Of a DNA stretch of 64,000 nucleotides, positions 1-64,000 are shown in pieces. How positions within the stretch are numbered: position 1 is the stretch's first letter; each line of letters starts with the position of its first letter. The notes under the pieces are model-generated. The model did not search any database, was not told the origin of the DNA, and saw only the letters and a list, made by a program, of their open reading frames with translations. The DNA lies in the IMG/VR virus record IMGVR_UViG_3300017917_001687, positions 1 through 64,000 of that record; one strand, 5' to 3'. A program made the position numbers and the translations under genes. Source of the stretch: a virus.

Positions 1-2
1 CA

Positions 3-3000
3 AGTGGTACATCAGGAATTTCTGGAATCAGTGGATTATCTGGCACTTCAGGTATAAGCGGTTTATCTGGTACATCAGGAATTAGTGGTTCAAGTGGAAT
101 TTCTGGAATCAGTGGTCGTTCAGGTATTAGCGGTTTGAGCGGATTATCTGGTACATCGGGAACTTCAGGTATCTCTGGTTTAAGTGGCACATCAGGTATT
201 TCAGGTCAAAGTGGTACTTCTGGTATAAGTGGTTTATCTGGAACATCAGGACTTTCTGGTATAAGTGGATTGAGTGGAAACTCGGGAACATCAGGTATTA
301 GTGGATTATCAGGAACCTCTGGAATCAGCGGTACGTCTGGTATCTCCGGTTCAAGTGGAACCTCAGGTATCTCTGGTTTATCAGGTACAAGCGGTATAAG
401 TGGATTAAGTGGAACATCTGGTATCAGTGGTCTGAGTGGTACGTCTGGTCTTTCAGGTACAAGCGGAACATCTGGTATATCGGGATTATCAGGAACTAGT
501 GGAATTTCAGGTTTATCTGGTACAAGTGGAATAAGTGGCACATCAGGAATTAGTGGAACCAGTGGTATATCTGGATTATCAGGTACTTCGGGTATTAGTG
601 GAACTAGTGGATTAAGTGGAACATCAGGACTTTCAGGTCAAAGTGGTACTAGTGGTATAAGTGGATTGTCAGGAACTTCTGGTATCTCAGGATTAAGTGG
701 TCAATCGGGAACTTCAGGAATTAGTGGAATATCAGGACAATCTGGAACATCTGGTATTAGTGGTTTGAGCGGTCAATCAGGTATCTCTGGATTGAGTGGT
801 ACTTCAGGTTTATCTGGTACAAGTGGTTTAAGTGGTACGTCAGGAATTTCTGGATTAAGTGGAAGATCTGGTATCTCAGGACTTTCGGGAACAAGTGGGT
901 TGTCTGGTACTTCGGGTATAAGTGGAACATCTGGTTTGTCAGGAACATCCGGTACTTCAGGTATAAGTGGATTAAGTGGACAATCTGGTACATCGGGTAT
1001 CTCTGGATTAAGTGGACAATCTGGTACATCGGGTATCTCTGGTACTTCAGGTATCTCTGGATTGAGTGGACAATCTGGTACATCAGGAATTAGTGGTTTA
1101 TCTGGTCAATCAGGAACATCAGGACTTTCGGGTCAATCTGGTACTAGTGGTATTAGTGGAATCTCAGGAATTAGTGGTATAAGCGGATTATCTGGTACTA
1201 GTGGAATAAGTGGAACTTCAGGAACATCGGGAATATCAGGTCAAAGCGGTACTAGTGGTTTATCTGGTACATCAGGTACTTCTGGTATAAGTGGATTGTC
1301 AGGAACTTCAGGTTTATCTGGCACATCTGGATTAAGTGGAACTTCTGGTACGTCAGGTATTAGTGGTTTGAGTGGACAATCTGGAATTAGCGGATTATCG
1401 GGGACTTCTGGTATAAGCGGAACTTCTGGTATTTCAGGTTCAAGTGGTACATCAGGAATTTCTGGAATAAGTGGAATTAGTGGTCGTTCAGGTATAAGTG
1501 GATTAAGTGGAAACTCAGGTACTTCGGGTATCTCTGGTTTATCAGGAACTTCGGGATTGTCTGGAAATAGTGGAATATCAGGACAATCTGGTCTTTCAGG
1601 TACCAGTGGAACTAGTGGTGTTTCAGGATTATCAGGACAATCTGGAACATCAGGAATCTCAGGACTTTCGGGTATAAGTGGATTAAGTGGTACATCTGGT
1701 CTTTCGGGAACATCTGGTACCTCTGGATTATCAGGTCAAAGTGGTACATCAGGAATAAGTGGATTATCTGGAAACTCGGGTTTAAGTGGAACATCAGGTA
1801 TCTCTGGATTTTCAGGTACTTCAGGTATTAGTGGTACATCCGGTATAAGTGGTTTATCAGGTCAATCAGGAACTTCAGGTATATCAGGATTAAGTGGTAC
1901 GTCTGGTGTATCAGGTATCTCTGGTCTTTCAGGTACTAGTGGATTATCGGGTTCAAGCGGAACTTCTGGTCTTTCGGGAACAAGTGGAACTTCTGGTATA
2001 AGTGGTTTATCAGGAACTTCGGGATTGTCTGGAAATAGTGGAATATCAGGACAATCTGGTCTTTCAGGACAATCTGGAACATCTGGTATCTCAGGACTTT
2101 CGGGAATAAGTGGGTTGTCTGGTACTTCAGGTACATCTGGTCTTTCGGGAACATCTGGTACAAGTGGATTATCTGGTCAATCTGGAACATCAGGTATTAG
2201 TGGTTTAAGTGGAGTATCAGGACAATCTGGTACTTCAGGTATATCGGGATTATCTGGTACATCAGGAATCTCTGGATTGAGTGGTAACTCAGGAATAAGT
2301 GGATTGTCAGGAACTTCAGGTTTATCTGGTACAAGTGGATTGTCAGGAACTTCAGGTTTATCTGGTACAAGTGGGTTGAGTGGAATATCAGGACTTTCGG
2401 GTCAATCTGGAACTTCAGGAGTAAGTGGTTTATCAGGACAATCTGGTACATCAGGTATTAGTGGTTTAAGTGGTACTAGTGGAATAAGTGGATTATCTGG
2501 AACCAGTGGAATTAGTGGTCGTTCAGGTATTTCTGGACTAAGTGGTACATCAGGTATTTCTGGGTTATCAGGAACTTCGGGATTGTCTGGAACCAGTGGA
2601 TTATCAGGAATAAGTGGATTATCAGGTCAATCTGGCACATCAGGAATCTCAGGACTTTCAGGTACTTCAGGTACATCTGGTCTTTCGGGAACAAGTGGAA
2701 CATCGGGTATTAGTGGTCAATCGGGTACTTCAGGTATTAGTGGGTTATCTGGTACTTCAGGTATATCGGGTACGTCAGGAACCTCTGGATTATCAGGTCA
2801 AAGTGGAACATCGGGTATTTCTGGAATTAGTGGACTTTCTGGTACAAGTGGTACTTCTGGTATCTCGGGACAATCTGGATCCTCAGGTATCTCTGGTTTA
2901 TCAGGAACATCCGGAACTTCAGGTATATCAGGATTAAGTGGTGTTAGTGGAACATCGGGTATTTCAGGACAATCTGGTACTTCTGGTCTTTCAGGTTCAA

Positions 3001-3650
3001 GTGGAACATCAGGTATTTCTGGATTAAGTGGAACCTCAGGTACATCAGGATTGTCTGGAAATAGTGGAACATCAGGATTATCAGGAACATCTGGAACATC
3101 GGGATTATCAGGAACTAGTGGAACATCAGGTTTATCAGGTCAAAGCGGTACTTCTGGTATATCGGGATTATCAGGAACTTCGGGAATCTCGGGCGTGTCA
3201 GGTATTAGTGGACGTTCTGGTATCAGTGGTCTTGTGGGTGAATCGGGATTAAGTGGAAGAAGTGGTATTTCAGGATTATCTGGTACTTCGGGAACTTCAG
3301 GTATTTCTGGATTAAGTGGAACCTCAGGTACATCAGGAATCAGTGGTTTATCTGGTACTAGTGGTACATCAGGTATTAGTGGAACTTCAGGATTATCTGG
3401 TACTTCGGGAACTTCAGGTATTTCTGGATTATCTGGTTCTTCGGGATTGTCTGGAACTAGTGGTTTATCAGGTACGAGTGGAATATCGGGATTAAGTGGT
3501 ACTTCTGGCATCTCAGGATTATCTGGTAATAGTGGAACATCGGGAATTAGTGGAATATCAGGACAATCTGGAACTTCAGGTATAAGTGGATTAAGTGGTC
3601 GTTCTGGTATCTCTGGTATAAATGGTACTAACGGAACCAACGGAACCAAC
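3..3650 (+). repeat. 9-bp-period coding tandem repeat (SGX)n
   Basis: Degenerate tcN/agt-ggN-NNN units; contains exact internal duplications, e.g. 1535-1600 = 2003-2068. Confidence 0.95.
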
Positions 3651-5051
3651 GGAGCATTATCATTAACGTGGGATCTGAATACATCTTCATCGTCTAGTCC
3701 AAGTACTGGAGAATTTAACACATATAACGGATCAACGTATGGTACATTAACATTTAGTTTAATTCAAAAATTAGTAATTAATGAAACATCAATACAGGGT
3801 ATTGCCACATCATTATTAGATACGATAAGTACGGCATTATCTAATAATCAAAAAGTATACCTTCAGATTACTGAATCTGATGACAACACAACTACGAGTT
3901 CTTTTCAAGTAACCGCCATTAGTTTATCCTCTGGTGTTTACACTCTTGACGTTACTGCATTATATGCAAATGGTACGATGACAAACGGAGATCGTTATGT
4001 AATCTCTACTAGTATAGGTGGATTATCTGGAACTAGCGGATTGTCAGGAACAGCGGGTAGTGCAGGTAGTGCGGGTACATCAGGTATCAGTGGATTGTCA
4101 GGAACAGCGGGTAGTGCGGGTACATCAGGTATCAGTGGATTAAGTGGACAATCTGGAACTTCAGGATTAAGTGGAACATCTGGCACATCAGGTATTAGTG
4201 GTGTATCAGGAAGAAGTGGAATTTCAGGTTTAAGTGGAATTTCAGGTTTAAGTGGAATTTCAGGTTTAAGTGGAATTTTACCGGCAGGTGTGAGCGGTTC
4301 GGTACCATATCACAATGGAACAAGCTGGGTTGTTAACAGTTTAAACTTATTCCATAATGGTTCTGTTGTTGGTGTTGGATTAAGTGCCCCAACCGCAGAA
4401 TTACATGTTAGAGGTTCGGGTTCAACAAGTGGATCAACCACATTAAGAATTGAAAATAGTGGGGCAACACCATCATTAGTGGTTAGAGATGATGGTAATG
4501 TTGGTATCGGTACAGCATCACCAACATCAAAATTATTAGTGTCGGGAACAACAAACGTAGTAAGTATTGTTGGTAGTGGAAGTACATTACCATTATTCAC
4601 GGTTCAAGGGTCGTTAGGTGAGTTATTTTCTGTTACAGATAGTTTAACCGGTTCGTTATTTAGTGTTAACGATATATCAGGATTACCAATATTAGAAGTT
4701 TTCTCTGATAACACAATAACCGCAGGTGATTACGCGGCACCTGCATTGATTACAACAGATAAACTAACGATAGCGGCAAGTGGAACCACATATGATTTAT
4801 TCACAATACCATCTACTTACGACACTGCATTTGTTGATTACACAGTTAGAAACTCTGCAGGCACAAGAGCGGGTCAAATCGCAGCAACATGGAGTGGCAC
4901 AACAATTGTTTTCAGTGAAACAACGACAACCGATATTGGTAGTACAACACCTGTTTCGGTGTTTGTGAGAATGTCAGGATCAACCGCAATAGTATCAACA
5001 TCGGCAACAACAACTAACTGGGTGGTTAAAACAATTTTAAGGGGTATTTAA
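3..5051 (+). CDS. Giant (Gly-X-Ser)n collagen-like/glycine-rich fibre protein, 5'-truncated by window edge
   Basis: Frame is open from position 3 (agt ggt aca tca gga...), so the 135 start is not the real one. About 400 uninterrupted G-[TILQ]-S triplets, a globular insert, a second repeat block, then fibre-type GNVGIGT motifs near the C-terminus. Confidence 0.85.
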
Positions 5052-5055
5052 TAAT

Positions 5056-5769
5056 ATGGCATTTAATTATTCACCAAAAATAATAACAGATGGTTTAGTA
5101 TTGTATTTAGATGCGGCCAATACTAAAAGTTACCCAACTACTGGAACAACTTGGAGTGATATTTCAAGGGTGGGTAATAACTGTAGTTTAACTAATGGTC
5201 CAATATTTAATAGCCAAAATGGAGGAAGTATTGTGTTTGATGGTACCGATGATTATGGTTTAATGAATAACGTCATAAATCTATCCAATAGATTTACTAT
5301 AAATGCTTGGGTTAGATTAAATTCTACCACACCACAACCTACAAACTTTTCTAATAGGGTAATATTAATATCTAATTGTTATCCTTATCAAGCAAACAAA
5401 GGATTCTTAATGTCGGCATCTGGGAACAATGGATCTGATTTTTGGATTTCACTAGGTGCCGACCAAAAATTTGCAGTTTCAACAACTGGTTATACTTCAC
5501 CAAATACTAACATCATGTTAACCGCTACAGTTAATGCTGGAGATAGTAATATAAAATTATTTTTCAATGGACAAGAGGTTTCTTACAACACCAGAACTGA
5601 TGGAAACATTAGTTTAGCATATGATGTGGGCAGTACACAAATTGGTTTTAGATCGACTGGTGATATTATGAACGGAAGATTATATTCGATGCAGTTATAT
5701 AATCGAGCACTATCAGATTTAGAAGTATTACAAAACTATAACACGACAAGAACAAGATTCGGATTATAA
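5056..5769 (+). CDS. LamG/concanavalin A-like lectin-domain virion protein
   Basis: IITDGLVLYLDAAN...FDGTDDY...YNRALSDLEVLQNYN pattern typical of phage LamG-like proteins. Confidence 0.8.
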   Translation: MAFNYSPKIITDGLVLYLDAANTKSYPTTGTTWSDISRVGNNCSLTNGPIFNSQNGGSIVFDGTDDYGLMNNVINLSNRFTINAWVRLNSTTPQPTNFSNRVILISNCYPYQANKGFLMSASGNNGSDFWISLGADQKFAVSTTGYTSPNTNIMLTATVNAGDSNIKLFFNGQEVSYNTRTDGNISLAYDVGSTQIGFRSTGDIMNGRLYSMQLYNRALSDLEVLQNYNTTRTRFGL

Positions 5770-5773
5770 AATT

Positions 5774-6445
5774 ATGTCAGCAACAATTGCACCAAATATG
5801 ATAACAGATGGTCTAATATTCTACTTAGACGCAGGAAATACCAAAAGTTATATTGGTACTGGAACAACATGGAATGATTTAGGTAGTACTAATTTAAAAG
5901 GAACCTTAACCAATGGTCCAACATTTAGTAGTGCTAGTGGTGGTACCATTACATTTGATGGTACAAATGATTATGTATCAATGTCTTCACTTTCTCTCGT
6001 AATAACAGGTGGTACTTTTATTGTATGGGTAAGAAGAAATGGTATTCAGGTTAATTTTACAGGATTACTATATAATAGAGTTAGTTTAGGTACAGGTTTA
6101 TCTTTAGCTGCTGATATGATTAATTATAGTTGGAATAATGAACCTAATACTTATAATTGGGTGAGTAACCTAACCATACCAAATTTACAATTTTCTATGT
6201 GTGCAATATCAGTGAATAGTACATCTGCAGTTGCCTACTTATGCCAATCCTCAGGAATTTCGTCAGCAACTAATAATGTAAGTCACGGAAGTGCAACATT
6301 AGAAACGTTGTGGGTTGGTTACGATGGTATTGACCCCAGATATTTTAAGGGTAATATTGGTCAAGCATTTATATATAATAGGGATTTATCATCCACAGAA
6401 ATAGAACAAATTTTTAGAGTAACAAAAATAAGATATGGATTATAA
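5774..6445 (+). CDS. LamG/concanavalin A-like protein (paralog 2)
   Basis: ITDGLIFYLDAGN, FDGTNDY, YNRDLSSTEI; clear paralog of 5056. Confidence 0.8.
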   Translation: MSATIAPNMITDGLIFYLDAGNTKSYIGTGTTWNDLGSTNLKGTLTNGPTFSSASGGTITFDGTNDYVSMSSLSLVITGGTFIVWVRRNGIQVNFTGLLYNRVSLGTGLSLAADMINYSWNNEPNTYNWVSNLTIPNLQFSMCAISVNSTSAVAYLCQSSGISSATNNVSHGSATLETLWVGYDGIDPRYFKGNIGQAFIYNRDLSSTEIEQIFRVTKIRYGL

Positions 6446-6698
6446 CAATAGAGAATATATGATTTTTAGCATAACGGAGTTATCTAAAATCGATTTTAGT
6501 CAAGTACTGGAAACATCATCAGAAACTGTTAGAAAATCAGTTGATGGTACAAAAACATTTGTAAAATGGGTTGGCGAAACCATTCCCTCAAGCGTAGAAA
6601 GTTTAATAACAAAAGAGGGTCCTTACACTCACGATGAGATTATTGTAATTTTATCAACATCTGAGTGGATTGATCCTAATATGTTTATGGGAGGTTAA
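6435..6698 (+). CDS. Hypothetical small phage protein
   Basis: 87-aa ORF tightly coupled to its neighbours. Confidence 0.7.
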   Translation: MDYNNREYMIFSITELSKIDFSQVLETSSETVRKSVDGTKTFVKWVGETIPSSVESLITKEGPYTHDEIIVILSTSEWIDPNMFMGG

Positions 6699-6699
6699 T

Positions 6700-7473
6700 A
6701 TGAGTAGTGTTGGAAATTGGAGGGGTCCGGATATAGTAAAAGATGGGTTGGTGTTCTATTTTAATGCAGCATCCCCCAATTCATTTTATTCCCCCTCATC
6801 AAGCACATTGGTAAAAAATATTGTGGATTTTTCTACCACTTCTTCATTAACCGGATCTTTAGTAAATGGTGCTTCATTTAGTAGTGGATTTGGTGGTACT
6901 TTTAATTTTGATGGTGTGGATGATCATATTGCTTTAGGTACATTTCCATCTATTAGTTTTGCAAATGGTATAACAATAGATGTTGTGGTTAGGTTTACAG
7001 CACTTGGAGGTGGTGGTTGGGAAAGGTTCATAGATTTAACATCACAAACAGGTACTTTAATTCAGTTTGGACGACATTCTGTTTTTTCAAATGTGTTTTT
7101 TTCTTGTAAGAATATCACAGGGGGCGATGCAGCACTAAATCGACGCTTTCAAAGTACTGGAACAACCATAACAACCAATCAAATAACAATGTATTCGGTC
7201 ACCCTACCCGCTGGTACACCAGGTGATGTTACCCCAGGTTGTGTACTTTATAGAAACGGGGCGGTGATAAATGGTCAATTAGCAACCGCCAACGAAAACC
7301 CCAGATTACCATCAACACAATCCAGAGAGATTGGATATATTGCAAGATCACCATTTGCAGGTAATTCTTTTTTAAATGGATCTGTATACCAATTAAAGAT
7401 ATATAATAGACAATTAACTGCCACGGAAGTTCTTAAAAACTACAACGCAATAAAAGGTATATTCGGTATATAG
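6700..7473 (+). CDS. LamG/concanavalin A-like protein (paralog 3)
   Basis: IVKDGLVFYFNAA, FDGVDDH, YNRQLTATEVLKNYN; start moved to ATG 6700, just after the upstream stop. Confidence 0.8.
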   Translation: MSSVGNWRGPDIVKDGLVFYFNAASPNSFYSPSSSTLVKNIVDFSTTSSLTGSLVNGASFSSGFGGTFNFDGVDDHIALGTFPSISFANGITIDVVVRFTALGGGGWERFIDLTSQTGTLIQFGRHSVFSNVFFSCKNITGGDAALNRRFQSTGTTITTNQITMYSVTLPAGTPGDVTPGCVLYRNGAVINGQLATANENPRLPSTQSREIGYIARSPFAGNSFLNGSVYQLKIYNRQLTATEVLKNYNAIKGIFGI

Positions 7474-7507
7474 TTAATATTTATAATAAAACAAAAATAA
7501 AATTAAT

Positions 7508-8323
7508 ATGCCAAACGAATTGAAAATAAATAATGGTGCCGAGGTTATTGGTAGTATTTCATTGGGTAGTGGTACAACAACAAATGCCGTTATACAAAGA
7601 AGACAGACACCAGCAGTATCATCAGGTAGTGGTGCAACAATATACTCAACTATTTTTGCCGCTGGTAATGGAATAGGAAACACATCCCCATATACCATGA
7701 GAGATGATCATGGTGCAACCATAGAATTAAGAGCGGGTACTCCAACATCAGATCAGTATGGTGGTGGTATTTTTATTAGTGCAAACGGTCATACAAGTGC
7801 ATTGGGTAATGGTAACGCTATTGTATTTAGGAATCGTACAGGTGTTGATACATACACAGAACGCATGAGGATTGCGAAAGATGGTAAAGTTGGTATAAAC
7901 AGTAGTTCCCCAAACGCACAACTTACAGTTCAAACTAGTGTGGGTGGGCTTGGGTTAAATGTGACAGATGCAACTGGTAGTGATCTTAATGTGACCCCTG
8001 GTGTTTCTTCAGGTGTTGTTAGGGTAGGACCAAGTGTGGGTCAAATGGCATTTTACGCCAATGGTTCCGAAGCCATGCGTATTGATACTGATCTACAGGT
8101 GGGTATAGGTGTTACCACCATAGGTGCAAGGCTTCATGTAAATGGATCTATAAGGGTAGATAATCAAGCATATGTTAGTGTTCTTGGAACAAATACCGGT
8201 ACTCCAACCCAATATTATGGTAGTGATGGTTCTATTTATTTAAGCGACCCCGCATATTGGTTAAAAATATTCTTAGATGATAGTAGTACTAATTATTACA
8301 TACCCGTTTATATATCAACATAA
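7508..8323 (+). CDS. Tail fibre-like structural protein
   Basis: Two ERMRI..GKVGI / EAMRI..QVGIG fibre repeats; preceded by TATTTATA at 7478. Confidence 0.65.
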   Translation: MPNELKINNGAEVIGSISLGSGTTTNAVIQRRQTPAVSSGSGATIYSTIFAAGNGIGNTSPYTMRDDHGATIELRAGTPTSDQYGGGIFISANGHTSALGNGNAIVFRNRTGVDTYTERMRIAKDGKVGINSSSPNAQLTVQTSVGGLGLNVTDATGSDLNVTPGVSSGVVRVGPSVGQMAFYANGSEAMRIDTDLQVGIGVTTIGARLHVNGSIRVDNQAYVSVLGTNTGTPTQYYGSDGSIYLSDPAYWLKIFLDDSSTNYYIPVYIST

Positions 8324-8338
8324 CCAACATAAATTTTG

Positions 8339-8346
8339 TATATTTG
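8339..8346 (+). promoter_or_regulatory. Bacteroidota sigma70-like -7 element (TATATTTG) upstream of glycosylation operon
   Basis: Matches the TAnnTTTG consensus; lies in the intergenic gap 8324-8393. Confidence 0.4.
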
Positions 8347-8393
8347 GTTTACTATTGTTTTTTTTTAGGTTATTTTTTTAACCAAAAAAGATA

Positions 8394-9665
8394 ATGGATA
8401 CAACTGTTGTGATTCATAGTGAATCAAACGAAAAATTATTAACCATATTAAAAAAAATGGATAAATTTAGGATTCAAAGAAACCTATCCATTTTTGTACA
8501 TTCAAAAAATTATTTTCCAGAAGACGATTGTAAAAAATACGTTGTAAATTACAAAACGTATGCCATTTTCCCAACAGAAAAAAACACAATAGATTCTATC
8601 GTTGAGATGCTTTTAAGGGTAAAAACCAAAAACGTATTAATTGTTAATGAAGATTCACCAGATTTTTCTTTTGAAAAGTGGGACAATAAAAACCACAACT
8701 ATCTGTTTGGTGATTTACAAGATATTTTAAAACTAAAATTTGACACCAAATATGAGGGTTTATACAATTTCGTTATAGATTTAAAATCACAATACAATAA
8801 AACAAAATACGAAACCGATTTATCTACCAAAGACGGACTAAGATATTCAAACAAAATAAAAAATCCATTATTTGATGAAAACATAATTTACATTGATGGT
8901 GGTTTGGGTGATCATATTATGGCACTTCCATTATTGGAGAGTATGGGTGGTAATTTATATATTTCATGTAAGTATCCATTTGTTTTTAATCACATAAAAA
9001 ATAAAGGTTTTATCGATTGGAACGATGAGTTGTTTGGTGGTTATAACAGGTTTGTTTACGAATATGGATCAAGAAATAACTCCAAAACAATTATCGATGC
9101 GTTTTTTGAGTTATATGGTAAAAAAAGAACAGAAAAAGACATTCTAAAATACAATGGTGAATCAACAATTGTACAAGAATTATTAAATAAAAAATTGGCA
9201 TTAATTTGTACAAGTGCCGCCAAAATACAAAACCAAGACTCAAATAAAGATTGGAGAGATATTAGGTGGTTCAAACTTATTCATGAATTAAAAAAAATGG
9301 GTTATTTTGTTGTACAAGTGGGTACCACAAAAGACAATCAAATACCAAATGTGGATTACAAATTTTTAGATAAACCATTATCTGAATTAAAATTTGTTAT
9401 TGAAAACTCATCATTATGGATTAGTGTTGATACTTTTTTTCACCACTTTGCATCTGCAATAAAACCAAACGTTGGTATTTGTTTAACTCCTTTTTATAAT
9501 GACCACGCTAAACATCCCGGAGTAACATACATTGAAAAAGATTGTGGTAAAAATTTCTCGGACAGAAAATGGTGGCTGGACTTACAACAACCAGAAAGAA
9601 AAGAATGTATGGATTTAATAATGGTTGATGATGTTTTAAAAAACATAGAAAAAAGATATGAATAA
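8394..9665 (+). CDS. GT9-like (heptosyltransferase-type) glycosyltransferase
   Basis: DGGLGDHIMALP and ISVDTFFHHFASA motifs, as in GT9 GLGD...D[ST]G..H.A.A. Confidence 0.75.
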   Translation: MDTTVVIHSESNEKLLTILKKMDKFRIQRNLSIFVHSKNYFPEDDCKKYVVNYKTYAIFPTEKNTIDSIVEMLLRVKTKNVLIVNEDSPDFSFEKWDNKNHNYLFGDLQDILKLKFDTKYEGLYNFVIDLKSQYNKTKYETDLSTKDGLRYSNKIKNPLFDENIIYIDGGLGDHIMALPLLESMGGNLYISCKYPFVFNHIKNKGFIDWNDELFGGYNRFVYEYGSRNNSKTIIDAFFELYGKKRTEKDILKYNGESTIVQELLNKKLALICTSAAKIQNQDSNKDWRDIRWFKLIHELKKMGYFVVQVGTTKDNQIPNVDYKFLDKPLSELKFVIENSSLWISVDTFFHHFASAIKPNVGICLTPFYNDHAKHPGVTYIEKDCGKNFSDRKWWLDLQQPERKECMDLIMVDDVLKNIEKRYE

Positions 9666-10650
9666 AATAAAGGTTAAAATCCATTCGAATGATTTTGATA
9701 TAGATAATTGTTCTAATTGGAGATCCAATTTACAATATAATGGGGAAATTGAAGATGTGGAAATAACTTTCTACAAATCACATGTTTATTATTTTGAAGA
9801 TGATTTAAATTACGATGTGATTGTATTTATTAGACCACTACTAGGTTATGCCGAATACATCAAAGCACTAAAAAACGCAGGAAAAATAGTGATTGTGGAT
9901 TTTGACGATCCACTTCCAATGGTTTTTGATAAATCACTAGTGAAAGAAAATATAATACAAACATTATCAATATTTGATAGTTGTGATTTAGTTACAACAA
10001 CAAATGAAAGTATGAAAACATATTTTTATTACCATACATATAAAGATAAAATTGAGATATTACCCAATGTGATAAATAAAAAATTTGTTAATAAGAATAA
10101 AAAAAACAACTCTGATAAAATTATTTTAGGTTGGTTTGGGAATGGTGGTCACATAAGCTCTTTACAACAGATTAATGATATTATCTTAAAAATTTTAAAT
10201 GAGAATGAAAACGTTTTTTTAAACTTATATTCAGATAATAATAATATTTTTGAGTTATTTAATCACCCAAAAACGAATAAAATAAACTATGTTTATAATT
10301 TTGAAATTTTTCAAGATAGTTTGAATGATGTTGATATAAATTTAGCACCACTAGATGAAAATTATTTTAATTTAAATAAATCAAACATAAGAATCATTTT
10401 ACCCGGATATAAAGGTATACCTTCAGTTGCAACCAATTTTGGTGAATATAAAAAAATAGGAAAGGATAACATACTTTTATGTGATTCTGGTGAAGATTGG
10501 TATAATAATTTAATGTTGTTAATAAATGATTCAAACTTAAGAAAAAACATGGGATACAACATTCAAAAATATGTTGAGGAGTATTTTTCTTTTGAAAAAT
10601 GGTCAACGATTAAAAGTAAAATGTTTAAAAATCTAATAAACAAAAACTAA
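9658..10650 (+). CDS. GT-B fold (GT4-like) glycosyltransferase
   Basis: VDFDD, LPNVI, ILGWFG, DINLAPL..N.FN..KSN, GIPSVAT motifs. Confidence 0.75.
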   Translation: MNKIKVKIHSNDFDIDNCSNWRSNLQYNGEIEDVEITFYKSHVYYFEDDLNYDVIVFIRPLLGYAEYIKALKNAGKIVIVDFDDPLPMVFDKSLVKENIIQTLSIFDSCDLVTTTNESMKTYFYYHTYKDKIEILPNVINKKFVNKNKKNNSDKIILGWFGNGGHISSLQQINDIILKILNENENVFLNLYSDNNNIFELFNHPKTNKINYVYNFEIFQDSLNDVDINLAPLDENYFNLNKSNIRIILPGYKGIPSVATNFGEYKKIGKDNILLCDSGEDWYNNLMLLINDSNLRKNMGYNIQKYVEEYFSFEKWSTIKSKMFKNLINKN

Positions 10651-10654
10651 TAAT

Positions 10655-13600
10655 ATGGTAATAGTACAGCTGGGTTCAAACAAGGGTAATGATAAATTAA
10701 CCGAATACATTAAAAATAACAACATAAATTTAGAACTGGGTTTGTTTGTTGAAGCAATTCCATTCCATATAGATGAATTAAAAGAGTGTTATAAAGATTA
10801 TCCTAATGCGGTGATAGAAAATAATGCAATAAAACTACCACGGGATGAAAAAACTGAAATGGTTATTTATTACCACTTAGATGACGGACCAAAATATGAG
10901 GTTGCATCTTTTGATAAGAACCATATATTAAAACACTATACAACCGATAATATCGAAAGTATTAAGGTACCATCAATGACCTTGGAAGAAATTTTGGATA
11001 AACACAACATAACAAAAATAGATTGGTTATTGATTGATGTTGAAGGTTTGGATGCCGAAATAGTTGAAACATTTAATTGGTCAAAATACGATATTGATAG
11101 AGTTGATGTTGAACATATACATTGGGGTATAAAAAGAGATTATTTATTCCAAAAGTTTTACGATATGGGGTATAAACATGTAGTGGCGAACGATGATAGA
11201 TATGATGTTGCGTTTGAAAAAATTATTGTTAATGATCAAAAAATAGAACATTTTTATCAAAACATTGGGGAGGATTGGTTTGGACATTCCAATTTTTATA
11301 GTGAAATTGTAAATAAATTCCCTGATGACTCACATTTTGTGGAGGTAGGTGTATGGAAAGGTAGGGGTGCTGCTTATATGGCCACAGAAATTATTAATTC
11401 TGGTAAAAAAATAAAATTTGATTGTGTGGATAATTGGGAGTATTCTGATTTACAAAAGGACATTCCTGAAAATTTATATGAAAATTTATATGAAACATTT
11501 TTAGAAAATGTAAAACCTGTTAAACATATGATTAACCCAATTAAGTTATTATCTCATGATGCATCTAAATTATATGAAAACAATTCTTTAGATTTTGTCT
11601 TTATTGATGCGGCACACGATTATGAAAATGTTAAAAGAGACATTGAATCTTGGTTACCAAAAATTAAGGTTGGTGGTATCTTAGCTGGTCACGATTATGA
11701 GACATCAATTGATGGTGTTAAAAGGGCTGTTGATGAAGTTTTTAAAAATAAAGAAATAACAAATAAAGAAAATTGTTGGATATACGAAAAAAAAAATAAT
11801 ATGAAAAATTATAAAGTAATAGACACCTTTATTTTTGGTGGAGAACTAGAAATTCTAAAAATGAGATTGGATTATTTATATGATTCAGTTGATTATTTTG
11901 TTTTTTCTGAAGCAAATAAAACACATACTGGTGAACCAAAAGAACTAACTTTTTTATCAAACATTGAAATGTTTGAAAGTTATAAGGATAAGATTCATTA
12001 TGTGATTTATGAACCAGACATTACAAATTTAAATCTTAAGGTTACTCCAGAAGATATTTTTAAATCTGATCTATGGAAATTAGAAAGAACTCAAAGAAAT
12101 CAAGTTCATAGTAAAGTTATGGAATTATCCGATCAATCAACTATGATTTTACATTCCGATTGTGATGAATTTCCTGATAAAACAAAATTTGACGAATTAA
12201 GAGAAATGACCAAAGATTTATTTTTAGAGGTCGTATCTCTTGAACAACCAACATACTATTACTCCCCTATAAATTTATTAGAAATGAGTTGGTATGGAAC
12301 GGTTGCTTTCAATCACCAAACATTAATTAATTTATCGGATTATTTTTCTGTTAGAGAAAATAGATTTCAATCAAAACACCTTGAAAATGCTGGTTGGCAC
12401 TTTTCATTTTTTGCAACACCAGAAAAAATTAAACATAAAATACAGACGTATACTCACCAAGAATATAATACACCAGAAATTGTTAATATAGAAACGATTA
12501 AAAATAAAATTTATAATGGTTTAGATGTATTAAATAGATCTGATGTTAAAATTAACAAATTAAGTGAAATCAGCTCAGAATTCCCGATGGAATTTCATAG
12601 ACATGAATTATTTTTTAAAAATACATTTGATAGGGGTTATCTAAAACCGCAACAGGTTTATAGAAAAAACATATCGATGCAAATACCATTAGAAATTGAA
12701 AATCTTCAATTAACTGTTACAAATCATAATCCTAAAGTTATTGTTGAAATTGGTACTGCCAATGGGGGTACACTCGCAAGATGGTTAGAAATACCATCAT
12801 CAGAAACAATAATTTCGATTGATTACCCAGTAGGTATACATGGTGGTCAAGGATTTGAAGAAAGAACTTATGTAATATCTGATGCTGTAGAACAATCAAA
12901 TTTGACTAAAAAAGAATTTTATGCGGTAAATGGTAATAGTAAAGATCCATATTTAATTAATCGTGTTAACGAATTATTAAACGGAAGAAAAATTGACTTC
13001 TTATTCATAGATGGTGATCACACGTATGAAGGTGTAAAAGGTGATTTTGAAATTTACAAACAATTTTTATCGGATGATGCTATTGTTGGATTTCACGATA
13101 TTATCAATAGTGAATACCATATTCAACATAATTGTTATGTATCAAAGTTTTGGAACGAACTAAAAGAAGAATACGAGTGTAAAGAATTTATTCATACTGA
13201 ACATATTGATTTAAAGATGTTACCACATTTGGGACAAACAAAAAAAGATGGTGGATTTGGTGGTATCGGTTTAATTGAATATAGAAAAAAAAAAGATTTA
13301 ACGGATAATTTATCAATCATTGTCCCAATTTATGGAAATGTGGACGACACCATAAATAATTTAAATATAACATTATCACACTCAAAAAATGTTGATGATG
13401 TTATATTGTATTCAAATGGTACTGATGATGAAGGTGTTAATAAATTAAAAAATTATGCATCGTTTGATAGTAGAATTAAATTATTCACTATTGACAAACC
13501 AATTGGGTTTGTAAAAGCGGTAAACGAATCATTAAAGAAAACAAAGAATGAATTTATTTTATGTTTAAACTCCGATGCTCATTTGTTTGGTGACTGGGAG

Positions 13601-16600
13601 AATAGATTACTACCTCTTTTTAAGAACGACAAGTATGGTGTTGTTGGACCAGTTATGGCACGTGATTTCATTCTTGGTTGTTGTTTTGGTTTTAAAAAAT
13701 CGGTAATAAACAAGATTGGTATGTTAGATGAGGGGTTTGGTTTGGGGTATGAGGATGATGTTGAGTACTCGGAAAGAGTTAAAAATTGTGGGTATGAGTT
13801 AGGGTATTGTGAATATAAAGACGACTTTGGTTGGAATCCCATGATTAATTTTCCAATTTACCACAAACAGGGTGACTCATTTAACAAAATAAGTAACAAC
13901 ATAATTGAAGATCTAGTAAACGTAAACTCAGAAAAAAGACTAAAATTTAAAACATTACAAAATGTAACGTTATTAAAAAATTTAAATTATGAAGACGTAT
14001 TACCATATTTAGAGACCAATGATAATTTAATAGTAATTAATAAATCAGGATCCGAATTTGAAAAAATTAGAAACGATGAAAATATAATTAGAAAATGTAG
14101 AGTGTTTGAAATAACCTCAAGTATGGATATAAACCAAGTTATTGATTCACTTACAAAAGGAAAATCTTATGAAATAGTTGATTATAATTACGATGAGAAA
14201 ATATCTTTGGTGGTTCCCATTTTTAATAATGTTGAAATTGCAATTGATAATATCAACACAACTCTACAATCTTCAAAAAGAATAAATGAAGTTATTTTAT
14301 TTTCAAATGGAACTAGTGATGAAGGTAATTCTTTACTAACGGACTTTGCAAATTCAAATAAAAATATTAAACTTTATTTCTCTAAAAACCCAATTGGTTT
14401 TGTTAAAGCAGTAAATGAAAGTTTCAAATTATGCACCAATGAATTAATTTTGTGTTTGAATAGTGATGCTAATCTATATTATGATTGGGAAGATAAACTA
14501 ATGATTCTATTAAAAGATAGTTCAAATGGTTTAATTGGTCCTGTTGCTGTTAATTGTAATACAATATTAGGTTGTTGTTTTATAATAAGAAAAAGTTTAT
14601 TAAATAAAATTGGAATGTTAAATGAAGGACTTGGAATGGGGTATTTTGATGATGCTGATTTAAGTTTTAGGGTTACGAATAACGGATTAAATTTAGGTTA
14701 TCACCATACAATAAACTCATGGGATAATAACACAATGGTAATTGATTTTCCTTTTAATCACTCACAAGGATTAAGTTTTTCCCAATTAAATATAGAATCC
14801 ACCAATAGTGAATTAAAAAGAAATGAAAAAAAATTAAAAAATTATTTTACATCTAATAAAGTTTTAATTTTAAAGGATTTAACACAAGATAAAATAAAAT
14901 CAATTATAGATGAGAATGGTGTCTACTTGGTTGTGAATAATAGCGGAGAAGAGTTTGAAAAAATTAGATATGATGAAGATATCGTATCAAAAACACATAT
15001 TTTTGAATGTACAAATGAAATGAATATTGATGTGTTGATAGATTCTCTCACAAAAAATAAAGAAAAATTTATTATAGACGATACTAACTACGAATCAATC
15101 AAAAGTGAAACAGATAAATTAATAATGAGGTATGATATAATTAACAGTTTAATTAAAAAAAATAATTATAAATCATATTTGGAAATAGGTGTAAGAATAC
15201 CTGACAATTGTTTTGATTTGATTGAATGTGAAACTAAACACGGGGTAGACCCTATGGTTGAAGTGGATTATCCTGTTACATTTAAATTAACCTCTGATGA
15301 TTTTTTTGATCAGAATACAAACACATATGATATAATTTTTATTGATGGATTACATTTAGATTATCAAGTAGAAAAAGATATCATCAATAGTTTAAAAATT
15401 TTAAATGACGGAGGAACCATTGTTTTACACGATTGTAATCCACCAGATGTTTATCACCAGAGAGAAAATTATTATGACATTACAACGCCAGCAAATTGGG
15501 GTTGGACAGGAACTGTATGGAAAGCCGTTGTTAAAGTTAAGTCTGAAATTGATAATATAGATCTCTGTGTTGTGGATACGGATTATGGGGTTGGTATATT
15601 ACAAAAATCAAATAATTCAAATAAAATAATTAATGACAATCCAAATTATTCTTTTGAAATCTTTGAACAAAATAAAAAATATTATTTAAATTTAATTTCT
15701 AGATTAGAGTTTTATCTAAAGTATATTTACGAACCCATAGAATTAAAAAAAAAATTAACTTGGTTAGCGAAGTATGATGATTATTCATCTATGGGTATTT
15801 TATCACAAAAAGTTTTAGAAAATCTTAAAAACACTGATATATCATGTAAAGAGATTATTGGTAAAACAGAAACAGATAACAAACTTATCTTAGATTCAAT
15901 TAAAAAATCAATTAATCATGAGTTGGGTATAATGTTTGCGTACCCTGACATGATAAACGAGCTAAACACCTTTAAAACTAAAGTAATTTATACGGGTGTT
16001 GATACAACAGGTGGTATTCCAAACTTTGCGGAAAATTGTAATAAGGCAGATTTTTTATTAACACCTTCAAATACATCAAAAGTTATGATGGAAAATCTTG
16101 GTGTAAAAAAACCAATTTTTGTTTTTCCACATGGTGTTGACACTGATTTATTTAAATTTAAAGAAAGAAAAAAATCGGATGTGTTTAAATTCTTATATGT
16201 TGGGGAGTGTTCTGACAGAAAAGGTATATTTTCTTTATTATCTGCATTTACATATCTTTTTACTAATAATTTAAATGTTGAATTACACATAAAATCAAAT
16301 ACTGCAATGTTATTCTATGGTTCAGATAAAATAAACGAAATTATAAACACACATAAAAACATTATTTGGCGCGTGAGTAACGAAGGTCACGAAAAGGTGA
16401 TTGAATTATATGACGAATGTAATGCATATGTTTACCCATCAAGAGCAGATACTTTTGGAATGACCTTAATTGAAGCAATGTCTTGTGGTTTACCGATAAT
16501 ATCAACAAACAACCCGGGTTCAACCGAATTAATTAAGGGTCGTTACTTTGAGGTTTCAAGTAAAAATGTTCCAGTTCAAAACCATCCATGGATGTTAGGT

Positions 16601-17518
16601 GAATGGGGTGAACCAAGTGTCACTGAGTTAATAAGACAAATGAAATATGTTTATAATAATTACACCCAAATAGTTGGGTCTAACATTTTACCAAATAATT
16701 CAAAACATATTCAGGAAAACTACTCATGGGATAAGGTTGTTTTGAAGTTTGAAAAAGAAATATTACCAAACCTTAAAAAAAATAGAAAAGTAATTACATT
16801 ATTAACATCTTTTAACAGACCACACCACATAAAAAATGTAATAAACTCACTAAAAGACATTAGAGAAAATGATGTGGAAAATGTTATATATGTTGTGGAA
16901 AACTCAAACCAAGAAAATAAAGAAGAAATTTTAAACATAATCAAACAAAATATTGATGATTTATTCATGATACATGTTTCTGAATTTAATTTAGGGCAGA
17001 GAGGTGCGTTGTTACAACTATTAGAGGATATTAATGTTGATGATTATGATTATATCCAATTTACCGACCAAGACAACATATTCAACGAACCAATAAGTAC
17101 GTTTTGTGATATTTTAGATGAAAACCCAGATATGTTCTTCACAACAGGATATATGAGTAAAGAACACCCTGAACTTGGTTGGAGAAAAACTCGGTTTGGT
17201 AATCTTTGTGAAAAAAGGACTTTACGAGCAGGACACATGGTAATGAGAATTAGTGATTTAAAATCATTGTTTCCAATACATTTAGACTCACAATATGGTA
17301 AAGAACACAACTCAACGTGGAATGCGGGGTTAGACTGGGAATTATCTTGTTGGAATGCAAAATCACCAGGTAGAAGATTTGCTGGTAATATTGCTTTGTG
17401 TGTTCCAGGTGGTGTGTTACACAAGGGTATTGATAGTACAATGCATGAGTGGAATGTTGAAGAATATGAATATAAATTAGAAGAATTGATTAATTTAAGA
17501 AATAAAACCAACCATTAA
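10655..17518 (+). CDS. 2287-aa multidomain methyltransferase/glycosyltransferase
   Basis: FkbM-like MTase (IDVEGLD), class I MTase (VEVGVWKG, FIDAAHDY), GT17-like (ELEILKMRL, GWHFSF), MTase (VEIGTANGG, FIDGDHTY), two GT2 (LNSDA), MTase (LEIGV, FIDGLH), GT4 (FGMTLIEAMSCGLP), C-terminal GT-A-like (TSFNRP, DQD). Confidence 0.85.
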   Translation: MVIVQLGSNKGNDKLTEYIKNNNINLELGLFVEAIPFHIDELKECYKDYPNAVIENNAIKLPRDEKTEMVIYYHLDDGPKYEVASFDKNHILKHYTTDNIESIKVPSMTLEEILDKHNITKIDWLLIDVEGLDAEIVETFNWSKYDIDRVDVEHIHWGIKRDYLFQKFYDMGYKHVVANDDRYDVAFEKIIVNDQKIEHFYQNIGEDWFGHSNFYSEIVNKFPDDSHFVEVGVWKGRGAAYMATEIINSGKKIKFDCVDNWEYSDLQKDIPENLYENLYETFLENVKPVKHMINPIKLLSHDASKLYENNSLDFVFIDAAHDYENVKRDIESWLPKIKVGGILAGHDYETSIDGVKRAVDEVFKNKEITNKENCWIYEKKNNMKNYKVIDTFIFGGELEILKMRLDYLYDSVDYFVFSEANKTHTGEPKELTFLSNIEMFESYKDKIHYVIYEPDITNLNLKVTPEDIFKSDLWKLERTQRNQVHSKVMELSDQSTMILHSDCDEFPDKTKFDELREMTKDLFLEVVSLEQPTYYYSPINLLEMSWYGTVAFNHQTLINLSDYFSVRENRFQSKHLENAGWHFSFFATPEKIKHKIQTYTHQEYNTPEIVNIETIKNKIYNGLDVLNRSDVKINKLSEISSEFPMEFHRHELFFKNTFDRGYLKPQQVYRKNISMQIPLEIENLQLTVTNHNPKVIVEIGTANGGTLARWLEIPSSETIISIDYPVGIHGGQGFEERTYVISDAVEQSNLTKKEFYAVNGNSKDPYLINRVNELLNGRKIDFLFIDGDHTYEGVKGDFEIYKQFLSDDAIVGFHDIINSEYHIQHNCYVSKFWNELKEEYECKEFIHTEHIDLKMLPHLGQTKKDGGFGGIGLIEYRKKKDLTDNLSIIVPIYGNVDDTINNLNITLSHSKNVDDVILYSNGTDDEGVNKLKNYASFDSRIKLFTIDKPIGFVKAVNESLKKTKNEFILCLNSDAHLFGDWENRLLPLFKNDKYGVVGPVMARDFILGCCFGFKKSVINKIGMLDEGFGLGYEDDVEYSERVKNCGYELGYCEYKDDFGWNPMINFPIYHKQGDSFNKISNNIIEDLVNVNSEKRLKFKTLQNVTLLKNLNYEDVLPYLETNDNLIVINKSGSEFEKIRNDENIIRKCRVFEITSSMDINQVIDSLTKGKSYEIVDYNYDEKISLVVPIFNNVEIAIDNINTTLQSSKRINEVILFSNGTSDEGNSLLTDFANSNKNIKLYFSKNPIGFVKAVNESFKLCTNELILCLNSDANLYYDWEDKLMILLKDSSNGLIGPVAVNCNTILGCCFIIRKSLLNKIGMLNEGLGMGYFDDADLSFRVTNNGLNLGYHHTINSWDNNTMVIDFPFNHSQGLSFSQLNIESTNSELKRNEKKLKNYFTSNKVLILKDLTQDKIKSIIDENGVYLVVNNSGEEFEKIRYDEDIVSKTHIFECTNEMNIDVLIDSLTKNKEKFIIDDTNYESIKSETDKLIMRYDIINSLIKKNNYKSYLEIGVRIPDNCFDLIECETKHGVDPMVEVDYPVTFKLTSDDFFDQNTNTYDIIFIDGLHLDYQVEKDIINSLKILNDGGTIVLHDCNPPDVYHQRENYYDITTPANWGWTGTVWKAVVKVKSEIDNIDLCVVDTDYGVGILQKSNNSNKIINDNPNYSFEIFEQNKKYYLNLISRLEFYLKYIYEPIELKKKLTWLAKYDDYSSMGILSQKVLENLKNTDISCKEIIGKTETDNKLILDSIKKSINHELGIMFAYPDMINELNTFKTKVIYTGVDTTGGIPNFAENCNKADFLLTPSNTSKVMMENLGVKKPIFVFPHGVDTDLFKFKERKKSDVFKFLYVGECSDRKGIFSLLSAFTYLFTNNLNVELHIKSNTAMLFYGSDKINEIINTHKNIIWRVSNEGHEKVIELYDECNAYVYPSRADTFGMTLIEAMSCGLPIISTNNPGSTELIKGRYFEVSSKNVPVQNHPWMLGEWGEPSVTELIRQMKYVYNNYTQIVGSNILPNNSKHIQENYSWDKVVLKFEKEILPNLKKNRKVITLLTSFNRPHHIKNVINSLKDIRENDVENVIYVVENSNQENKEEILNIIKQNIDDLFMIHVSEFNLGQRGALLQLLEDINVDDYDYIQFTDQDNIFNEPISTFCDILDENPDMFFTTGYMSKEHPELGWRKTRFGNLCEKRTLRAGHMVMRISDLKSLFPIHLDSQYGKEHNSTWNAGLDWELSCWNAKSPGRRFAGNIALCVPGGVLHKGIDSTMHEWNVEEYEYKLEELINLRNKTNH

Positions 17519-17532
17519 AATATTTATATTTA

Positions 17533-17901
17533 ATGGAATTTTATATTAGACAAGGTTCTTCTGAACCAATTTTAAAATTAAGACTCGTTGATGATGGTAA
17601 AAATGACAAATCATCATTCAATGATAAATTAGAAAATTGTGATATCACCTTTGATATGTACGATATTGAAACCGGTGAACCCGAAATATTGAATTCTGCT
17701 TGTCAGATAACAACAAGGGATAAAAAATATAATCAAACAACCGATGAATATTACATTGTTCATCAGTTTACTGAGACCCAAACATCAAAATTGGGTAAAT
17801 ATGAGGGTAAAGTTACTGTACAATTCCTTGATACTAACCTAAATCCCACAACAAAACTGATTTTACCAATCAAAGAAAAATTATTTATCACAATTTTTTG
17901 A
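17533..17901 (+). CDS. BppU N-terminal-like structural protein
   Basis: MEFYIRQG..P.LK..L start and Y.F....T...GKYEG pattern; preceded by TATTTATA at 17521. Confidence 0.55.
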   Translation: MEFYIRQGSSEPILKLRLVDDGKNDKSSFNDKLENCDITFDMYDIETGEPEILNSACQITTRDKKYNQTTDEYYIVHQFTETQTSKLGKYEGKVTVQFLDTNLNPTTKLILPIKEKLFITIF

Positions 17902-17936
17902 TAATTACATATTTTTTTACTATCATTCTCCTATAA

Positions 17937-17970
17937 GACTAATTACGGGTGTTCCGTAAGCTAATGTGTC
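17937..17970 (+). promoter_or_regulatory. Hairpin in DNA polymerase leader (candidate translational operator)
   Basis: TTACGG-gtgtt-CCGTAA stem, flanked by GAC/GTC; a relatively GC-rich island in an AT-rich leader. Confidence 0.4.
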
Positions 17971-17987
17971 ATTTAATTTAATTAATT

Positions 17988-20885
17988 ATGGGAGAAGTTA
18001 TTTCACAGGAAGTCATTGAGAACTTTCTTAACGGTTGGGACCCCGAAGAGTACATCGTGGGTGTTGAGTATGATTACCGAACAAACAAAATCTACAAAAT
18101 CATTCAAGATCCCGAAAGAGGGAAAATCATCAAAGAGGATTCGTTTACACCATTTCTATGGGTTTCAGACTTAAATGGTCTTAATTTTTATCAAAAGAAC
18201 AAGGCCATACAAAAGAAAAAAATGGGTGAGTATGGTATTTTAATTGAAAAATTAGAAACCCACGGAAATGAAAGGTTAGAATCAGGTATGTCTTACCTTG
18301 TTAAATCTATTAAGGGGTATACCGAATTGGTAAATTTCTTTAGACAAGGTGGTATTGATCCGTGGGGTGAGAATTATAAACAATATTTTACACTATTGTC
18401 CCCAGTTGAACAATACCTAATTCAAAAAAAGAAAAGACTATTCAAAGGGATTGATGAATATTCAGGGGTTTATCGTTTTGTATTCGATATCGAGACCACT
18501 GGACTTGAACCTGAAAAGAATGAAATAATTCTTATTGGTGTTAAAGACAACAGAGGTCTACAAAAAACAATACCAGCATTTGGTGAAGATGGTGAGAAAA
18601 AATGTATAGAAGAATTCTTTAAAATCATAAGAGAAAAGAAACCCACAATTATTGGTGGTTATAACTCAGCCTCTTTTGACTTTCCTTTTATATTAAAAAG
18701 AGCAGAAATTCTTGGTGTTGATACTCAAGGAATAACAAATGTGTTTGGTAATGGAGGTATAAAACAAAAAGAGGGTATATTAAAACTAGCCAATGAGGTT
18801 GAACCATATACCCAACACACAATATGGGGTTTTAATACTGTTGATATTGCACATGCCGTTAGAAGAGCACAAGCAATCAACTCAGAAATCAAGTCGTGGG
18901 GTTTGAAATACATCACAAAATATCTTGAAAAAGAAAAACCTAATCGTGTTTATGTTGATGGTGCTTTCATTTCAAAAATTTATTTGGATAACGAATTACA
19001 TTATATGAATCCAAAAACCGGTAAGTATAAAAAAATTGGTGAACCGGGTACTGAGAACTTATTAGAGAAATACCCTAACAAATATGAAATATGGTCGGGT
19101 AAACAAATTGTTGAACAATATCTTGATGATGACTTGTACGAAACAATGATTGTTGACGATTCATTCAGTCAATCAACATTCTTACTTTCAAAACTTGTAC
19201 CAACAACATATGAAAGAATAGCAACAATGGGTACCGCAACATTATGGAAAATTATCATGTTAGCGTGGTCTTACGAGAACAATCTTGCAATACCAACCAA
19301 AGATGAAAAAAGACCTATTACGGGTGGATTATCTCGTTTATTAAATGTGGGATATGCCAAGAACATTGTTAAGTTTGACTACGCATCACTTTACCCATCA
19401 ATCCAACTTGTGTATGATGTGTTTCCTGAATGTGATGTTATGGGTGTACAAAAATCGATGTTAAAATATTTCCGTAACATTCGTATCAAATATAAACGAC
19501 TTGCTGGTGAACTTAAAGATAAGGACCCGGTACAAGCGGAGATGTATGATCGTAAACAATTACCAATTAAGATTTTCATTAACGCATATTTTGGTTCATT
19601 ATCCGCACCACATGTATTTCCGTGGGGAGATATGAACAAAGGTGAAACAATCACATGTACAGGTCGTCAATGTCTTCGTATGATGATTATGTTCTTTGAG
19701 AAAAAGGGTTATGTACCTTTGGTTATGGATACGGATGGTGTTAACTTTTCAACACCTGACGATATTGATTCTCATACATACATCGGTAAAGGTTTAAACG
19801 AATTGGTTGAGGAAGGTAAAGAATATAAAGGAATCGAAGCAGACACCGCTGAGTTTAACGATATTTTCATGAGAGATGAAATGGGTCTTGACATTGACTA
19901 TACCGCACCTGCGTGTATTAATGTTTCAAGAAAGAACTACATCATCAAATTACTTAAGAAAGGTAAAGAAAAGATAAAATTAACCGGTAATACCATTAAG
20001 TCTAAAAAGTTACAACAATATGTTGTTGAGTTCTTAGACGAGGGTTTTAAACACCTTTTAAATGGTGATGGTTTATCGTTTGTTGAACTTTATTATGAAT
20101 ACGTAAATAAGATTTACAATAAAGAAATTCCTTTATCTAAAATTGCTAACAAATCTCGTGTTAAACAATCTGTGGAGGATTATAGAAAACATATTAAAAA
20201 GACAACCAAAGCAGGAACATTAATGTCTCGTCAAGCACATATGGAATTAGTTTTACTAAACAACTATCCGGCATCTCTTGGTGAAACGATTTATTATGTG
20301 AACAACGGGACTAAGAAGTCTTCAGGTGATGTACAAAAAATAACAAAACCAACAAAAAAATACCAAGAAGAATATTTCCAAAAACATGGTAAGTCAATAC
20401 CAAATGATTATTTGGAAATAAATTGTTACATGATTTCAGAAAAGGATATTCAGAACAATCCTGATATGACTGGTGATTATAACGTTGCTCGTTACTTAAA
20501 CATGTTCAACAAAAGGATTGAACCTTTATTGGTGGTGTTTAAACCTGAAATACGTGAAGATATATTGGTTGAAAATCCTGCCGATAGACAATATTTTACT
20601 AAAATACAATGTGATTTAGTTAATGGTTTTCCATTAAAAGAGGATGGTCAGGATAAATACGATGAAGTAATGACCTTATCGGATAGTGAGGTATTATTTT
20701 GGAATAAAGTAAGTCGTGATCCATTCTATATGTATGTTGAAGATAGTATCAAATACGCTGACCCGTATTGGGTTGAACACAATAGAAAGGTGGTTTCTTT
20801 AGAAGCGGAAAGTATTCGTAGTAATGAAGACGAAATAATTGAAAATAACGGACATGATTATGCTTATCATGCTGTTGAGTCTTAG
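17988..20885 (+). CDS. Family B DNA polymerase with 3'-5' exonuclease
   Basis: ExoI FDIETTG, ExoII GYNSASFD, ExoIII YLDDD, motif A DYASLYPS, motif B KIFINAYFG, motif C MDTDG. Confidence 0.95.
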   Translation: MGEVISQEVIENFLNGWDPEEYIVGVEYDYRTNKIYKIIQDPERGKIIKEDSFTPFLWVSDLNGLNFYQKNKAIQKKKMGEYGILIEKLETHGNERLESGMSYLVKSIKGYTELVNFFRQGGIDPWGENYKQYFTLLSPVEQYLIQKKKRLFKGIDEYSGVYRFVFDIETTGLEPEKNEIILIGVKDNRGLQKTIPAFGEDGEKKCIEEFFKIIREKKPTIIGGYNSASFDFPFILKRAEILGVDTQGITNVFGNGGIKQKEGILKLANEVEPYTQHTIWGFNTVDIAHAVRRAQAINSEIKSWGLKYITKYLEKEKPNRVYVDGAFISKIYLDNELHYMNPKTGKYKKIGEPGTENLLEKYPNKYEIWSGKQIVEQYLDDDLYETMIVDDSFSQSTFLLSKLVPTTYERIATMGTATLWKIIMLAWSYENNLAIPTKDEKRPITGGLSRLLNVGYAKNIVKFDYASLYPSIQLVYDVFPECDVMGVQKSMLKYFRNIRIKYKRLAGELKDKDPVQAEMYDRKQLPIKIFINAYFGSLSAPHVFPWGDMNKGETITCTGRQCLRMMIMFFEKKGYVPLVMDTDGVNFSTPDDIDSHTYIGKGLNELVEEGKEYKGIEADTAEFNDIFMRDEMGLDIDYTAPACINVSRKNYIIKLLKKGKEKIKLTGNTIKSKKLQQYVVEFLDEGFKHLLNGDGLSFVELYYEYVNKIYNKEIPLSKIANKSRVKQSVEDYRKHIKKTTKAGTLMSRQAHMELVLLNNYPASLGETIYYVNNGTKKSSGDVQKITKPTKKYQEEYFQKHGKSIPNDYLEINCYMISEKDIQNNPDMTGDYNVARYLNMFNKRIEPLLVVFKPEIREDILVENPADRQYFTKIQCDLVNGFPLKEDGQDKYDEVMTLSDSEVLFWNKVSRDPFYMYVEDSIKYADPYWVEHNRKVVSLEAESIRSNEDEIIENNGHDYAYHAVES

Positions 20886-22000
20886 ATTACGTTATATGGT
20901 GATTGGAAAGGTCTGAACTTTAAAGCCTTGTTTAGGTTTTCTGCTTCATTGGCCTTTCTTTCCATCATTTTATCGGGTCTTAATCTTTCAAGTTTTAAGT
21001 TTAATTCTTCCAATAGTTTTAATTTTTCGTCTTTAGCCTCTGTAAGTAAAGAATTATAGTCTAATTTTACTTGACTATCAGGTACTTGTAAATCACCAGA
21101 GAATTTACCCCAAATACGACCTAATCCTTCTTTAGCATAAGCGATTAGGTATTTTCTAACCCAATTTTGTGATGGTCTATTCATCATGTCCCATGTCAGT
21201 TGCTCTATTTCAACATCAGAAGGTAGTTTTACAATATCTTTATTTTTTTGTAAACAATCGTCCCTATCTTCGGTTTCATAATACCAATACCAAACCCTAC
21301 TTCTATTGTTTTGTATTGAACCGAAATCAAATCTACCACCCGGAACATTATGAAGATGTACTATCTTTGTTCCGTTTGGTCCTGCGGTTACTCTATATGT
21401 TAATTCACCACCAATCAAACGATTTTTAATATTTCTATCTTGCATCCTTAATAAAAGGTCAAATGCGGGTAATAAGAAATATGAACCCGACGCACCTTGT
21501 TGTGCAAAACCACCCACACCACCAAATGCAACACCACCTAAACCACCGAAACCACCTAAGAATGGGTCAACAATAGAGTCAGTTAATTCCGCCCTTGTGA
21601 ACCATAGTATTTCATTTATTTCCCTACCAGCAGGAATAACATAAGTTTGGGTATTCGCCGATAAAGTAATATAGTCTTTCTTTAACTCGTGTGGTCCAGC
21701 TGTTTGTAAACCAACAATTTTTGAATATGCATATGTGTATTGAGTTTCAAAATCTAAGCTTCTTGTTGTGAATGCTCTTGTTAAAGATTGTGTATCAACA
21801 TTAATACCAATTAACGATGACCATTGTGATTCAATCAACCAATCGTTAACATGTTGTTCATATTCAGATATTGCTAGTTCCAAGAAGGTATCCATTTGTT
21901 CTTCTGTTAACTCAATACCTCTAACAGGTAATCCTAATAGATGGAAAACCTGTGTGTATAGTTTTTGTTTTTCGGGGTTTGAAATTACTGTGATTGACAT
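20882..22000 (-). CDS. Neck/head-tail adaptor protein (T4 gp13-like)
   Basis: LG.P...IELTEEQMD N-terminus and WVRKY..A..KE.LG...GKF C-terminus; minus-strand TATTTATA at 22013-22020. Confidence 0.7.
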   Translation of the reverse strand: MSITVISNPEKQKLYTQVFHLLGLPVRGIELTEEQMDTFLELAISEYEQHVNDWLIESQWSSLIGINVDTQSLTRAFTTRSLDFETQYTYAYSKIVGLQTAGPHELKKDYITLSANTQTYVIPAGREINEILWFTRAELTDSIVDPFLGGFGGLGGVAFGGVGGFAQQGASGSYFLLPAFDLLLRMQDRNIKNRLIGGELTYRVTAGPNGTKIVHLHNVPGGRFDFGSIQNNRSRVWYWYYETEDRDDCLQKNKDIVKLPSDVEIEQLTWDMMNRPSQNWVRKYLIAYAKEGLGRIWGKFSGDLQVPDSQVKLDYNSLLTEAKDEKLKLLEELNLKLERLRPDKMMERKANEAENLNKALKFRPFQSPYNVI

Positions 22001-22036
22001 GTTTCTTTTTGTTATAAATATCTTTATATTTGAATT

Positions 22037-22258
22037 ATGGAAAATTCAAGACCCGAACAAAAAATAATTCAACTCGCATTGTTTTGTTACAGAAACAAAA
22101 TTGAGTTCATTTTTCAAAAAGAAGATGAAGGAAATTATGTGAAGTATGAATCTGAACCAATTAAAAAAGTCACTTTAAACATTTCTGACCCTGATGATTT
22201 GGACTTTGAATCGGTATTAGACGAAAAGATAAATGAATTAAACCAACTCTTTCAGTAA
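22037..22258 (+). CDS. Hypothetical protein
   Basis: 73-aa ORF filling the gap; TATATTTG (TAnnTTTG) at 22026-22033 just upstream. Confidence 0.55.
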   Translation: MENSRPEQKIIQLALFCYRNKIEFIFQKEDEGNYVKYESEPIKKVTLNISDPDDLDFESVLDEKINELNQLFQ

Positions 22259-23992
22259 GGACTCTGCAAAACTTTCAGAGTATTCCCCATCACCCATAAC
22301 CTGATCAATAACACTCTTTTTCTTTTGTAAAATATTGTAAACTATTCTTTCAACAGTATTTTCAAAAATAGGATAATAAACAAGTACACTATTTTTTTGT
22401 CCGTATCTATATGCCCTATCTTCTGCTTGTGAATGGTCCGCAGGAACAAAAGAAAGGTCATTCATAATAACAGTTTCGGCTGCGGTTAAGGTAATACCAA
22501 CACCACCAGCCTTTATGTTAGATATGAATATTTTTATCTTATCTTCGGTTTGAAATCTATCAACAGATACTTGTCTTTTTTCTTTTGACATTCGCCCGTC
22601 CAATACTACGGAATTCTTTTTATACTTTTCATGTAACATATCCAAGGTCATTGTAAAGTTTGTAAACACAATAACTTTTTTACCCTGTTCTATGAATTTA
22701 TCAATCAATTCACATGTGTATGGTACTTTTTCATAAGAAATTATTTGTCTTATTTTCATTAGACGATTTATAGTTACACTGATAGATTCCTTGTTTTTAT
22801 TATCTGATGTAATTCTCATAAAGTTTTCAAGTTCCTCATCGTAGAATGTACTTTTCAAATCCAAAAATACAGGTGTAATAATTTTTTCGGGTAGGTCCAA
22901 AATATCCGTTTTCATTCTTCTTAATACAATATTTTTGGTTCTTTCCCTTAACTCATCTAAATTACTTGCACCATTAGTGTTCCATATTCTTTTACCACCA
23001 ACTTTAAACTGATAACCCGCACAATATCTTTTTACATAACTCTGCCAATTTAGTGTTAAAGGAGAATCAACAATTTTTAACAAATTATAATAATTTATCG
23101 GTCTTGATGTCATTGGTGTACCAGTTAGTAACCAAACCTTTGGTATTTTTACAAGTAAATCATTAATAAGTTTGGTTCTTTGTGCTGTTGGGTTTGAAAT
23201 ATAATGAGCCTCATCAATTATACATAAATCAAATTTTTCATTAACAATTTGTTGGTTAATTTCTTCACCCAATTCGGATTTTTCCGTTGAGTGGTAGTTC
23301 TTTATAATGTCGTAATTAATAATATAGAAATCAAATGTTGACCCCCACTTTCTACCCTCAACAATTAAACATTTCCTATTTGAATAATTCTCAATTTCCC
23401 TTTGCCAGTTAATTTTTAAAGATGCAGGACAAATGATTAATATTTTCTTGGCACCACTTTCCAACGCACCGATTACGGCAGATGTTGTTTTTCCCAAACC
23501 CATATCATCTGCTAATATAAACCTATCATTTGCAAGTAGTTTTTCAATTGCAATTTTTTGGTGATCCATTGGAGGTCTTTTGTGGTATGGAGAATAATCA
23601 ACAACTCTGTTAAGTTTCTTTTCTTCTTGGATTATTGCCGCTTTTGGTAACCACATTGCGTAGTTATTCTCGGTATCAACAACCTTACCCCATATATGAT
23701 ATGCTTTATCACTTTCACATAATAACTTTTCACACCAAATTTTTTCTGGTGGTTTGGTCAAATGTCTATCATCCATTATTTTTTCACCAAAAGTGTTTAC
23801 GATACTAATATATTTTTTAGCAACTCTTGGTACTATTTCATGATACCTTAATACGTAATCACATTGTGGGCGTGTTAACTTAAAATTCTTAACTTCTAAG
23901 AACTTTTTTTTCCAATCTAATAGTTGGTTATTAAAACCTGTATAGTTTAATAATATGTCTCTTGCTTCAATTTCAGGAATTTTTGTTTCCAT
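22238..23992 (-). CDS. SNF2/SMARCAL1-like SF2 helicase
   Basis: LADDMGLGKT, DEAH, LTGTP, GGVGITLT, QAEDRAYRYGQ; true start METKIP at 23992 (the longer ORF overlaps the next gene). Confidence 0.9.
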   Translation of the reverse strand: METKIPEIEARDILLNYTGFNNQLLDWKKKFLEVKNFKLTRPQCDYVLRYHEIVPRVAKKYISIVNTFGEKIMDDRHLTKPPEKIWCEKLLCESDKAYHIWGKVVDTENNYAMWLPKAAIIQEEKKLNRVVDYSPYHKRPPMDHQKIAIEKLLANDRFILADDMGLGKTTSAVIGALESGAKKILIICPASLKINWQREIENYSNRKCLIVEGRKWGSTFDFYIINYDIIKNYHSTEKSELGEEINQQIVNEKFDLCIIDEAHYISNPTAQRTKLINDLLVKIPKVWLLTGTPMTSRPINYYNLLKIVDSPLTLNWQSYVKRYCAGYQFKVGGKRIWNTNGASNLDELRERTKNIVLRRMKTDILDLPEKIITPVFLDLKSTFYDEELENFMRITSDNKNKESISVTINRLMKIRQIISYEKVPYTCELIDKFIEQGKKVIVFTNFTMTLDMLHEKYKKNSVVLDGRMSKEKRQVSVDRFQTEDKIKIFISNIKAGGVGITLTAAETVIMNDLSFVPADHSQAEDRAYRYGQKNSVLVYYPIFENTVERIVYNILQKKKSVIDQVMGDGEYSESFAESLLKELV

Positions 23993-24030
23993 AGATATTA
24001 AATATATACAAATACATTTGATGTTTAAAG

Positions 24031-24038
24031 TATTTATA
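24031..24038 (+). promoter_or_regulatory. Representative TATTTAT(A/T) putative late promoter
   Basis: Same motif at 7478, 17521, 22013(-), 27428(-), 27479, 30604, 32129, 34040, 45047, 53257, 53629, 55970, 63879, each upstream of a gene start. Confidence 0.7.
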
Positions 24039-24041
24039 AGT

Positions 24042-24554
24042 ATGAAAAACAAGTTACCTATTACAAGAATTAGTAAATTTTGGTCTGAAACCGATTTTGA
24101 CCTTAATGTACAAATAGGACAAGAATATTTACATGGGGATATTGGTATGAAATTGGTTCTTTTTAGAGTTAATAGACAAACTACCGATACCGATGAAGTA
24201 TATGCTGAAGTTGGTAAAGACGACATTAAATTTTTATCACCAGTTGAATTTTTTGGTTTAGTTAAAATAGAGGAACCTAAAAATTCTTCATACACAAAAG
24301 GTGTAAATAGGTATTTGGAACCTGGAAACATGACTGTTTCTGTTTATATTACACATTTACAAGAATTAGGTGTTGATATTCGATATGGTGACTACATAGG
24401 TTACCCTGAGTCAGAAGAAAGAGTTAGGTATTATACTGTCACAAACGATGGAAAGGTAACTTCAGATAATAAACATAGTATGTTCGGTTATAAACCACAT
24501 TATAGAACAATAACTTGTGCACCAGCACAGGAAGTTGAGTTTAGAGGAATTTAA
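24042..24554 (+). CDS. Head completion/neck protein (gp14-like)
   Basis: DEVYAE motif, GDYI, position before tail terminator; start MKNKLP at 24042, after TATTTATA at 24031. Confidence 0.6.
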   Translation: MKNKLPITRISKFWSETDFDLNVQIGQEYLHGDIGMKLVLFRVNRQTTDTDEVYAEVGKDDIKFLSPVEFFGLVKIEEPKNSSYTKGVNRYLEPGNMTVSVYITHLQELGVDIRYGDYIGYPESEERVRYYTVTNDGKVTSDNKHSMFGYKPHYRTITCAPAQEVEFRGI

Positions 24555-24600
24555 TGTCTAAACAAGATGGATTTATAAAAAAAATTAAATACGGAAAATA

Positions 24601-25752
24601 ATGTCAATACCTAAAAGAAAAAATAATATAAAAGTTTATGGTGTAAATATTGATACCGATGGTCCTGCGGTTACCGGTAGAAGGAAAGAATTGCTAGAAA
24701 GAATAACAAAATCTGATTCTTTTCTACCTGATTCTATTTTACACGATGATCTTGATTTGGGTATGTTAGATTTTGTTAAAGAAAATTTCAAAGTTATTTC
24801 TGATGGGAATCAAATACCAATTATACCAAAAATTTTAACAATACAAAGATGGGGTGAGTTTACAAACAATTGGACTTTTTCGGATGAAGATGGTAATATG
24901 AAATTACCATTTGTTGCGGTGGTTAGAAAACCAGACGCACAACCCGGATCAAATCCAGCAATTCAAAGAACTATACCCGATAGAAGAGATTTCTTCTATG
25001 CTTCAGTCCCAACATGGGATGGAAATAAAATGGGTGCGGATGTTTATAAAATTCCACAACCCGTAGCAATTGATTTAACTTTCGATGTTACTATTGTTTG
25101 TACTAAATTTAGAGATGTAAACAGGTTTAACAAAATCGTTTTACAAAAATTTGCATCTCGTCAAGCCTATACAAGTGTTAAGGGTCATTATATTCCTATC
25201 GTTTTAGATAGGATTGAGGATAGTACTCCAATGGACACCTTGGATGGAAGAAGATTTTACATACAAAACTACACATTCACATTATTGGGGTTTTTAATAG
25301 ATGATGAAGAATTTGAAGTTAAACCCGCAATTTCAAGAATATTGAAAGTTGCGGAAACAGATGTAACAACAAAGAAAAAATCACCAATACTTGTAGAAAA
25401 TGAAATTACAATCCAAAGTCTTTATGGTCCGGGTTCAATTGTTGCTAATTACTCTGCAACAACAACATTTGCTGCTGATAGATTTGTTGAGGTGTCTTTC
25501 GTTGATCAGTTGGGAACACTATCTGGTGATACTATTGACATACCTGTTAAATTATTTATAGAAAAAAATAGTAGAACAGGATCTACAACAACAACATTAA
25601 GTGATGAATATTCAGAATTAAACAAAACCAATCAATTTAGTGGGTTAACAATAACAACCAGTAAAAAATCTAAATACGAATATATACCAATTACAACATC
25701 GGAATTTTTACCAGAGGTATCACCAACACCAACACACCTACAAACACCATAA
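24601..25752 (+). CDS. Tail terminator/completion protein (gp15-like); probably continues into 26996 via -1 frame break
   Basis: KLPF..V.R and P.PV..D..FDVTI patterns, position before sheath; ends inside a Pro/Thr linker. Confidence 0.6.
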   Translation: MSIPKRKNNIKVYGVNIDTDGPAVTGRRKELLERITKSDSFLPDSILHDDLDLGMLDFVKENFKVISDGNQIPIIPKILTIQRWGEFTNNWTFSDEDGNMKLPFVAVVRKPDAQPGSNPAIQRTIPDRRDFFYASVPTWDGNKMGADVYKIPQPVAIDLTFDVTIVCTKFRDVNRFNKIVLQKFASRQAYTSVKGHYIPIVLDRIEDSTPMDTLDGRRFYIQNYTFTLLGFLIDDEEFEVKPAISRILKVAETDVTTKKKSPILVENEITIQSLYGPGSIVANYSATTTFAADRFVEVSFVDQLGTLSGDTIDIPVKLFIEKNSRTGSTTTTLSDEYSELNKTNQFSGLTITTSKKSKYEYIPITTSEFLPEVSPTPTHLQTP

Positions 25753-26996
25753 CAAATACACCAACCAACACATCTACGCCAACACAAACCCCAACCAACA
25801 CACCCACAAACACCATAACAAATACACCTACAAATAGTGTAACACCGACAGAAACTCCAACCAACACACCAACAAATAGTGTTACCCCAACACCAACAAG
25901 TATAATTCCTTTTGATATTTTAGTCGGCGGTAACTATAATATATATAGTGGTGTTTCGTCTCAGTGTTTCATTGTATTAAATTCAAATGGTTCAATAAAT
26001 AAATCACTTAATTTTAATGATGGTTTTGGTAATGTCGTGTTTAATACTGTACAACAGATTGATAATAAAATAATTGCAGTGGGTAATTTTACATCATTTA
26101 GTGGTGTTACAACAAATAGAATTGTTAGGTTAAATTCTGACTTAACAAGAGATAACACATTTAGTATTGGAACTGGTTTTAATGGTTTAGTTCATTCTAT
26201 ACAACTCCAATCTGATGAAAAAATAATAGTCGGCGGTACTTTTACATCATATAGTGGTGTTACATCGAACAGAATTATTAGATTAAATACTGATGGATCA
26301 ATAGATAATACATTTAATATTGGTACTGGTTTTGGTGGTACTGTTTATGTCACAAAAATACAATCTGACGGAAAAATAATAGTAGGTGGTAGTTTTGCAT
26401 TGTATAGTGGTGTTACATCAAACAGAATTATTAGATTAAATACTGATGGATCAATAGATAATACATTTAGTGTTGGTACTGGTTTTGGTGACGTATCTCC
26501 ATGGACATATTCATTTGATGTACAATCTGATGGAAAAATAATAGTTGGTGGAGATTTTACATCGTATAGTGGGGTTTCATTAAATAGAATTGTTAGGTTA
26601 AATACTGATGGGTCAATAGATAATACATTTAGTATTGGAACTGGTTTTGATAATCTTGTTTATGTCACAAAAATACAATCTGATGGAAAAACATTAGTAG
26701 GTGGTAATTTTACATCGTATAGTGGTGTTACATCAAACAGAATTATTAGATTAAATACTGATGGATCAATAGATAACACATTTAATATTGGAACTGGAGT
26801 TGATGATTCTATTTATGACATAGTGATTCAATCTGATGGAAAAATAATGCTTGGTGGAGAATTCATATCTTATAATGGAACAACAAGCAATTACATTATT
26901 AGATTAAACACCAATGGTTCAATAGATAATACATTTAGTATTGGTACTGGATTTAATGGTACTGTTCGTGAGATAAATTTAATAAGGGAAATATGA
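25674..26996 (+). CDS. Pro/Thr linker plus delta-60-repeat beta-propeller (no good independent start)
   Basis: Frame open from 25674: TNTPT-rich linker then about 7 repeats of IQSDGKIIVGG.F..YSGVT.NRIIRLNTDGSIDNTF. Confidence 0.8.
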   Translation: MRIYTNYNIGIFTRGITNTNTPTNTITNTPTNTSTPTQTPTNTPTNTITNTPTNSVTPTETPTNTPTNSVTPTPTSIIPFDILVGGNYNIYSGVSSQCFIVLNSNGSINKSLNFNDGFGNVVFNTVQQIDNKIIAVGNFTSFSGVTTNRIVRLNSDLTRDNTFSIGTGFNGLVHSIQLQSDEKIIVGGTFTSYSGVTSNRIIRLNTDGSIDNTFNIGTGFGGTVYVTKIQSDGKIIVGGSFALYSGVTSNRIIRLNTDGSIDNTFSVGTGFGDVSPWTYSFDVQSDGKIIVGGDFTSYSGVSLNRIVRLNTDGSIDNTFSIGTGFDNLVYVTKIQSDGKTLVGGNFTSYSGVTSNRIIRLNTDGSIDNTFNIGTGVDDSIYDIVIQSDGKIMLGGEFISYNGTTSNYIIRLNTNGSIDNTFSIGTGFNGTVREINLIREI

Positions 26997-27220
26997 CAAT
27001 ACAAGAATTTTTAAACGAAAACACATTATCTGCAATTGAAAAGACAGATACTTTAATAATCAACTTAGTGGTTGGTGAATCAACTTATGGTTTAGATGTG
27101 GACACCTCTTCAATTGAAGCAGGTACACCATTAATCAGAACAACAAATTTCCAAATTGATGAAAATTTATTGGTAAGTGAAGAATTATCTTTGGATATAA
27201 CCACAACAAACATGTTGTAA
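26993..27220 (+). CDS. Hypothetical protein
   Basis: 75-aa acidic ORF with ATGA overlap to the upstream stop. Confidence 0.65.
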   Translation: MTIQEFLNENTLSAIEKTDTLIINLVVGESTYGLDVDTSSIEAGTPLIRTTNFQIDENLLVSEELSLDITTTNML

Positions 27221-27400
27221 TTAGTCACCATAGATATCTCTTTTTTTAGGTTCGTGGGTTGGTTTATTGTTTTTACAATTTTCATCAATCCACTTTTGAA
27301 CCACCTTATACATTTTAAGTCCATTTACATCACAATACTCTTTTAAAATTTCGTGGTGTTTTTCACTAATCTTTAGGTTTTTTTTACTATTTGAATTCAT
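27221..27400 (-). CDS. Small ribbon-helix-helix-like DNA-binding protein (59 aa, missing from ORF track)
   Basis: Manual translation MNSNSKKNLKISEKHHEILKEYCDVNGLKMYKVVQKWIDENCKNNKPTHEPKKRDIYGD; preceded by minus-strand TATTTATA at 27428-27435. Confidence 0.65.
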   Translation of the reverse strand: MNSNSKKNLKISEKHHEILKEYCDVNGLKMYKVVQKWIDENCKNNKPTHEPKKRDIYGD

Positions 27401-27526
27401 GATGATATTAAAAGATAAACTTTTATCTATAAATATCTTTTTTTAAAAAATCAAGGAAATCTTTGATAAAAACAAAGATATTTATTAGTAAAGTAATAAA
27501 AATCATTTAATAAAAAAAATCAAAAA

Positions 27527-30382
27527 ATGGCAAATTCAAACAGAGTTTTTGTGTCACCGGGTGTGTATACATCTGAAAAAGATTTAACATTTGTAGCACA
27601 AAGTGTAGGGGTGAGTACGTTGGGATTAGTGGGTGAAACACTAAGAGGTCCAGCTTTCGAACCAATTTTAATAACAGACTTCGATGAGTTCAAATCATAT
27701 TTTGGTGGAACTTTACCTGAAAAAGATGGTAATGGCAACCCAAAATATGAATTACCTTATTTCGCTAAGGCTTATCTTGAAGAATCTAATCAATTATTCG
27801 TAACTAGAATACTTGGATTAACAGGTTATAAACCAGTAAAAACATTCGCAATTCAAACTATAGGTGGTGTTGAAGTTGATACTACAACGTATACAGGTAC
27901 AACGTATACAGGTACAACAATGACAGTTACAGGTATTACCGGATCATCATTTTATAACATATTATCAGGTGTCACATCTTACGATGGACAATCTATGTTA
28001 AATTATTTCACAACCAATTATAGCGGTCTAACCTCGGGTCAAACTGGTACTTGGTTTGTTATGGGTCTTGTACCTGAAAGTGCAACAAGTGGTTTAACAG
28101 CAGGTTTAGAGGTTATTTCACCTTTGACTGGTTTAAATAATGCCGATAATAACAACACCAAAGAATGGTACAATGTATTAGTAAACAGTACATACGATAA
28201 TGTTTATTCGTATTTGTTTGTTTACAATAGTGGAACCACGTCATTTAATTACACTGAATTTGAGTATTCAGCAACACAATACACTGAATATAACAATAGA
28301 GTAGTTGCGGCTTTAAGATCAAGAGGTTCTTATGCGGGACAAACATTAACTCTTGAAACGACATCTAATTCTAATTTTAACATTTCAGGTTCAGATTTAT
28401 CGGTTAATCCACTTTCTGAATTTACACTTAATGTTACAGGTTCAACAAGTAACTCTAAAACATTTACTTGTAGTTTAGATACATCATCATCAAAATACAT
28501 TACTAAAGTATTGGGTACAGATGTTTATGATAAATTAAGATCTGAAATTCCTGTTTATGTTTACGAAGTTTACCCTAATTACTTAAAAGCAGCATTTGAA
28601 CAAGGTTTCATAAAAGGTTTAAGTTTAACTGAAGTTTATAACACCGAAAATAATTCATTCTTAAGAGGATGGGATACACCGGTATCACCAATGGTGGTAT
28701 CTGAAGTTAGAGGTGGTGAAGTTTCAGACTTATTTGAAATTGTAACCATATCTGATGGTGATGGTGCAAACTACGATGTTAAAGTTTCATTTATTAATAT
28801 TGATATTGAAACAGGTGAGTTTGATGTAATTGTTCGTGATTTTAACGATACCGATGATAACATTGTTGTACTTGAGAAATTTACAAGATGTTCAATGAAT
28901 CCTGACGTAACTGGTTATGTTGGAAGAAAAATTGGTACTGTTGATGGTGAATATGAATTACGTTCAAGATACATTATGTTACAAATGAACGAAAATCACC
29001 CGGTAGATGCGTACCCTGCAGGTTTTAAAGGATTTGTTAGTCACACATCATTCGGTGGTAGTTCACCATTAGGTTCAGTAATGTATAAAACACAATACTA
29101 CACCGCTGGTGACACTACAGGATATCAAGTGGATGGTACACCTATTTTATCAGGTGGAGACAAATTGAGAAGAAGTTACTTAGGTGTATCAAGTCAAGTT
29201 GGTCTTGATAGAGACTTATTGAAATTCAAAGGTACATCGGCAGTTGGTGTAACCAAAGGTTTCCACTTATCAACAAATGCTTCAACAATCACAGGAACAA
29301 CCTTTATTACAACTCCTTACGATTTAGAAGGACAAACAGGAACAGATAATTTCTTAACAACTTTAGGTAATCGTAAATTCACAACAGTTGTTTGTGGTGG
29401 TTTCGATGGTTGGGACATTTACAGAAATGTAAGGACTTATGGTGACGAATACATTTATGGTAAGAAAACTTACGTGAGTGGTGACACCAACAATGGTGGT
29501 GTATTTAGTACTTCATCTACAAGTCCTAATTCTGACTACTACGCATACATTAAAGGTATCGATACGTTCGCTAACCCTGAAGCTGTTGATATTAACATAT
29601 TTGCAACCGCAGGTATTAACTTCTACGACCATAGTTCATTGACAACATACGCAATTGACACAATTGAAGAAGATAGAGCGGATTCATTATATGTGATATC
29701 TTCACCAAATTACCCAACATCTGATGAAGTGTTAGACGCATTGGACACTGTTGAATTGGATAGTAACTATTCAGCAACATACTGGCCATGGATTCAAATC
29801 AGAGATGTTGATAATGCAACACAAATATATGTTCCACCAACAGGTGAAGTATTAAGAAATATTGCATTAACCGACAACGTATCGTTCCCATGGTTCGCAG
29901 TGGCTGGTTACTCAAGAGGTTTAGTTAACTCAATCAAAGCGGTTAAGAAATTAACTCTTGATGAACGTGATGACCTATACAAAGGAAGAATCAATCCAAT
30001 TGCAACTTTCTCAGATACAGGAACAATTATTTGGGGTAACAAAACTTTACAAGTTAGAGAATCTGCACTTGATAGAATAAACGTAAGAAGATTGTTGTTA
30101 AGAGCAAGAAAATTAATTTCAGCAGTTGCGATTAGATTGTTATTTGAACAAAATGATGAGATTGTACGTAACGAGTTCTTGAGATTAGTTAATCCTATTC
30201 TTGAATCAATTAAGAGAGAAAGAGGTCTATATGAGTTTAGAGTAACAGTATCTAACGATCCGGAAGATATTGACGCTAACACATTAAGAGGTAAGATTTA
30301 TATTAAACCAACTCGTTCTCTTGAATTCATAGATGTTGAATTTATAATTACACCTACAGGTGCATCGTTTGATAATATCTAA
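27527..30382 (+). CDS. Contractile tail sheath protein
   Basis: VSPGVYTSEKD N-terminus; YWPW, PWFAVAG..RG, INPI, WGNKTLQ, RINVRRLL, P.RSLEFI C-terminal core. Confidence 0.95.
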   Translation: MANSNRVFVSPGVYTSEKDLTFVAQSVGVSTLGLVGETLRGPAFEPILITDFDEFKSYFGGTLPEKDGNGNPKYELPYFAKAYLEESNQLFVTRILGLTGYKPVKTFAIQTIGGVEVDTTTYTGTTYTGTTMTVTGITGSSFYNILSGVTSYDGQSMLNYFTTNYSGLTSGQTGTWFVMGLVPESATSGLTAGLEVISPLTGLNNADNNNTKEWYNVLVNSTYDNVYSYLFVYNSGTTSFNYTEFEYSATQYTEYNNRVVAALRSRGSYAGQTLTLETTSNSNFNISGSDLSVNPLSEFTLNVTGSTSNSKTFTCSLDTSSSKYITKVLGTDVYDKLRSEIPVYVYEVYPNYLKAAFEQGFIKGLSLTEVYNTENNSFLRGWDTPVSPMVVSEVRGGEVSDLFEIVTISDGDGANYDVKVSFINIDIETGEFDVIVRDFNDTDDNIVVLEKFTRCSMNPDVTGYVGRKIGTVDGEYELRSRYIMLQMNENHPVDAYPAGFKGFVSHTSFGGSSPLGSVMYKTQYYTAGDTTGYQVDGTPILSGGDKLRRSYLGVSSQVGLDRDLLKFKGTSAVGVTKGFHLSTNASTITGTTFITTPYDLEGQTGTDNFLTTLGNRKFTTVVCGGFDGWDIYRNVRTYGDEYIYGKKTYVSGDTNNGGVFSTSSTSPNSDYYAYIKGIDTFANPEAVDINIFATAGINFYDHSSLTTYAIDTIEEDRADSLYVISSPNYPTSDEVLDALDTVELDSNYSATYWPWIQIRDVDNATQIYVPPTGEVLRNIALTDNVSFPWFAVAGYSRGLVNSIKAVKKLTLDERDDLYKGRINPIATFSDTGTIIWGNKTLQVRESALDRINVRRLLLRARKLISAVAIRLLFEQNDEIVRNEFLRLVNPILESIKRERGLYEFRVTVSNDPEDIDANTLRGKIYIKPTRSLEFIDVEFIITPTGASFDNI

Positions 30383-30387
30383 TAAAA

Positions 30388-30419
30388 AAATAAGGGGGGA
30401 TTTTCGTCCTCCCTTATTT
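30388..30419 (+). terminator. Intrinsic terminator after sheath gene
   Basis: aaataagggggga-ttttcg-tcctcccttattt stem-loop. Confidence 0.7.
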
Positions 30420-30430
30420 CTTAAAAAATT

Positions 30431-30536
30431 TACCCAGTATAATACTAGAATATTATAAACTAGTATATTTTAATCTAGAACTAGACTAGAAATATTTAAT
30501 ACTAGATTAATTTATTCTGGAACTGGATACTGGGTA
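30431..30536. repeat. Nested inverted repeats with six CTAG and three CTGG units
   Basis: Outer IR TACCCAGTAT (30431-40)/ATACTGGGTA (30527-36); inner IRs ATACTAG/CTAGTAT and TAATCTAG/CTAGATTA. Confidence 0.8.
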
Positions 30537-30649
30537 TGTAAAAAATAAGAAAAAAAAATAACAAAGTCAAGCAACACAATAAAAATATTTTTCAAATACG
30601 TAGTATTTATAGGAAAAGAAAATAACTAAAAAAATTAAGAAATAAAAAA

Positions 30650-31138
30650 ATGGCAGATTTATTAATGAAAATGCCGGTTCCATACGAACCGAAAAGAGTT
30701 AACAGGTTTATACTAAGATTCCCTTCAAGTTTGGGTATAAATGAATGGTATGTAGCATCAGCAGCTAGACCAAGTGCAAAAATTAATGCGGTTGAAATTC
30801 CTTTCATCAACACTTCAACTTTCGTTGCAGGTAGATTTAATTGGAACGAAATTAGGGTTAAATTCAAAGATCCAATCGGACCTTCGGCCTCTCAAGCGTT
30901 GATGGAATGGTTCCGTTTACATGCGGAATCAGTTACAGGACGTATGGGTTATGCTGCTGGTTATAAGAAAGACATTGAATTGGAAATGTTAGACCCAACA
31001 GGTGTTGTGGTTGAAAAGTGGATTCTTCAAGGTACTTTCATTACCGATTTGAACTTTAATGAATTAGATTACAATAATGATGCGTTGGCGTCTATTGATT
31101 GTTCTCTTCGCATGGATCGTTGTATCCAAGTTTACTAA
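30650..31138 (+). CDS. Tail tube protein (gp19-like)
   Basis: EPKR.NRF, GR..W..I, YKKDI.L..LDP.G.VVEKW.L.G; follows sheath. Confidence 0.9.
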   Translation: MADLLMKMPVPYEPKRVNRFILRFPSSLGINEWYVASAARPSAKINAVEIPFINTSTFVAGRFNWNEIRVKFKDPIGPSASQALMEWFRLHAESVTGRMGYAAGYKKDIELEMLDPTGVVVEKWILQGTFITDLNFNELDYNNDALASIDCSLRMDRCIQVY

Positions 31139-31166
31139 TATTTACAAAAATACATCTGTCAACATA

Positions 31167-31200
31167 AAAGGTCTCTCAAAAGGAGACCTTTACTTTTTTA
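31167..31200 (+). terminator. Intrinsic terminator after tube gene
   Basis: aaaggtctc-tcaaaag-gagaccttt followed by a T-rich tail. Confidence 0.7.
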
Positions 31201-31245
31201 TATAAGTTTTGTAAATTGATATAGTTATATAAAAAAATAATCAAT

Positions 31246-31995
31246 ATGGAAGAATATAGAATAGATCCAACAATTTCTTATGATGTGGTTGAATTACCAA
31301 GTAGAGGTATACACTACCCAAATAACAAAAAATCAGTAAAAGTTTCTTACTTGACAGCATCCGATGAAAACATACTTTCATCTCAAAATTTAATTGCAAC
31401 AAATGGTGTAATGGAAGAGTTGTTGAAAAGAAAAGTCTTGGATAAAGATATTGATACAAATGATTTGGCGGAAGAAGATAAACAAGCAATTCTTTTATTT
31501 TTAAGAAACACCGCATTTGGTCCCGAATATAAATTTTATTTAACCGACCCAAAAACCGAAAAAGAATTTACATCCTCGGTTGATTTAAGTGAAGTTAAAT
31601 TCAAAGATTTCACACTTGTTCCTGATGCGAATGGTGAATTTAATTACCACATGAGTAAATGTAATGTTGATATTACGTTTAAATTCTTAACACCAAAACA
31701 AAAAGAAGATATCAAAAAAATTGAAGAAAGTTGGAATGGTCTTGGTGTTGCACCAATTATTACCAAACAACTTGAAATGATGATTAAATCAGTTGCAGGT
31801 AATAAAGATATGATGAACATACACAATTTTGTTGAGAAATTACCAATAAAGGACTCACAAGATTTTAAAAAATATGTTAAAGATAATACACCAGGTTTAG
31901 ACCTTAAAAGAACAGTTAAGACCCCGTCAGGAGATGACATCCAAGTTGAAGTTGGATTCGGGGTAGAGTTTTTTCGCCCTTTCTACGGATTATAA
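31246..31995 (+). CDS. Tail assembly chaperone / T4 gp26-like protein
   Basis: VELPSRG..Y, LTA.DENIL, C-terminal EFFRP; lies between tube and tape measure. Confidence 0.75.
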   Translation: MEEYRIDPTISYDVVELPSRGIHYPNNKKSVKVSYLTASDENILSSQNLIATNGVMEELLKRKVLDKDIDTNDLAEEDKQAILLFLRNTAFGPEYKFYLTDPKTEKEFTSSVDLSEVKFKDFTLVPDANGEFNYHMSKCNVDITFKFLTPKQKEDIKKIEESWNGLGVAPIITKQLEMMIKSVAGNKDMMNIHNFVEKLPIKDSQDFKKYVKDNTPGLDLKRTVKTPSGDDIQVEVGFGVEFFRPFYGL

Positions 31996-32128
31996 AAAAG
32001 GTCAATTAGACGAAATACTTTTTTTGGTTAAAAGAGGATTCTCTTATGGAGACATTCTTTCAATGCCCGTCTTTATTAGAAGGTATTATGTTGAGTACAT
32101 TTTGGAATTGGAAAATGATCCAAGTTAA
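31967..32128 (+). CDS. Frameshift extension of tail chaperone (gp51/GT-like), +1 frame
   Basis: Manual translation FALSTDYKKGQLDEILFLVKRGFSYGDILSMPVFIRRYYVEYILELENDPS; overlaps the chaperone at TTT_TTT_CGC and has no suitable own start. Confidence 0.7.
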   Translation, partial: SFFALSTDYKKGQLDEILFLVKRGFSYGDILSMPVFIRRYYVEYILELENDPS

Positions 32129-32139
32129 TATTTATTAGT

Positions 32140-34023
32140 ATGCCAGACATTAGTAAAATAAAAAAAGGTCTAAGTGAAGACGCATTTAAAAACGAATACG
32201 ACAAACTATTAATACAAGAAAAAGGTACTTTTAACTTAAAAAGTTTTCAAAACTCTTGGAATATTTATAGAACGCCGTTAGATCGTACAAGCATACCAAC
32301 AATTAGTAGTGTTACAAGTAGTTTATCGTCTGGTTTTGAAAAGGCGATAGGTGCTGGAGAAAGTTCAGGATATTTTCCGGATGAGAGTAAGCTATCGGAA
32401 AAAGTGGGTGAATTCGTAAAAAATATAGGATTAATAACCCAACCATTAGAACTAGGTAAAAAACTATTAGGTGATGTGGTTGATGAAACTTTATTTTTTT
32501 ATAAACAACAATCAGAATTAGTTAGATCTATTAATAGAGAGGCTGGTTTAACTGGTGATTTTGCAGCCGCTGTTAGAGAAGAATTGACAATGGCAAATCC
32601 AGAATTATTAAGATTTGGTATTTCATTTCAAGAATTATCTAACTCAGCTAAAAGTGTTGTTGATAATAGTGGTAGGTTTTTAGCTCTTAATAGAAGTACA
32701 TGGAAAGAAACGGGTGTGGCGGCTTCCGCATACGTTGGTACTCTTAGTGAGTTGACCGCAATGTTTCCACAATTTGAAAAAATTGGTATTGGTGCAGGTG
32801 ATGTTTCAAAACAAATTGAAATGGTTGGTAAGAGATCAATAGAATTGGGTTTACAATCACAAAAAACAACAAAAGATTTAAGTATGAATTTAAGTAAGTT
32901 AAACGAATATGGTTTTAAAAATGGAACACAAGGTTTGGCTGAAATGGTTAGGAAATCAACAGAATTAAGATATAACATGGGTGAAGTATTTAAAATTGCT
33001 GAAAAAGTGTTTGAACCAGAAGGTGCTATTGATTTGGCCGCAAATTTACAAGCAATTGGTGGAGCAATTGGTGACTTTAATGACCCATTAAAACTTATGT
33101 ATATGGCGACTAATAATGTTGAGGGATTGGGTACCGCTCTTGAGGGTGTTGCTGGTTCATTGGCGACATATAACGAAGAACAAGGTAGATTTGAGATAAC
33201 AGGTGTTAATTTAAGAAAAGCAAGAGCATTAGCAAAAGAATTGGGTATAGAATATGGTGAACTTGCAAATATGGCAACAGCATCTGCCGAAAGAGCGTCA
33301 GCTGCTGCTGATTTAATGGCGACTGGTTTATCGTTAGATGAAGATCAAAAAAGATTTATCACCAACATAGCAACCATGAAAGATGGTAAAATGCAAATAG
33401 AATTACAAAGTGATAAATTAAAAGGTATTTTTCAGACAGATAGAATCGCTCTAGAGGATTTAAGTAAAACACAAGTTGATGAATTAATTAGTTTCCAAAA
33501 CGAATTTAAAAAATTATCCAAGGAGGAAATTGTACAAAAACAAGCCACGGATATTGAAAACATTGGTAGAAATATTCAATTTTTGACTGCGGTGGCTAGA
33601 GAAAGGTTAGTTAGGGAAAGTAAAGATATCTTAGGAACAATAGTAAAAAAACTTGGTTACGATCCTGAAACTGTCTATAAAGACATTAATGAAAAACTTA
33701 ATAAAGGTATTGTTGATTTAGGAAACACAATAAAATCAAAACCCGACTTAAATAAAGAAAACAATCGTTCAAAATCTGAGATACAACCAACAACCAAATT
33801 GACTGAAGATAAAATGAAATCTGGTTATGATCGTTTAAAGGAAACATATGATGAAATACGTACATCAATAAACAATAAAGAGACACAACCAAAAAAACTT
33901 GATATAAGCTTGAATTACAATTCACCGAATATGTTAGATAATCTTAGTAGAGGGTTATTTAGAAGTCCTGAATTTGTTGACACCATTAAAAATGGGATAA
34001 TTGATGATAAATCATATGTTTAA
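32140..34023 (+). CDS. Tape measure protein
   Basis: Ala/Leu/Glu-rich helical protein following tube and chaperone. Confidence 0.7.
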   Translation: MPDISKIKKGLSEDAFKNEYDKLLIQEKGTFNLKSFQNSWNIYRTPLDRTSIPTISSVTSSLSSGFEKAIGAGESSGYFPDESKLSEKVGEFVKNIGLITQPLELGKKLLGDVVDETLFFYKQQSELVRSINREAGLTGDFAAAVREELTMANPELLRFGISFQELSNSAKSVVDNSGRFLALNRSTWKETGVAASAYVGTLSELTAMFPQFEKIGIGAGDVSKQIEMVGKRSIELGLQSQKTTKDLSMNLSKLNEYGFKNGTQGLAEMVRKSTELRYNMGEVFKIAEKVFEPEGAIDLAANLQAIGGAIGDFNDPLKLMYMATNNVEGLGTALEGVAGSLATYNEEQGRFEITGVNLRKARALAKELGIEYGELANMATASAERASAAADLMATGLSLDEDQKRFITNIATMKDGKMQIELQSDKLKGIFQTDRIALEDLSKTQVDELISFQNEFKKLSKEEIVQKQATDIENIGRNIQFLTAVARERLVRESKDILGTIVKKLGYDPETVYKDINEKLNKGIVDLGNTIKSKPDLNKENNRSKSEIQPTTKLTEDKMKSGYDRLKETYDEIRTSINNKETQPKKLDISLNYNSPNMLDNLSRGLFRSPEFVDTIKNGIIDDKSYV

Positions 34024-34061
34024 AATTAGGTATTATACCTATTTATTATAAAAGAATTAAG

Positions 34062-37000
34062 ATGCCAACATATTTAGATTTTGATACAACGAAAACCTTT
34101 AGGAATTCTTTAATTGCAAGAACATTACAAAGACCGAATGGTCCACAAACATTCACTGCAACAAATTATATAGTTCAAAATTTGAATGATTTATCAAACG
34201 TGGATCCTGGAGATGTTGATGACGACAGACCTCAACAACTTCAAAAAACCTCTTCAATAAACACATTTAAACCAAATTTCTACAATATAGTAGAAAACTT
34301 GAGAGTATTACCAAGAAGAGCTAATTTGGGATTATATCCATATTTTACTTCGGGAAATTACAATCTTGTTGGTATAATGTCAAGAAGTGATTACGAAAAC
34401 GAATCTGAGTTATTTAAGTTTGCGGCTTCAAATATACGTAACAATGAACAAGGACCAGTATTTGGTAGATTAAGTCAAAATCTATACACTGCAACAGCGG
34501 GAAGGGCGAGGTTTTTAGAAATATTTGATAATACGGGTAATCAATTATCAACATTAACAAATATAATAACAGGTAGAGAACCATTAGTTGAAAAAAACTA
34601 TAAAATCACCGTTGCAAGTACGTTACTTGGAAAAGGTGTTGATTTTTTACAAACTGTTGCGGGTGTAGAATCACCTTTTAGTGAAATACCCGGTGATTAT
34701 TTAACAAACCCAAGAAACCCTATTAACAACAGACCACCGGCAACAACCGAAGCAGGTGCTGTTTTACAGGATGTTACTGGTGTGTTGGGTTCACTTATTG
34801 GAATACAAAGAAGACCAAAACCAACAAGAAAACCTTCCGATTTATTCATTGAATATATGGGTCAGGGTCAAAGACAAGTGTTGTACGATAACCTTTCATA
34901 TTCAAGATATGCCCCTAATTACACAACAACGGCAAGGTCACAAAATTCATCTAAAATTTTTAATTTTATAGATAAAGCCGCTCAAGGTGTAAAAAACTTT
35001 TTAGGATTAGAAGCACCTGAAGGTACTGCATATATTGGTGATGATAGGGCTGAAGATGTTAAATACACAATGTCCGATTTTAATGATAATACAGTAAAAA
35101 GTAGTTATTATCTTAGTTTATTGTTTGACCCTGTTCAAGCAAATCTATTTGAAAGACAAAGAAACGTAAGTCAAGGCGGACCAATATCGGGTAAGTTAAC
35201 GTGGTTAAGTAAAAACTCAAGAAACAAAATAGGTTTACATAACGAAGAGTTTCAACAATTTGAAAGTAATCAATTTAATGATTCTAAATCAACAGATAAA
35301 ACGTTTAGAGGAGGGTCTATTCTATCAAAAACACAAGAATTACTTGATTCAATGCCTAAAGATGGTATTGGTTCAAGAACACATGTGGGTAATGCGATAG
35401 ATCAAACAAGTAGAATCTTCAAAGAAGGGGATTCAATGTTATCAAGAGGTTCTGCAATAAAATATGTTGATCAATTTAACCAAGAGACTGGTGCGGAGTT
35501 TTGTAGGGTTTGGACAAAAGACAGATCCTACTTCAACTATTCTGACACTATGAAAAGAACTGCCAATATAAGAAATTTTGATGGTAGTGTTTTAGGTGGT
35601 GATAGTAGACCATGGAATATTAACTACGCACCAATGTCAAGCGGTGTGTATGATCCAACAGGAAAAAATTCGTTTGGTGCAAAAAATTCAACAAACATAT
35701 TACAAGGTCCCGACCAAGCAACAACATATGGTGGTAATGAGTTTTATGCTAAGAAATACATGTTTTCAATTGAAAACTTAGCGTGGAGAACATCAACATC
35801 ACCCGGATTCACGTATTTTGATTTACCATATTGTGAAAGAGGTTCAAATGGTGGTAGAGTAATGTGGTTTCCACCATACGATTTAAAAATTAGTGAAAAC
35901 AATAGTGCTAGATGGACAGATAATACCTTTTTGGGTAGACCTGAACCAATCTACACATATCAAGACACATCAAGAAGTGGACAATTATCGTTTAAAGTTG
36001 TTGTCGATCACCCAAGTATTTTGAATTTATTAGTTAGAGAGGTTTTTAAAGGTATGTCAGACGATGAGGCTGATAACTATATTAATGCTTTCTTTGCTGG
36101 ATGTGAAGAAGTTGATTTTTATGATTTAATAACAAGATATTCTACGTTATCTGCTAGTGACGTTCAATTGGTTCAATCCTATTTGAATAGTGGAAAAGAC
36201 CCACAACAGATTAAAAAGTATAAAGCAACGACAGAGGACGTTACACTACCAAATCCAAATCAAGATCAATCAAATAATACACCCGACAAGGTAAGTATTA
36301 AAAAAGTATCATTAAAGTATGATAATGATTTACCTGGACCAAACCTAACTATTCTTACATCACCTATTAAATACACTGATCTATACACAGCATATTCTGG
36401 ACAACAATCAACACATGTTGTTGGATTAAAAGATGGTTTGATTTTACTTTCAGGTGCAACAAAAACAGAACAAAGGAAAGAAGAGATTTCACATATTTTT
36501 AATAACCCTAATGCCGTAATTGATAACACATCAATAACTGAACAACAAACTAAATTAACTGATTACTTTTATAGTGCAAACACCTCATATAACACATATT
36601 ATAGTGGTGTAACAACATTAAAACAAAATTTAGAGAATAAAACGGCACAGAATATTACTATAAAAATAGAATCATCAGCTTCTTCGGTTGCAAAAACAGA
36701 TTATAATGAAAAATTGGCATTAAGAAGAAGTCATAGTGTTATACAAGATGTTTTTAATTTATTGGCTAAGAGTGGTACAAAACCACCAACACCAAAATGG
36801 ATTTCAAGTATTAGTGAGTCTGAAACTAAAGGTAGTGGAAATGATTTAGTTATTGTTGAAAAGGGTAAACCAATACAAATTACCAAAGAATACTCATTTA
36901 AAGATTTTGGTTATGATTATGATGGTAAACTGGTTGTGACATCAACAAATTATGGTGAGGTCTTCACTGGACCACAACCAGATTCTCAATGTATTAATAA

Positions 37001-38891
37001 AGAGTTCGAGAATTATGAAAACACCCCAAATCCTTTAAAAATATATGCTCCAATAGCTTTCTTTTGTAGACAATCAACATTTGAAATGGATTATGATGTT
37101 GCACCACAACCACAACCAACACCTTTACCACAACCAACAATTACTGAAATAAATTCACAAACAAGTCCAACAAAAAAACCACCTATAGATGCGTTAAAAC
37201 GTATTATTATGAAAACGTTGTCGGAGTGTTTTTATTTTAAAAAGTTAGAAGAAAGCGATCCTGTACAATTTAAATCATTGAGAGATAAATTAAAATATTT
37301 TCACCCAGGGTTCCACTCAACAACACCTGAGGGATTAAATGCTCGTTTAACATTCTTATTACAATGTATTAGACCTGGTGATACAATACCTATTAAGGGT
37401 ATTGCCGATGATACGGATGTAAATGCAAGAAATACATCATTTGGTCCACCACCAATTTGTGTATTAAGAATTGGTGATTTTTATCACTCTAAAGTTGTTA
37501 TTAGAGATGTTAATATAAGTTATGACGAGAATGTTTGGGATTTAAATCCTGAAGGTATCGGTGTACAACCTATGATTGCAACTGTTCAAATGTCATTAAA
37601 TTTTATTGGTGGTCAAGGATTGGAAAAACCAATTGAAAGACTACAAAATGCATTATCATCCAATTTCTTTGGAAATACTGAAATGTATGACGACAGATCA
37701 ATACCAACAAATACAACATTTAATGGTATTCCTGCGGAGAAGTTTACCCAAGATACATTAAATTCTATTCTGGCTAATAAAGGATTGACGGCAAATCCAA
37801 AAGAAGATAATAATAAAAACACTAACAATAAAAATAAAAGTAGTTATATTGGTGAACAATCTGGTGATACTTTAAATTACACCAAACTTGTTGATGATGT
37901 GTACAAAAAGACTGATGAGTATTTTAAACAATTCCAAAGTACATATAATACTCTTTATACTAAATTTGGTAAAGACATAACAACATTACAATTATCTGAA
38001 ACGTATAGACCAATAAAAGAATATGGAGTATTTACCATACTCTCACCGACACCGGGTAGAACTATATCGTTATTTGGTGTGCCAAATCAAGGTAGTGAAA
38101 TACAAACTTTGAATGAAAGATTAAAAACCTCAATAGATTTATATGTTTCTGACAACACAGATAATATTCATTTGACAAAAATATTTGGGTTTGATAAGGT
38201 GTTGGATGGTTCTAAACAAGTTAATGCGAACTTATTTTTACAAAAATTCTTTACAAAATTCACACAAGATAAATTCATTGAGTTGTCTAATACTACAGCA
38301 GTAAAAGAACTTGAGACAAAAAGAAATGAATTAATATTGGCAATCGATAAAGTTAATTTTGTTGTTAAATATTTTAAAGACTCATCCTTAACTAGTAGTG
38401 GTGAAAATGTAAATTCAAGTATTTTAAGTGGATTTACCTCTGACTTTTTGTACAAAGAATATGAAACCGCCATTGATTATGTGGAAAAAAACACATCAAG
38501 AATGTATGAAGATTTGGGTAGTAACATTAATTTTAAATCACCAATAATAGATGCGATATCTTTTGAATCTATTATGAGTGAGCTACTTTATAGTGATGTA
38601 TCTAAATTTGAATCTAGTTTAAAAGTTGAAGACACTAAAATATTTCCTTCGGATGTTGTAAACAGAATGATGAAAAAAGTTAACAACTTTATTTTAGAAC
38701 CAAAAAATAAAACATTTAAACTTACTAAATTTAAAAACAGATCAAAAAGTAACCCAATAATTTTTGGGTATTCATCAAGAATTAATGAAACCGATAATAA
38801 TGTTATTATCGATGCAAATCTTTTACATACGGTTAAATCAAATACTGGATTCCCAATTAATAATAAACTTAATTTTTATAGGCCAAAATAA
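34062..38891 (+). CDS. Large baseplate/tail-tube initiator-like protein with OmpA-like segment
   Basis: FPPYDL...W....FLGRPEPIYTY and PPICVLRIGDF (gp48/gp54-like tube-cap patterns); YNEKLALRRSHSV resembles the OmpA peptidoglycan-binding motif. Confidence 0.55.
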   Translation: MPTYLDFDTTKTFRNSLIARTLQRPNGPQTFTATNYIVQNLNDLSNVDPGDVDDDRPQQLQKTSSINTFKPNFYNIVENLRVLPRRANLGLYPYFTSGNYNLVGIMSRSDYENESELFKFAASNIRNNEQGPVFGRLSQNLYTATAGRARFLEIFDNTGNQLSTLTNIITGREPLVEKNYKITVASTLLGKGVDFLQTVAGVESPFSEIPGDYLTNPRNPINNRPPATTEAGAVLQDVTGVLGSLIGIQRRPKPTRKPSDLFIEYMGQGQRQVLYDNLSYSRYAPNYTTTARSQNSSKIFNFIDKAAQGVKNFLGLEAPEGTAYIGDDRAEDVKYTMSDFNDNTVKSSYYLSLLFDPVQANLFERQRNVSQGGPISGKLTWLSKNSRNKIGLHNEEFQQFESNQFNDSKSTDKTFRGGSILSKTQELLDSMPKDGIGSRTHVGNAIDQTSRIFKEGDSMLSRGSAIKYVDQFNQETGAEFCRVWTKDRSYFNYSDTMKRTANIRNFDGSVLGGDSRPWNINYAPMSSGVYDPTGKNSFGAKNSTNILQGPDQATTYGGNEFYAKKYMFSIENLAWRTSTSPGFTYFDLPYCERGSNGGRVMWFPPYDLKISENNSARWTDNTFLGRPEPIYTYQDTSRSGQLSFKVVVDHPSILNLLVREVFKGMSDDEADNYINAFFAGCEEVDFYDLITRYSTLSASDVQLVQSYLNSGKDPQQIKKYKATTEDVTLPNPNQDQSNNTPDKVSIKKVSLKYDNDLPGPNLTILTSPIKYTDLYTAYSGQQSTHVVGLKDGLILLSGATKTEQRKEEISHIFNNPNAVIDNTSITEQQTKLTDYFYSANTSYNTYYSGVTTLKQNLENKTAQNITIKIESSASSVAKTDYNEKLALRRSHSVIQDVFNLLAKSGTKPPTPKWISSISESETKGSGNDLVIVEKGKPIQITKEYSFKDFGYDYDGKLVVTSTNYGEVFTGPQPDSQCINKEFENYENTPNPLKIYAPIAFFCRQSTFEMDYDVAPQPQPTPLPQPTITEINSQTSPTKKPPIDALKRIIMKTLSECFYFKKLEESDPVQFKSLRDKLKYFHPGFHSTTPEGLNARLTFLLQCIRPGDTIPIKGIADDTDVNARNTSFGPPPICVLRIGDFYHSKVVIRDVNISYDENVWDLNPEGIGVQPMIATVQMSLNFIGGQGLEKPIERLQNALSSNFFGNTEMYDDRSIPTNTTFNGIPAEKFTQDTLNSILANKGLTANPKEDNNKNTNNKNKSSYIGEQSGDTLNYTKLVDDVYKKTDEYFKQFQSTYNTLYTKFGKDITTLQLSETYRPIKEYGVFTILSPTPGRTISLFGVPNQGSEIQTLNERLKTSIDLYVSDNTDNIHLTKIFGFDKVLDGSKQVNANLFLQKFFTKFTQDKFIELSNTTAVKELETKRNELILAIDKVNFVVKYFKDSSLTSSGENVNSSILSGFTSDFLYKEYETAIDYVEKNTSRMYEDLGSNINFKSPIIDAISFESIMSELLYSDVSKFESSLKVEDTKIFPSDVVNRMMKKVNNFILEPKNKTFKLTKFKNRSKSNPIIFGYSSRINETDNNVIIDANLLHTVKSNTGFPINNKLNFYRPK

Positions 38892-39217
38892 TGAGTAGAC
38901 AATATTTTAATAGATACGAGTTTTTTATTGATGATGATAGTTTTAGTATCGTTCCGGGTATTGAAATACCAATCAAAACAACAGATAAATACCAGTTTTT
39001 TAAAAGGGGTAAAGACAGGTTGGATAAAATGTCACAACAATATTATGGAACACCTGTTTTTGGTTGGTTAATATTGCAAGCGAATCCACAAGCGGGTAGT
39101 TTAGAATTTGAAATACCTGATAATTATGTTTTAAGGATTCCATTTCCATTAATCGTGTCTTTACAAGATTACAAAAGAAATGTAGAATTGTATAAGTTAT
39201 ATTATGGAGAACAATAA
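38891..39217 (+). CDS. LysM/tail-X (gp53-like) baseplate protein
   Basis: DRLDKMSQQYYG....WLILQANP...LRIP. Confidence 0.75.
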   Translation: MSRQYFNRYEFFIDDDSFSIVPGIEIPIKTTDKYQFFKRGKDRLDKMSQQYYGTPVFGWLILQANPQAGSLEFEIPDNYVLRIPFPLIVSLQDYKRNVELYKLYYGEQ

Positions 39218-42200
39218 GGATTTAACAAATAGTGAAAATATACTTGTCAAAGTTGACCAAAATAACTTAATTTTTATTGACCCAAATAGTGTAATTGATC
39301 CAGATGGACAAATACAACCAAGAGGTGTCAAACAAGAAAATTTGGTTATGTATGTCAATTTAGAGGCGGATCTTGTACCTAGAACAACCCTAATTTCAGA
39401 TAATGACAGGGGAAACACCCTAACACAAATAGCCAAGGGAAACCTCAACTTTTTAAAAAACCAAACTGGTGATGGTAATTTTGACACTAGTTGGACCGAT
39501 TCGTTTATTCCAAAACCAAAAGAATCTGAAAATTCGGATACCCTAAATGGAAAAGACCTGTCTTTTAGTCAAGGTCAATTTACCGACCCGTCAGCACAAA
39601 CTTTCGGAATAGAGTCAATTAGTATTGTCGTTAAGGGTGCTAACTTTGTTCCTCAAGTTAATATTAATTTCGTTGACGTTAGGGGTAAAACATTGTTTGA
39701 ATCGGGTAATAATTCACCATATAACGCATTTTTTCATATTCCGTGGCCAATATTTTATTTAACAGTAAAAGGTTACTATGGTAAAGCAATAAGGTATAGA
39801 TTACATTTGGTTAAGTTTAGTTCTAAATTTAACGATTCAAATGGTAATTTTGAAATCTCAACATCATTTGTTGGATCAACATATGCGTATTTGAATGACA
39901 TTCCATTGTCCGCTGTTATTAATGCACCCTACATGTATGTAAACGAGGTAAACGAAGATAAAGAATTTGATGAAAAAAGGGGTCTTTATGTTAAAAAAGC
40001 AACACAAAGTTCAAAGGGTTATTCAATATTAAAATCTGTTTATCAACAATATAAACAAAAAGGATTAATACCAAACGATTTCCCCGTTAAAACTCTAATG
40101 GATTTGGGATACATTGCACAAACATTAGATAAAATTTTGGAACAACAGGTTTTTAGTTCTGTTGACATGGGGGTTTTTAAAGGTGTAAAAGATCTTGATA
40201 CTGCACTGAATGGGTTTGAAAATGAAACAAAAGCGTGGGCTAAGAAAAATTTGTCAAACACCGAATATGCTGTTGTGAACAAAAACGGATCAACAACAAA
40301 TGAAATAGAACCCGATGAATTAAATAAATGGTATTTTTTAAATGGTTCGAGTGACAAAAGAACAAGTTTTGACAAAATAACTGGCACAACAAAAACAGGT
40401 ACTCTTGAATTTTTACTTGAAAATAATAAAACTAAAATAAATAATGCTGTTAACTTTTTAAAAGAGTATAAAAAAACATCAGATGCCAATTTTACAAAAT
40501 TATCGGTATCTACAATAAAAGATATAAATGAGTATGTAACGAATAAAACGACAGGTAAATTTGTTGCAGTTGGTATAAATCAACTATTTGCTGACATTTT
40601 TGAGATTAGAAAATCTTTTGAAGAACAAAATCGAAAATTAGAAGATGCTGTTGAAAAAAGAATGAACGAAATCATTAGAAGTCCAAATGCTTTAGGGTTT
40701 GAACCAACAATTAGAAATATTTTTGCCGTTTTATTGGCAAATGCCGAAGTTTATATTAGATTAATGAAAGATGTTCATAACAGGGCATTTGAAAAATCAA
40801 AAGAAAGGGTTAAACTAATTGGTAACTTATCAAAAGAAAGTAAGGGGGAATCAATATACCCATGGCCTGAGGTTAAAAAACCAGTTTCTGCTGGAAAACA
40901 AAATGTCATTGCGTATCCAGGAGAACCTGAATTATTAAGTAAGTTAAAATCAACCAATAAAAATTTATGGCCAGAGGTTGATTTTGTTGAAACGTATGTT
41001 GACACTGTTACAAACAAAATTGAAACAAACGTAAAAGACGAACCAACAAGAAATGAAGTTACATATGTTTTTGAAACTAATGGTGATTTCAATGCCGTTG
41101 AAGATTTATCAACGATGGATTTATTAACAAATTCATTACCATATATTGATAAGTCATATGCTGGATTTGTTTATGAAATATACGAAAGAGCGAAGTACGT
41201 AACTTTGTTTGATTCTTTTAGTAATGACTTTTTAATTGCTTTAGCTAATGAAGAATTCAAAAACATTGAACAAATTATAAAAGAAGATATTGATTTAGTG
41301 GATTTTGTTAAAAATATAACAAGTGTAAATTCATTAATCAATACAACATATACAAGTACGGAATTAGATAATGGAAAGGTTACCTCAAATGTGACTTATG
41401 GTGGTTATTTGTATAGTTTATCACCATACGAAAGATTTAGTTACTTTAAAGATAATTTACCAACTGTTGATTACATAAGATCAATAATTGATGAACCATT
41501 CAAATTTGAACCATATCAATTCACTAATTTAGACAAGTTAACCAAAAAGGGAGATTTGGGTGATAGTGAAGAAAAGTTTAACAATGAGTTACTAAAATAC
41601 GAACCAGAAAACTATAGAATGAAAATTTACCCATTTAGTTCAAATACGTATTTGAATTATATTGGTAAAGAAAGTTTTACAAGAGATAACTTTAAATTTA
41701 ATGGTATCTTTAAAATAAATACCTCAGAGGGATTTATCACGACACCAGTTAAAACAACTTCTTGGGTAAAAAATGGTTACACAGACAATATGTTCACACA
41801 AAACATGACTATTGGTAAAAGTAGTGTAAATGTTTTAAATACACCCTTTTTCCATAATCAATTGTTTAGTGATTTCACAAAAACATCAACATACGGAAAA
41901 TACACTGGTTCTGCTTACCTTTTATTAAATTCATTACCATTTATTGATTTAGATGAAACTATAACATTTGATGATAAATCAATTTTAACATCGTCTATAT
42001 TCAGAGAAATATCAGGAACACATTTTGTACCTTACCATTTAATTTTAAAGTGGGGTTCAATATATCATAGGTATAAAAGATATATCACCGAGGGTGTTGA
42101 TATTTTAAATGGTTGTTTAAACACTAATGATATTACACAACCAATAACAGGTTCTACATTTTTTGATAATGATAGTGGATTGACATTTACGGTTTTAACT

Positions 42201-45026
42201 AGAACGGGTACAACCACAGGATCAACTGAGTCTGTAACATATTCTAATAAAAATAATGTCGGATTAAATCCATTTTATCATGCAATATTTAATCAGGTGG
42301 TAAATGGTTATAATCACTATAACACGTCACTTGGTAACTTATCTTATTCATCACAAACAATAACCAATAAGATTATACACAGGGTAAGACAAGAAAATCA
42401 AAGAAACCATTGGTCTGTTTTTATTGATAACTCACAATACGTTAGTGGTGATGATAATTACACACTTCTACCATCAAACAATTTGGGTACTCTAACAAGG
42501 GGCGAATCATTTGATGTTTCAGAACAAAACAATTTTAAAACATTATGGTGGACCAATGACACAACAACAGATACTTTATCGGGTTATACTTTTTCATCAT
42601 ATAAAGATTATCTTAGAAGTACTGGAAACACGTTTTCATTAACAACAAACTATAAAAAAGTAATTGATTTGATAGGTACTTTCAGTCCAAAAATATTAGA
42701 TACTTTTGAAAGTTACTTCTTAGACTTTGCTTCACAAACATCAAACAATGAAGTTAATTACCAAGTTTTTAATGGTACTGTTTATGATAAATTTCAAGAC
42801 TTGTTAAAAGATTTGTGTGTCGTTCCAAAAGGAAATGATCCTTCAGATATTGAGTTGTTAATAAACAATTTAAAAACCAAACAAAAAACAAATGCGGAAT
42901 TTGTTACTTCCTTCCTTTTAAGCAATTCTAATTTGATTAAATTTACATTGGCAAACCCAAAAGAATTAGATGCTTACATATTGTATGGGATGGGTAACTA
43001 TGGTGATTTAACAACATATGGTGTTGAACCATTTAGTATTTCAGATGTAAACACACAAACTCAAAATTTAATTGAGTTGTACATTGGTGAAGATATTGAT
43101 GGTCACTATTTAAATTTCTTCGGTGTTAATGATATTAAACTAACTGAGGAAAATATTATAAATTACAGACCGATAGCTCTTATATATGCTGGTTATGTTA
43201 ACGCCGGAAACACAAACACAAAAACAGCGTTTAGTGATTATTTGAGAAACGAAATTATTGCAAGAAGTGTAAACACAACTTCAACTGAAGGTGTGAAAGT
43301 ACCACAAGCTGGTTCAGATATAAGATTAATAAACTATCTAAACATTTTATTACCAAAACTAAGTACAATAAGAGTGGCAAACGATACATTCGTGGATCGT
43401 AAGTATAGGGGTTATAATACCAGTGACACAAAATTGGAATTATACAATACCTTCAAGTCATTTAATGATAAGTGGACTGCGGGTAACTCAATTGGACAAA
43501 GGTTACTACTTGAAGAATTTTTATTTTTAGATAAAGCAAACAAAGATATTGGTGACAATTTTTATCTAAACATTGATAGGATTAAACCTTTACTTGATCC
43601 TAAAAATAGTAAAACCAACTTATATGGTGCAATATCTATGTTAATACAGGGAACTGAATTAGATATGAGGGCACTACCAGCATATGTTAATTTTTACGGA
43701 ACCCCAATGACGAACAATAGATCAAGAATAACACCATCTAAAAATGTTGCAAAAAACATATTTGGTACGTTCTTGGATGTTGATTATCAAGAATCCACAC
43801 CAAAAATTATTATACAATATGTTGGTGGGGCATCTAAGAGACCCGACATGTCTGATAGTAGGGCGTATAAATTTAATGATGATGGTTTTAATATTGGATC
43901 AATAAATAACAATCCAATAGTGATAACATCGCTAACTGATTTTAATAATGTTGATTTAACCAAGTCAAACAGGGCAGTTGCTTTTGAAGTTAGTTTTGGA
44001 GATCAAAACCAAGGTATATTCAAAGGATTACAATTAGACCAAGCATCTTTAAAAAACACATCTGAAAGTTTTGTAGTAATGGAAAACTTAGCAAGGTCAT
44101 CGTCTGGTGCAGGTGCATATAATGTTGACGTTGGATTATTTGATTTATATAAAACACAATCATATAAATGTGATGTAACATCCATGGGTAATGTTATGAT
44201 ACAACCAACCATGTTCTTTTATTTGAAAAACATACCTATGTTTAGGGGAACATATTGGATTACTGAAGTTAGTCATAATATTAGGGGTAATAACATCACT
44301 ACATCATTTACTGGTACAAGAATACCTTTTACTTCATTACCCGATCCAAAAGACTCTTTTGTTTCAAGTTATAGAGTTTTATTTGATAAAATAGCAGCGA
44401 AAGCGGTTGCATTATTTAAACAAAGAGAAGAAGATAGAAAAACAAATACAACTGAACCTATTGAATATGATGGTGTGACTTTTATTACTGATAGGGGTCC
44501 CGAATCTAACCGAATTACTGGTGAAGAGATTACAAAGACATCACCAAAAGTAGGTATAACCGAGTTTGGTTTACCATATAATGGTTATGAAGAAGAAAGA
44601 TTAATACAAAAAATTGACAATCCAAACTATGGTGGTACATGGTTAAGAGCCGTTGTTGCAAAAATAAATGGTAAGAACTATAAAATTGAGGATGACAAAA
44701 CAATGAACATTGTTAACAATTTGACTTGGTCACAATTGAATCCAAAAACAAATAAATTTTATAGTACAAGATTTAGAGTATCTCAAAAATACTCGGCAGA
44801 AAAGATACGAACTGCAACAACTACATTTTTAAACCCACTAAATAAAAAACAAGTAGTTTTAACACCAAATTACCAATTAGACCCTACTTTGGGTAATATT
44901 CTAACTCAAGGACCTGTTAGTTCGGGACCCGATTCTAAAGAGTATGGTATAACGATGTCTGAGTCTTTAATGAGTGAATTGGGATTATTTGATGGTAATG
45001 TGGTGTATTTTAGAATGAATAGTTAA
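39204..45026 (+). CDS. Large baseplate hub-like structural protein
   Basis: Follows the LysM gene; C-terminal MGNVMIQP...MFRGTYWITEVSHNI (gp27/gpD-like hub pattern). Confidence 0.55.
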   Translation: MENNKDLTNSENILVKVDQNNLIFIDPNSVIDPDGQIQPRGVKQENLVMYVNLEADLVPRTTLISDNDRGNTLTQIAKGNLNFLKNQTGDGNFDTSWTDSFIPKPKESENSDTLNGKDLSFSQGQFTDPSAQTFGIESISIVVKGANFVPQVNINFVDVRGKTLFESGNNSPYNAFFHIPWPIFYLTVKGYYGKAIRYRLHLVKFSSKFNDSNGNFEISTSFVGSTYAYLNDIPLSAVINAPYMYVNEVNEDKEFDEKRGLYVKKATQSSKGYSILKSVYQQYKQKGLIPNDFPVKTLMDLGYIAQTLDKILEQQVFSSVDMGVFKGVKDLDTALNGFENETKAWAKKNLSNTEYAVVNKNGSTTNEIEPDELNKWYFLNGSSDKRTSFDKITGTTKTGTLEFLLENNKTKINNAVNFLKEYKKTSDANFTKLSVSTIKDINEYVTNKTTGKFVAVGINQLFADIFEIRKSFEEQNRKLEDAVEKRMNEIIRSPNALGFEPTIRNIFAVLLANAEVYIRLMKDVHNRAFEKSKERVKLIGNLSKESKGESIYPWPEVKKPVSAGKQNVIAYPGEPELLSKLKSTNKNLWPEVDFVETYVDTVTNKIETNVKDEPTRNEVTYVFETNGDFNAVEDLSTMDLLTNSLPYIDKSYAGFVYEIYERAKYVTLFDSFSNDFLIALANEEFKNIEQIIKEDIDLVDFVKNITSVNSLINTTYTSTELDNGKVTSNVTYGGYLYSLSPYERFSYFKDNLPTVDYIRSIIDEPFKFEPYQFTNLDKLTKKGDLGDSEEKFNNELLKYEPENYRMKIYPFSSNTYLNYIGKESFTRDNFKFNGIFKINTSEGFITTPVKTTSWVKNGYTDNMFTQNMTIGKSSVNVLNTPFFHNQLFSDFTKTSTYGKYTGSAYLLLNSLPFIDLDETITFDDKSILTSSIFREISGTHFVPYHLILKWGSIYHRYKRYITEGVDILNGCLNTNDITQPITGSTFFDNDSGLTFTVLTRTGTTTGSTESVTYSNKNNVGLNPFYHAIFNQVVNGYNHYNTSLGNLSYSSQTITNKIIHRVRQENQRNHWSVFIDNSQYVSGDDNYTLLPSNNLGTLTRGESFDVSEQNNFKTLWWTNDTTTDTLSGYTFSSYKDYLRSTGNTFSLTTNYKKVIDLIGTFSPKILDTFESYFLDFASQTSNNEVNYQVFNGTVYDKFQDLLKDLCVVPKGNDPSDIELLINNLKTKQKTNAEFVTSFLLSNSNLIKFTLANPKELDAYILYGMGNYGDLTTYGVEPFSISDVNTQTQNLIELYIGEDIDGHYLNFFGVNDIKLTEENIINYRPIALIYAGYVNAGNTNTKTAFSDYLRNEIIARSVNTTSTEGVKVPQAGSDIRLINYLNILLPKLSTIRVANDTFVDRKYRGYNTSDTKLELYNTFKSFNDKWTAGNSIGQRLLLEEFLFLDKANKDIGDNFYLNIDRIKPLLDPKNSKTNLYGAISMLIQGTELDMRALPAYVNFYGTPMTNNRSRITPSKNVAKNIFGTFLDVDYQESTPKIIIQYVGGASKRPDMSDSRAYKFNDDGFNIGSINNNPIVITSLTDFNNVDLTKSNRAVAFEVSFGDQNQGIFKGLQLDQASLKNTSESFVVMENLARSSSGAGAYNVDVGLFDLYKTQSYKCDVTSMGNVMIQPTMFFYLKNIPMFRGTYWITEVSHNIRGNNITTSFTGTRIPFTSLPDPKDSFVSSYRVLFDKIAAKAVALFKQREEDRKTNTTEPIEYDGVTFITDRGPESNRITGEEITKTSPKVGITEFGLPYNGYEEERLIQKIDNPNYGGTWLRAVVAKINGKNYKIEDDKTMNIVNNLTWSQLNPKTNKFYSTRFRVSQKYSAEKIRTATTTFLNPLNKKQVVLTPNYQLDPTLGNILTQGPVSSGPDSKEYGITMSESLMSELGLFDGNVVYFRMNS

Positions 45027-45067
45027 CATTTTTTGGGATTACATGATATTTATAAAGAAAAAACATT

Positions 45068-45271
45068 ATGAGTAATTATAATTTAAACAAGACGTTAGAC
45101 AACTTTGTGTCACCAAAACAGGTGAGAAACGTTTCTAATGACGGGATGGAAAGAGAAGAATGTGACTTACAAACCGGAGAATGTTATGTAATCAGATCTA
45201 AAGACGGAATTGTTGAAAGAATCAACAAGAAAGTCATAACCGAAGATGGAAGACAACTTTTACAAGACTAA
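45068..45271 (+). CDS. Hypothetical small protein
   Basis: 67 aa, CDLQTGEC; preceded by TATTTATA at 45047. Confidence 0.65.
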   Translation: MSNYNLNKTLDNFVSPKQVRNVSNDGMEREECDLQTGECYVIRSKDGIVERINKKVITEDGRQLLQD

Positions 45272-45275
45272 TAAA

Positions 45276-45917
45276 ATGAAACAACTTGAAAAAAAATTAT
45301 TAGAGGAAGTTAATCGTTTTAGACAGATTAACAAATACACCGCAAACTTACTTAAAGAACAAGAAGCGGCACCTGCGGGTGAACTACCCCCACCACCAGG
45401 TGATGAGGCTTTACCAGCACCAGACGAAGCCTTACCTCCAACAGACGTACCTGCAGAAACCTCTGCAGACGTACCACCAGTTGAAGAGGATAATACTGAA
45501 GAAATCGATATCACTGATTTAGTTAATATGACAAAATCAATTAAGAAAGATATTGATGACAACAAAAATGAACATGGTGATGTTTTAAATAAAATGGACG
45601 ATGTTTTCACCAAACTAAGTGATTTAGAATCAAAACTATCACAAATGGATTCTATCATAACTAGAATTGATGACTTAGGTAACAAAGTGGAAAACATGAG
45701 GGAAAAAACACCCGAAGAAAAATTGGAACTTCGTTCATTAGATTCATACCCATTTAACCAAAACCCTCAAGAGTTCTTTTCACAAAAACAAGGTGAAATG
45801 AGAGCTTCAGGAAAAAATGAATACGTTATCAATAAACAAGACATCGGATCGTACTCATTAGATACGATTAGAGATACTTTTAATCCTGAAAACGAAGAAG
45901 ATGAATTTACATACTAA
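45276..45917 (+). CDS. Acidic coiled-coil protein, possible internal head/scaffold protein
   Basis: LLEEVNRFRQI N-terminus, Pro/Ala/Glu linker, heptad coiled coil; start moved to MKQLEK. Confidence 0.6.
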   Translation: MKQLEKKLLEEVNRFRQINKYTANLLKEQEAAPAGELPPPPGDEALPAPDEALPPTDVPAETSADVPPVEEDNTEEIDITDLVNMTKSIKKDIDDNKNEHGDVLNKMDDVFTKLSDLESKLSQMDSIITRIDDLGNKVENMREKTPEEKLELRSLDSYPFNQNPQEFFSQKQGEMRASGKNEYVINKQDIGSYSLDTIRDTFNPENEEDEFTY

Positions 45918-46272
45918 AGTAAACTTATTATTAGGTATCCATGCACAATTGAAGGTATTTCATTGGCAAACAAAAGGATATGCAAGACATAATGCATTTG
46001 CACAAACCAGAGATGAATTGGAGGACTTAATGGATTCATTTATTGAGGAGGCGATGGGTAAATATGGTAGATTCACGTTAGATGATGAAACTAATACATT
46101 GAAATTGTTTAACTTATCTGAGTTAAAACCTGCCGAAATGGTAGAAACCATATGTCAATCATTTATTGGTTTTACAGAAGAATTAGACCCCGTTGATACA
46201 AATTTATTGAATATTCGAGACGAAATGTTAGGTTTATTCCAAAAATTAAAGTATCTTTTAACATTGGAATAA
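45901..46272 (+). CDS. Ferritin/Dps-like four-helix protein
   Basis: HWQT...ARH.AF.....L..L.D.FIE..MGKYGR and LLNIRDEML...KYLLTL. Confidence 0.75.
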   Translation: MNLHTKVNLLLGIHAQLKVFHWQTKGYARHNAFAQTRDELEDLMDSFIEEAMGKYGRFTLDDETNTLKLFNLSELKPAEMVETICQSFIGFTEELDPVDTNLLNIRDEMLGLFQKLKYLLTLE

Positions 46273-46297
46273 CCACCGAAAAAATATTTTAAAAAAA

Positions 46298-46330
46298 AGA
46301 AAGGTCAGATTTTGTAATCTGACTTTTTTT
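46298..46330 (+). terminator. Intrinsic terminator
   Basis: aaggtcagatt-ttgt-aatctgacttttttt. Confidence 0.75.
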
Positions 46331-46365
46331 GTTTATACTTTATCTACAATTTAATTAAATAATAT

Positions 46366-47211
46366 ATGTCAACATTTGATGCAGTACTGGCTCAGTACGA
46401 AAAAAACAAAAACGCTGCAAGCAGCAACAAAGTATCTCAAGAAGATAGACTAAAAAAGTATTTTACAACTCTTTTACCTAAAGGTGCTAGAAGTGGTGAA
46501 AAACGTATCCGTATCCTACCTACCAAAGATGGTAGTTCTCCCTTTGCCGAATCTTACTTTCATGAAATCCAAGTAGATGGTAATTGGGTAAAACTTTATG
46601 ACCCTAAACAAGAAGGTAAACGTTCACCATTAAATGAAGTTTATGAGGGTCTTATGATGACCGGTGTTGAAGCCGATAAGGTTTTGGCTCGTCAGTATCG
46701 TGCTCGTAAATTCTACATTGTTAAAGTTATTGATCGTGAAAACGAACAAGATGGTGTTAAATTTTGGAGATTTAAACACAATAGTAAAGGTGAGGGTGTT
46801 TTAGACAAAATTTTCCCACTTTTCAAAAACAAAGGTGATATTACCGATTTAGAAAAAGGTCGTGATTTAATTATCACTTTAGGATTAACTAAAGCGGGAA
46901 ATGGTCGTGAATACACAACAATCACCTCTATTATCCCTGAAGACCAATCACCACTACATGTGGACAAGGAAACTGCTCAATCATGGGTTAATGATGAATT
47001 AACATGGTCAGATGTTTACTCAAAGAAACCTGAAGAGTATCTTGAAATGATTGCCAAAGGTGAAGTACCTAAGTGGGATTCTGAAACCAAAAAATGGGTA
47101 TCAGGATCTACAGAAGAGACAACATTAATGTCTCCTCCAGCATCAAGCACAAAAGTACCTGATTACGATCCACAAGAAAATGATTCTGAGGACGATGATC
47201 TACCTTTCTAA
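46366..47211 (+). CDS. Single-stranded DNA-binding protein (T4 gp32-like)
   Basis: RIRILP, VIDR, GRDL, acidic C-terminal tail EDDDLPF. Confidence 0.8.
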   Translation: MSTFDAVLAQYEKNKNAASSNKVSQEDRLKKYFTTLLPKGARSGEKRIRILPTKDGSSPFAESYFHEIQVDGNWVKLYDPKQEGKRSPLNEVYEGLMMTGVEADKVLARQYRARKFYIVKVIDRENEQDGVKFWRFKHNSKGEGVLDKIFPLFKNKGDITDLEKGRDLIITLGLTKAGNGREYTTITSIIPEDQSPLHVDKETAQSWVNDELTWSDVYSKKPEEYLEMIAKGEVPKWDSETKKWVSGSTEETTLMSPPASSTKVPDYDPQENDSEDDDLPF

Positions 47212-47223
47212 AAAATAACTAAC

Positions 47224-47258
47224 AACTTGGACACTTAGACATAAAAAGTGTCCAAGTT
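47224..47258. promoter_or_regulatory. Perfect 13-bp hairpin between ssb and recA-like gene
   Basis: AACTTGGACACTT-9 nt-AAGTGTCCAAGTT. Confidence 0.6.
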
Positions 47259-47273
47259 TAAAATTAAAATATT

Positions 47274-48263
47274 ATGGCAATTAAGAAAAAAGAATTTAAA
47301 CCACTTGATTTTAAGGAAAAGTTTTCCACTAAAACAAAATACAAAGAAACCAATTTCTACTTCTGTGGTGATGCGGTATTGAAAGCGTGTGGAATGCCAG
47401 GTCCGGTTATGGGTGGTGTTAATATGTTATTAGGACATAGTAACTCATCAAAAACAACCGCAATGATTTTGGCGGCAGCAGATGCTCAGAGAAAGGGTCA
47501 CCTTCCGGTATTCATTATTACCGAGAAAAAATGGAGTTGGGAACATGCTGTTGAATTAGGATTACAGGCGGAAAAAAATGCGGACGGAGAGTGGGATGGT
47601 CATTTCATATTTAACGATAGTTTTGACTATATTGAACAAGCAACCGATTTTATTAATGAAATATTGGATACACAAGAAAAGGGTGAATTACCATATTCAT
47701 TATTATTCTTATGGGATTCTGTTGGTTCAATACCATGTAAGATGACATTTGAAGGTAAAGGTGGTAAAATGCACAACGCATCTACTTTATCTGACAAAAT
47801 CGGTATGGGAATTCACTCAAGAATATCAAAGTCTAAAAAGGAAGATTACCCATATTACAACACATTAGTCGTTGTTAACCAACCATGGGTTGATTTACCG
47901 GATAATCCATTTGGACAACCTGAAATTAAGGCTAAAGGTGGTGAGGCATTATGGTTGGCGTCTTCAATAATTTTCTTGTTTGGAAATCAGAAAAAGTCAG
48001 GTATAAACCACATTACCGCAACCAAAAATGGTAGAACAGTATCATATGCAATCAGAACCAAAATATCAATTATTAAAAATCACGTAAATGGTTTACAATA
48101 CAAAGATGGTAAAATCATTGCGACCCCACATGGTTATATTGATGATGATAAAGACGCATTGGATGCTTACAAAAAGGAACATTCCGACTACTGGAACGCA
48201 ATATTATCGGGTACCGGAGAGATGACTTTTGGAGAAACGGCTGACGAGTATATTGAGGACTAA
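47274..48263 (+). CDS. RecA/UvsX-like recombinase
   Basis: Walker A-like GHSNSSKT, FIITE, Walker B LWDSVG, VVNQ, KGGEAL, KNH. Confidence 0.85.
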   Translation: MAIKKKEFKPLDFKEKFSTKTKYKETNFYFCGDAVLKACGMPGPVMGGVNMLLGHSNSSKTTAMILAAADAQRKGHLPVFIITEKKWSWEHAVELGLQAEKNADGEWDGHFIFNDSFDYIEQATDFINEILDTQEKGELPYSLLFLWDSVGSIPCKMTFEGKGGKMHNASTLSDKIGMGIHSRISKSKKEDYPYYNTLVVVNQPWVDLPDNPFGQPEIKAKGGEALWLASSIIFLFGNQKKSGINHITATKNGRTVSYAIRTKISIIKNHVNGLQYKDGKIIATPHGYIDDDKDALDAYKKEHSDYWNAILSGTGEMTFGETADEYIED

Positions 48264-48281
48264 CCTATAAAAACAAACTAA

Positions 48282-49304
48282 ATGTCTAACGTACTATTAG
48301 TAGATGGAGATAACTTATTAACGATTGGTTTTTTTGGTTTAAAAAATCATTTTTATAAAGGACAACACATTGGTGGACTATTTCATTTTATCAACACAAT
48401 TCGTAAAATGATTGAAGTCCACCATCTTGATAAAGTTGTTGTTTTTTGGGATGGTGAAGAAGGATCTGAAACGAGAAGAAAATTTTATCATCATTATAAA
48501 CAAAACAGAAAATCAAGAATCAGGACCGAAGAAGAGATGAACTCTTATGGTCACCAAAGAAATAGGGTAAAACAATACTTAGAAGAACTATTTGTTCGAC
48601 AAGGTGAGTTTGAATTTTGTGAGACAGATGATGCAATCGCATATTACTCACAAAACTCACCAAAAGAAAAAAAGATTGTTTTTTCATCAGATGGGGATTT
48701 AACACAATTAGTGTCTGAAGATACAAAAATCTATAACCCATCATTTTCAAAAATGTATCAACCAAATGATATGTTCGTATATGACCACGAAGAAGTTTTA
48801 ATTGAGAACATTAAAATTGTTAAAATACTTTGTGGTGATAAATCCGATAATATTGCTGGCATTAAAAATCTTGGAATAAGAACACTTATAACTAATGTAC
48901 CTGAAATAAGAACAGAGAGAATAACATTAGAGTATGTTCGTAATAGATTCAATGTTCTATTCGAGGAAAACAGAGACAATCGTGTTATAAATAACTTCTT
49001 AACAGGTGTAACCAAACACGGGGTTTTAGGTGAAGAGTTTTTTGATGTGAACAATCGTATTGTAAGTTTAGATAATCCTTTTTTAACCGACTATGCAAAA
49101 TCGTATATAGAGGATTTAATAAACGAAAATATGGACCCGGAGGGTAGGTCATATAAAAACACAATGAAAATGATGGTGGAAGATGGAATATTCCTTCTAT
49201 TACCCAAATCTGATGATGCGTGGATTAGATTTTTAAATCCTTTTTTAAGGTTAACAAGAAAAGAAAAAAATAAAAAAACAATAAAAATTAGAAACAATGA
49301 ATAA
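48282..49304 (+). CDS. 5'-3' exonuclease / flap endonuclease (T4 RNase H-like)
   Basis: LLVDG, YKQNR, ETDDAIA, SSDGDL.QL, GDKSDNIAGI. Confidence 0.9.
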   Translation: MSNVLLVDGDNLLTIGFFGLKNHFYKGQHIGGLFHFINTIRKMIEVHHLDKVVVFWDGEEGSETRRKFYHHYKQNRKSRIRTEEEMNSYGHQRNRVKQYLEELFVRQGEFEFCETDDAIAYYSQNSPKEKKIVFSSDGDLTQLVSEDTKIYNPSFSKMYQPNDMFVYDHEEVLIENIKIVKILCGDKSDNIAGIKNLGIRTLITNVPEIRTERITLEYVRNRFNVLFEENRDNRVINNFLTGVTKHGVLGEEFFDVNNRIVSLDNPFLTDYAKSYIEDLINENMDPEGRSYKNTMKMMVEDGIFLLLPKSDDAWIRFLNPFLRLTRKEKNKKTIKIRNNE

Positions 49305-49740
49305 TCAAGACTTAACAAAATTTGAGTTTATTTTAACTCTACAAAACAACATCGTATGTCAACGTTTCTTCAACGTTAGAGAACACAATTTGGTAGCAAA
49401 AAAATCTATGGATTTATATTACTACGTAAAAAATATTTGTGACGAAATCAGTGAAGATTTGAAAATAAAAACTTTGGATTATCTACATGAAAATCGTGAT
49501 TATTTTTACGCTTTAGATGAATTGGGTAATAACGAAACAGAAGAAAAAGAAAACTTTTTGTTGAAGATTAAACTCGGTGACGAAGTATTTATTCAAAGAA
49601 TGTTTCCCGCAAATATCTATCATCCAAAAGTTAGATATACGGTAGATATTCGTCCCCACTTGAAAAGATATTTATCAGATCTAACGATCATACTATCTTC
49701 TCATGAATTGGAAACAACATATTTAAATTACGAACTATAA
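49297..49740 (+). CDS. Hypothetical protein in replication block
   Basis: 147-aa ORF overlapping the exonuclease stop. Confidence 0.7.
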   Translation: MNNQDLTKFEFILTLQNNIVCQRFFNVREHNLVAKKSMDLYYYVKNICDEISEDLKIKTLDYLHENRDYFYALDELGNNETEEKENFLLKIKLGDEVFIQRMFPANIYHPKVRYTVDIRPHLKRYLSDLTIILSSHELETTYLNYEL

Positions 49741-49755
49741 AAAAGGAAAAAACAC

Positions 49756-51132
49756 ATGGCAGAAAAGAATTTTGGATTTCTCGGGGCATCGTTCCAACAA
49801 TCACTATTAAAATCAATCATCGAAGATAAAAAATATGGTGAGCAGATTATAGATGTTATCGAGAGTAAATATTTTGACAACAATTCTTTCAGATTTATAG
49901 TTGAAAACATCAAAGAATATTACAACAAATATAACAAAACACCCAACTACGATTCATTATCACAAAAAATAATACTTGAAATGGGTTCCAAGGAAGGATC
50001 AATGATACACCTTGACACCATTGAAAATATTAAAGAAAACACCCAAGATTCACAATTGGTTAGGGATGAGGCGTTAAATTTTTGTAAACAACAAAACCTC
50101 AAAAAAGAACTAAAAAAAGTTCAAACAATTATTGACAACGGGGCTTTTCAACAATACCACGAAATTGAAGGTATTATTCAAAAAGCATTACAAGTTGGGT
50201 TACCGCCACAAGAGTCTATGGACGTTTTTCACGATATTGATGGTGCCCTTGAACCGGATAATAGAAACCCAATTCCAACAGGTGTCAATGGTTTGGACTT
50301 AGCATTAAAAGGTGGTTTAGGTAAGAGAGAGTTAGGTGTGGTTTTAGCACCAACAGGTACAGGTAAAACAACATTATTGACCTTGTTCTCAAATACTGCA
50401 TACAATCACAATTTCAGTGTTTTACAGATATTTTTTGAAGACAATCCAGCAAATATTAAAAGAAAACACTTTACTATTTGGACTGGAATTGAACCCGATG
50501 AACAACCTGAAAGAAAAGAAGAGGTAAAATCTATGGTTGAAGACATTAAACTTAACAACCCAGCAACACTGGACATAGTTAAGTTACCGAGTGATTCGGT
50601 TACAATATCTGAAATCAAATCAAGAATCAGAAAACATCTTTCTGATGGTAAAAAATTAGACCTATTAGTAATTGACTATGTTGATTGTATCTCACCTGAA
50701 AGATCCACATTTGGTGAAGAGTGGAAAGGTGAAGGTTCTGTAATGAGAAGTCTTGAGGCAATGACCGATGAATTCGGAATAGCAATATGGACCGCTACAC
50801 AAGGAAATCGAGATTCGATTTCATCTGAAGTTGTTACAACAGACCAAATGGGTGGTTCGATTAAGAAAGCACAAATTGGTCACGTAGTTCTATCTGTTGG
50901 TAAGACGTTAGAACAAAAAGAGCACAATTTAGCCACAATGACATTATTAAAATCAAGAATCGGTCAAGATGGGATTATATGGTCTAATTGTAAGTTTGAC
51001 AATAAGTTTTTAGTTATTGATACTGAAAGTCAAACAACACTTCTTGGTCATCAAGAAGAAAAAGAAAAAACCCAAGCAACACGAGCTAGGGACGCATTTA
51101 TGAATAGACAGAAAATGCTTAATCGTGGATAA
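49756..51132 (+). CDS. DnaB-like replicative helicase (gp41-like)
   Basis: APTGTGKT Walker A, VIDYVD Walker B, WTATQ.NR, KSR.G. Confidence 0.9.
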   Translation: MAEKNFGFLGASFQQSLLKSIIEDKKYGEQIIDVIESKYFDNNSFRFIVENIKEYYNKYNKTPNYDSLSQKIILEMGSKEGSMIHLDTIENIKENTQDSQLVRDEALNFCKQQNLKKELKKVQTIIDNGAFQQYHEIEGIIQKALQVGLPPQESMDVFHDIDGALEPDNRNPIPTGVNGLDLALKGGLGKRELGVVLAPTGTGKTTLLTLFSNTAYNHNFSVLQIFFEDNPANIKRKHFTIWTGIEPDEQPERKEEVKSMVEDIKLNNPATLDIVKLPSDSVTISEIKSRIRKHLSDGKKLDLLVIDYVDCISPERSTFGEEWKGEGSVMRSLEAMTDEFGIAIWTATQGNRDSISSEVVTTDQMGGSIKKAQIGHVVLSVGKTLEQKEHNLATMTLLKSRIGQDGIIWSNCKFDNKFLVIDTESQTTLLGHQEEKEKTQATRARDAFMNRQKMLNRG

Positions 51133-51177
51133 TAAACAAAAAAATTTTACTAACTAAAAAAAAATAAATTTATCACT

Positions 51178-53037
51178 ATGGATGAATCACAAAAAATATT
51201 GTCAGACTTAACGGTCTACATGAAGTACGCTAAGTTTGTTCCCGAATTACAGAGAAGAGAATCTTGGGAAGAATTGGTCACTAGAAACATGGACATGCAC
51301 ATTAAAAAGTACCCTAAATTAAAAGATGAAATAACTAAAGTGTACAAATTTGTGTATGATAAAAAAGTATTACCATCAATGAGATCAATGCAATTTGGTG
51401 GTAAACCAATTGAAATTTCACCAAATAGAATTTACAATTGTGCTTACTTACCAATCGACCATATTGATGCGTTTTCAGAAACGATGTTCTTATTATTAGG
51501 TGGAACAGGTGTTGGATATTCAGTTCAAAAACACCATGTTGATAGACTACCTGAAGTAAGAAAACCAAACCCAAATAGGGTTAGAAGATTTTTAATTGGG
51601 GATTCAATTGAGGGATGGGCAGACGCAATAAAAGTGTTGTTTAAATCATACTTTGGTCAACAATCATCAACACCTGAATTTGACTATTCAGACATTAGAC
51701 CTAAAGGTGCACAATTAGTTACCTCTGGTGGTAAAGCTCCGGGACCTCAACCATTAAAAGATTGTATCCATAAATTACAAGGAATGTTGGATTCAAAAGA
51801 AGATGGTCAAAAACTAACACCAATTGAAGTACATGATATGGTTTGTCATATTGCGGATGCGGTTCTTGCTGGCGGTATTCGTAGAGCGGCATTAATTTCG
51901 TTATTCTCGGCAGATGACCACGAAATGATTTCATGTAAGTCAGGCGCTTGGTGGGAACAAAACCCACAACGTGGTAGAGCAAATAACTCAGCAGTCCTTG
52001 TTAGACACAAAGTGACCAAAGATTTCTTTATGGATTTATGGAAACGTGTTGAAGCGTCAGGAGCGGGCGAACCTGGAATTTATTTAACCAATGACAAAGA
52101 TTGGGGAACAAACCCTTGTTGTGAAATTGCGTTGAGACCAAATCAATTCTGTAACTTATGTGAAGTAAATGTATCGGATATTGAATCTCAAGAAGATTTA
52201 AACGCTCGTGTTAAGGCGGCTGCGTTTATTGGAACACTACAAGCTGGTTATACTGATTTCCATTACTTAAGAGATATTTGGAAACGTACAACAGAAAAAG
52301 ATGCGTTAATTGGTGTATCAATGACCGGTATCGGTTCTGGTGTTGTTTTAGGTTATGATATGAAAGAAGCAGCTAAAATTGTTAAGGAAGAAAACTCAAG
52401 AGTGGCTGAATTAATCGGTATTAATAAATCTGCGAGAACAACAACAGTAAAACCAGCAGGTACCACATCATTAACATTGGGTACATCATCAGGAATACAC
52501 GCATGGCATAACGATTATTACATTAGACGTGTTAGGGTTGGTAAAAATGAGGCGATTTATAATCACCTTGTAACTAATCATCCAGAACTAGTTGAAGACG
52601 AGTTTTTCAGACCACATGATACTGCAGTAATATCGGTTCCACAAAAAGCTCCTGAAGGTGCTATTTTAAGGACAGAAAGCCCATTCCAATTGTTGGAACG
52701 TATTAAAAAGATTACACAAGAATGGGTTAAACCTGGACATAGAAGTGGTTCTAATTCACACAACGTCTCTGCAACTGTTAGTTTAAAACCCGAAGATTGG
52801 GAACTAGCTGGTGAATGGATGTGGGAAAATAGAGATTACTACAATGGATTGTCTGTTTTACCATATGATGGTGGTACATACATACAAGCACCATTTGAGG
52901 ATTGTACAAAAGAAGAATTTGATAAACTTTATACTAAGTTACACTCAATTGATTTAACTAAAGTTGTTGAAATCAATGATGAAACAAATCTTAGTGGTGA
53001 ATTGGCTTGTGCTGGTGGTGCATGTGAGATTAAGTAA
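51178..53037 (+). CDS. nrdJ: Class II (adenosylcobalamin-dependent) monomeric ribonucleoside-triphosphate reductase
   Basis: YNCA, GGIRRAALI, TNPCCEI, TTVKPAGT, C-terminal ACAGGACEI; no class I small subunit nearby. Confidence 0.88.
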   Translation: MDESQKILSDLTVYMKYAKFVPELQRRESWEELVTRNMDMHIKKYPKLKDEITKVYKFVYDKKVLPSMRSMQFGGKPIEISPNRIYNCAYLPIDHIDAFSETMFLLLGGTGVGYSVQKHHVDRLPEVRKPNPNRVRRFLIGDSIEGWADAIKVLFKSYFGQQSSTPEFDYSDIRPKGAQLVTSGGKAPGPQPLKDCIHKLQGMLDSKEDGQKLTPIEVHDMVCHIADAVLAGGIRRAALISLFSADDHEMISCKSGAWWEQNPQRGRANNSAVLVRHKVTKDFFMDLWKRVEASGAGEPGIYLTNDKDWGTNPCCEIALRPNQFCNLCEVNVSDIESQEDLNARVKAAAFIGTLQAGYTDFHYLRDIWKRTTEKDALIGVSMTGIGSGVVLGYDMKEAAKIVKEENSRVAELIGINKSARTTTVKPAGTTSLTLGTSSGIHAWHNDYYIRRVRVGKNEAIYNHLVTNHPELVEDEFFRPHDTAVISVPQKAPEGAILRTESPFQLLERIKKITQEWVKPGHRSGSNSHNVSATVSLKPEDWELAGEWMWENRDYYNGLSVLPYDGGTYIQAPFEDCTKEEFDKLYTKLHSIDLTKVVEINDETNLSGELACAGGACEIK

Positions 53038-53240
53038 TGAACGATAAGATAAAAATAAATGAGGGGGAGGATAATACTTCCCCTTTAGATTTTTACACTG
53101 AAAATGGTAATAGGGTTTTTACCGAACATTACCACAAAAAAAGAGGATTTTGTTGTGGTAATCGATGTCGTCATTGCCCTTACGAACCCAAATATCAAAA
53201 ATATAACATGACATTATTAGAAAATAAAGAACCACGTTAA
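53037..53240 (+). CDS. Small Cys-rich protein (DUF5522-like)
   Basis: RGFCCGNRCRHCPY motif. Confidence 0.7.
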   Translation: MNDKIKINEGEDNTSPLDFYTENGNRVFTEHYHKKRGFCCGNRCRHCPYEPKYQKYNMTLLENKEPR

Positions 53241-53253
53241 TCGTGGTTTTTTT
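53228..53253 (+). terminator. Intrinsic terminator ending the replication operon
   Basis: aaccacg-ttaat-cgtggtt plus T run. Confidence 0.7.
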
Positions 53254-53268
53254 GTATATTTATAGTAT

Positions 53269-53598
53269 ATGAAAAATATTAGTTTTGAACATGAACACTT
53301 GGACCACTACGATGGTCAAGATAACTATGAACTTGGAATCTATGAAGATGGTGAAGTTATGGGCTATGTTCAATATGTTATCTTTGACAACGAAATCACA
53401 GTTAGTGATATACTGGTTAGACCAAACAGAAGAAGAGAGGGTTTCGGTTCCATGTTAATAAAAAAGATGAAACAATTACACCCAGAAGCAACATACAGAC
53501 CATCACTAAAAACCGATTTAGGATCTAAGTTTATTCATAAAGATGTTGAATTAAACGAAGAAGTAGATCGAATAAAGAAACTAATAAATCTATTATAG
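53269..53598 (+). CDS. GNAT-family acetyltransferase
   Basis: ILVRPNRRREGFGSMLI acetyl-CoA binding motif A; preceded by TATTTATA at 53257. Confidence 0.75.
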   Translation: MKNISFEHEHLDHYDGQDNYELGIYEDGEVMGYVQYVIFDNEITVSDILVRPNRRREGFGSMLIKKMKQLHPEATYRPSLKTDLGSKFIHKDVELNEEVDRIKKLINLL

Positions 53599-53639
53599 TT
53601 TTATTCACACCCATTTCGTTATTTCCTATATTTATATGT

Positions 53640-54095
53640 ATGGCAGTAACATATGGTATAGATTTTCCTTTTAGGAATAGCTTAAAGGGTGATTTCCTAA
53701 CAATGACCGAAACACCCGAACAAGAGATCAGGGCGAACCTGATACATCTTTTATTGACTCGAAAGGGTTCTAGATATTATTTACCCGATTTTGGTACAAG
53801 ATTATATGAGTTCATTTTTGAACCTAATGATGCTGTTACTTGGGGTCAAATAGAAGATGAAATAAGGACTGCGGTTAAAACTTATATACCAAACTTAGAA
53901 ATCAAAAAAATTACTGTTGTTGGTGCGGAACAAGATACCGATGGTGAAGGTGTAAGTGTTAGTGAGGATGAAGATTCTCGCTTATTTAGAATTTCAGACG
54001 CATCTAGTAAACCATACACCGCAAAAGTTAGAGTGGATTATGAGGTTAACGACTCACCATTTGTATCATCAGATTTTATAATTATAAACATTTAA
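53640..54095 (+). CDS. Baseplate wedge protein gp25-like
   Basis: GIDFPF, LLTRKGSRYYLPDFGT.L...IFEP. Confidence 0.9.
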   Translation: MAVTYGIDFPFRNSLKGDFLTMTETPEQEIRANLIHLLLTRKGSRYYLPDFGTRLYEFIFEPNDAVTWGQIEDEIRTAVKTYIPNLEIKKITVVGAEQDTDGEGVSVSEDEDSRLFRISDASSKPYTAKVRVDYEVNDSPFVSSDFIIINI

Positions 54096-54096
54096 T

Positions 54097-55929
54097 ATGG
54101 CTAAGAAAATATCATACGCAACAAGAGATTTTGCAGGGTTAAGACAAGAACTTGTTAATTTAACTAGACAATACTACCCTGATTTAATCAAGAATACAAA
54201 CGATGCATCAATATATTCTGTATTGTTAGATTTAAACGCTGCGGTTGCAGATAATTTACATTTTCACATTGATAGGGTTTGGCAAGAAACAATGTTGGAT
54301 TTTGCACAACAAAGACAATCATTATTTCACATTGCAAAAACATATGGTATAAGATTACCTGGTAATCGTCCATCGGTTGCTTTGTGTGATTTTACAATAA
54401 AGGTTCCTGTTAGGGGGGACAAAGAAGATGAAAGATACTTAGGTACTATTACCGCAGGTGCTCAACTATCAGGTGGTGGACAAGTTTTTGAAACAATTGA
54501 AGATATTGATTTTTCAAATCCTTTTAATAGTAGAGGTGAACCTAATAGACTTAAAATTCCAAATTTTGATGCTAACAATAGGTTGATATCATACTCAATA
54601 GTTAAAAGAGAGGCTGTTGTTAATGGTTTAACAAGAATTTATAGAAGAGTAATTAATCAAACAGATCAAAAACCATTTTTAAAACTTTATCTACCGGAAC
54701 AAAACGTATTGGGTGTAACATCAATAATACATAAAGAGGGAACAAACATTGTTGCTAATCCAAGTAATTCTGAATTTTTATCTTCACCAAATAAGTGGTA
54801 TGAAGTTAAATCGTTAATACAAGATAAAATTTTTATTCCAGATCCAACAACCGCTTCAGATAAAGAAAATTTTGTGGCGGGCACATATGTTCCTGTTACA
54901 AACAAATTTATTACAGAATACACCCCTGAGGGATATTTCTCAGTTACTTTTGGTTCGGGAAATGTTAATCCGCTTGATAATTTAGATAACTATAATCAGG
55001 GGTCTTTAAGAGTCAGTTTAGGTACCTATCTAAATAATTTATCATTAGGTGCGGTACCAGGTCCAAACACAACAATATTTGTAAAATATAGAGTTGGTGG
55101 TGGTGCCGATACAAATATAGGTGTTGATGTAATTACAAACGTTGATAATGTTGATTTTGTAATCAATGGTCCTAATAGTAATATCAATAACCAAGTTCAA
55201 CAATCATTAACAGTTTCAAACGTAACACCTGCAGTAGGTGGTGCTGACCAACCCACAATAGAAGAGATTAGAAATTTAATTGGATATAATTTTGCAGCAC
55301 AAAACAGGGCGGTTACATTAAACGACTATAAAGTTTTGATTGAAACGATGCCATCCACATTTGGTGCACCAGCTAAAGTTAGTGTAATGGAAGAAGATAA
55401 TAAAATAAAAATTAAACTTCTTTCATATGATGAAAATGGTAATTTAATTGACACCGTTTCAAACACTTTAAAAAATAATATAGTAACATATCTATCAGAA
55501 TATAGAATGGTTAATGACTTTCTTGAGATTGAAAGTGCTGAAGTTATTGATATGTCATTAGAGATTGACCTTATAATCGATAAAAATAATAATCAAACCG
55601 AAATAATTAGAACATGTATACAAGATGTCGTTGATTATTTTTCGGTAGATAAAAGAAAAATGGGTGACCCATTATTTGTTGGTGATTTAAATAGAATCAT
55701 TAATGATGTTAATGGTGTTGTCAATGTTGTTGATATAAGAGTTTTCAACATGATAGGTGGGGAATACTCAACCGCAGAAGTAGCTCAATCATATGTTGAT
55801 AACACAACAAAAGAAATCCAACAATCAGATATGACTATTTTCATGAAATCAAATCAAATATATCAAGTAAGATTTCCAGAAAAAGATATTAAAATCAGAG
55901 TTAAAACTATAGGAACAACTACATTCTAA
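54097..55929 (+). CDS. Baseplate wedge protein gp6/J-like
   Basis: RDFAGLR, YRVGGG..TN, GGAD....EEIR, AQNRAVTLNDY. Confidence 0.9.
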   Translation: MAKKISYATRDFAGLRQELVNLTRQYYPDLIKNTNDASIYSVLLDLNAAVADNLHFHIDRVWQETMLDFAQQRQSLFHIAKTYGIRLPGNRPSVALCDFTIKVPVRGDKEDERYLGTITAGAQLSGGGQVFETIEDIDFSNPFNSRGEPNRLKIPNFDANNRLISYSIVKREAVVNGLTRIYRRVINQTDQKPFLKLYLPEQNVLGVTSIIHKEGTNIVANPSNSEFLSSPNKWYEVKSLIQDKIFIPDPTTASDKENFVAGTYVPVTNKFITEYTPEGYFSVTFGSGNVNPLDNLDNYNQGSLRVSLGTYLNNLSLGAVPGPNTTIFVKYRVGGGADTNIGVDVITNVDNVDFVINGPNSNINNQVQQSLTVSNVTPAVGGADQPTIEEIRNLIGYNFAAQNRAVTLNDYKVLIETMPSTFGAPAKVSVMEEDNKIKIKLLSYDENGNLIDTVSNTLKNNIVTYLSEYRMVNDFLEIESAEVIDMSLEIDLIIDKNNNQTEIIRTCIQDVVDYFSVDKRKMGDPLFVGDLNRIINDVNGVVNVVDIRVFNMIGGEYSTAEVAQSYVDNTTKEIQQSDMTIFMKSNQIYQVRFPEKDIKIRVKTIGTTTF

Positions 55930-55984
55930 TTTTATTTTTGATTATTATTCTGGAAATTATATAAAATTCTATTTATATAGAAGT

Positions 55985-58900
55985 ATGCAGAAACATAGAA
56001 TTTCCACAAATATAGGTGTTGACAATAAAGTAGTTGTTGAATTAAAACAAGATTATGATTTATTAGAAATCTTGTCACTTAAATTCACCCAAACAGAGGC
56101 GTATTCCTCAATGTGCTCCGATTATGGGGTTGTTTGTGGTAGAATATCAGTAAATAATGGTTTTGGTGTACCTAACATCCGGGTATCAATTTTTATACCA
56201 ATACAAGATGAAGATATTGACGATCCTGTCGTTTCTGCTCTTTACCCATACACAACCGTTGACGATAAAAATGAAGATGGTTATAGATATAATCTATTAC
56301 CCGCTAGAAGACAACATGGTGGTCATGCACCGACAGGAACATTTCCTGATCAAACAGACGTATTAACAAGAGAAGAGGTACTTGAAGTATATGAAAAGTA
56401 CTACAAATACACAGTAAAAACAAACGAGGCTGGCGACTTCATGATATGGGGTGTTCCTGTTGGTTCACAAACATTACATGTTGATACCGATCTTTCTGAT
56501 ATTGGTTGTTTCTCATTAAGACCAGATGATTTTATCAGACAGGGAATGGGTGTTGATAAATTCAAAAATAACTATGAATTTAAAAACTCTAATGATATTG
56601 ATTCGTTACCACAAATCGTTTCTTTCAATCAAACAATTGAAGTGTATCCATTTTGGGGAAATGAAGATTTATGTGAGATTGGGATAACCAGAACCGACTT
56701 TGATTTGTCTAGTCGAGGTGTTAAGATTGAACCCAAGGCTTATTTGTTAGGGTCCGTATATTCCGATCAAGGTAATATAACTGTTAATAAGAATTGTACA
56801 CCGAAAGGTAAGATGGGTAGAAAGTGTGACCTAACGACTTTTGGGTGTAATGTTGAAATTATAAGATTTAATAGTTTAAGAGACTCTAAAGGTAGACCTG
56901 GTTTGGAATTTTATGAATTTCAAGAAGATGTTGATGATGATGGTTCATTTGTTATACCATTACCGATGAATATGGATTATGTGTTCACAAATGAATTTGG
57001 GGAAAATGAAGTTACTAACGACCCAAATAAAGGAATACCAACATCTGCATGTTATCGTTTTAGGATTTCACCAAAAGACCAAGGGGTAACTGATGGATTT
57101 TTTGGTAGTAGTAGGGTTTTGGGTAGTTATCTAATACCAAACTTAAGAGAATATAGCGCAAATGATACCGAAATAAACAAATCATATGCTTGGTCATTAA
57201 ATTGGGATGATTATCCAACAGCGGCAATAAATGATAGTGTTGTGTTTAAAAACGTTTTGGGTAGTTATTATCCTGAAGATTATTTTTATAGATTTACCTA
57301 TAATAAGGTGTATGCGATATCTTCTTTTATGGGTGTACACTTTTCAAAAGGATTTTTAAGTGGTAGAGACAATTTCTTGGGATTAAAAGACATATCACCA
57401 AAAGATGATGAAGATTGTCAAAGTGAGGTTTTAACACCACCGACAAATTGGGGATGGAGGAAGTTTACTTTTCCAATTTTATTAACATTAGTTATTAATT
57501 TCTTTGAGAGGTTAATTTACAAAGCGTTCGTAGGTGCGGTACAGATAATAATAACACCATTTCAAATAATGTATGAAGAAGTAAGGTTTACAATTGATTT
57601 AGGTTTTACAACATTTACATTCGCACCCTTTAATAGTTGGGATGAATTAATTATTGAACCATTACAAAGTTTCGGGACACTAAACTTAGGTACGGTTGTT
57701 TACCCTGAATGTGAATCTTGTGGTGATGTTGAAATACCAAATCCAGATCCTGTTACAGGTTCCGTAATTGATACCGATCCTGCACTTTTATATGAAAAAG
57801 TTGGTGAAGGTAAAGCGGTTAGGGATACTGTTGATGTTTATATTGATTGTGAAACTTGGAGTTTACAACCACCAACAACATCAGGATCAACAATTTTTGC
57901 ATACAATGATTGTTCGACAAACGCACTAACGAGTGTGACCTTAACTAGTGGTAGTTCTGTTACAAATGTTTGTATTAGACCACTTTCTTTGTCTATTACT
58001 CAGGTGGGTAATGGTGATGGTAGTGGATCGGCAATTGGTCAATGTGATAGTCTTATAACACACACACCAATTTACGATCCCGATAATACCAAAGAAGAAT
58101 TTATACTTAGTGATGTTTACACGGGAGCAACAATTCCGTTAACATCTTATAGTGCCTTTACCGTTTCGGGTAACACATATACATTTCCATTCATTAAATC
58201 TAATCAAAGTGCTTTCCGTAAATTTTTAATAAAATTAACGGGTTATTTACCACACGGTGATGTTGTTTCTTCTGGATCAACGGCGATATCAAATTTAAAC
58301 ATAACATCGACTGGAAGATCCGATTTATTAAATTTAACCACATATAGTGTTGCGATACCAATCACAATAAATGGATATAAGGGTACTGTAGTAAATAATT
58401 TAAATAATTGGGTTAGATACGTTGATGATAACGGCAATGATTTTCCGTGGACAGGATTTACATATGAGATATATGATACCTTTTTATTAAAACCATTACC
58501 ACCAGAAGATTCTTTTAGTTCTGCGGGGTTACCAGATGGTTGTTTATCAAGAAATACAATTTACAAAGAAAGCATCGTTAAAGGTAGCTATTGTGGGACC
58601 GGTGTAACACAATCATACAATACGTTAACTTATATTGAAGGTGCGAATTCATGTAAACCATATAATTTATTAACGGTGGGACAATCCGCATACGAACAAA
58701 AAATAAATGGTTGTACTATTGTTTGTTCACAAAGAAGTGGTTTTTCAGAATTAAGAAACGGAATTTATAGTGTCGTACCAGCGGCAAGTAGTAGTAATTG
58801 GAGAATTCAATTTGATTTAATTGATGAGTATGCCAGAACAAAACTTGTTAACAAGTTATTTTGTGAAGGTATTGTTAGTTATTCGTTTATTGACAATTGG

Positions 58901-60181
58901 TTAGCCGGATCTTTATATATGTTCCCATTCAAAGCAAAAGTTAGGTGGGACAATGAAGAACAATTAGACTTAAATTTTAGATGGACAAAATATTGTCCTA
59001 ATTTGGTTTATTTCAAAGTAAGTGAATCAACAACAAATTCACCAGTTAAGAGATTTTATTATAGATCCACAAAGTTTAATGGTTCTGATTTTACTAGATA
59101 TGATGGTTTTGGGGATGATTATGGAACTTTAGCACATCCAACAACTGTTGTGGATTTAGGACCAAGAGACGAGTTCATAAAAGAAATTTGTGTTGACCCA
59201 TCTTTGGATCCTAATTGTTCTGTTGTTAGAAGTGTCAGCTCAACATCATTCCAAAATTTTAAAGAATTGTTGGGTTTATATATAAATTATAGGTTGGACA
59301 CTGGTGGCGACAACTATTCATATAAAAACTTTTTTGACAATACTGGTTTTGTTTTTAATGACGATAACCGACAAGTTTTAAATGGTGATGTTTTACAATT
59401 ACTATCAATCAATAATGAAGCAGGCATTGAAGAGTTTGATTTACAAAACAAAAGTTATGGAGCGTATTCACCATCTGTTTTAGATCCTGAAGATTATCCT
59501 AATTTATTTAAAGATTCATTAGGTGGTTCAAATGGACCACTACCTGTAAACTTTATTTTAGACACCGATGGGTTTAGGGTTAGAACTTGTTTAAACGAAC
59601 CCGGAAGATTAACTGAATCATCACAAATGGTTCCATTTTTTTATTGGGATAAAAAGGCACCAGGTTTTGGTTCAGGTATTAGTCAATCATGGGATTATGC
59701 AACGGTTAGAAGTGAAAAATTACAAGGGATGACATATCAATACTCATTTACGGGTGATTCGAGTTACAATTATGTATTATTCCCAATGACAAAAGAATAT
59801 AGTGGAGAGACAATAACTATAGGTGGTGTACAATTAAACGATGTTGGTTTTGACATTGAAACAACAGGTTCAACAGTTTACCTATCTTACAGTAATCAAG
59901 AAGAAGGGTTCACTGTGTTATACATTACGTCAGGAACAACCAGTAACCCATTGGCAGGAACATTATATACAAGAACAGGAAGTACAGGTAATTGGGTTTC
60001 AAGATCATGGAACAATGACATTGATTTTATTATTAAACCAACAGGAACCAACTATACGGGTAATTTACAAATACTTTCAACTCCGTTCTTATTTTATTTT
60101 GGTTTGAGACCCGGTAAAACCGCGGTTGATAAATTTGTTGCTAGGTTTGGACCTGCAGGTGTTTTTCCAAGTGCTGAATAA
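55985..60181 (+). CDS. Large Cys-rich baseplate-associated structural protein
   Basis: Follows gp6-like gene; N-terminal GR....G.GVPN..VS / TN..GDFMIWGVP beta-sandwich; TATTTATA at 55970. Confidence 0.6.
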   Translation: MQKHRISTNIGVDNKVVVELKQDYDLLEILSLKFTQTEAYSSMCSDYGVVCGRISVNNGFGVPNIRVSIFIPIQDEDIDDPVVSALYPYTTVDDKNEDGYRYNLLPARRQHGGHAPTGTFPDQTDVLTREEVLEVYEKYYKYTVKTNEAGDFMIWGVPVGSQTLHVDTDLSDIGCFSLRPDDFIRQGMGVDKFKNNYEFKNSNDIDSLPQIVSFNQTIEVYPFWGNEDLCEIGITRTDFDLSSRGVKIEPKAYLLGSVYSDQGNITVNKNCTPKGKMGRKCDLTTFGCNVEIIRFNSLRDSKGRPGLEFYEFQEDVDDDGSFVIPLPMNMDYVFTNEFGENEVTNDPNKGIPTSACYRFRISPKDQGVTDGFFGSSRVLGSYLIPNLREYSANDTEINKSYAWSLNWDDYPTAAINDSVVFKNVLGSYYPEDYFYRFTYNKVYAISSFMGVHFSKGFLSGRDNFLGLKDISPKDDEDCQSEVLTPPTNWGWRKFTFPILLTLVINFFERLIYKAFVGAVQIIITPFQIMYEEVRFTIDLGFTTFTFAPFNSWDELIIEPLQSFGTLNLGTVVYPECESCGDVEIPNPDPVTGSVIDTDPALLYEKVGEGKAVRDTVDVYIDCETWSLQPPTTSGSTIFAYNDCSTNALTSVTLTSGSSVTNVCIRPLSLSITQVGNGDGSGSAIGQCDSLITHTPIYDPDNTKEEFILSDVYTGATIPLTSYSAFTVSGNTYTFPFIKSNQSAFRKFLIKLTGYLPHGDVVSSGSTAISNLNITSTGRSDLLNLTTYSVAIPITINGYKGTVVNNLNNWVRYVDDNGNDFPWTGFTYEIYDTFLLKPLPPEDSFSSAGLPDGCLSRNTIYKESIVKGSYCGTGVTQSYNTLTYIEGANSCKPYNLLTVGQSAYEQKINGCTIVCSQRSGFSELRNGIYSVVPAASSSNWRIQFDLIDEYARTKLVNKLFCEGIVSYSFIDNWLAGSLYMFPFKAKVRWDNEEQLDLNFRWTKYCPNLVYFKVSESTTNSPVKRFYYRSTKFNGSDFTRYDGFGDDYGTLAHPTTVVDLGPRDEFIKEICVDPSLDPNCSVVRSVSSTSFQNFKELLGLYINYRLDTGGDNYSYKNFFDNTGFVFNDDNRQVLNGDVLQLLSINNEAGIEEFDLQNKSYGAYSPSVLDPEDYPNLFKDSLGGSNGPLPVNFILDTDGFRVRTCLNEPGRLTESSQMVPFFYWDKKAPGFGSGISQSWDYATVRSEKLQGMTYQYSFTGDSSYNYVLFPMTKEYSGETITIGGVQLNDVGFDIETTGSTVYLSYSNQEEGFTVLYITSGTTSNPLAGTLYTRTGSTGNWVSRSWNNDIDFIIKPTGTNYTGNLQILSTPFLFYFGLRPGKTAVDKFVARFGPAGVFPSAE

Positions 60182-61941
60182 TGAAAAATAAAAATATATT
60201 ACTTCCATCAAAAAGATTTTTCGGATCAATAGATGAGGATTTAACGTTAAGGGTTGAACTTGATGAAACAAGAAATTTATTAAGAGAAGGTGATAGAACT
60301 ATAATTCTCGATAATACAGTATTATTTGATAAAGAAAGAAACGAAAGTAACAACTATAAAATACATGGTAAACTAAAAATGGTTTTTAGAAACATGTATA
60401 GTGGTAATACCGATTACACGCCATTAAAAGAATTGTTATATTTGGTTGGAGATGGTAGTGATAATGACTTTACAGGATTTTTACCATACAACGAATTGGC
60501 ATTACTAAGAAAAGATGTTTTAAGAGAGGTTAACCAAGCGGTACCGACAGACGAATTAAATTTCTATCTACCAAACATAGTTGTAAGTGGACAAAGTCAA
60601 CACATGTCAATAACATCCATTGAAGCACCATACCATAATTGGAACATATATTTGAGTTATGTTTATTCGGGGGACACACAACACCCTATGAAATATACCT
60701 TAAGTGGTGGTACGGTTTTTGATTTTATTGCTGGTGACGGAATACCATTTAGAATTAGTGACAATGGAAGTACATATCGTTTAACAAGTCCAGTTGAACA
60801 TGGTTTTACTGATGGTGAATATATCACCATATCGGGAGGAACATTAAACAATACCATACCTGTTTCAGGAAGAACTTTTTTAGTAACATCCGTGGGTTCT
60901 GAAATTTATAACTCTGAAAAATATGTGTTAGATATCTCAAAATCAGAAGTACCATCAGGAACAACATTTAGTACTGTGGTGTTTGGGAAAAGGTGTATTG
61001 ACGTTAGAAATATATCGGGAACAACATCAACATATTATGTACATAAACACAAAACACTAACATCTGAAAAAGATTATATTCTTGATAAGGTTGGTTTTGA
61101 ATCACCTATTTGGGAAAATGAAAGAAAACTAGTGTTTGAAAATAGTTCAGGGGTTAACGATTTTTTAGTTGAGAGAAATAGAATGGAGTCATTGATTTAT
61201 GACTTTAAATCATCGTTTGTTTTGACAGGATTAACCAATAATTTGGGATACACACCAACAGATGTTTATGTCACTGTTGTTTTCATAAACGGCAATGGAT
61301 TTTTTGAATATCCACCTAAAGTTGGTTGGAAATTTAATTTTCACGACACATGGATTGACGAACATTTTGATGGATCAAATAGTATTGAAACAACAATACC
61401 AACAACAGCATTCACAAGAACCGATAATGCAATAGTGTATAATTTTACTGGTGGAACAGAATTACCATTAGGTACAATATTAAATGGTGCCTTTGTTGAA
61501 TATAACGAATCTGAATTGAAGGAAAGAATTGTTAGTGAGGCTTTTCATAGAATATCTAATCCTGTAAACATTTTTGATTATGGTCAAGATGGAAATACGT
61601 CTGGTTTCTCGGGAGCATCCCCAACAAACTTATTTGGATTATATTACCAACCACACAATAGGATTAAATTAAGACAATTATCACCATACATTGAAACTTC
61701 AACAACAAAAGAAGTATATAATTTACCACAAAACGCAAAATATTCTGAAGATGAAAAACTTTGGAAATGGAGAGATTTGTATGATCATGGATTTATTGAC
61801 CCTGATGGTTTCGGAACAAATTATCCATTCATTAATAATATTCACTACGTAAAAAATGATATTAATTTCTATTTACGTAATGAGAACTTATACACAAATA
61901 AACAAGATTTAATCAAAACGGTAACTAGCTTTAAATGTTAA
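60181..61941 (+). CDS. Putative structural protein
   Basis: 586 aa, translationally coupled, rich in [ST]GxT; HGFTDGEYITI beta-barrel-like motif. Confidence 0.6.
   Translation: MKNKNILLPSKRFFGSIDEDLTLRVELDETRNLLREGDRTIILDNTVLFDKERNESNNYKIHGKLKMVFRNMYSGNTDYTPLKELLYLVGDGSDNDFTGFLPYNELALLRKDVLREVNQAVPTDELNFYLPNIVVSGQSQHMSITSIEAPYHNWNIYLSYVYSGDTQHPMKYTLSGGTVFDFIAGDGIPFRISDNGSTYRLTSPVEHGFTDGEYITISGGTLNNTIPVSGRTFLVTSVGSEIYNSEKYVLDISKSEVPSGTTFSTVVFGKRCIDVRNISGTTSTYYVHKHKTLTSEKDYILDKVGFESPIWENERKLVFENSSGVNDFLVERNRMESLIYDFKSSFVLTGLTNNLGYTPTDVYVTVVFINGNGFFEYPPKVGWKFNFHDTWIDEHFDGSNSIETTIPTTAFTRTDNAIVYNFTGGTELPLGTILNGAFVEYNESELKERIVSEAFHRISNPVNIFDYGQDGNTSGFSGASPTNLFGLYYQPHNRIKLRQLSPYIETSTTKEVYNLPQNAKYSEDEKLWKWRDLYDHGFIDPDGFGTNYPFINNIHYVKNDINFYLRNENLYTNKQDLIKTVTSFKC

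Positions 61942-64000: not shown

Follow-up and report, generated by a model that had tools for sequence, protein, structure and literature searches.

A10 tracts at the enzyme seams of a giant phage methyltransferase–glycosyltransferase gene probably mark lysine-rich fusion linkers

Results

Domain architecture and position of the A tracts

The window analysed here, a stretch of 64,000 nucleotides from a 74,056-bp viral contig (IMG/VR record IMGVR_UViG_3300017917_001687), carries, in a phage context of tail sheath, tube and baseplate genes, a giant open reading frame, P0001, in which five glycosyltransferase (GT) and four methyltransferase (MTase) domains match Pfam over cut-off within a single virus-encoded polypeptide (Table 1). 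Its modules run in the order FkbM-MTase, MT24, GT17, CmcI/MT24, GT2, X, GT2, X, MT24-like, GT4 and GT2-like, and the third MT24-like domain is a stand-alone ORF of ~200 aa in about 40 of 53 viral-contig homologues. By its domain make-up, P0001 is predicted to be a multi-module viral glycan-building enzyme resembling A064R of the chlorovirus PBCV-1. The two further glycosyltransferase-like genes contain A8 runs at 8450, 9290 and 10099.

Table 1. Features of the P0001 locus.
Feature	Position	Strand	Details
Two more glycosyltransferase-like genes	8394..10650	+	in the 27–28% GC island of P0001
ORF P0001	10655–17518	+	2287 aa; ORF list, translation, Pfam, PHROGs
FkbM-type methyltransferase domain	10742..11125	+	residues 30–157; Pfam PF05050
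Methyltransf_24 domain	11339..11698	+	residues 229–348; Pfam PF13578
A10 tract 1 (J1)	11787..11796	+	GAA AAA AAA AAT = E378 K K N381
ATG (M383) preserved in J1 seam	11801..11803	+	split relatives start their GT17 gene here
GT17 domain	11810..12532	+	residues 386–626; Pfam PF04724
CmcI / rhamnosyl O-methyltransferase-like MT24 domain	12677..13108	+	residues 675–818; Pfam PF04989 + PF13578
A10 tract 2 (J2)	13285..13294	+	AGA AAA AAA AAA = R877 K K K880
GT2 domain, first	13313..13660	+	residues 887–1002; Pfam PF00535
GT2 domain, second	14204..14527	+	residues 1184–1291; Pfam PF00535
A8	14826..14833	+	E K K, residues 1391–1393
MT24-like methyltransferase domain, third	15122..15724	+	residues ~1490–1690; Pfam
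A8	15155..15162	+	K K N, residues 1501–1503
A10 tract 3 (J3)	15745..15754	+	TTA AAA AAA AAA = L1697 K K K1700
GT4 (GT-B) domain, begins LTWLAKYD	15755..16759	+	residues 1701 to ~2035; Pfam PF00534, PF13692, PF20706; model
A8 (J4)	16775..16782	+	AAA AAA AAT = K2041 K N
GT2-like domain, C-terminal	16805..17209	+	residues 2051–2185; Pfam PF00535

The initial annotation had singled out three exact A10 runs, each at the end of an MTase domain just before a GT domain, and an A8 run ahead of the last GT. We confirmed all four, with every A10 following a Methyltransf_24/CmcI-type domain and preceding GT17, GT2 or GT4, and the A8 of J4 preceding the last GT2-like domain. AlphaFold models of residues 197–1174 (mean pLDDT 77.5) and 1480–2287 (mean pLDDT 85.5), read together with the Pfam limits, place the tracts between independently folding domains. 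In these models, tract 1 falls at a loop (379–386) joining the last MT24 strand (374–378) to the first GT17 strand (387–393); tract 2 spans the point where the final CmcI-like MTase strand (871–879) gives way to a loop (880–885) followed by a GT2 strand (886–892); tract 3 leads from a low-confidence linker (pLDDT <50 at 1694–1697) into the first GT4 strand (1699–1705); and the A8 of J4 occupies a four-residue loop (2040–2043) between the last GT4 helix (2025–2039) and a GT2-like strand (2044–2052). The A8 at 14826 lies beyond the Pfam GT2 match, which ends at residue 1291, and ahead of the second unassigned (X) segment, so that module boundaries hold five of the six runs of at least eight A in P0001. 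The sixth, at 15155, is the only one placed inside a domain, in the N-terminal helix of the third MT24-like domain (protein residues 1492–1503, model residues 13–24).

Chance expectation of the A10 runs

Across the contig, the three A10 runs are the only homopolymers of at least ten bases, and all lie in P0001. The 9-mers (T9 at 8358, A9 at 30550 and A9 at 51156) are all situated between ORFs, and the early impression that coding homopolymers outside the A10 sites reach only 8 holds for the whole contig. The initial annotation had regarded its reading of the runs as a signal as vulnerable on two counts, namely if A10 runs were common elsewhere in coding DNA or if tract length did not vary and lysine-rich linkers with AAA codon bias explained them; the genome-wide census found no A10 elsewhere in coding DNA.

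How unusual three such runs are depends on the null model chosen. AAA supplies 170 of the 197 lysine codons in P0001 (86%). Shuffling its codons gave an expectation of 0.6 runs of A≥10, with P(≥3) = 0.021, and a first-order Markov estimate gave 0.8, whereas synonymous permutation, which keeps the protein, gave a mean of 1.62 and P(≥3) = 0.148, with A≥10 formed only at residues 378, 877 and 1697 (p = 0.62, 0.50 and 0.49). Since the synonymous null is unremarkable, the A10 excess lies at the protein level, in the lysine-rich junctions, and not at the codon level. Lysine-rich linkers and AAA bias thus suffice for the runs, and the case for a special signal loses support on this second count.

Split and fused junctions in relatives

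We compared the junctions with those of relatives, covering 31 metagenomic loci as well as 56 long protein clusters, which answered the earlier question of whether homologues are fused or split: J1, J2, J3 and J4 are each a boundary between separate genes in some relatives. At J1, 13 of 15 loci are split and two fused, and in 33 of 40 protein clusters a separate gene begins with the GT17 module; the GT17 start in split relatives follows the pattern M[KR][ND]YK[VI]ID, and one of them (L001) reads ...CWIYEKIK-TAA-AAT-ATG-RDYKVID across J1. J2 is split in two loci (L067, L082) and three protein clusters (P0064, P0069, P0070), J3 in loci L065 and L085, and J4 in locus L094.

Fused GT17 occurs in seven forms with three distinct upstream partners (MT24, FkbM and GT1-like), and the seams of all seven are K/N/E-rich. 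The downstream Met is preserved in the GT17 seams of the window, P0007 and P0020; a Met is also kept in P0066, and a CmcI-to-GT4 seam, KEKK-M-NG-FTWLAKFD, likewise retains it. J1 of the window has, besides its ATG, an out-of-frame TAA at 11797–11799, while neither an old start codon nor an out-of-frame stop was found at J2 or J3 of the window. Committed MT24–GT17 fusions that lack the start codon are represented by L072, which has A9, and P0005. The 20 bases upstream of called start codons contain 52% A, compared to 36.5% genome-wide. The suggestion that the tracts record how the fusions arose therefore stands insofar as the junctions are gene boundaries in relatives, Met is retained and leaders are A-rich; a one-base change within the tract itself is plausible as the fusing event at tract 1 only.

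Equivalent seams in relatives are K-rich yet variable (NKPK, KTTK, KQKG, EEVK and others), with KKK present at J2, J3 and J4 in 26/43, 12/43 and 5/42 clusters. Tracts 1 and 3 are not conserved among related loci, J3 being A10 in 4 of 27. J2 is exactly A10 in six of the ten lineages with DNA; the six are diverged (five have TCA-AAA-AAA-AAA and one AGA-AAA-AAA-AAA), four-fold sites in the neighbourhood are scrambled across them, and their J2 lysine codons are AAA in 18 of 18 cases. From codon usage, this recurrence has P ~0.005–0.03, a post hoc estimate that assumes independence of the lineages.

Avoidance of A runs in core genes

An unexpected contrast was seen within the phage, in that A runs are purged from its other genes and not from P0001 or its homologues. 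In a within-gene test, core genes contain 2, 0 and 0 runs of A≥8, A≥9 and A≥10 against 12.1, 4.1 and 2.2 expected (P = 0/500, 0.004 and 0.068; a pooled test expects 14.1, 4.9 and 2.7), whereas the glycosyltransferase island contains 9, 3 and 3 against 7.6, 3.0 and 1.7. Across 20 related loci, the corresponding counts are 27, 12 and 8 in P0001 homologues (expected 30.2, 14.1 and 6.5) versus 21, 2 and 0 in other ORFs (expected 40.0, 9.0 and 3.4), and KKK is written entirely with AAA in 12 of 17 cases in the P0001 gene family versus 1 of 13 elsewhere (Fisher p = 0.0008). The purging from core genes indicates that such runs are costly in this system. The P0001 family appears to tolerate them, and positive retention would give an identical pattern.

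Slippage, miscounting and pausing as alternatives

The initial annotation had read the tracts as switches that yield nested truncated enzymes. Put fully, A10 would be kept because it yields truncated enzymes of graded length (modules 1–2, 1–4, 1–9 and full length), with slippage by RNA polymerase, or by DNA polymerase as phase variation, setting module stoichiometry or varying the glycan, and one more A at tract 1 would act as a toggle between a single fused product and two proteins translated separately. P0001 does contain, in its three coding A10 runs, the long homopolymers characteristic of contingency loci, and these are sense-strand runs of at least nine A, a length described as slippage-prone and counter-selected in many AT-rich genomes (Baranov 2005, PMC1088944). 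An A11 tract in TssM is reported to make two functional length variants (Gueguen 2014, PMC4256274), and truncations of PBCV-1 A064R to lead to truncated glycans as well as antigenic variants (PMC9614988). The avoidance of A≥8 by core genes and not by the P0001 family, together with A10 at J2 in six lineages, would also fit. At tract 1, a +1 change gives GAA AAA AAA AAA TAA T ATG; this had been likened to the usual stop–start junction of the phage, and TAA-T-ATG is indeed a native junction type, preceding the ATGs at 6700 and 54097, but the result is near, not identical to, TAATAATATG (5049, 10648).

Against exploited slippage, the zero frame already encodes the full-length product, and we found no distinct conserved product or extension in the shifted frames. 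A one-base change does bring a stop within a few codons, as had been noted, but the 4–11 codons between tract and stop equal the background, off-frame stops anywhere in P0001 having medians of 7 and 3 codons. A restart ATG lies downstream of tract 1 only, fusion at J1 and A10 at J3 are confined to the few loci given above, and the A10 count fits neutral codon choice. Close relatives showed no tract length difference at consensus level: L073, L074, L075 and L095 (89–98% identical) are all A10 at J2, as are both L076 and L080 (99% identical). No frameshifted (OFF) alleles were seen at J1–J4 in the 31 metagenomic loci; the lone frameshift, in L079, comes from the loss of one G at a position away from any run, and P0063, which ends directly after SKKKD on a 1860-bp contig, is possibly cut by the contig end. 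With no length polymorphism, no frameshifted alleles and background stop distances, switches giving nested truncated enzymes are unsupported, and we consider exploited slippage unlikely. That the runs are selected slippage sites making a fixed series of nested enzymes (modules 1–2, 1–4, 1–9 and all), with mixed, differently methylated glycans and a one-base fused/split toggle at tract 1, is distinctly unlikely. Homopolymers are a classic site of length errors, and tract 1 might be a true A11 miscounted in assembly, in which case the ORF would be two genes, encoding a 381-aa FkbM–MT24 protein ending EKKK and a 1905-aa protein from the ATG at 11801. That start codon is intact, A11 would complete a perfect native-type TAA-T-ATG, and J1 is split in most related loci; however, the other sequences with MT24 directly upstream of GT17 include the two committed fusions that lack a start codon, so the fused state exists in this sub-lineage. 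All sampled words of the stretch recur in an independent re-assembly of the probable source run (share 1.00), which is weak support because the reads are the same. A miscount would account for one tract only, with J2 and J3 fused in many relatives, and we regard it as very unlikely. Translational pausing, in which consecutive AAA codons would slow the ribosome at module boundaries and let the upstream domain fold first, draws on the report that iterated AAA cuts output more than AAG and that ribosomes slide on it (Koutmou 2015, PMC4363877), on the boundary position of most A≥8 runs and on the uniform AAA at J2. A special choice of AAA is unneeded, however, where it makes up 86–96% of lysine codons in these genes, and the seams are non-lysine or interrupted in many relatives; we regard pausing as extremely improbable.

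Discussion

We consider it probable that, at the DNA level, the A10 runs reflect short lysine-rich loops (EKKN, RKKK and LKKK) that join once-separate enzyme genes into an 11-module polypeptide. The lineage would be one of uncultured freshwater myovirus-like phages in which genes for methyltransferases and glycosyltransferases follow one another head to tail, with no more than a stop codon and a short A-rich stretch between them, and have repeatedly fused and re-split. Where a stop is lost, the A-rich gene end, leader and start would be translated through as a Lys/Asn-rich linker, and with AAA used for ~86–96% of lysines in genes of 27–30% GC, a KK(K) linker automatically becomes A8–A10. We infer that the tracts are not programmed switches. 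Polymerases slipping and ribosomes sliding on the AAA runs would nonetheless make errors more frequent in this gene. P0001 may tolerate this, whereas core genes do not, since the modules upstream of a frameshifted seam would still be made whole, and these are presumably the ones that relatives produce as separate, shorter gene products.

The candidacy of the tracts as switches is thus mostly deflated, since they resemble the lysine-rich fusion seams of a 27% GC gene. What the locus offers is an unusually clear natural series of fusion and fission at fixed seams: four junctions can be followed through dozens of relatives, one module has joined three different partners, and start codons have been retained. 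In this series, A-rich gene boundaries without Shine–Dalgarno sequences become Lys/Asn linkers. The locus also offers a contrast within one genome, between core genes and the P0001 family, in tolerating slippage-prone sequence. Slippage at the A10 tracts may be tolerated or even exploited; if it is used, this would be a new route for a virus to diversify its glycan coat.

Among known systems, the poly-G 'fusion' loci of Campylobacter jejuni (e.g. cj0031/cj0032), whose tract length varies within populations, share with P0001 a long homopolymer where two enzyme genes meet, and at tract 1 the base count would likewise set the fused or split state. They differ in that no length variation between contigs was found here, two of the three tracts are without a restart codon, and the P0001 tracts all consist of ordinary lysine codons. 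Known transcriptional slippage sites include those of Thermus thermophilus dnaX, with A9, and of Citrobacter rodentium tssM1, with A11; both are described as having, like P0001, 9–11 sense-strand A midway in a multi-domain gene, where a slipped transcript gives a shorter product minus C-terminal domains (PMC1088944, PMC4256274); in tssM1, as reported, the slipped transcript is required for full length and both forms are needed (PMC4256274), whereas the templated frame of P0001 is already full length. In the O-antigen enzymes described for Klebsiella and E. coli (serotype O7 ORF6, WbdA/WbdD and the O12 single polypeptide), GT2, GT4 and methyltransferase modules are fused or separate, as in the P0001 family, but these are bacterial proteins with coiled-coil rulers and terminator modules, neither of which was seen in P0001 (PMC11231755). 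Viral counterparts are A064R and A111/114R of PBCV-1, three-domain enzymes reported to combine glycosyltransferase and sugar O-methyltransferase modules in a single viral polypeptide (PMC9614988); A064R has three domains in 638 aa and comes from an algal virus, whereas P0001 has nine predicted transferase domains in 2287 aa and comes from a tailed phage.

Poly-adenine tracts at the module boundaries of a large transferase ORF

The three A10 runs and the A8 run reported in the initial annotation were found at exactly those positions (see the table), and a census of the whole 74,056-bp contig returned no other homopolymer of at least ten nucleotides; the 9-mers (T9 at 8358 and A9 at 30550 and 51156) all lie between ORFs, in agreement with the annotation's remark that other coding homopolymers reach only about eight. 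Pfam domain order also bore out the claimed placement, with a methyltransferase domain before and a glycosyltransferase domain after each A10, confirming the poly-A observation. The gene is the main one of a glycosyltransferase island, encodes nine recognisable transferase domains and holds five of its six A runs of at least eight at module boundaries. Public data contain 56 related clusters of 1317–2865 aa, whose displayed names are generic.

Features of the window and of the protein encoded by the large ORF
Feature	Window position	Residues	Detail
Large ORF (+)	10655–17518		2287 aa
FkbM methyltransferase		30–157	Pfam
Methyltransf_24 (MT24)		229–348	Pfam
Tract 1 (A10)	11787–11796	378–381	E-K-K-N
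J1 connector		379–386	8-residue loop, last MT24 strand (374–378) to first GT17 strand (387–393); AlphaFold
GT17		386–626	Pfam
CmcI / rhamnosyl-O-methyltransferase-like Methyltransf_24		675–818	Pfam
J2 connector		871–885	end of last CmcI-like strand (871–879) and 6-residue loop (880–885); AlphaFold
Tract 2 (A10)	13285–13294	877–880	R-K-K-K
GT2, first		887–1002	then unassigned segment; Pfam
Duplicated segment, copy 1	13700–14200	about 1060–1180
GT2, second		1184–1291	then second unassigned segment; Pfam
Duplicated segment, copy 2	14850–15150	about 1390–1480
Methyltransf_24-like, third		about 1490–1690	Pfam
J3 connector		1694–1697	pLDDT <50, running into first GT4 strand (1699–1705); AlphaFold
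Tract 3 (A10)	15745–15754	1697–1700	L-K-K-K
GT4		1701 to about 2035	Pfam
J4 connector (A8)	16775–16782	2040–2043	4-residue loop; AlphaFold
GT2-like		2051–2185	Pfam
Fibre-like ORF (+)	3–5051		>1680 aa, open at contig start
Three paralogous ORFs (+)	5056–7473		~220–260 aa each

Whether the A10 runs exceed chance depends on the null chosen. Shuffling the codons of the ORF gave 0.6 expected A10 runs (P = 0.021 for at least three), and synonymous permutation with the protein kept formed A10 only at the three observed sites (p = 0.62, 0.50 and 0.49), with a probability of 0.148 for all three together. Since only these sites are able to form A10, and AAA makes up 170 of the 197 lysine codons, the runs are expected given the amino acids, which bears out lysine-rich linkers with AAA bias as the non-switch account named in the annotation. 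The feature left to explain is the placement of KK(K) at the junctions. In AlphaFold models derived from relatives' alignments (residues 197–1174, mean pLDDT 77.5; residues 1480–2287, mean pLDDT 85.5), every tract is predicted to lie in a short inter-domain connector.

The ORF additionally contains an internal tandem duplication, with two copies of GT2 plus a ~100-aa segment (motif ..NKSG.EFEKIR.DE.I....F E.T..M.I...I.SLTK.K) that has no Pfam match, compared to a single copy of this unit in most relatives.

Tracts coincide with gene boundaries in relatives

We compared the ORF with a related viral contig (L001, 61–70% identity) and 31 metagenomic loci (61–70% identity over the C-terminal part) obtained from an alignment-based scan (A3); a metagenome scan with the whole protein as query gave no loci, and a viral-contig scan with alignment A1 gave only the contig already known. 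The same modules occur in differing arrangements across this set, and both fused and split states, a comparison suggested in the annotation, were found at all four seams (J1–J3 at tracts 1–3, and J4). At J1, 13 of 15 loci and 33 of 40 long protein clusters have a separate gene that begins with the GT17 module (M[KR][ND]YK[VI]ID), and the module is fused in only two loci, the window (A10) and L072 (A9, without the ATG). Here L001 reads ...CWIYEKIK TAA AAT ATG AGA GAT TAT AAA and the window ...CWIYEKKNN ATG AAA AAT TAT AAA, an alignment in which the old GT17 start codon persists within the seam. Seven fused GT17 forms, with three upstream partners (MT24, FkbM and a GT1-like protein), all have K/N/E-rich seams, and the Met is kept in three.

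The remaining seams are likewise split in some relatives: J2 in loci L067 and L082 (M-KP-ISLIIPIY) and in the related proteins P0064 (ending ...IKYSQ), P0069 and P0070 (starting M[NS]LSLIVPIY), J3 in L065 and L085, with an ATG of their own three to five codons ahead of xTWLAKYD, and J4 in L094. Among 53 homologues of the third methyltransferase on viral contigs, about 40 are stand-alone ORFs of ~200 aa, ending 0–8 residues past the aligned part (up to ~60 where the alignment is partial). In the phage itself, the 20-nt leaders ahead of called genes' start codons are 52% A and carry no Shine-Dalgarno motif, several being A7–A8 runs, a pattern consistent with a host in which translation initiation does not depend on Shine-Dalgarno pairing. 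Because these leaders are so A-rich, read-through of a gene boundary gives Lys/Asn codons. Gene comparison and modelled connectors together support reading the tracts as fusion seams.

The suggestion that the tracts record how the fusions arose therefore stands insofar as each of J1–J4 is a gene boundary in some relatives, while a one-base change as the cause is only plausible, and for tract 1 alone. One added A at this tract does give AAA TAA T ATG, as had been pointed out, and TAA-T-ATG is a native junction, preceding the ATGs at 6700 and 54097; an origin by one-base loss from A11 is plausible, but the comparison with L001 would call for a difference of three bases instead. Lysine-rich gene ends as a phage-wide habit were considered and found weak, with at least two K in residues 2–5 of 5 of 42 phage genes and in the last five residues of none of the 42; the general feature is A-rich leaders, not termini.

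Two further observations concern the methyltransferase modules. Some sequences have the third between two A-rich K-runs and others lack it (L001 9621–11173; L084 and L066 at xTWLAKYD), L001 reading FRTNKK...[module]...NKKKR-LTWL and L084 FRESKKKR-LTWL, so the A runs may act as microhomology for gain or loss of the module. The stand-alone CmcI-like methyltransferases P0074 and P0077 (248 aa) carry past the GFGGIG strand a basic tail of ~40 residues (..RQKLRKKPRDIVV..) where the window has RKKK, which hints at a basic patch with a role of its own after this domain.

Relatives do not support a slippage switch

The initial annotation had proposed that the tracts act as slippage or phase-variation switches. 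Among contigs 89–99% identical, J2 stays A10 in all four of one group and both of another, as read from the contig consensus of different records, and no frameshifted allele was found at any of the four seams among the 31 metagenomic loci. The sole frameshift detected (L079) was ruled out as an OFF allele, being a single G deletion away from any run. Indels between near-identical contigs were also discarded as signs of homopolymer instability, as they fall mostly in divergent stretches, and the single clean homopolymer difference (A8 versus A7, L076/L080) lies outside the gene. Of 27 loci, four have A10 at J3, one has A9 and two have A8; the remaining seams are interrupted and K-rich (NKPK, KTTK, KQKG and EEVK among others). 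Shifted frames do reach a stop within a few codons (4–11 from the tract), as claimed, but this equals the ORF background (medians of 7 and 3 codons), and near stops were rejected as evidence of design. With no length variants, no OFF alleles, weak conservation of J1 and J3 and background stops, a programmed switch is unsupported at the sequence level.

A-run avoidance differs within one genome

After this verdict on the tracts, the residue amenable to testing is a contrast in A-run avoidance within one genome. In core genes, outside the island, within-gene synonymous permutation predicted 12.1, 4.1 and 2.2 A runs of at least 8, 9 and 10, against 2, 0 and 0 observed (P = 0/500, 0.004 and 0.068), and pooled permutation predicted 14.1, 4.9 and 2.7; the annotation's counter-scenario, that A10 runs are common elsewhere in coding DNA, thus does not apply. 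The island showed no avoidance (9, 3 and 3 observed versus 7.6, 3.0 and 1.7 expected). Across 20 related loci, homologues of the large ORF had 27, 12 and 8 such runs versus 30.2, 14.1 and 6.5 expected, and other ORFs 21, 2 and 0 versus 40.0, 9.0 and 3.4 (P ≤ 0.003). All six KKK stretches outside the large ORF include AAG, and with window and relatives pooled, all-AAA coding accounts for 12 of 17 KKK cases in the large-ORF family versus 1 of 13 outside it (Fisher p = 0.0008). Given the avoidance in core genes, A runs appear costly in this phage system, with the large-ORF family exempt; Baranov et al. (PMC1088944) read such avoidance as selection against slippage.

We prefer to read the exemption as tolerance: a frameshift at one of the seams would leave complete, autonomous upstream modules, which occur in relatives as separate, shorter gene products, and its cost would be small because these modules remain intact. 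A further oddity is that six diverged lineages carry exactly A10 at J2 (TCA or AGA, then AAA AAA AAA) with adjacent four-fold sites scrambled, for which we estimated P at ~0.005–0.03 from codon usage (AAA 0.91, TCA 0.44–0.55), a post hoc value that assumes independent lineages. Selection for slippage at the A10 tracts would leave the same traces as tolerance, and we regard it as unlikely. The same traces would also follow from selection for ribosome pausing on AAA runs, a phenomenon treated in Koutmou 2015 (PMC4363877), which we consider very improbable here. Tolerance of A runs at seams is favoured over both.

The phage contig and its glycan island

The window covers the first 64 kb of the single 74,056-bp contig. 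The contig encodes a tail sheath, tube, baseplate, DnaB-type helicase, ribonucleotide reductase and family-B DNA polymerase, a gene set that marks it as a fragment of an uncultured myovirus-like phage. Megablast found no near relatives in the phage collection, and tblastn gave distant single-domain matches only (the best covering 9% of the query at 47% identity). Of 12 sequencing runs compared in contig form, one contained the entire window and is its probable source; shared-word shares of the window were 0.06–0.15 in nine aquatic or lake runs and next to nothing in two, and no RNA run was among them.

The island (8.4–17.5 kb), with glycosyltransferase-type gene content, has a GC of 27–28%, compared to 30–34% across most of the remaining window; six of the contig's eight coding A8 runs and all three A10 runs fall within 9 kb (8000–17518). 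The fibre-like ORF consists almost entirely of Gly-X-Ser triplets with a globular C-terminal part, and LamG-like and glycosyltransferase genes lie directly downstream. The contig starts inside this repeat and ends in a Pro/Thr-rich one, so the assembly probably broke there. The three paralogous ORFs match virion structural protein PHROGs and share an N-terminal motif (..ITDGLV.YLDA.N.KSY) and C-terminal ends (..R.GL); two junctions among them read TAATAATATG or TAAAATTATG.

Comparison with known systems

The tracts are alike in length to the dnaX A9 and tssM1 A11 slippage sites (PMC1088944 and PMC4256274), but differ from them and from contingency loci in that the sequences compared show no length polymorphism, OFF alleles or meaningful shifted product. 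The large ORF is an enzyme of the kind of chlorovirus A064R (PMC9614988), although far larger. A second likeness is to the modular O-antigen enzymes, which have their modules joined in some serotypes and apart in others (PMC11231755).
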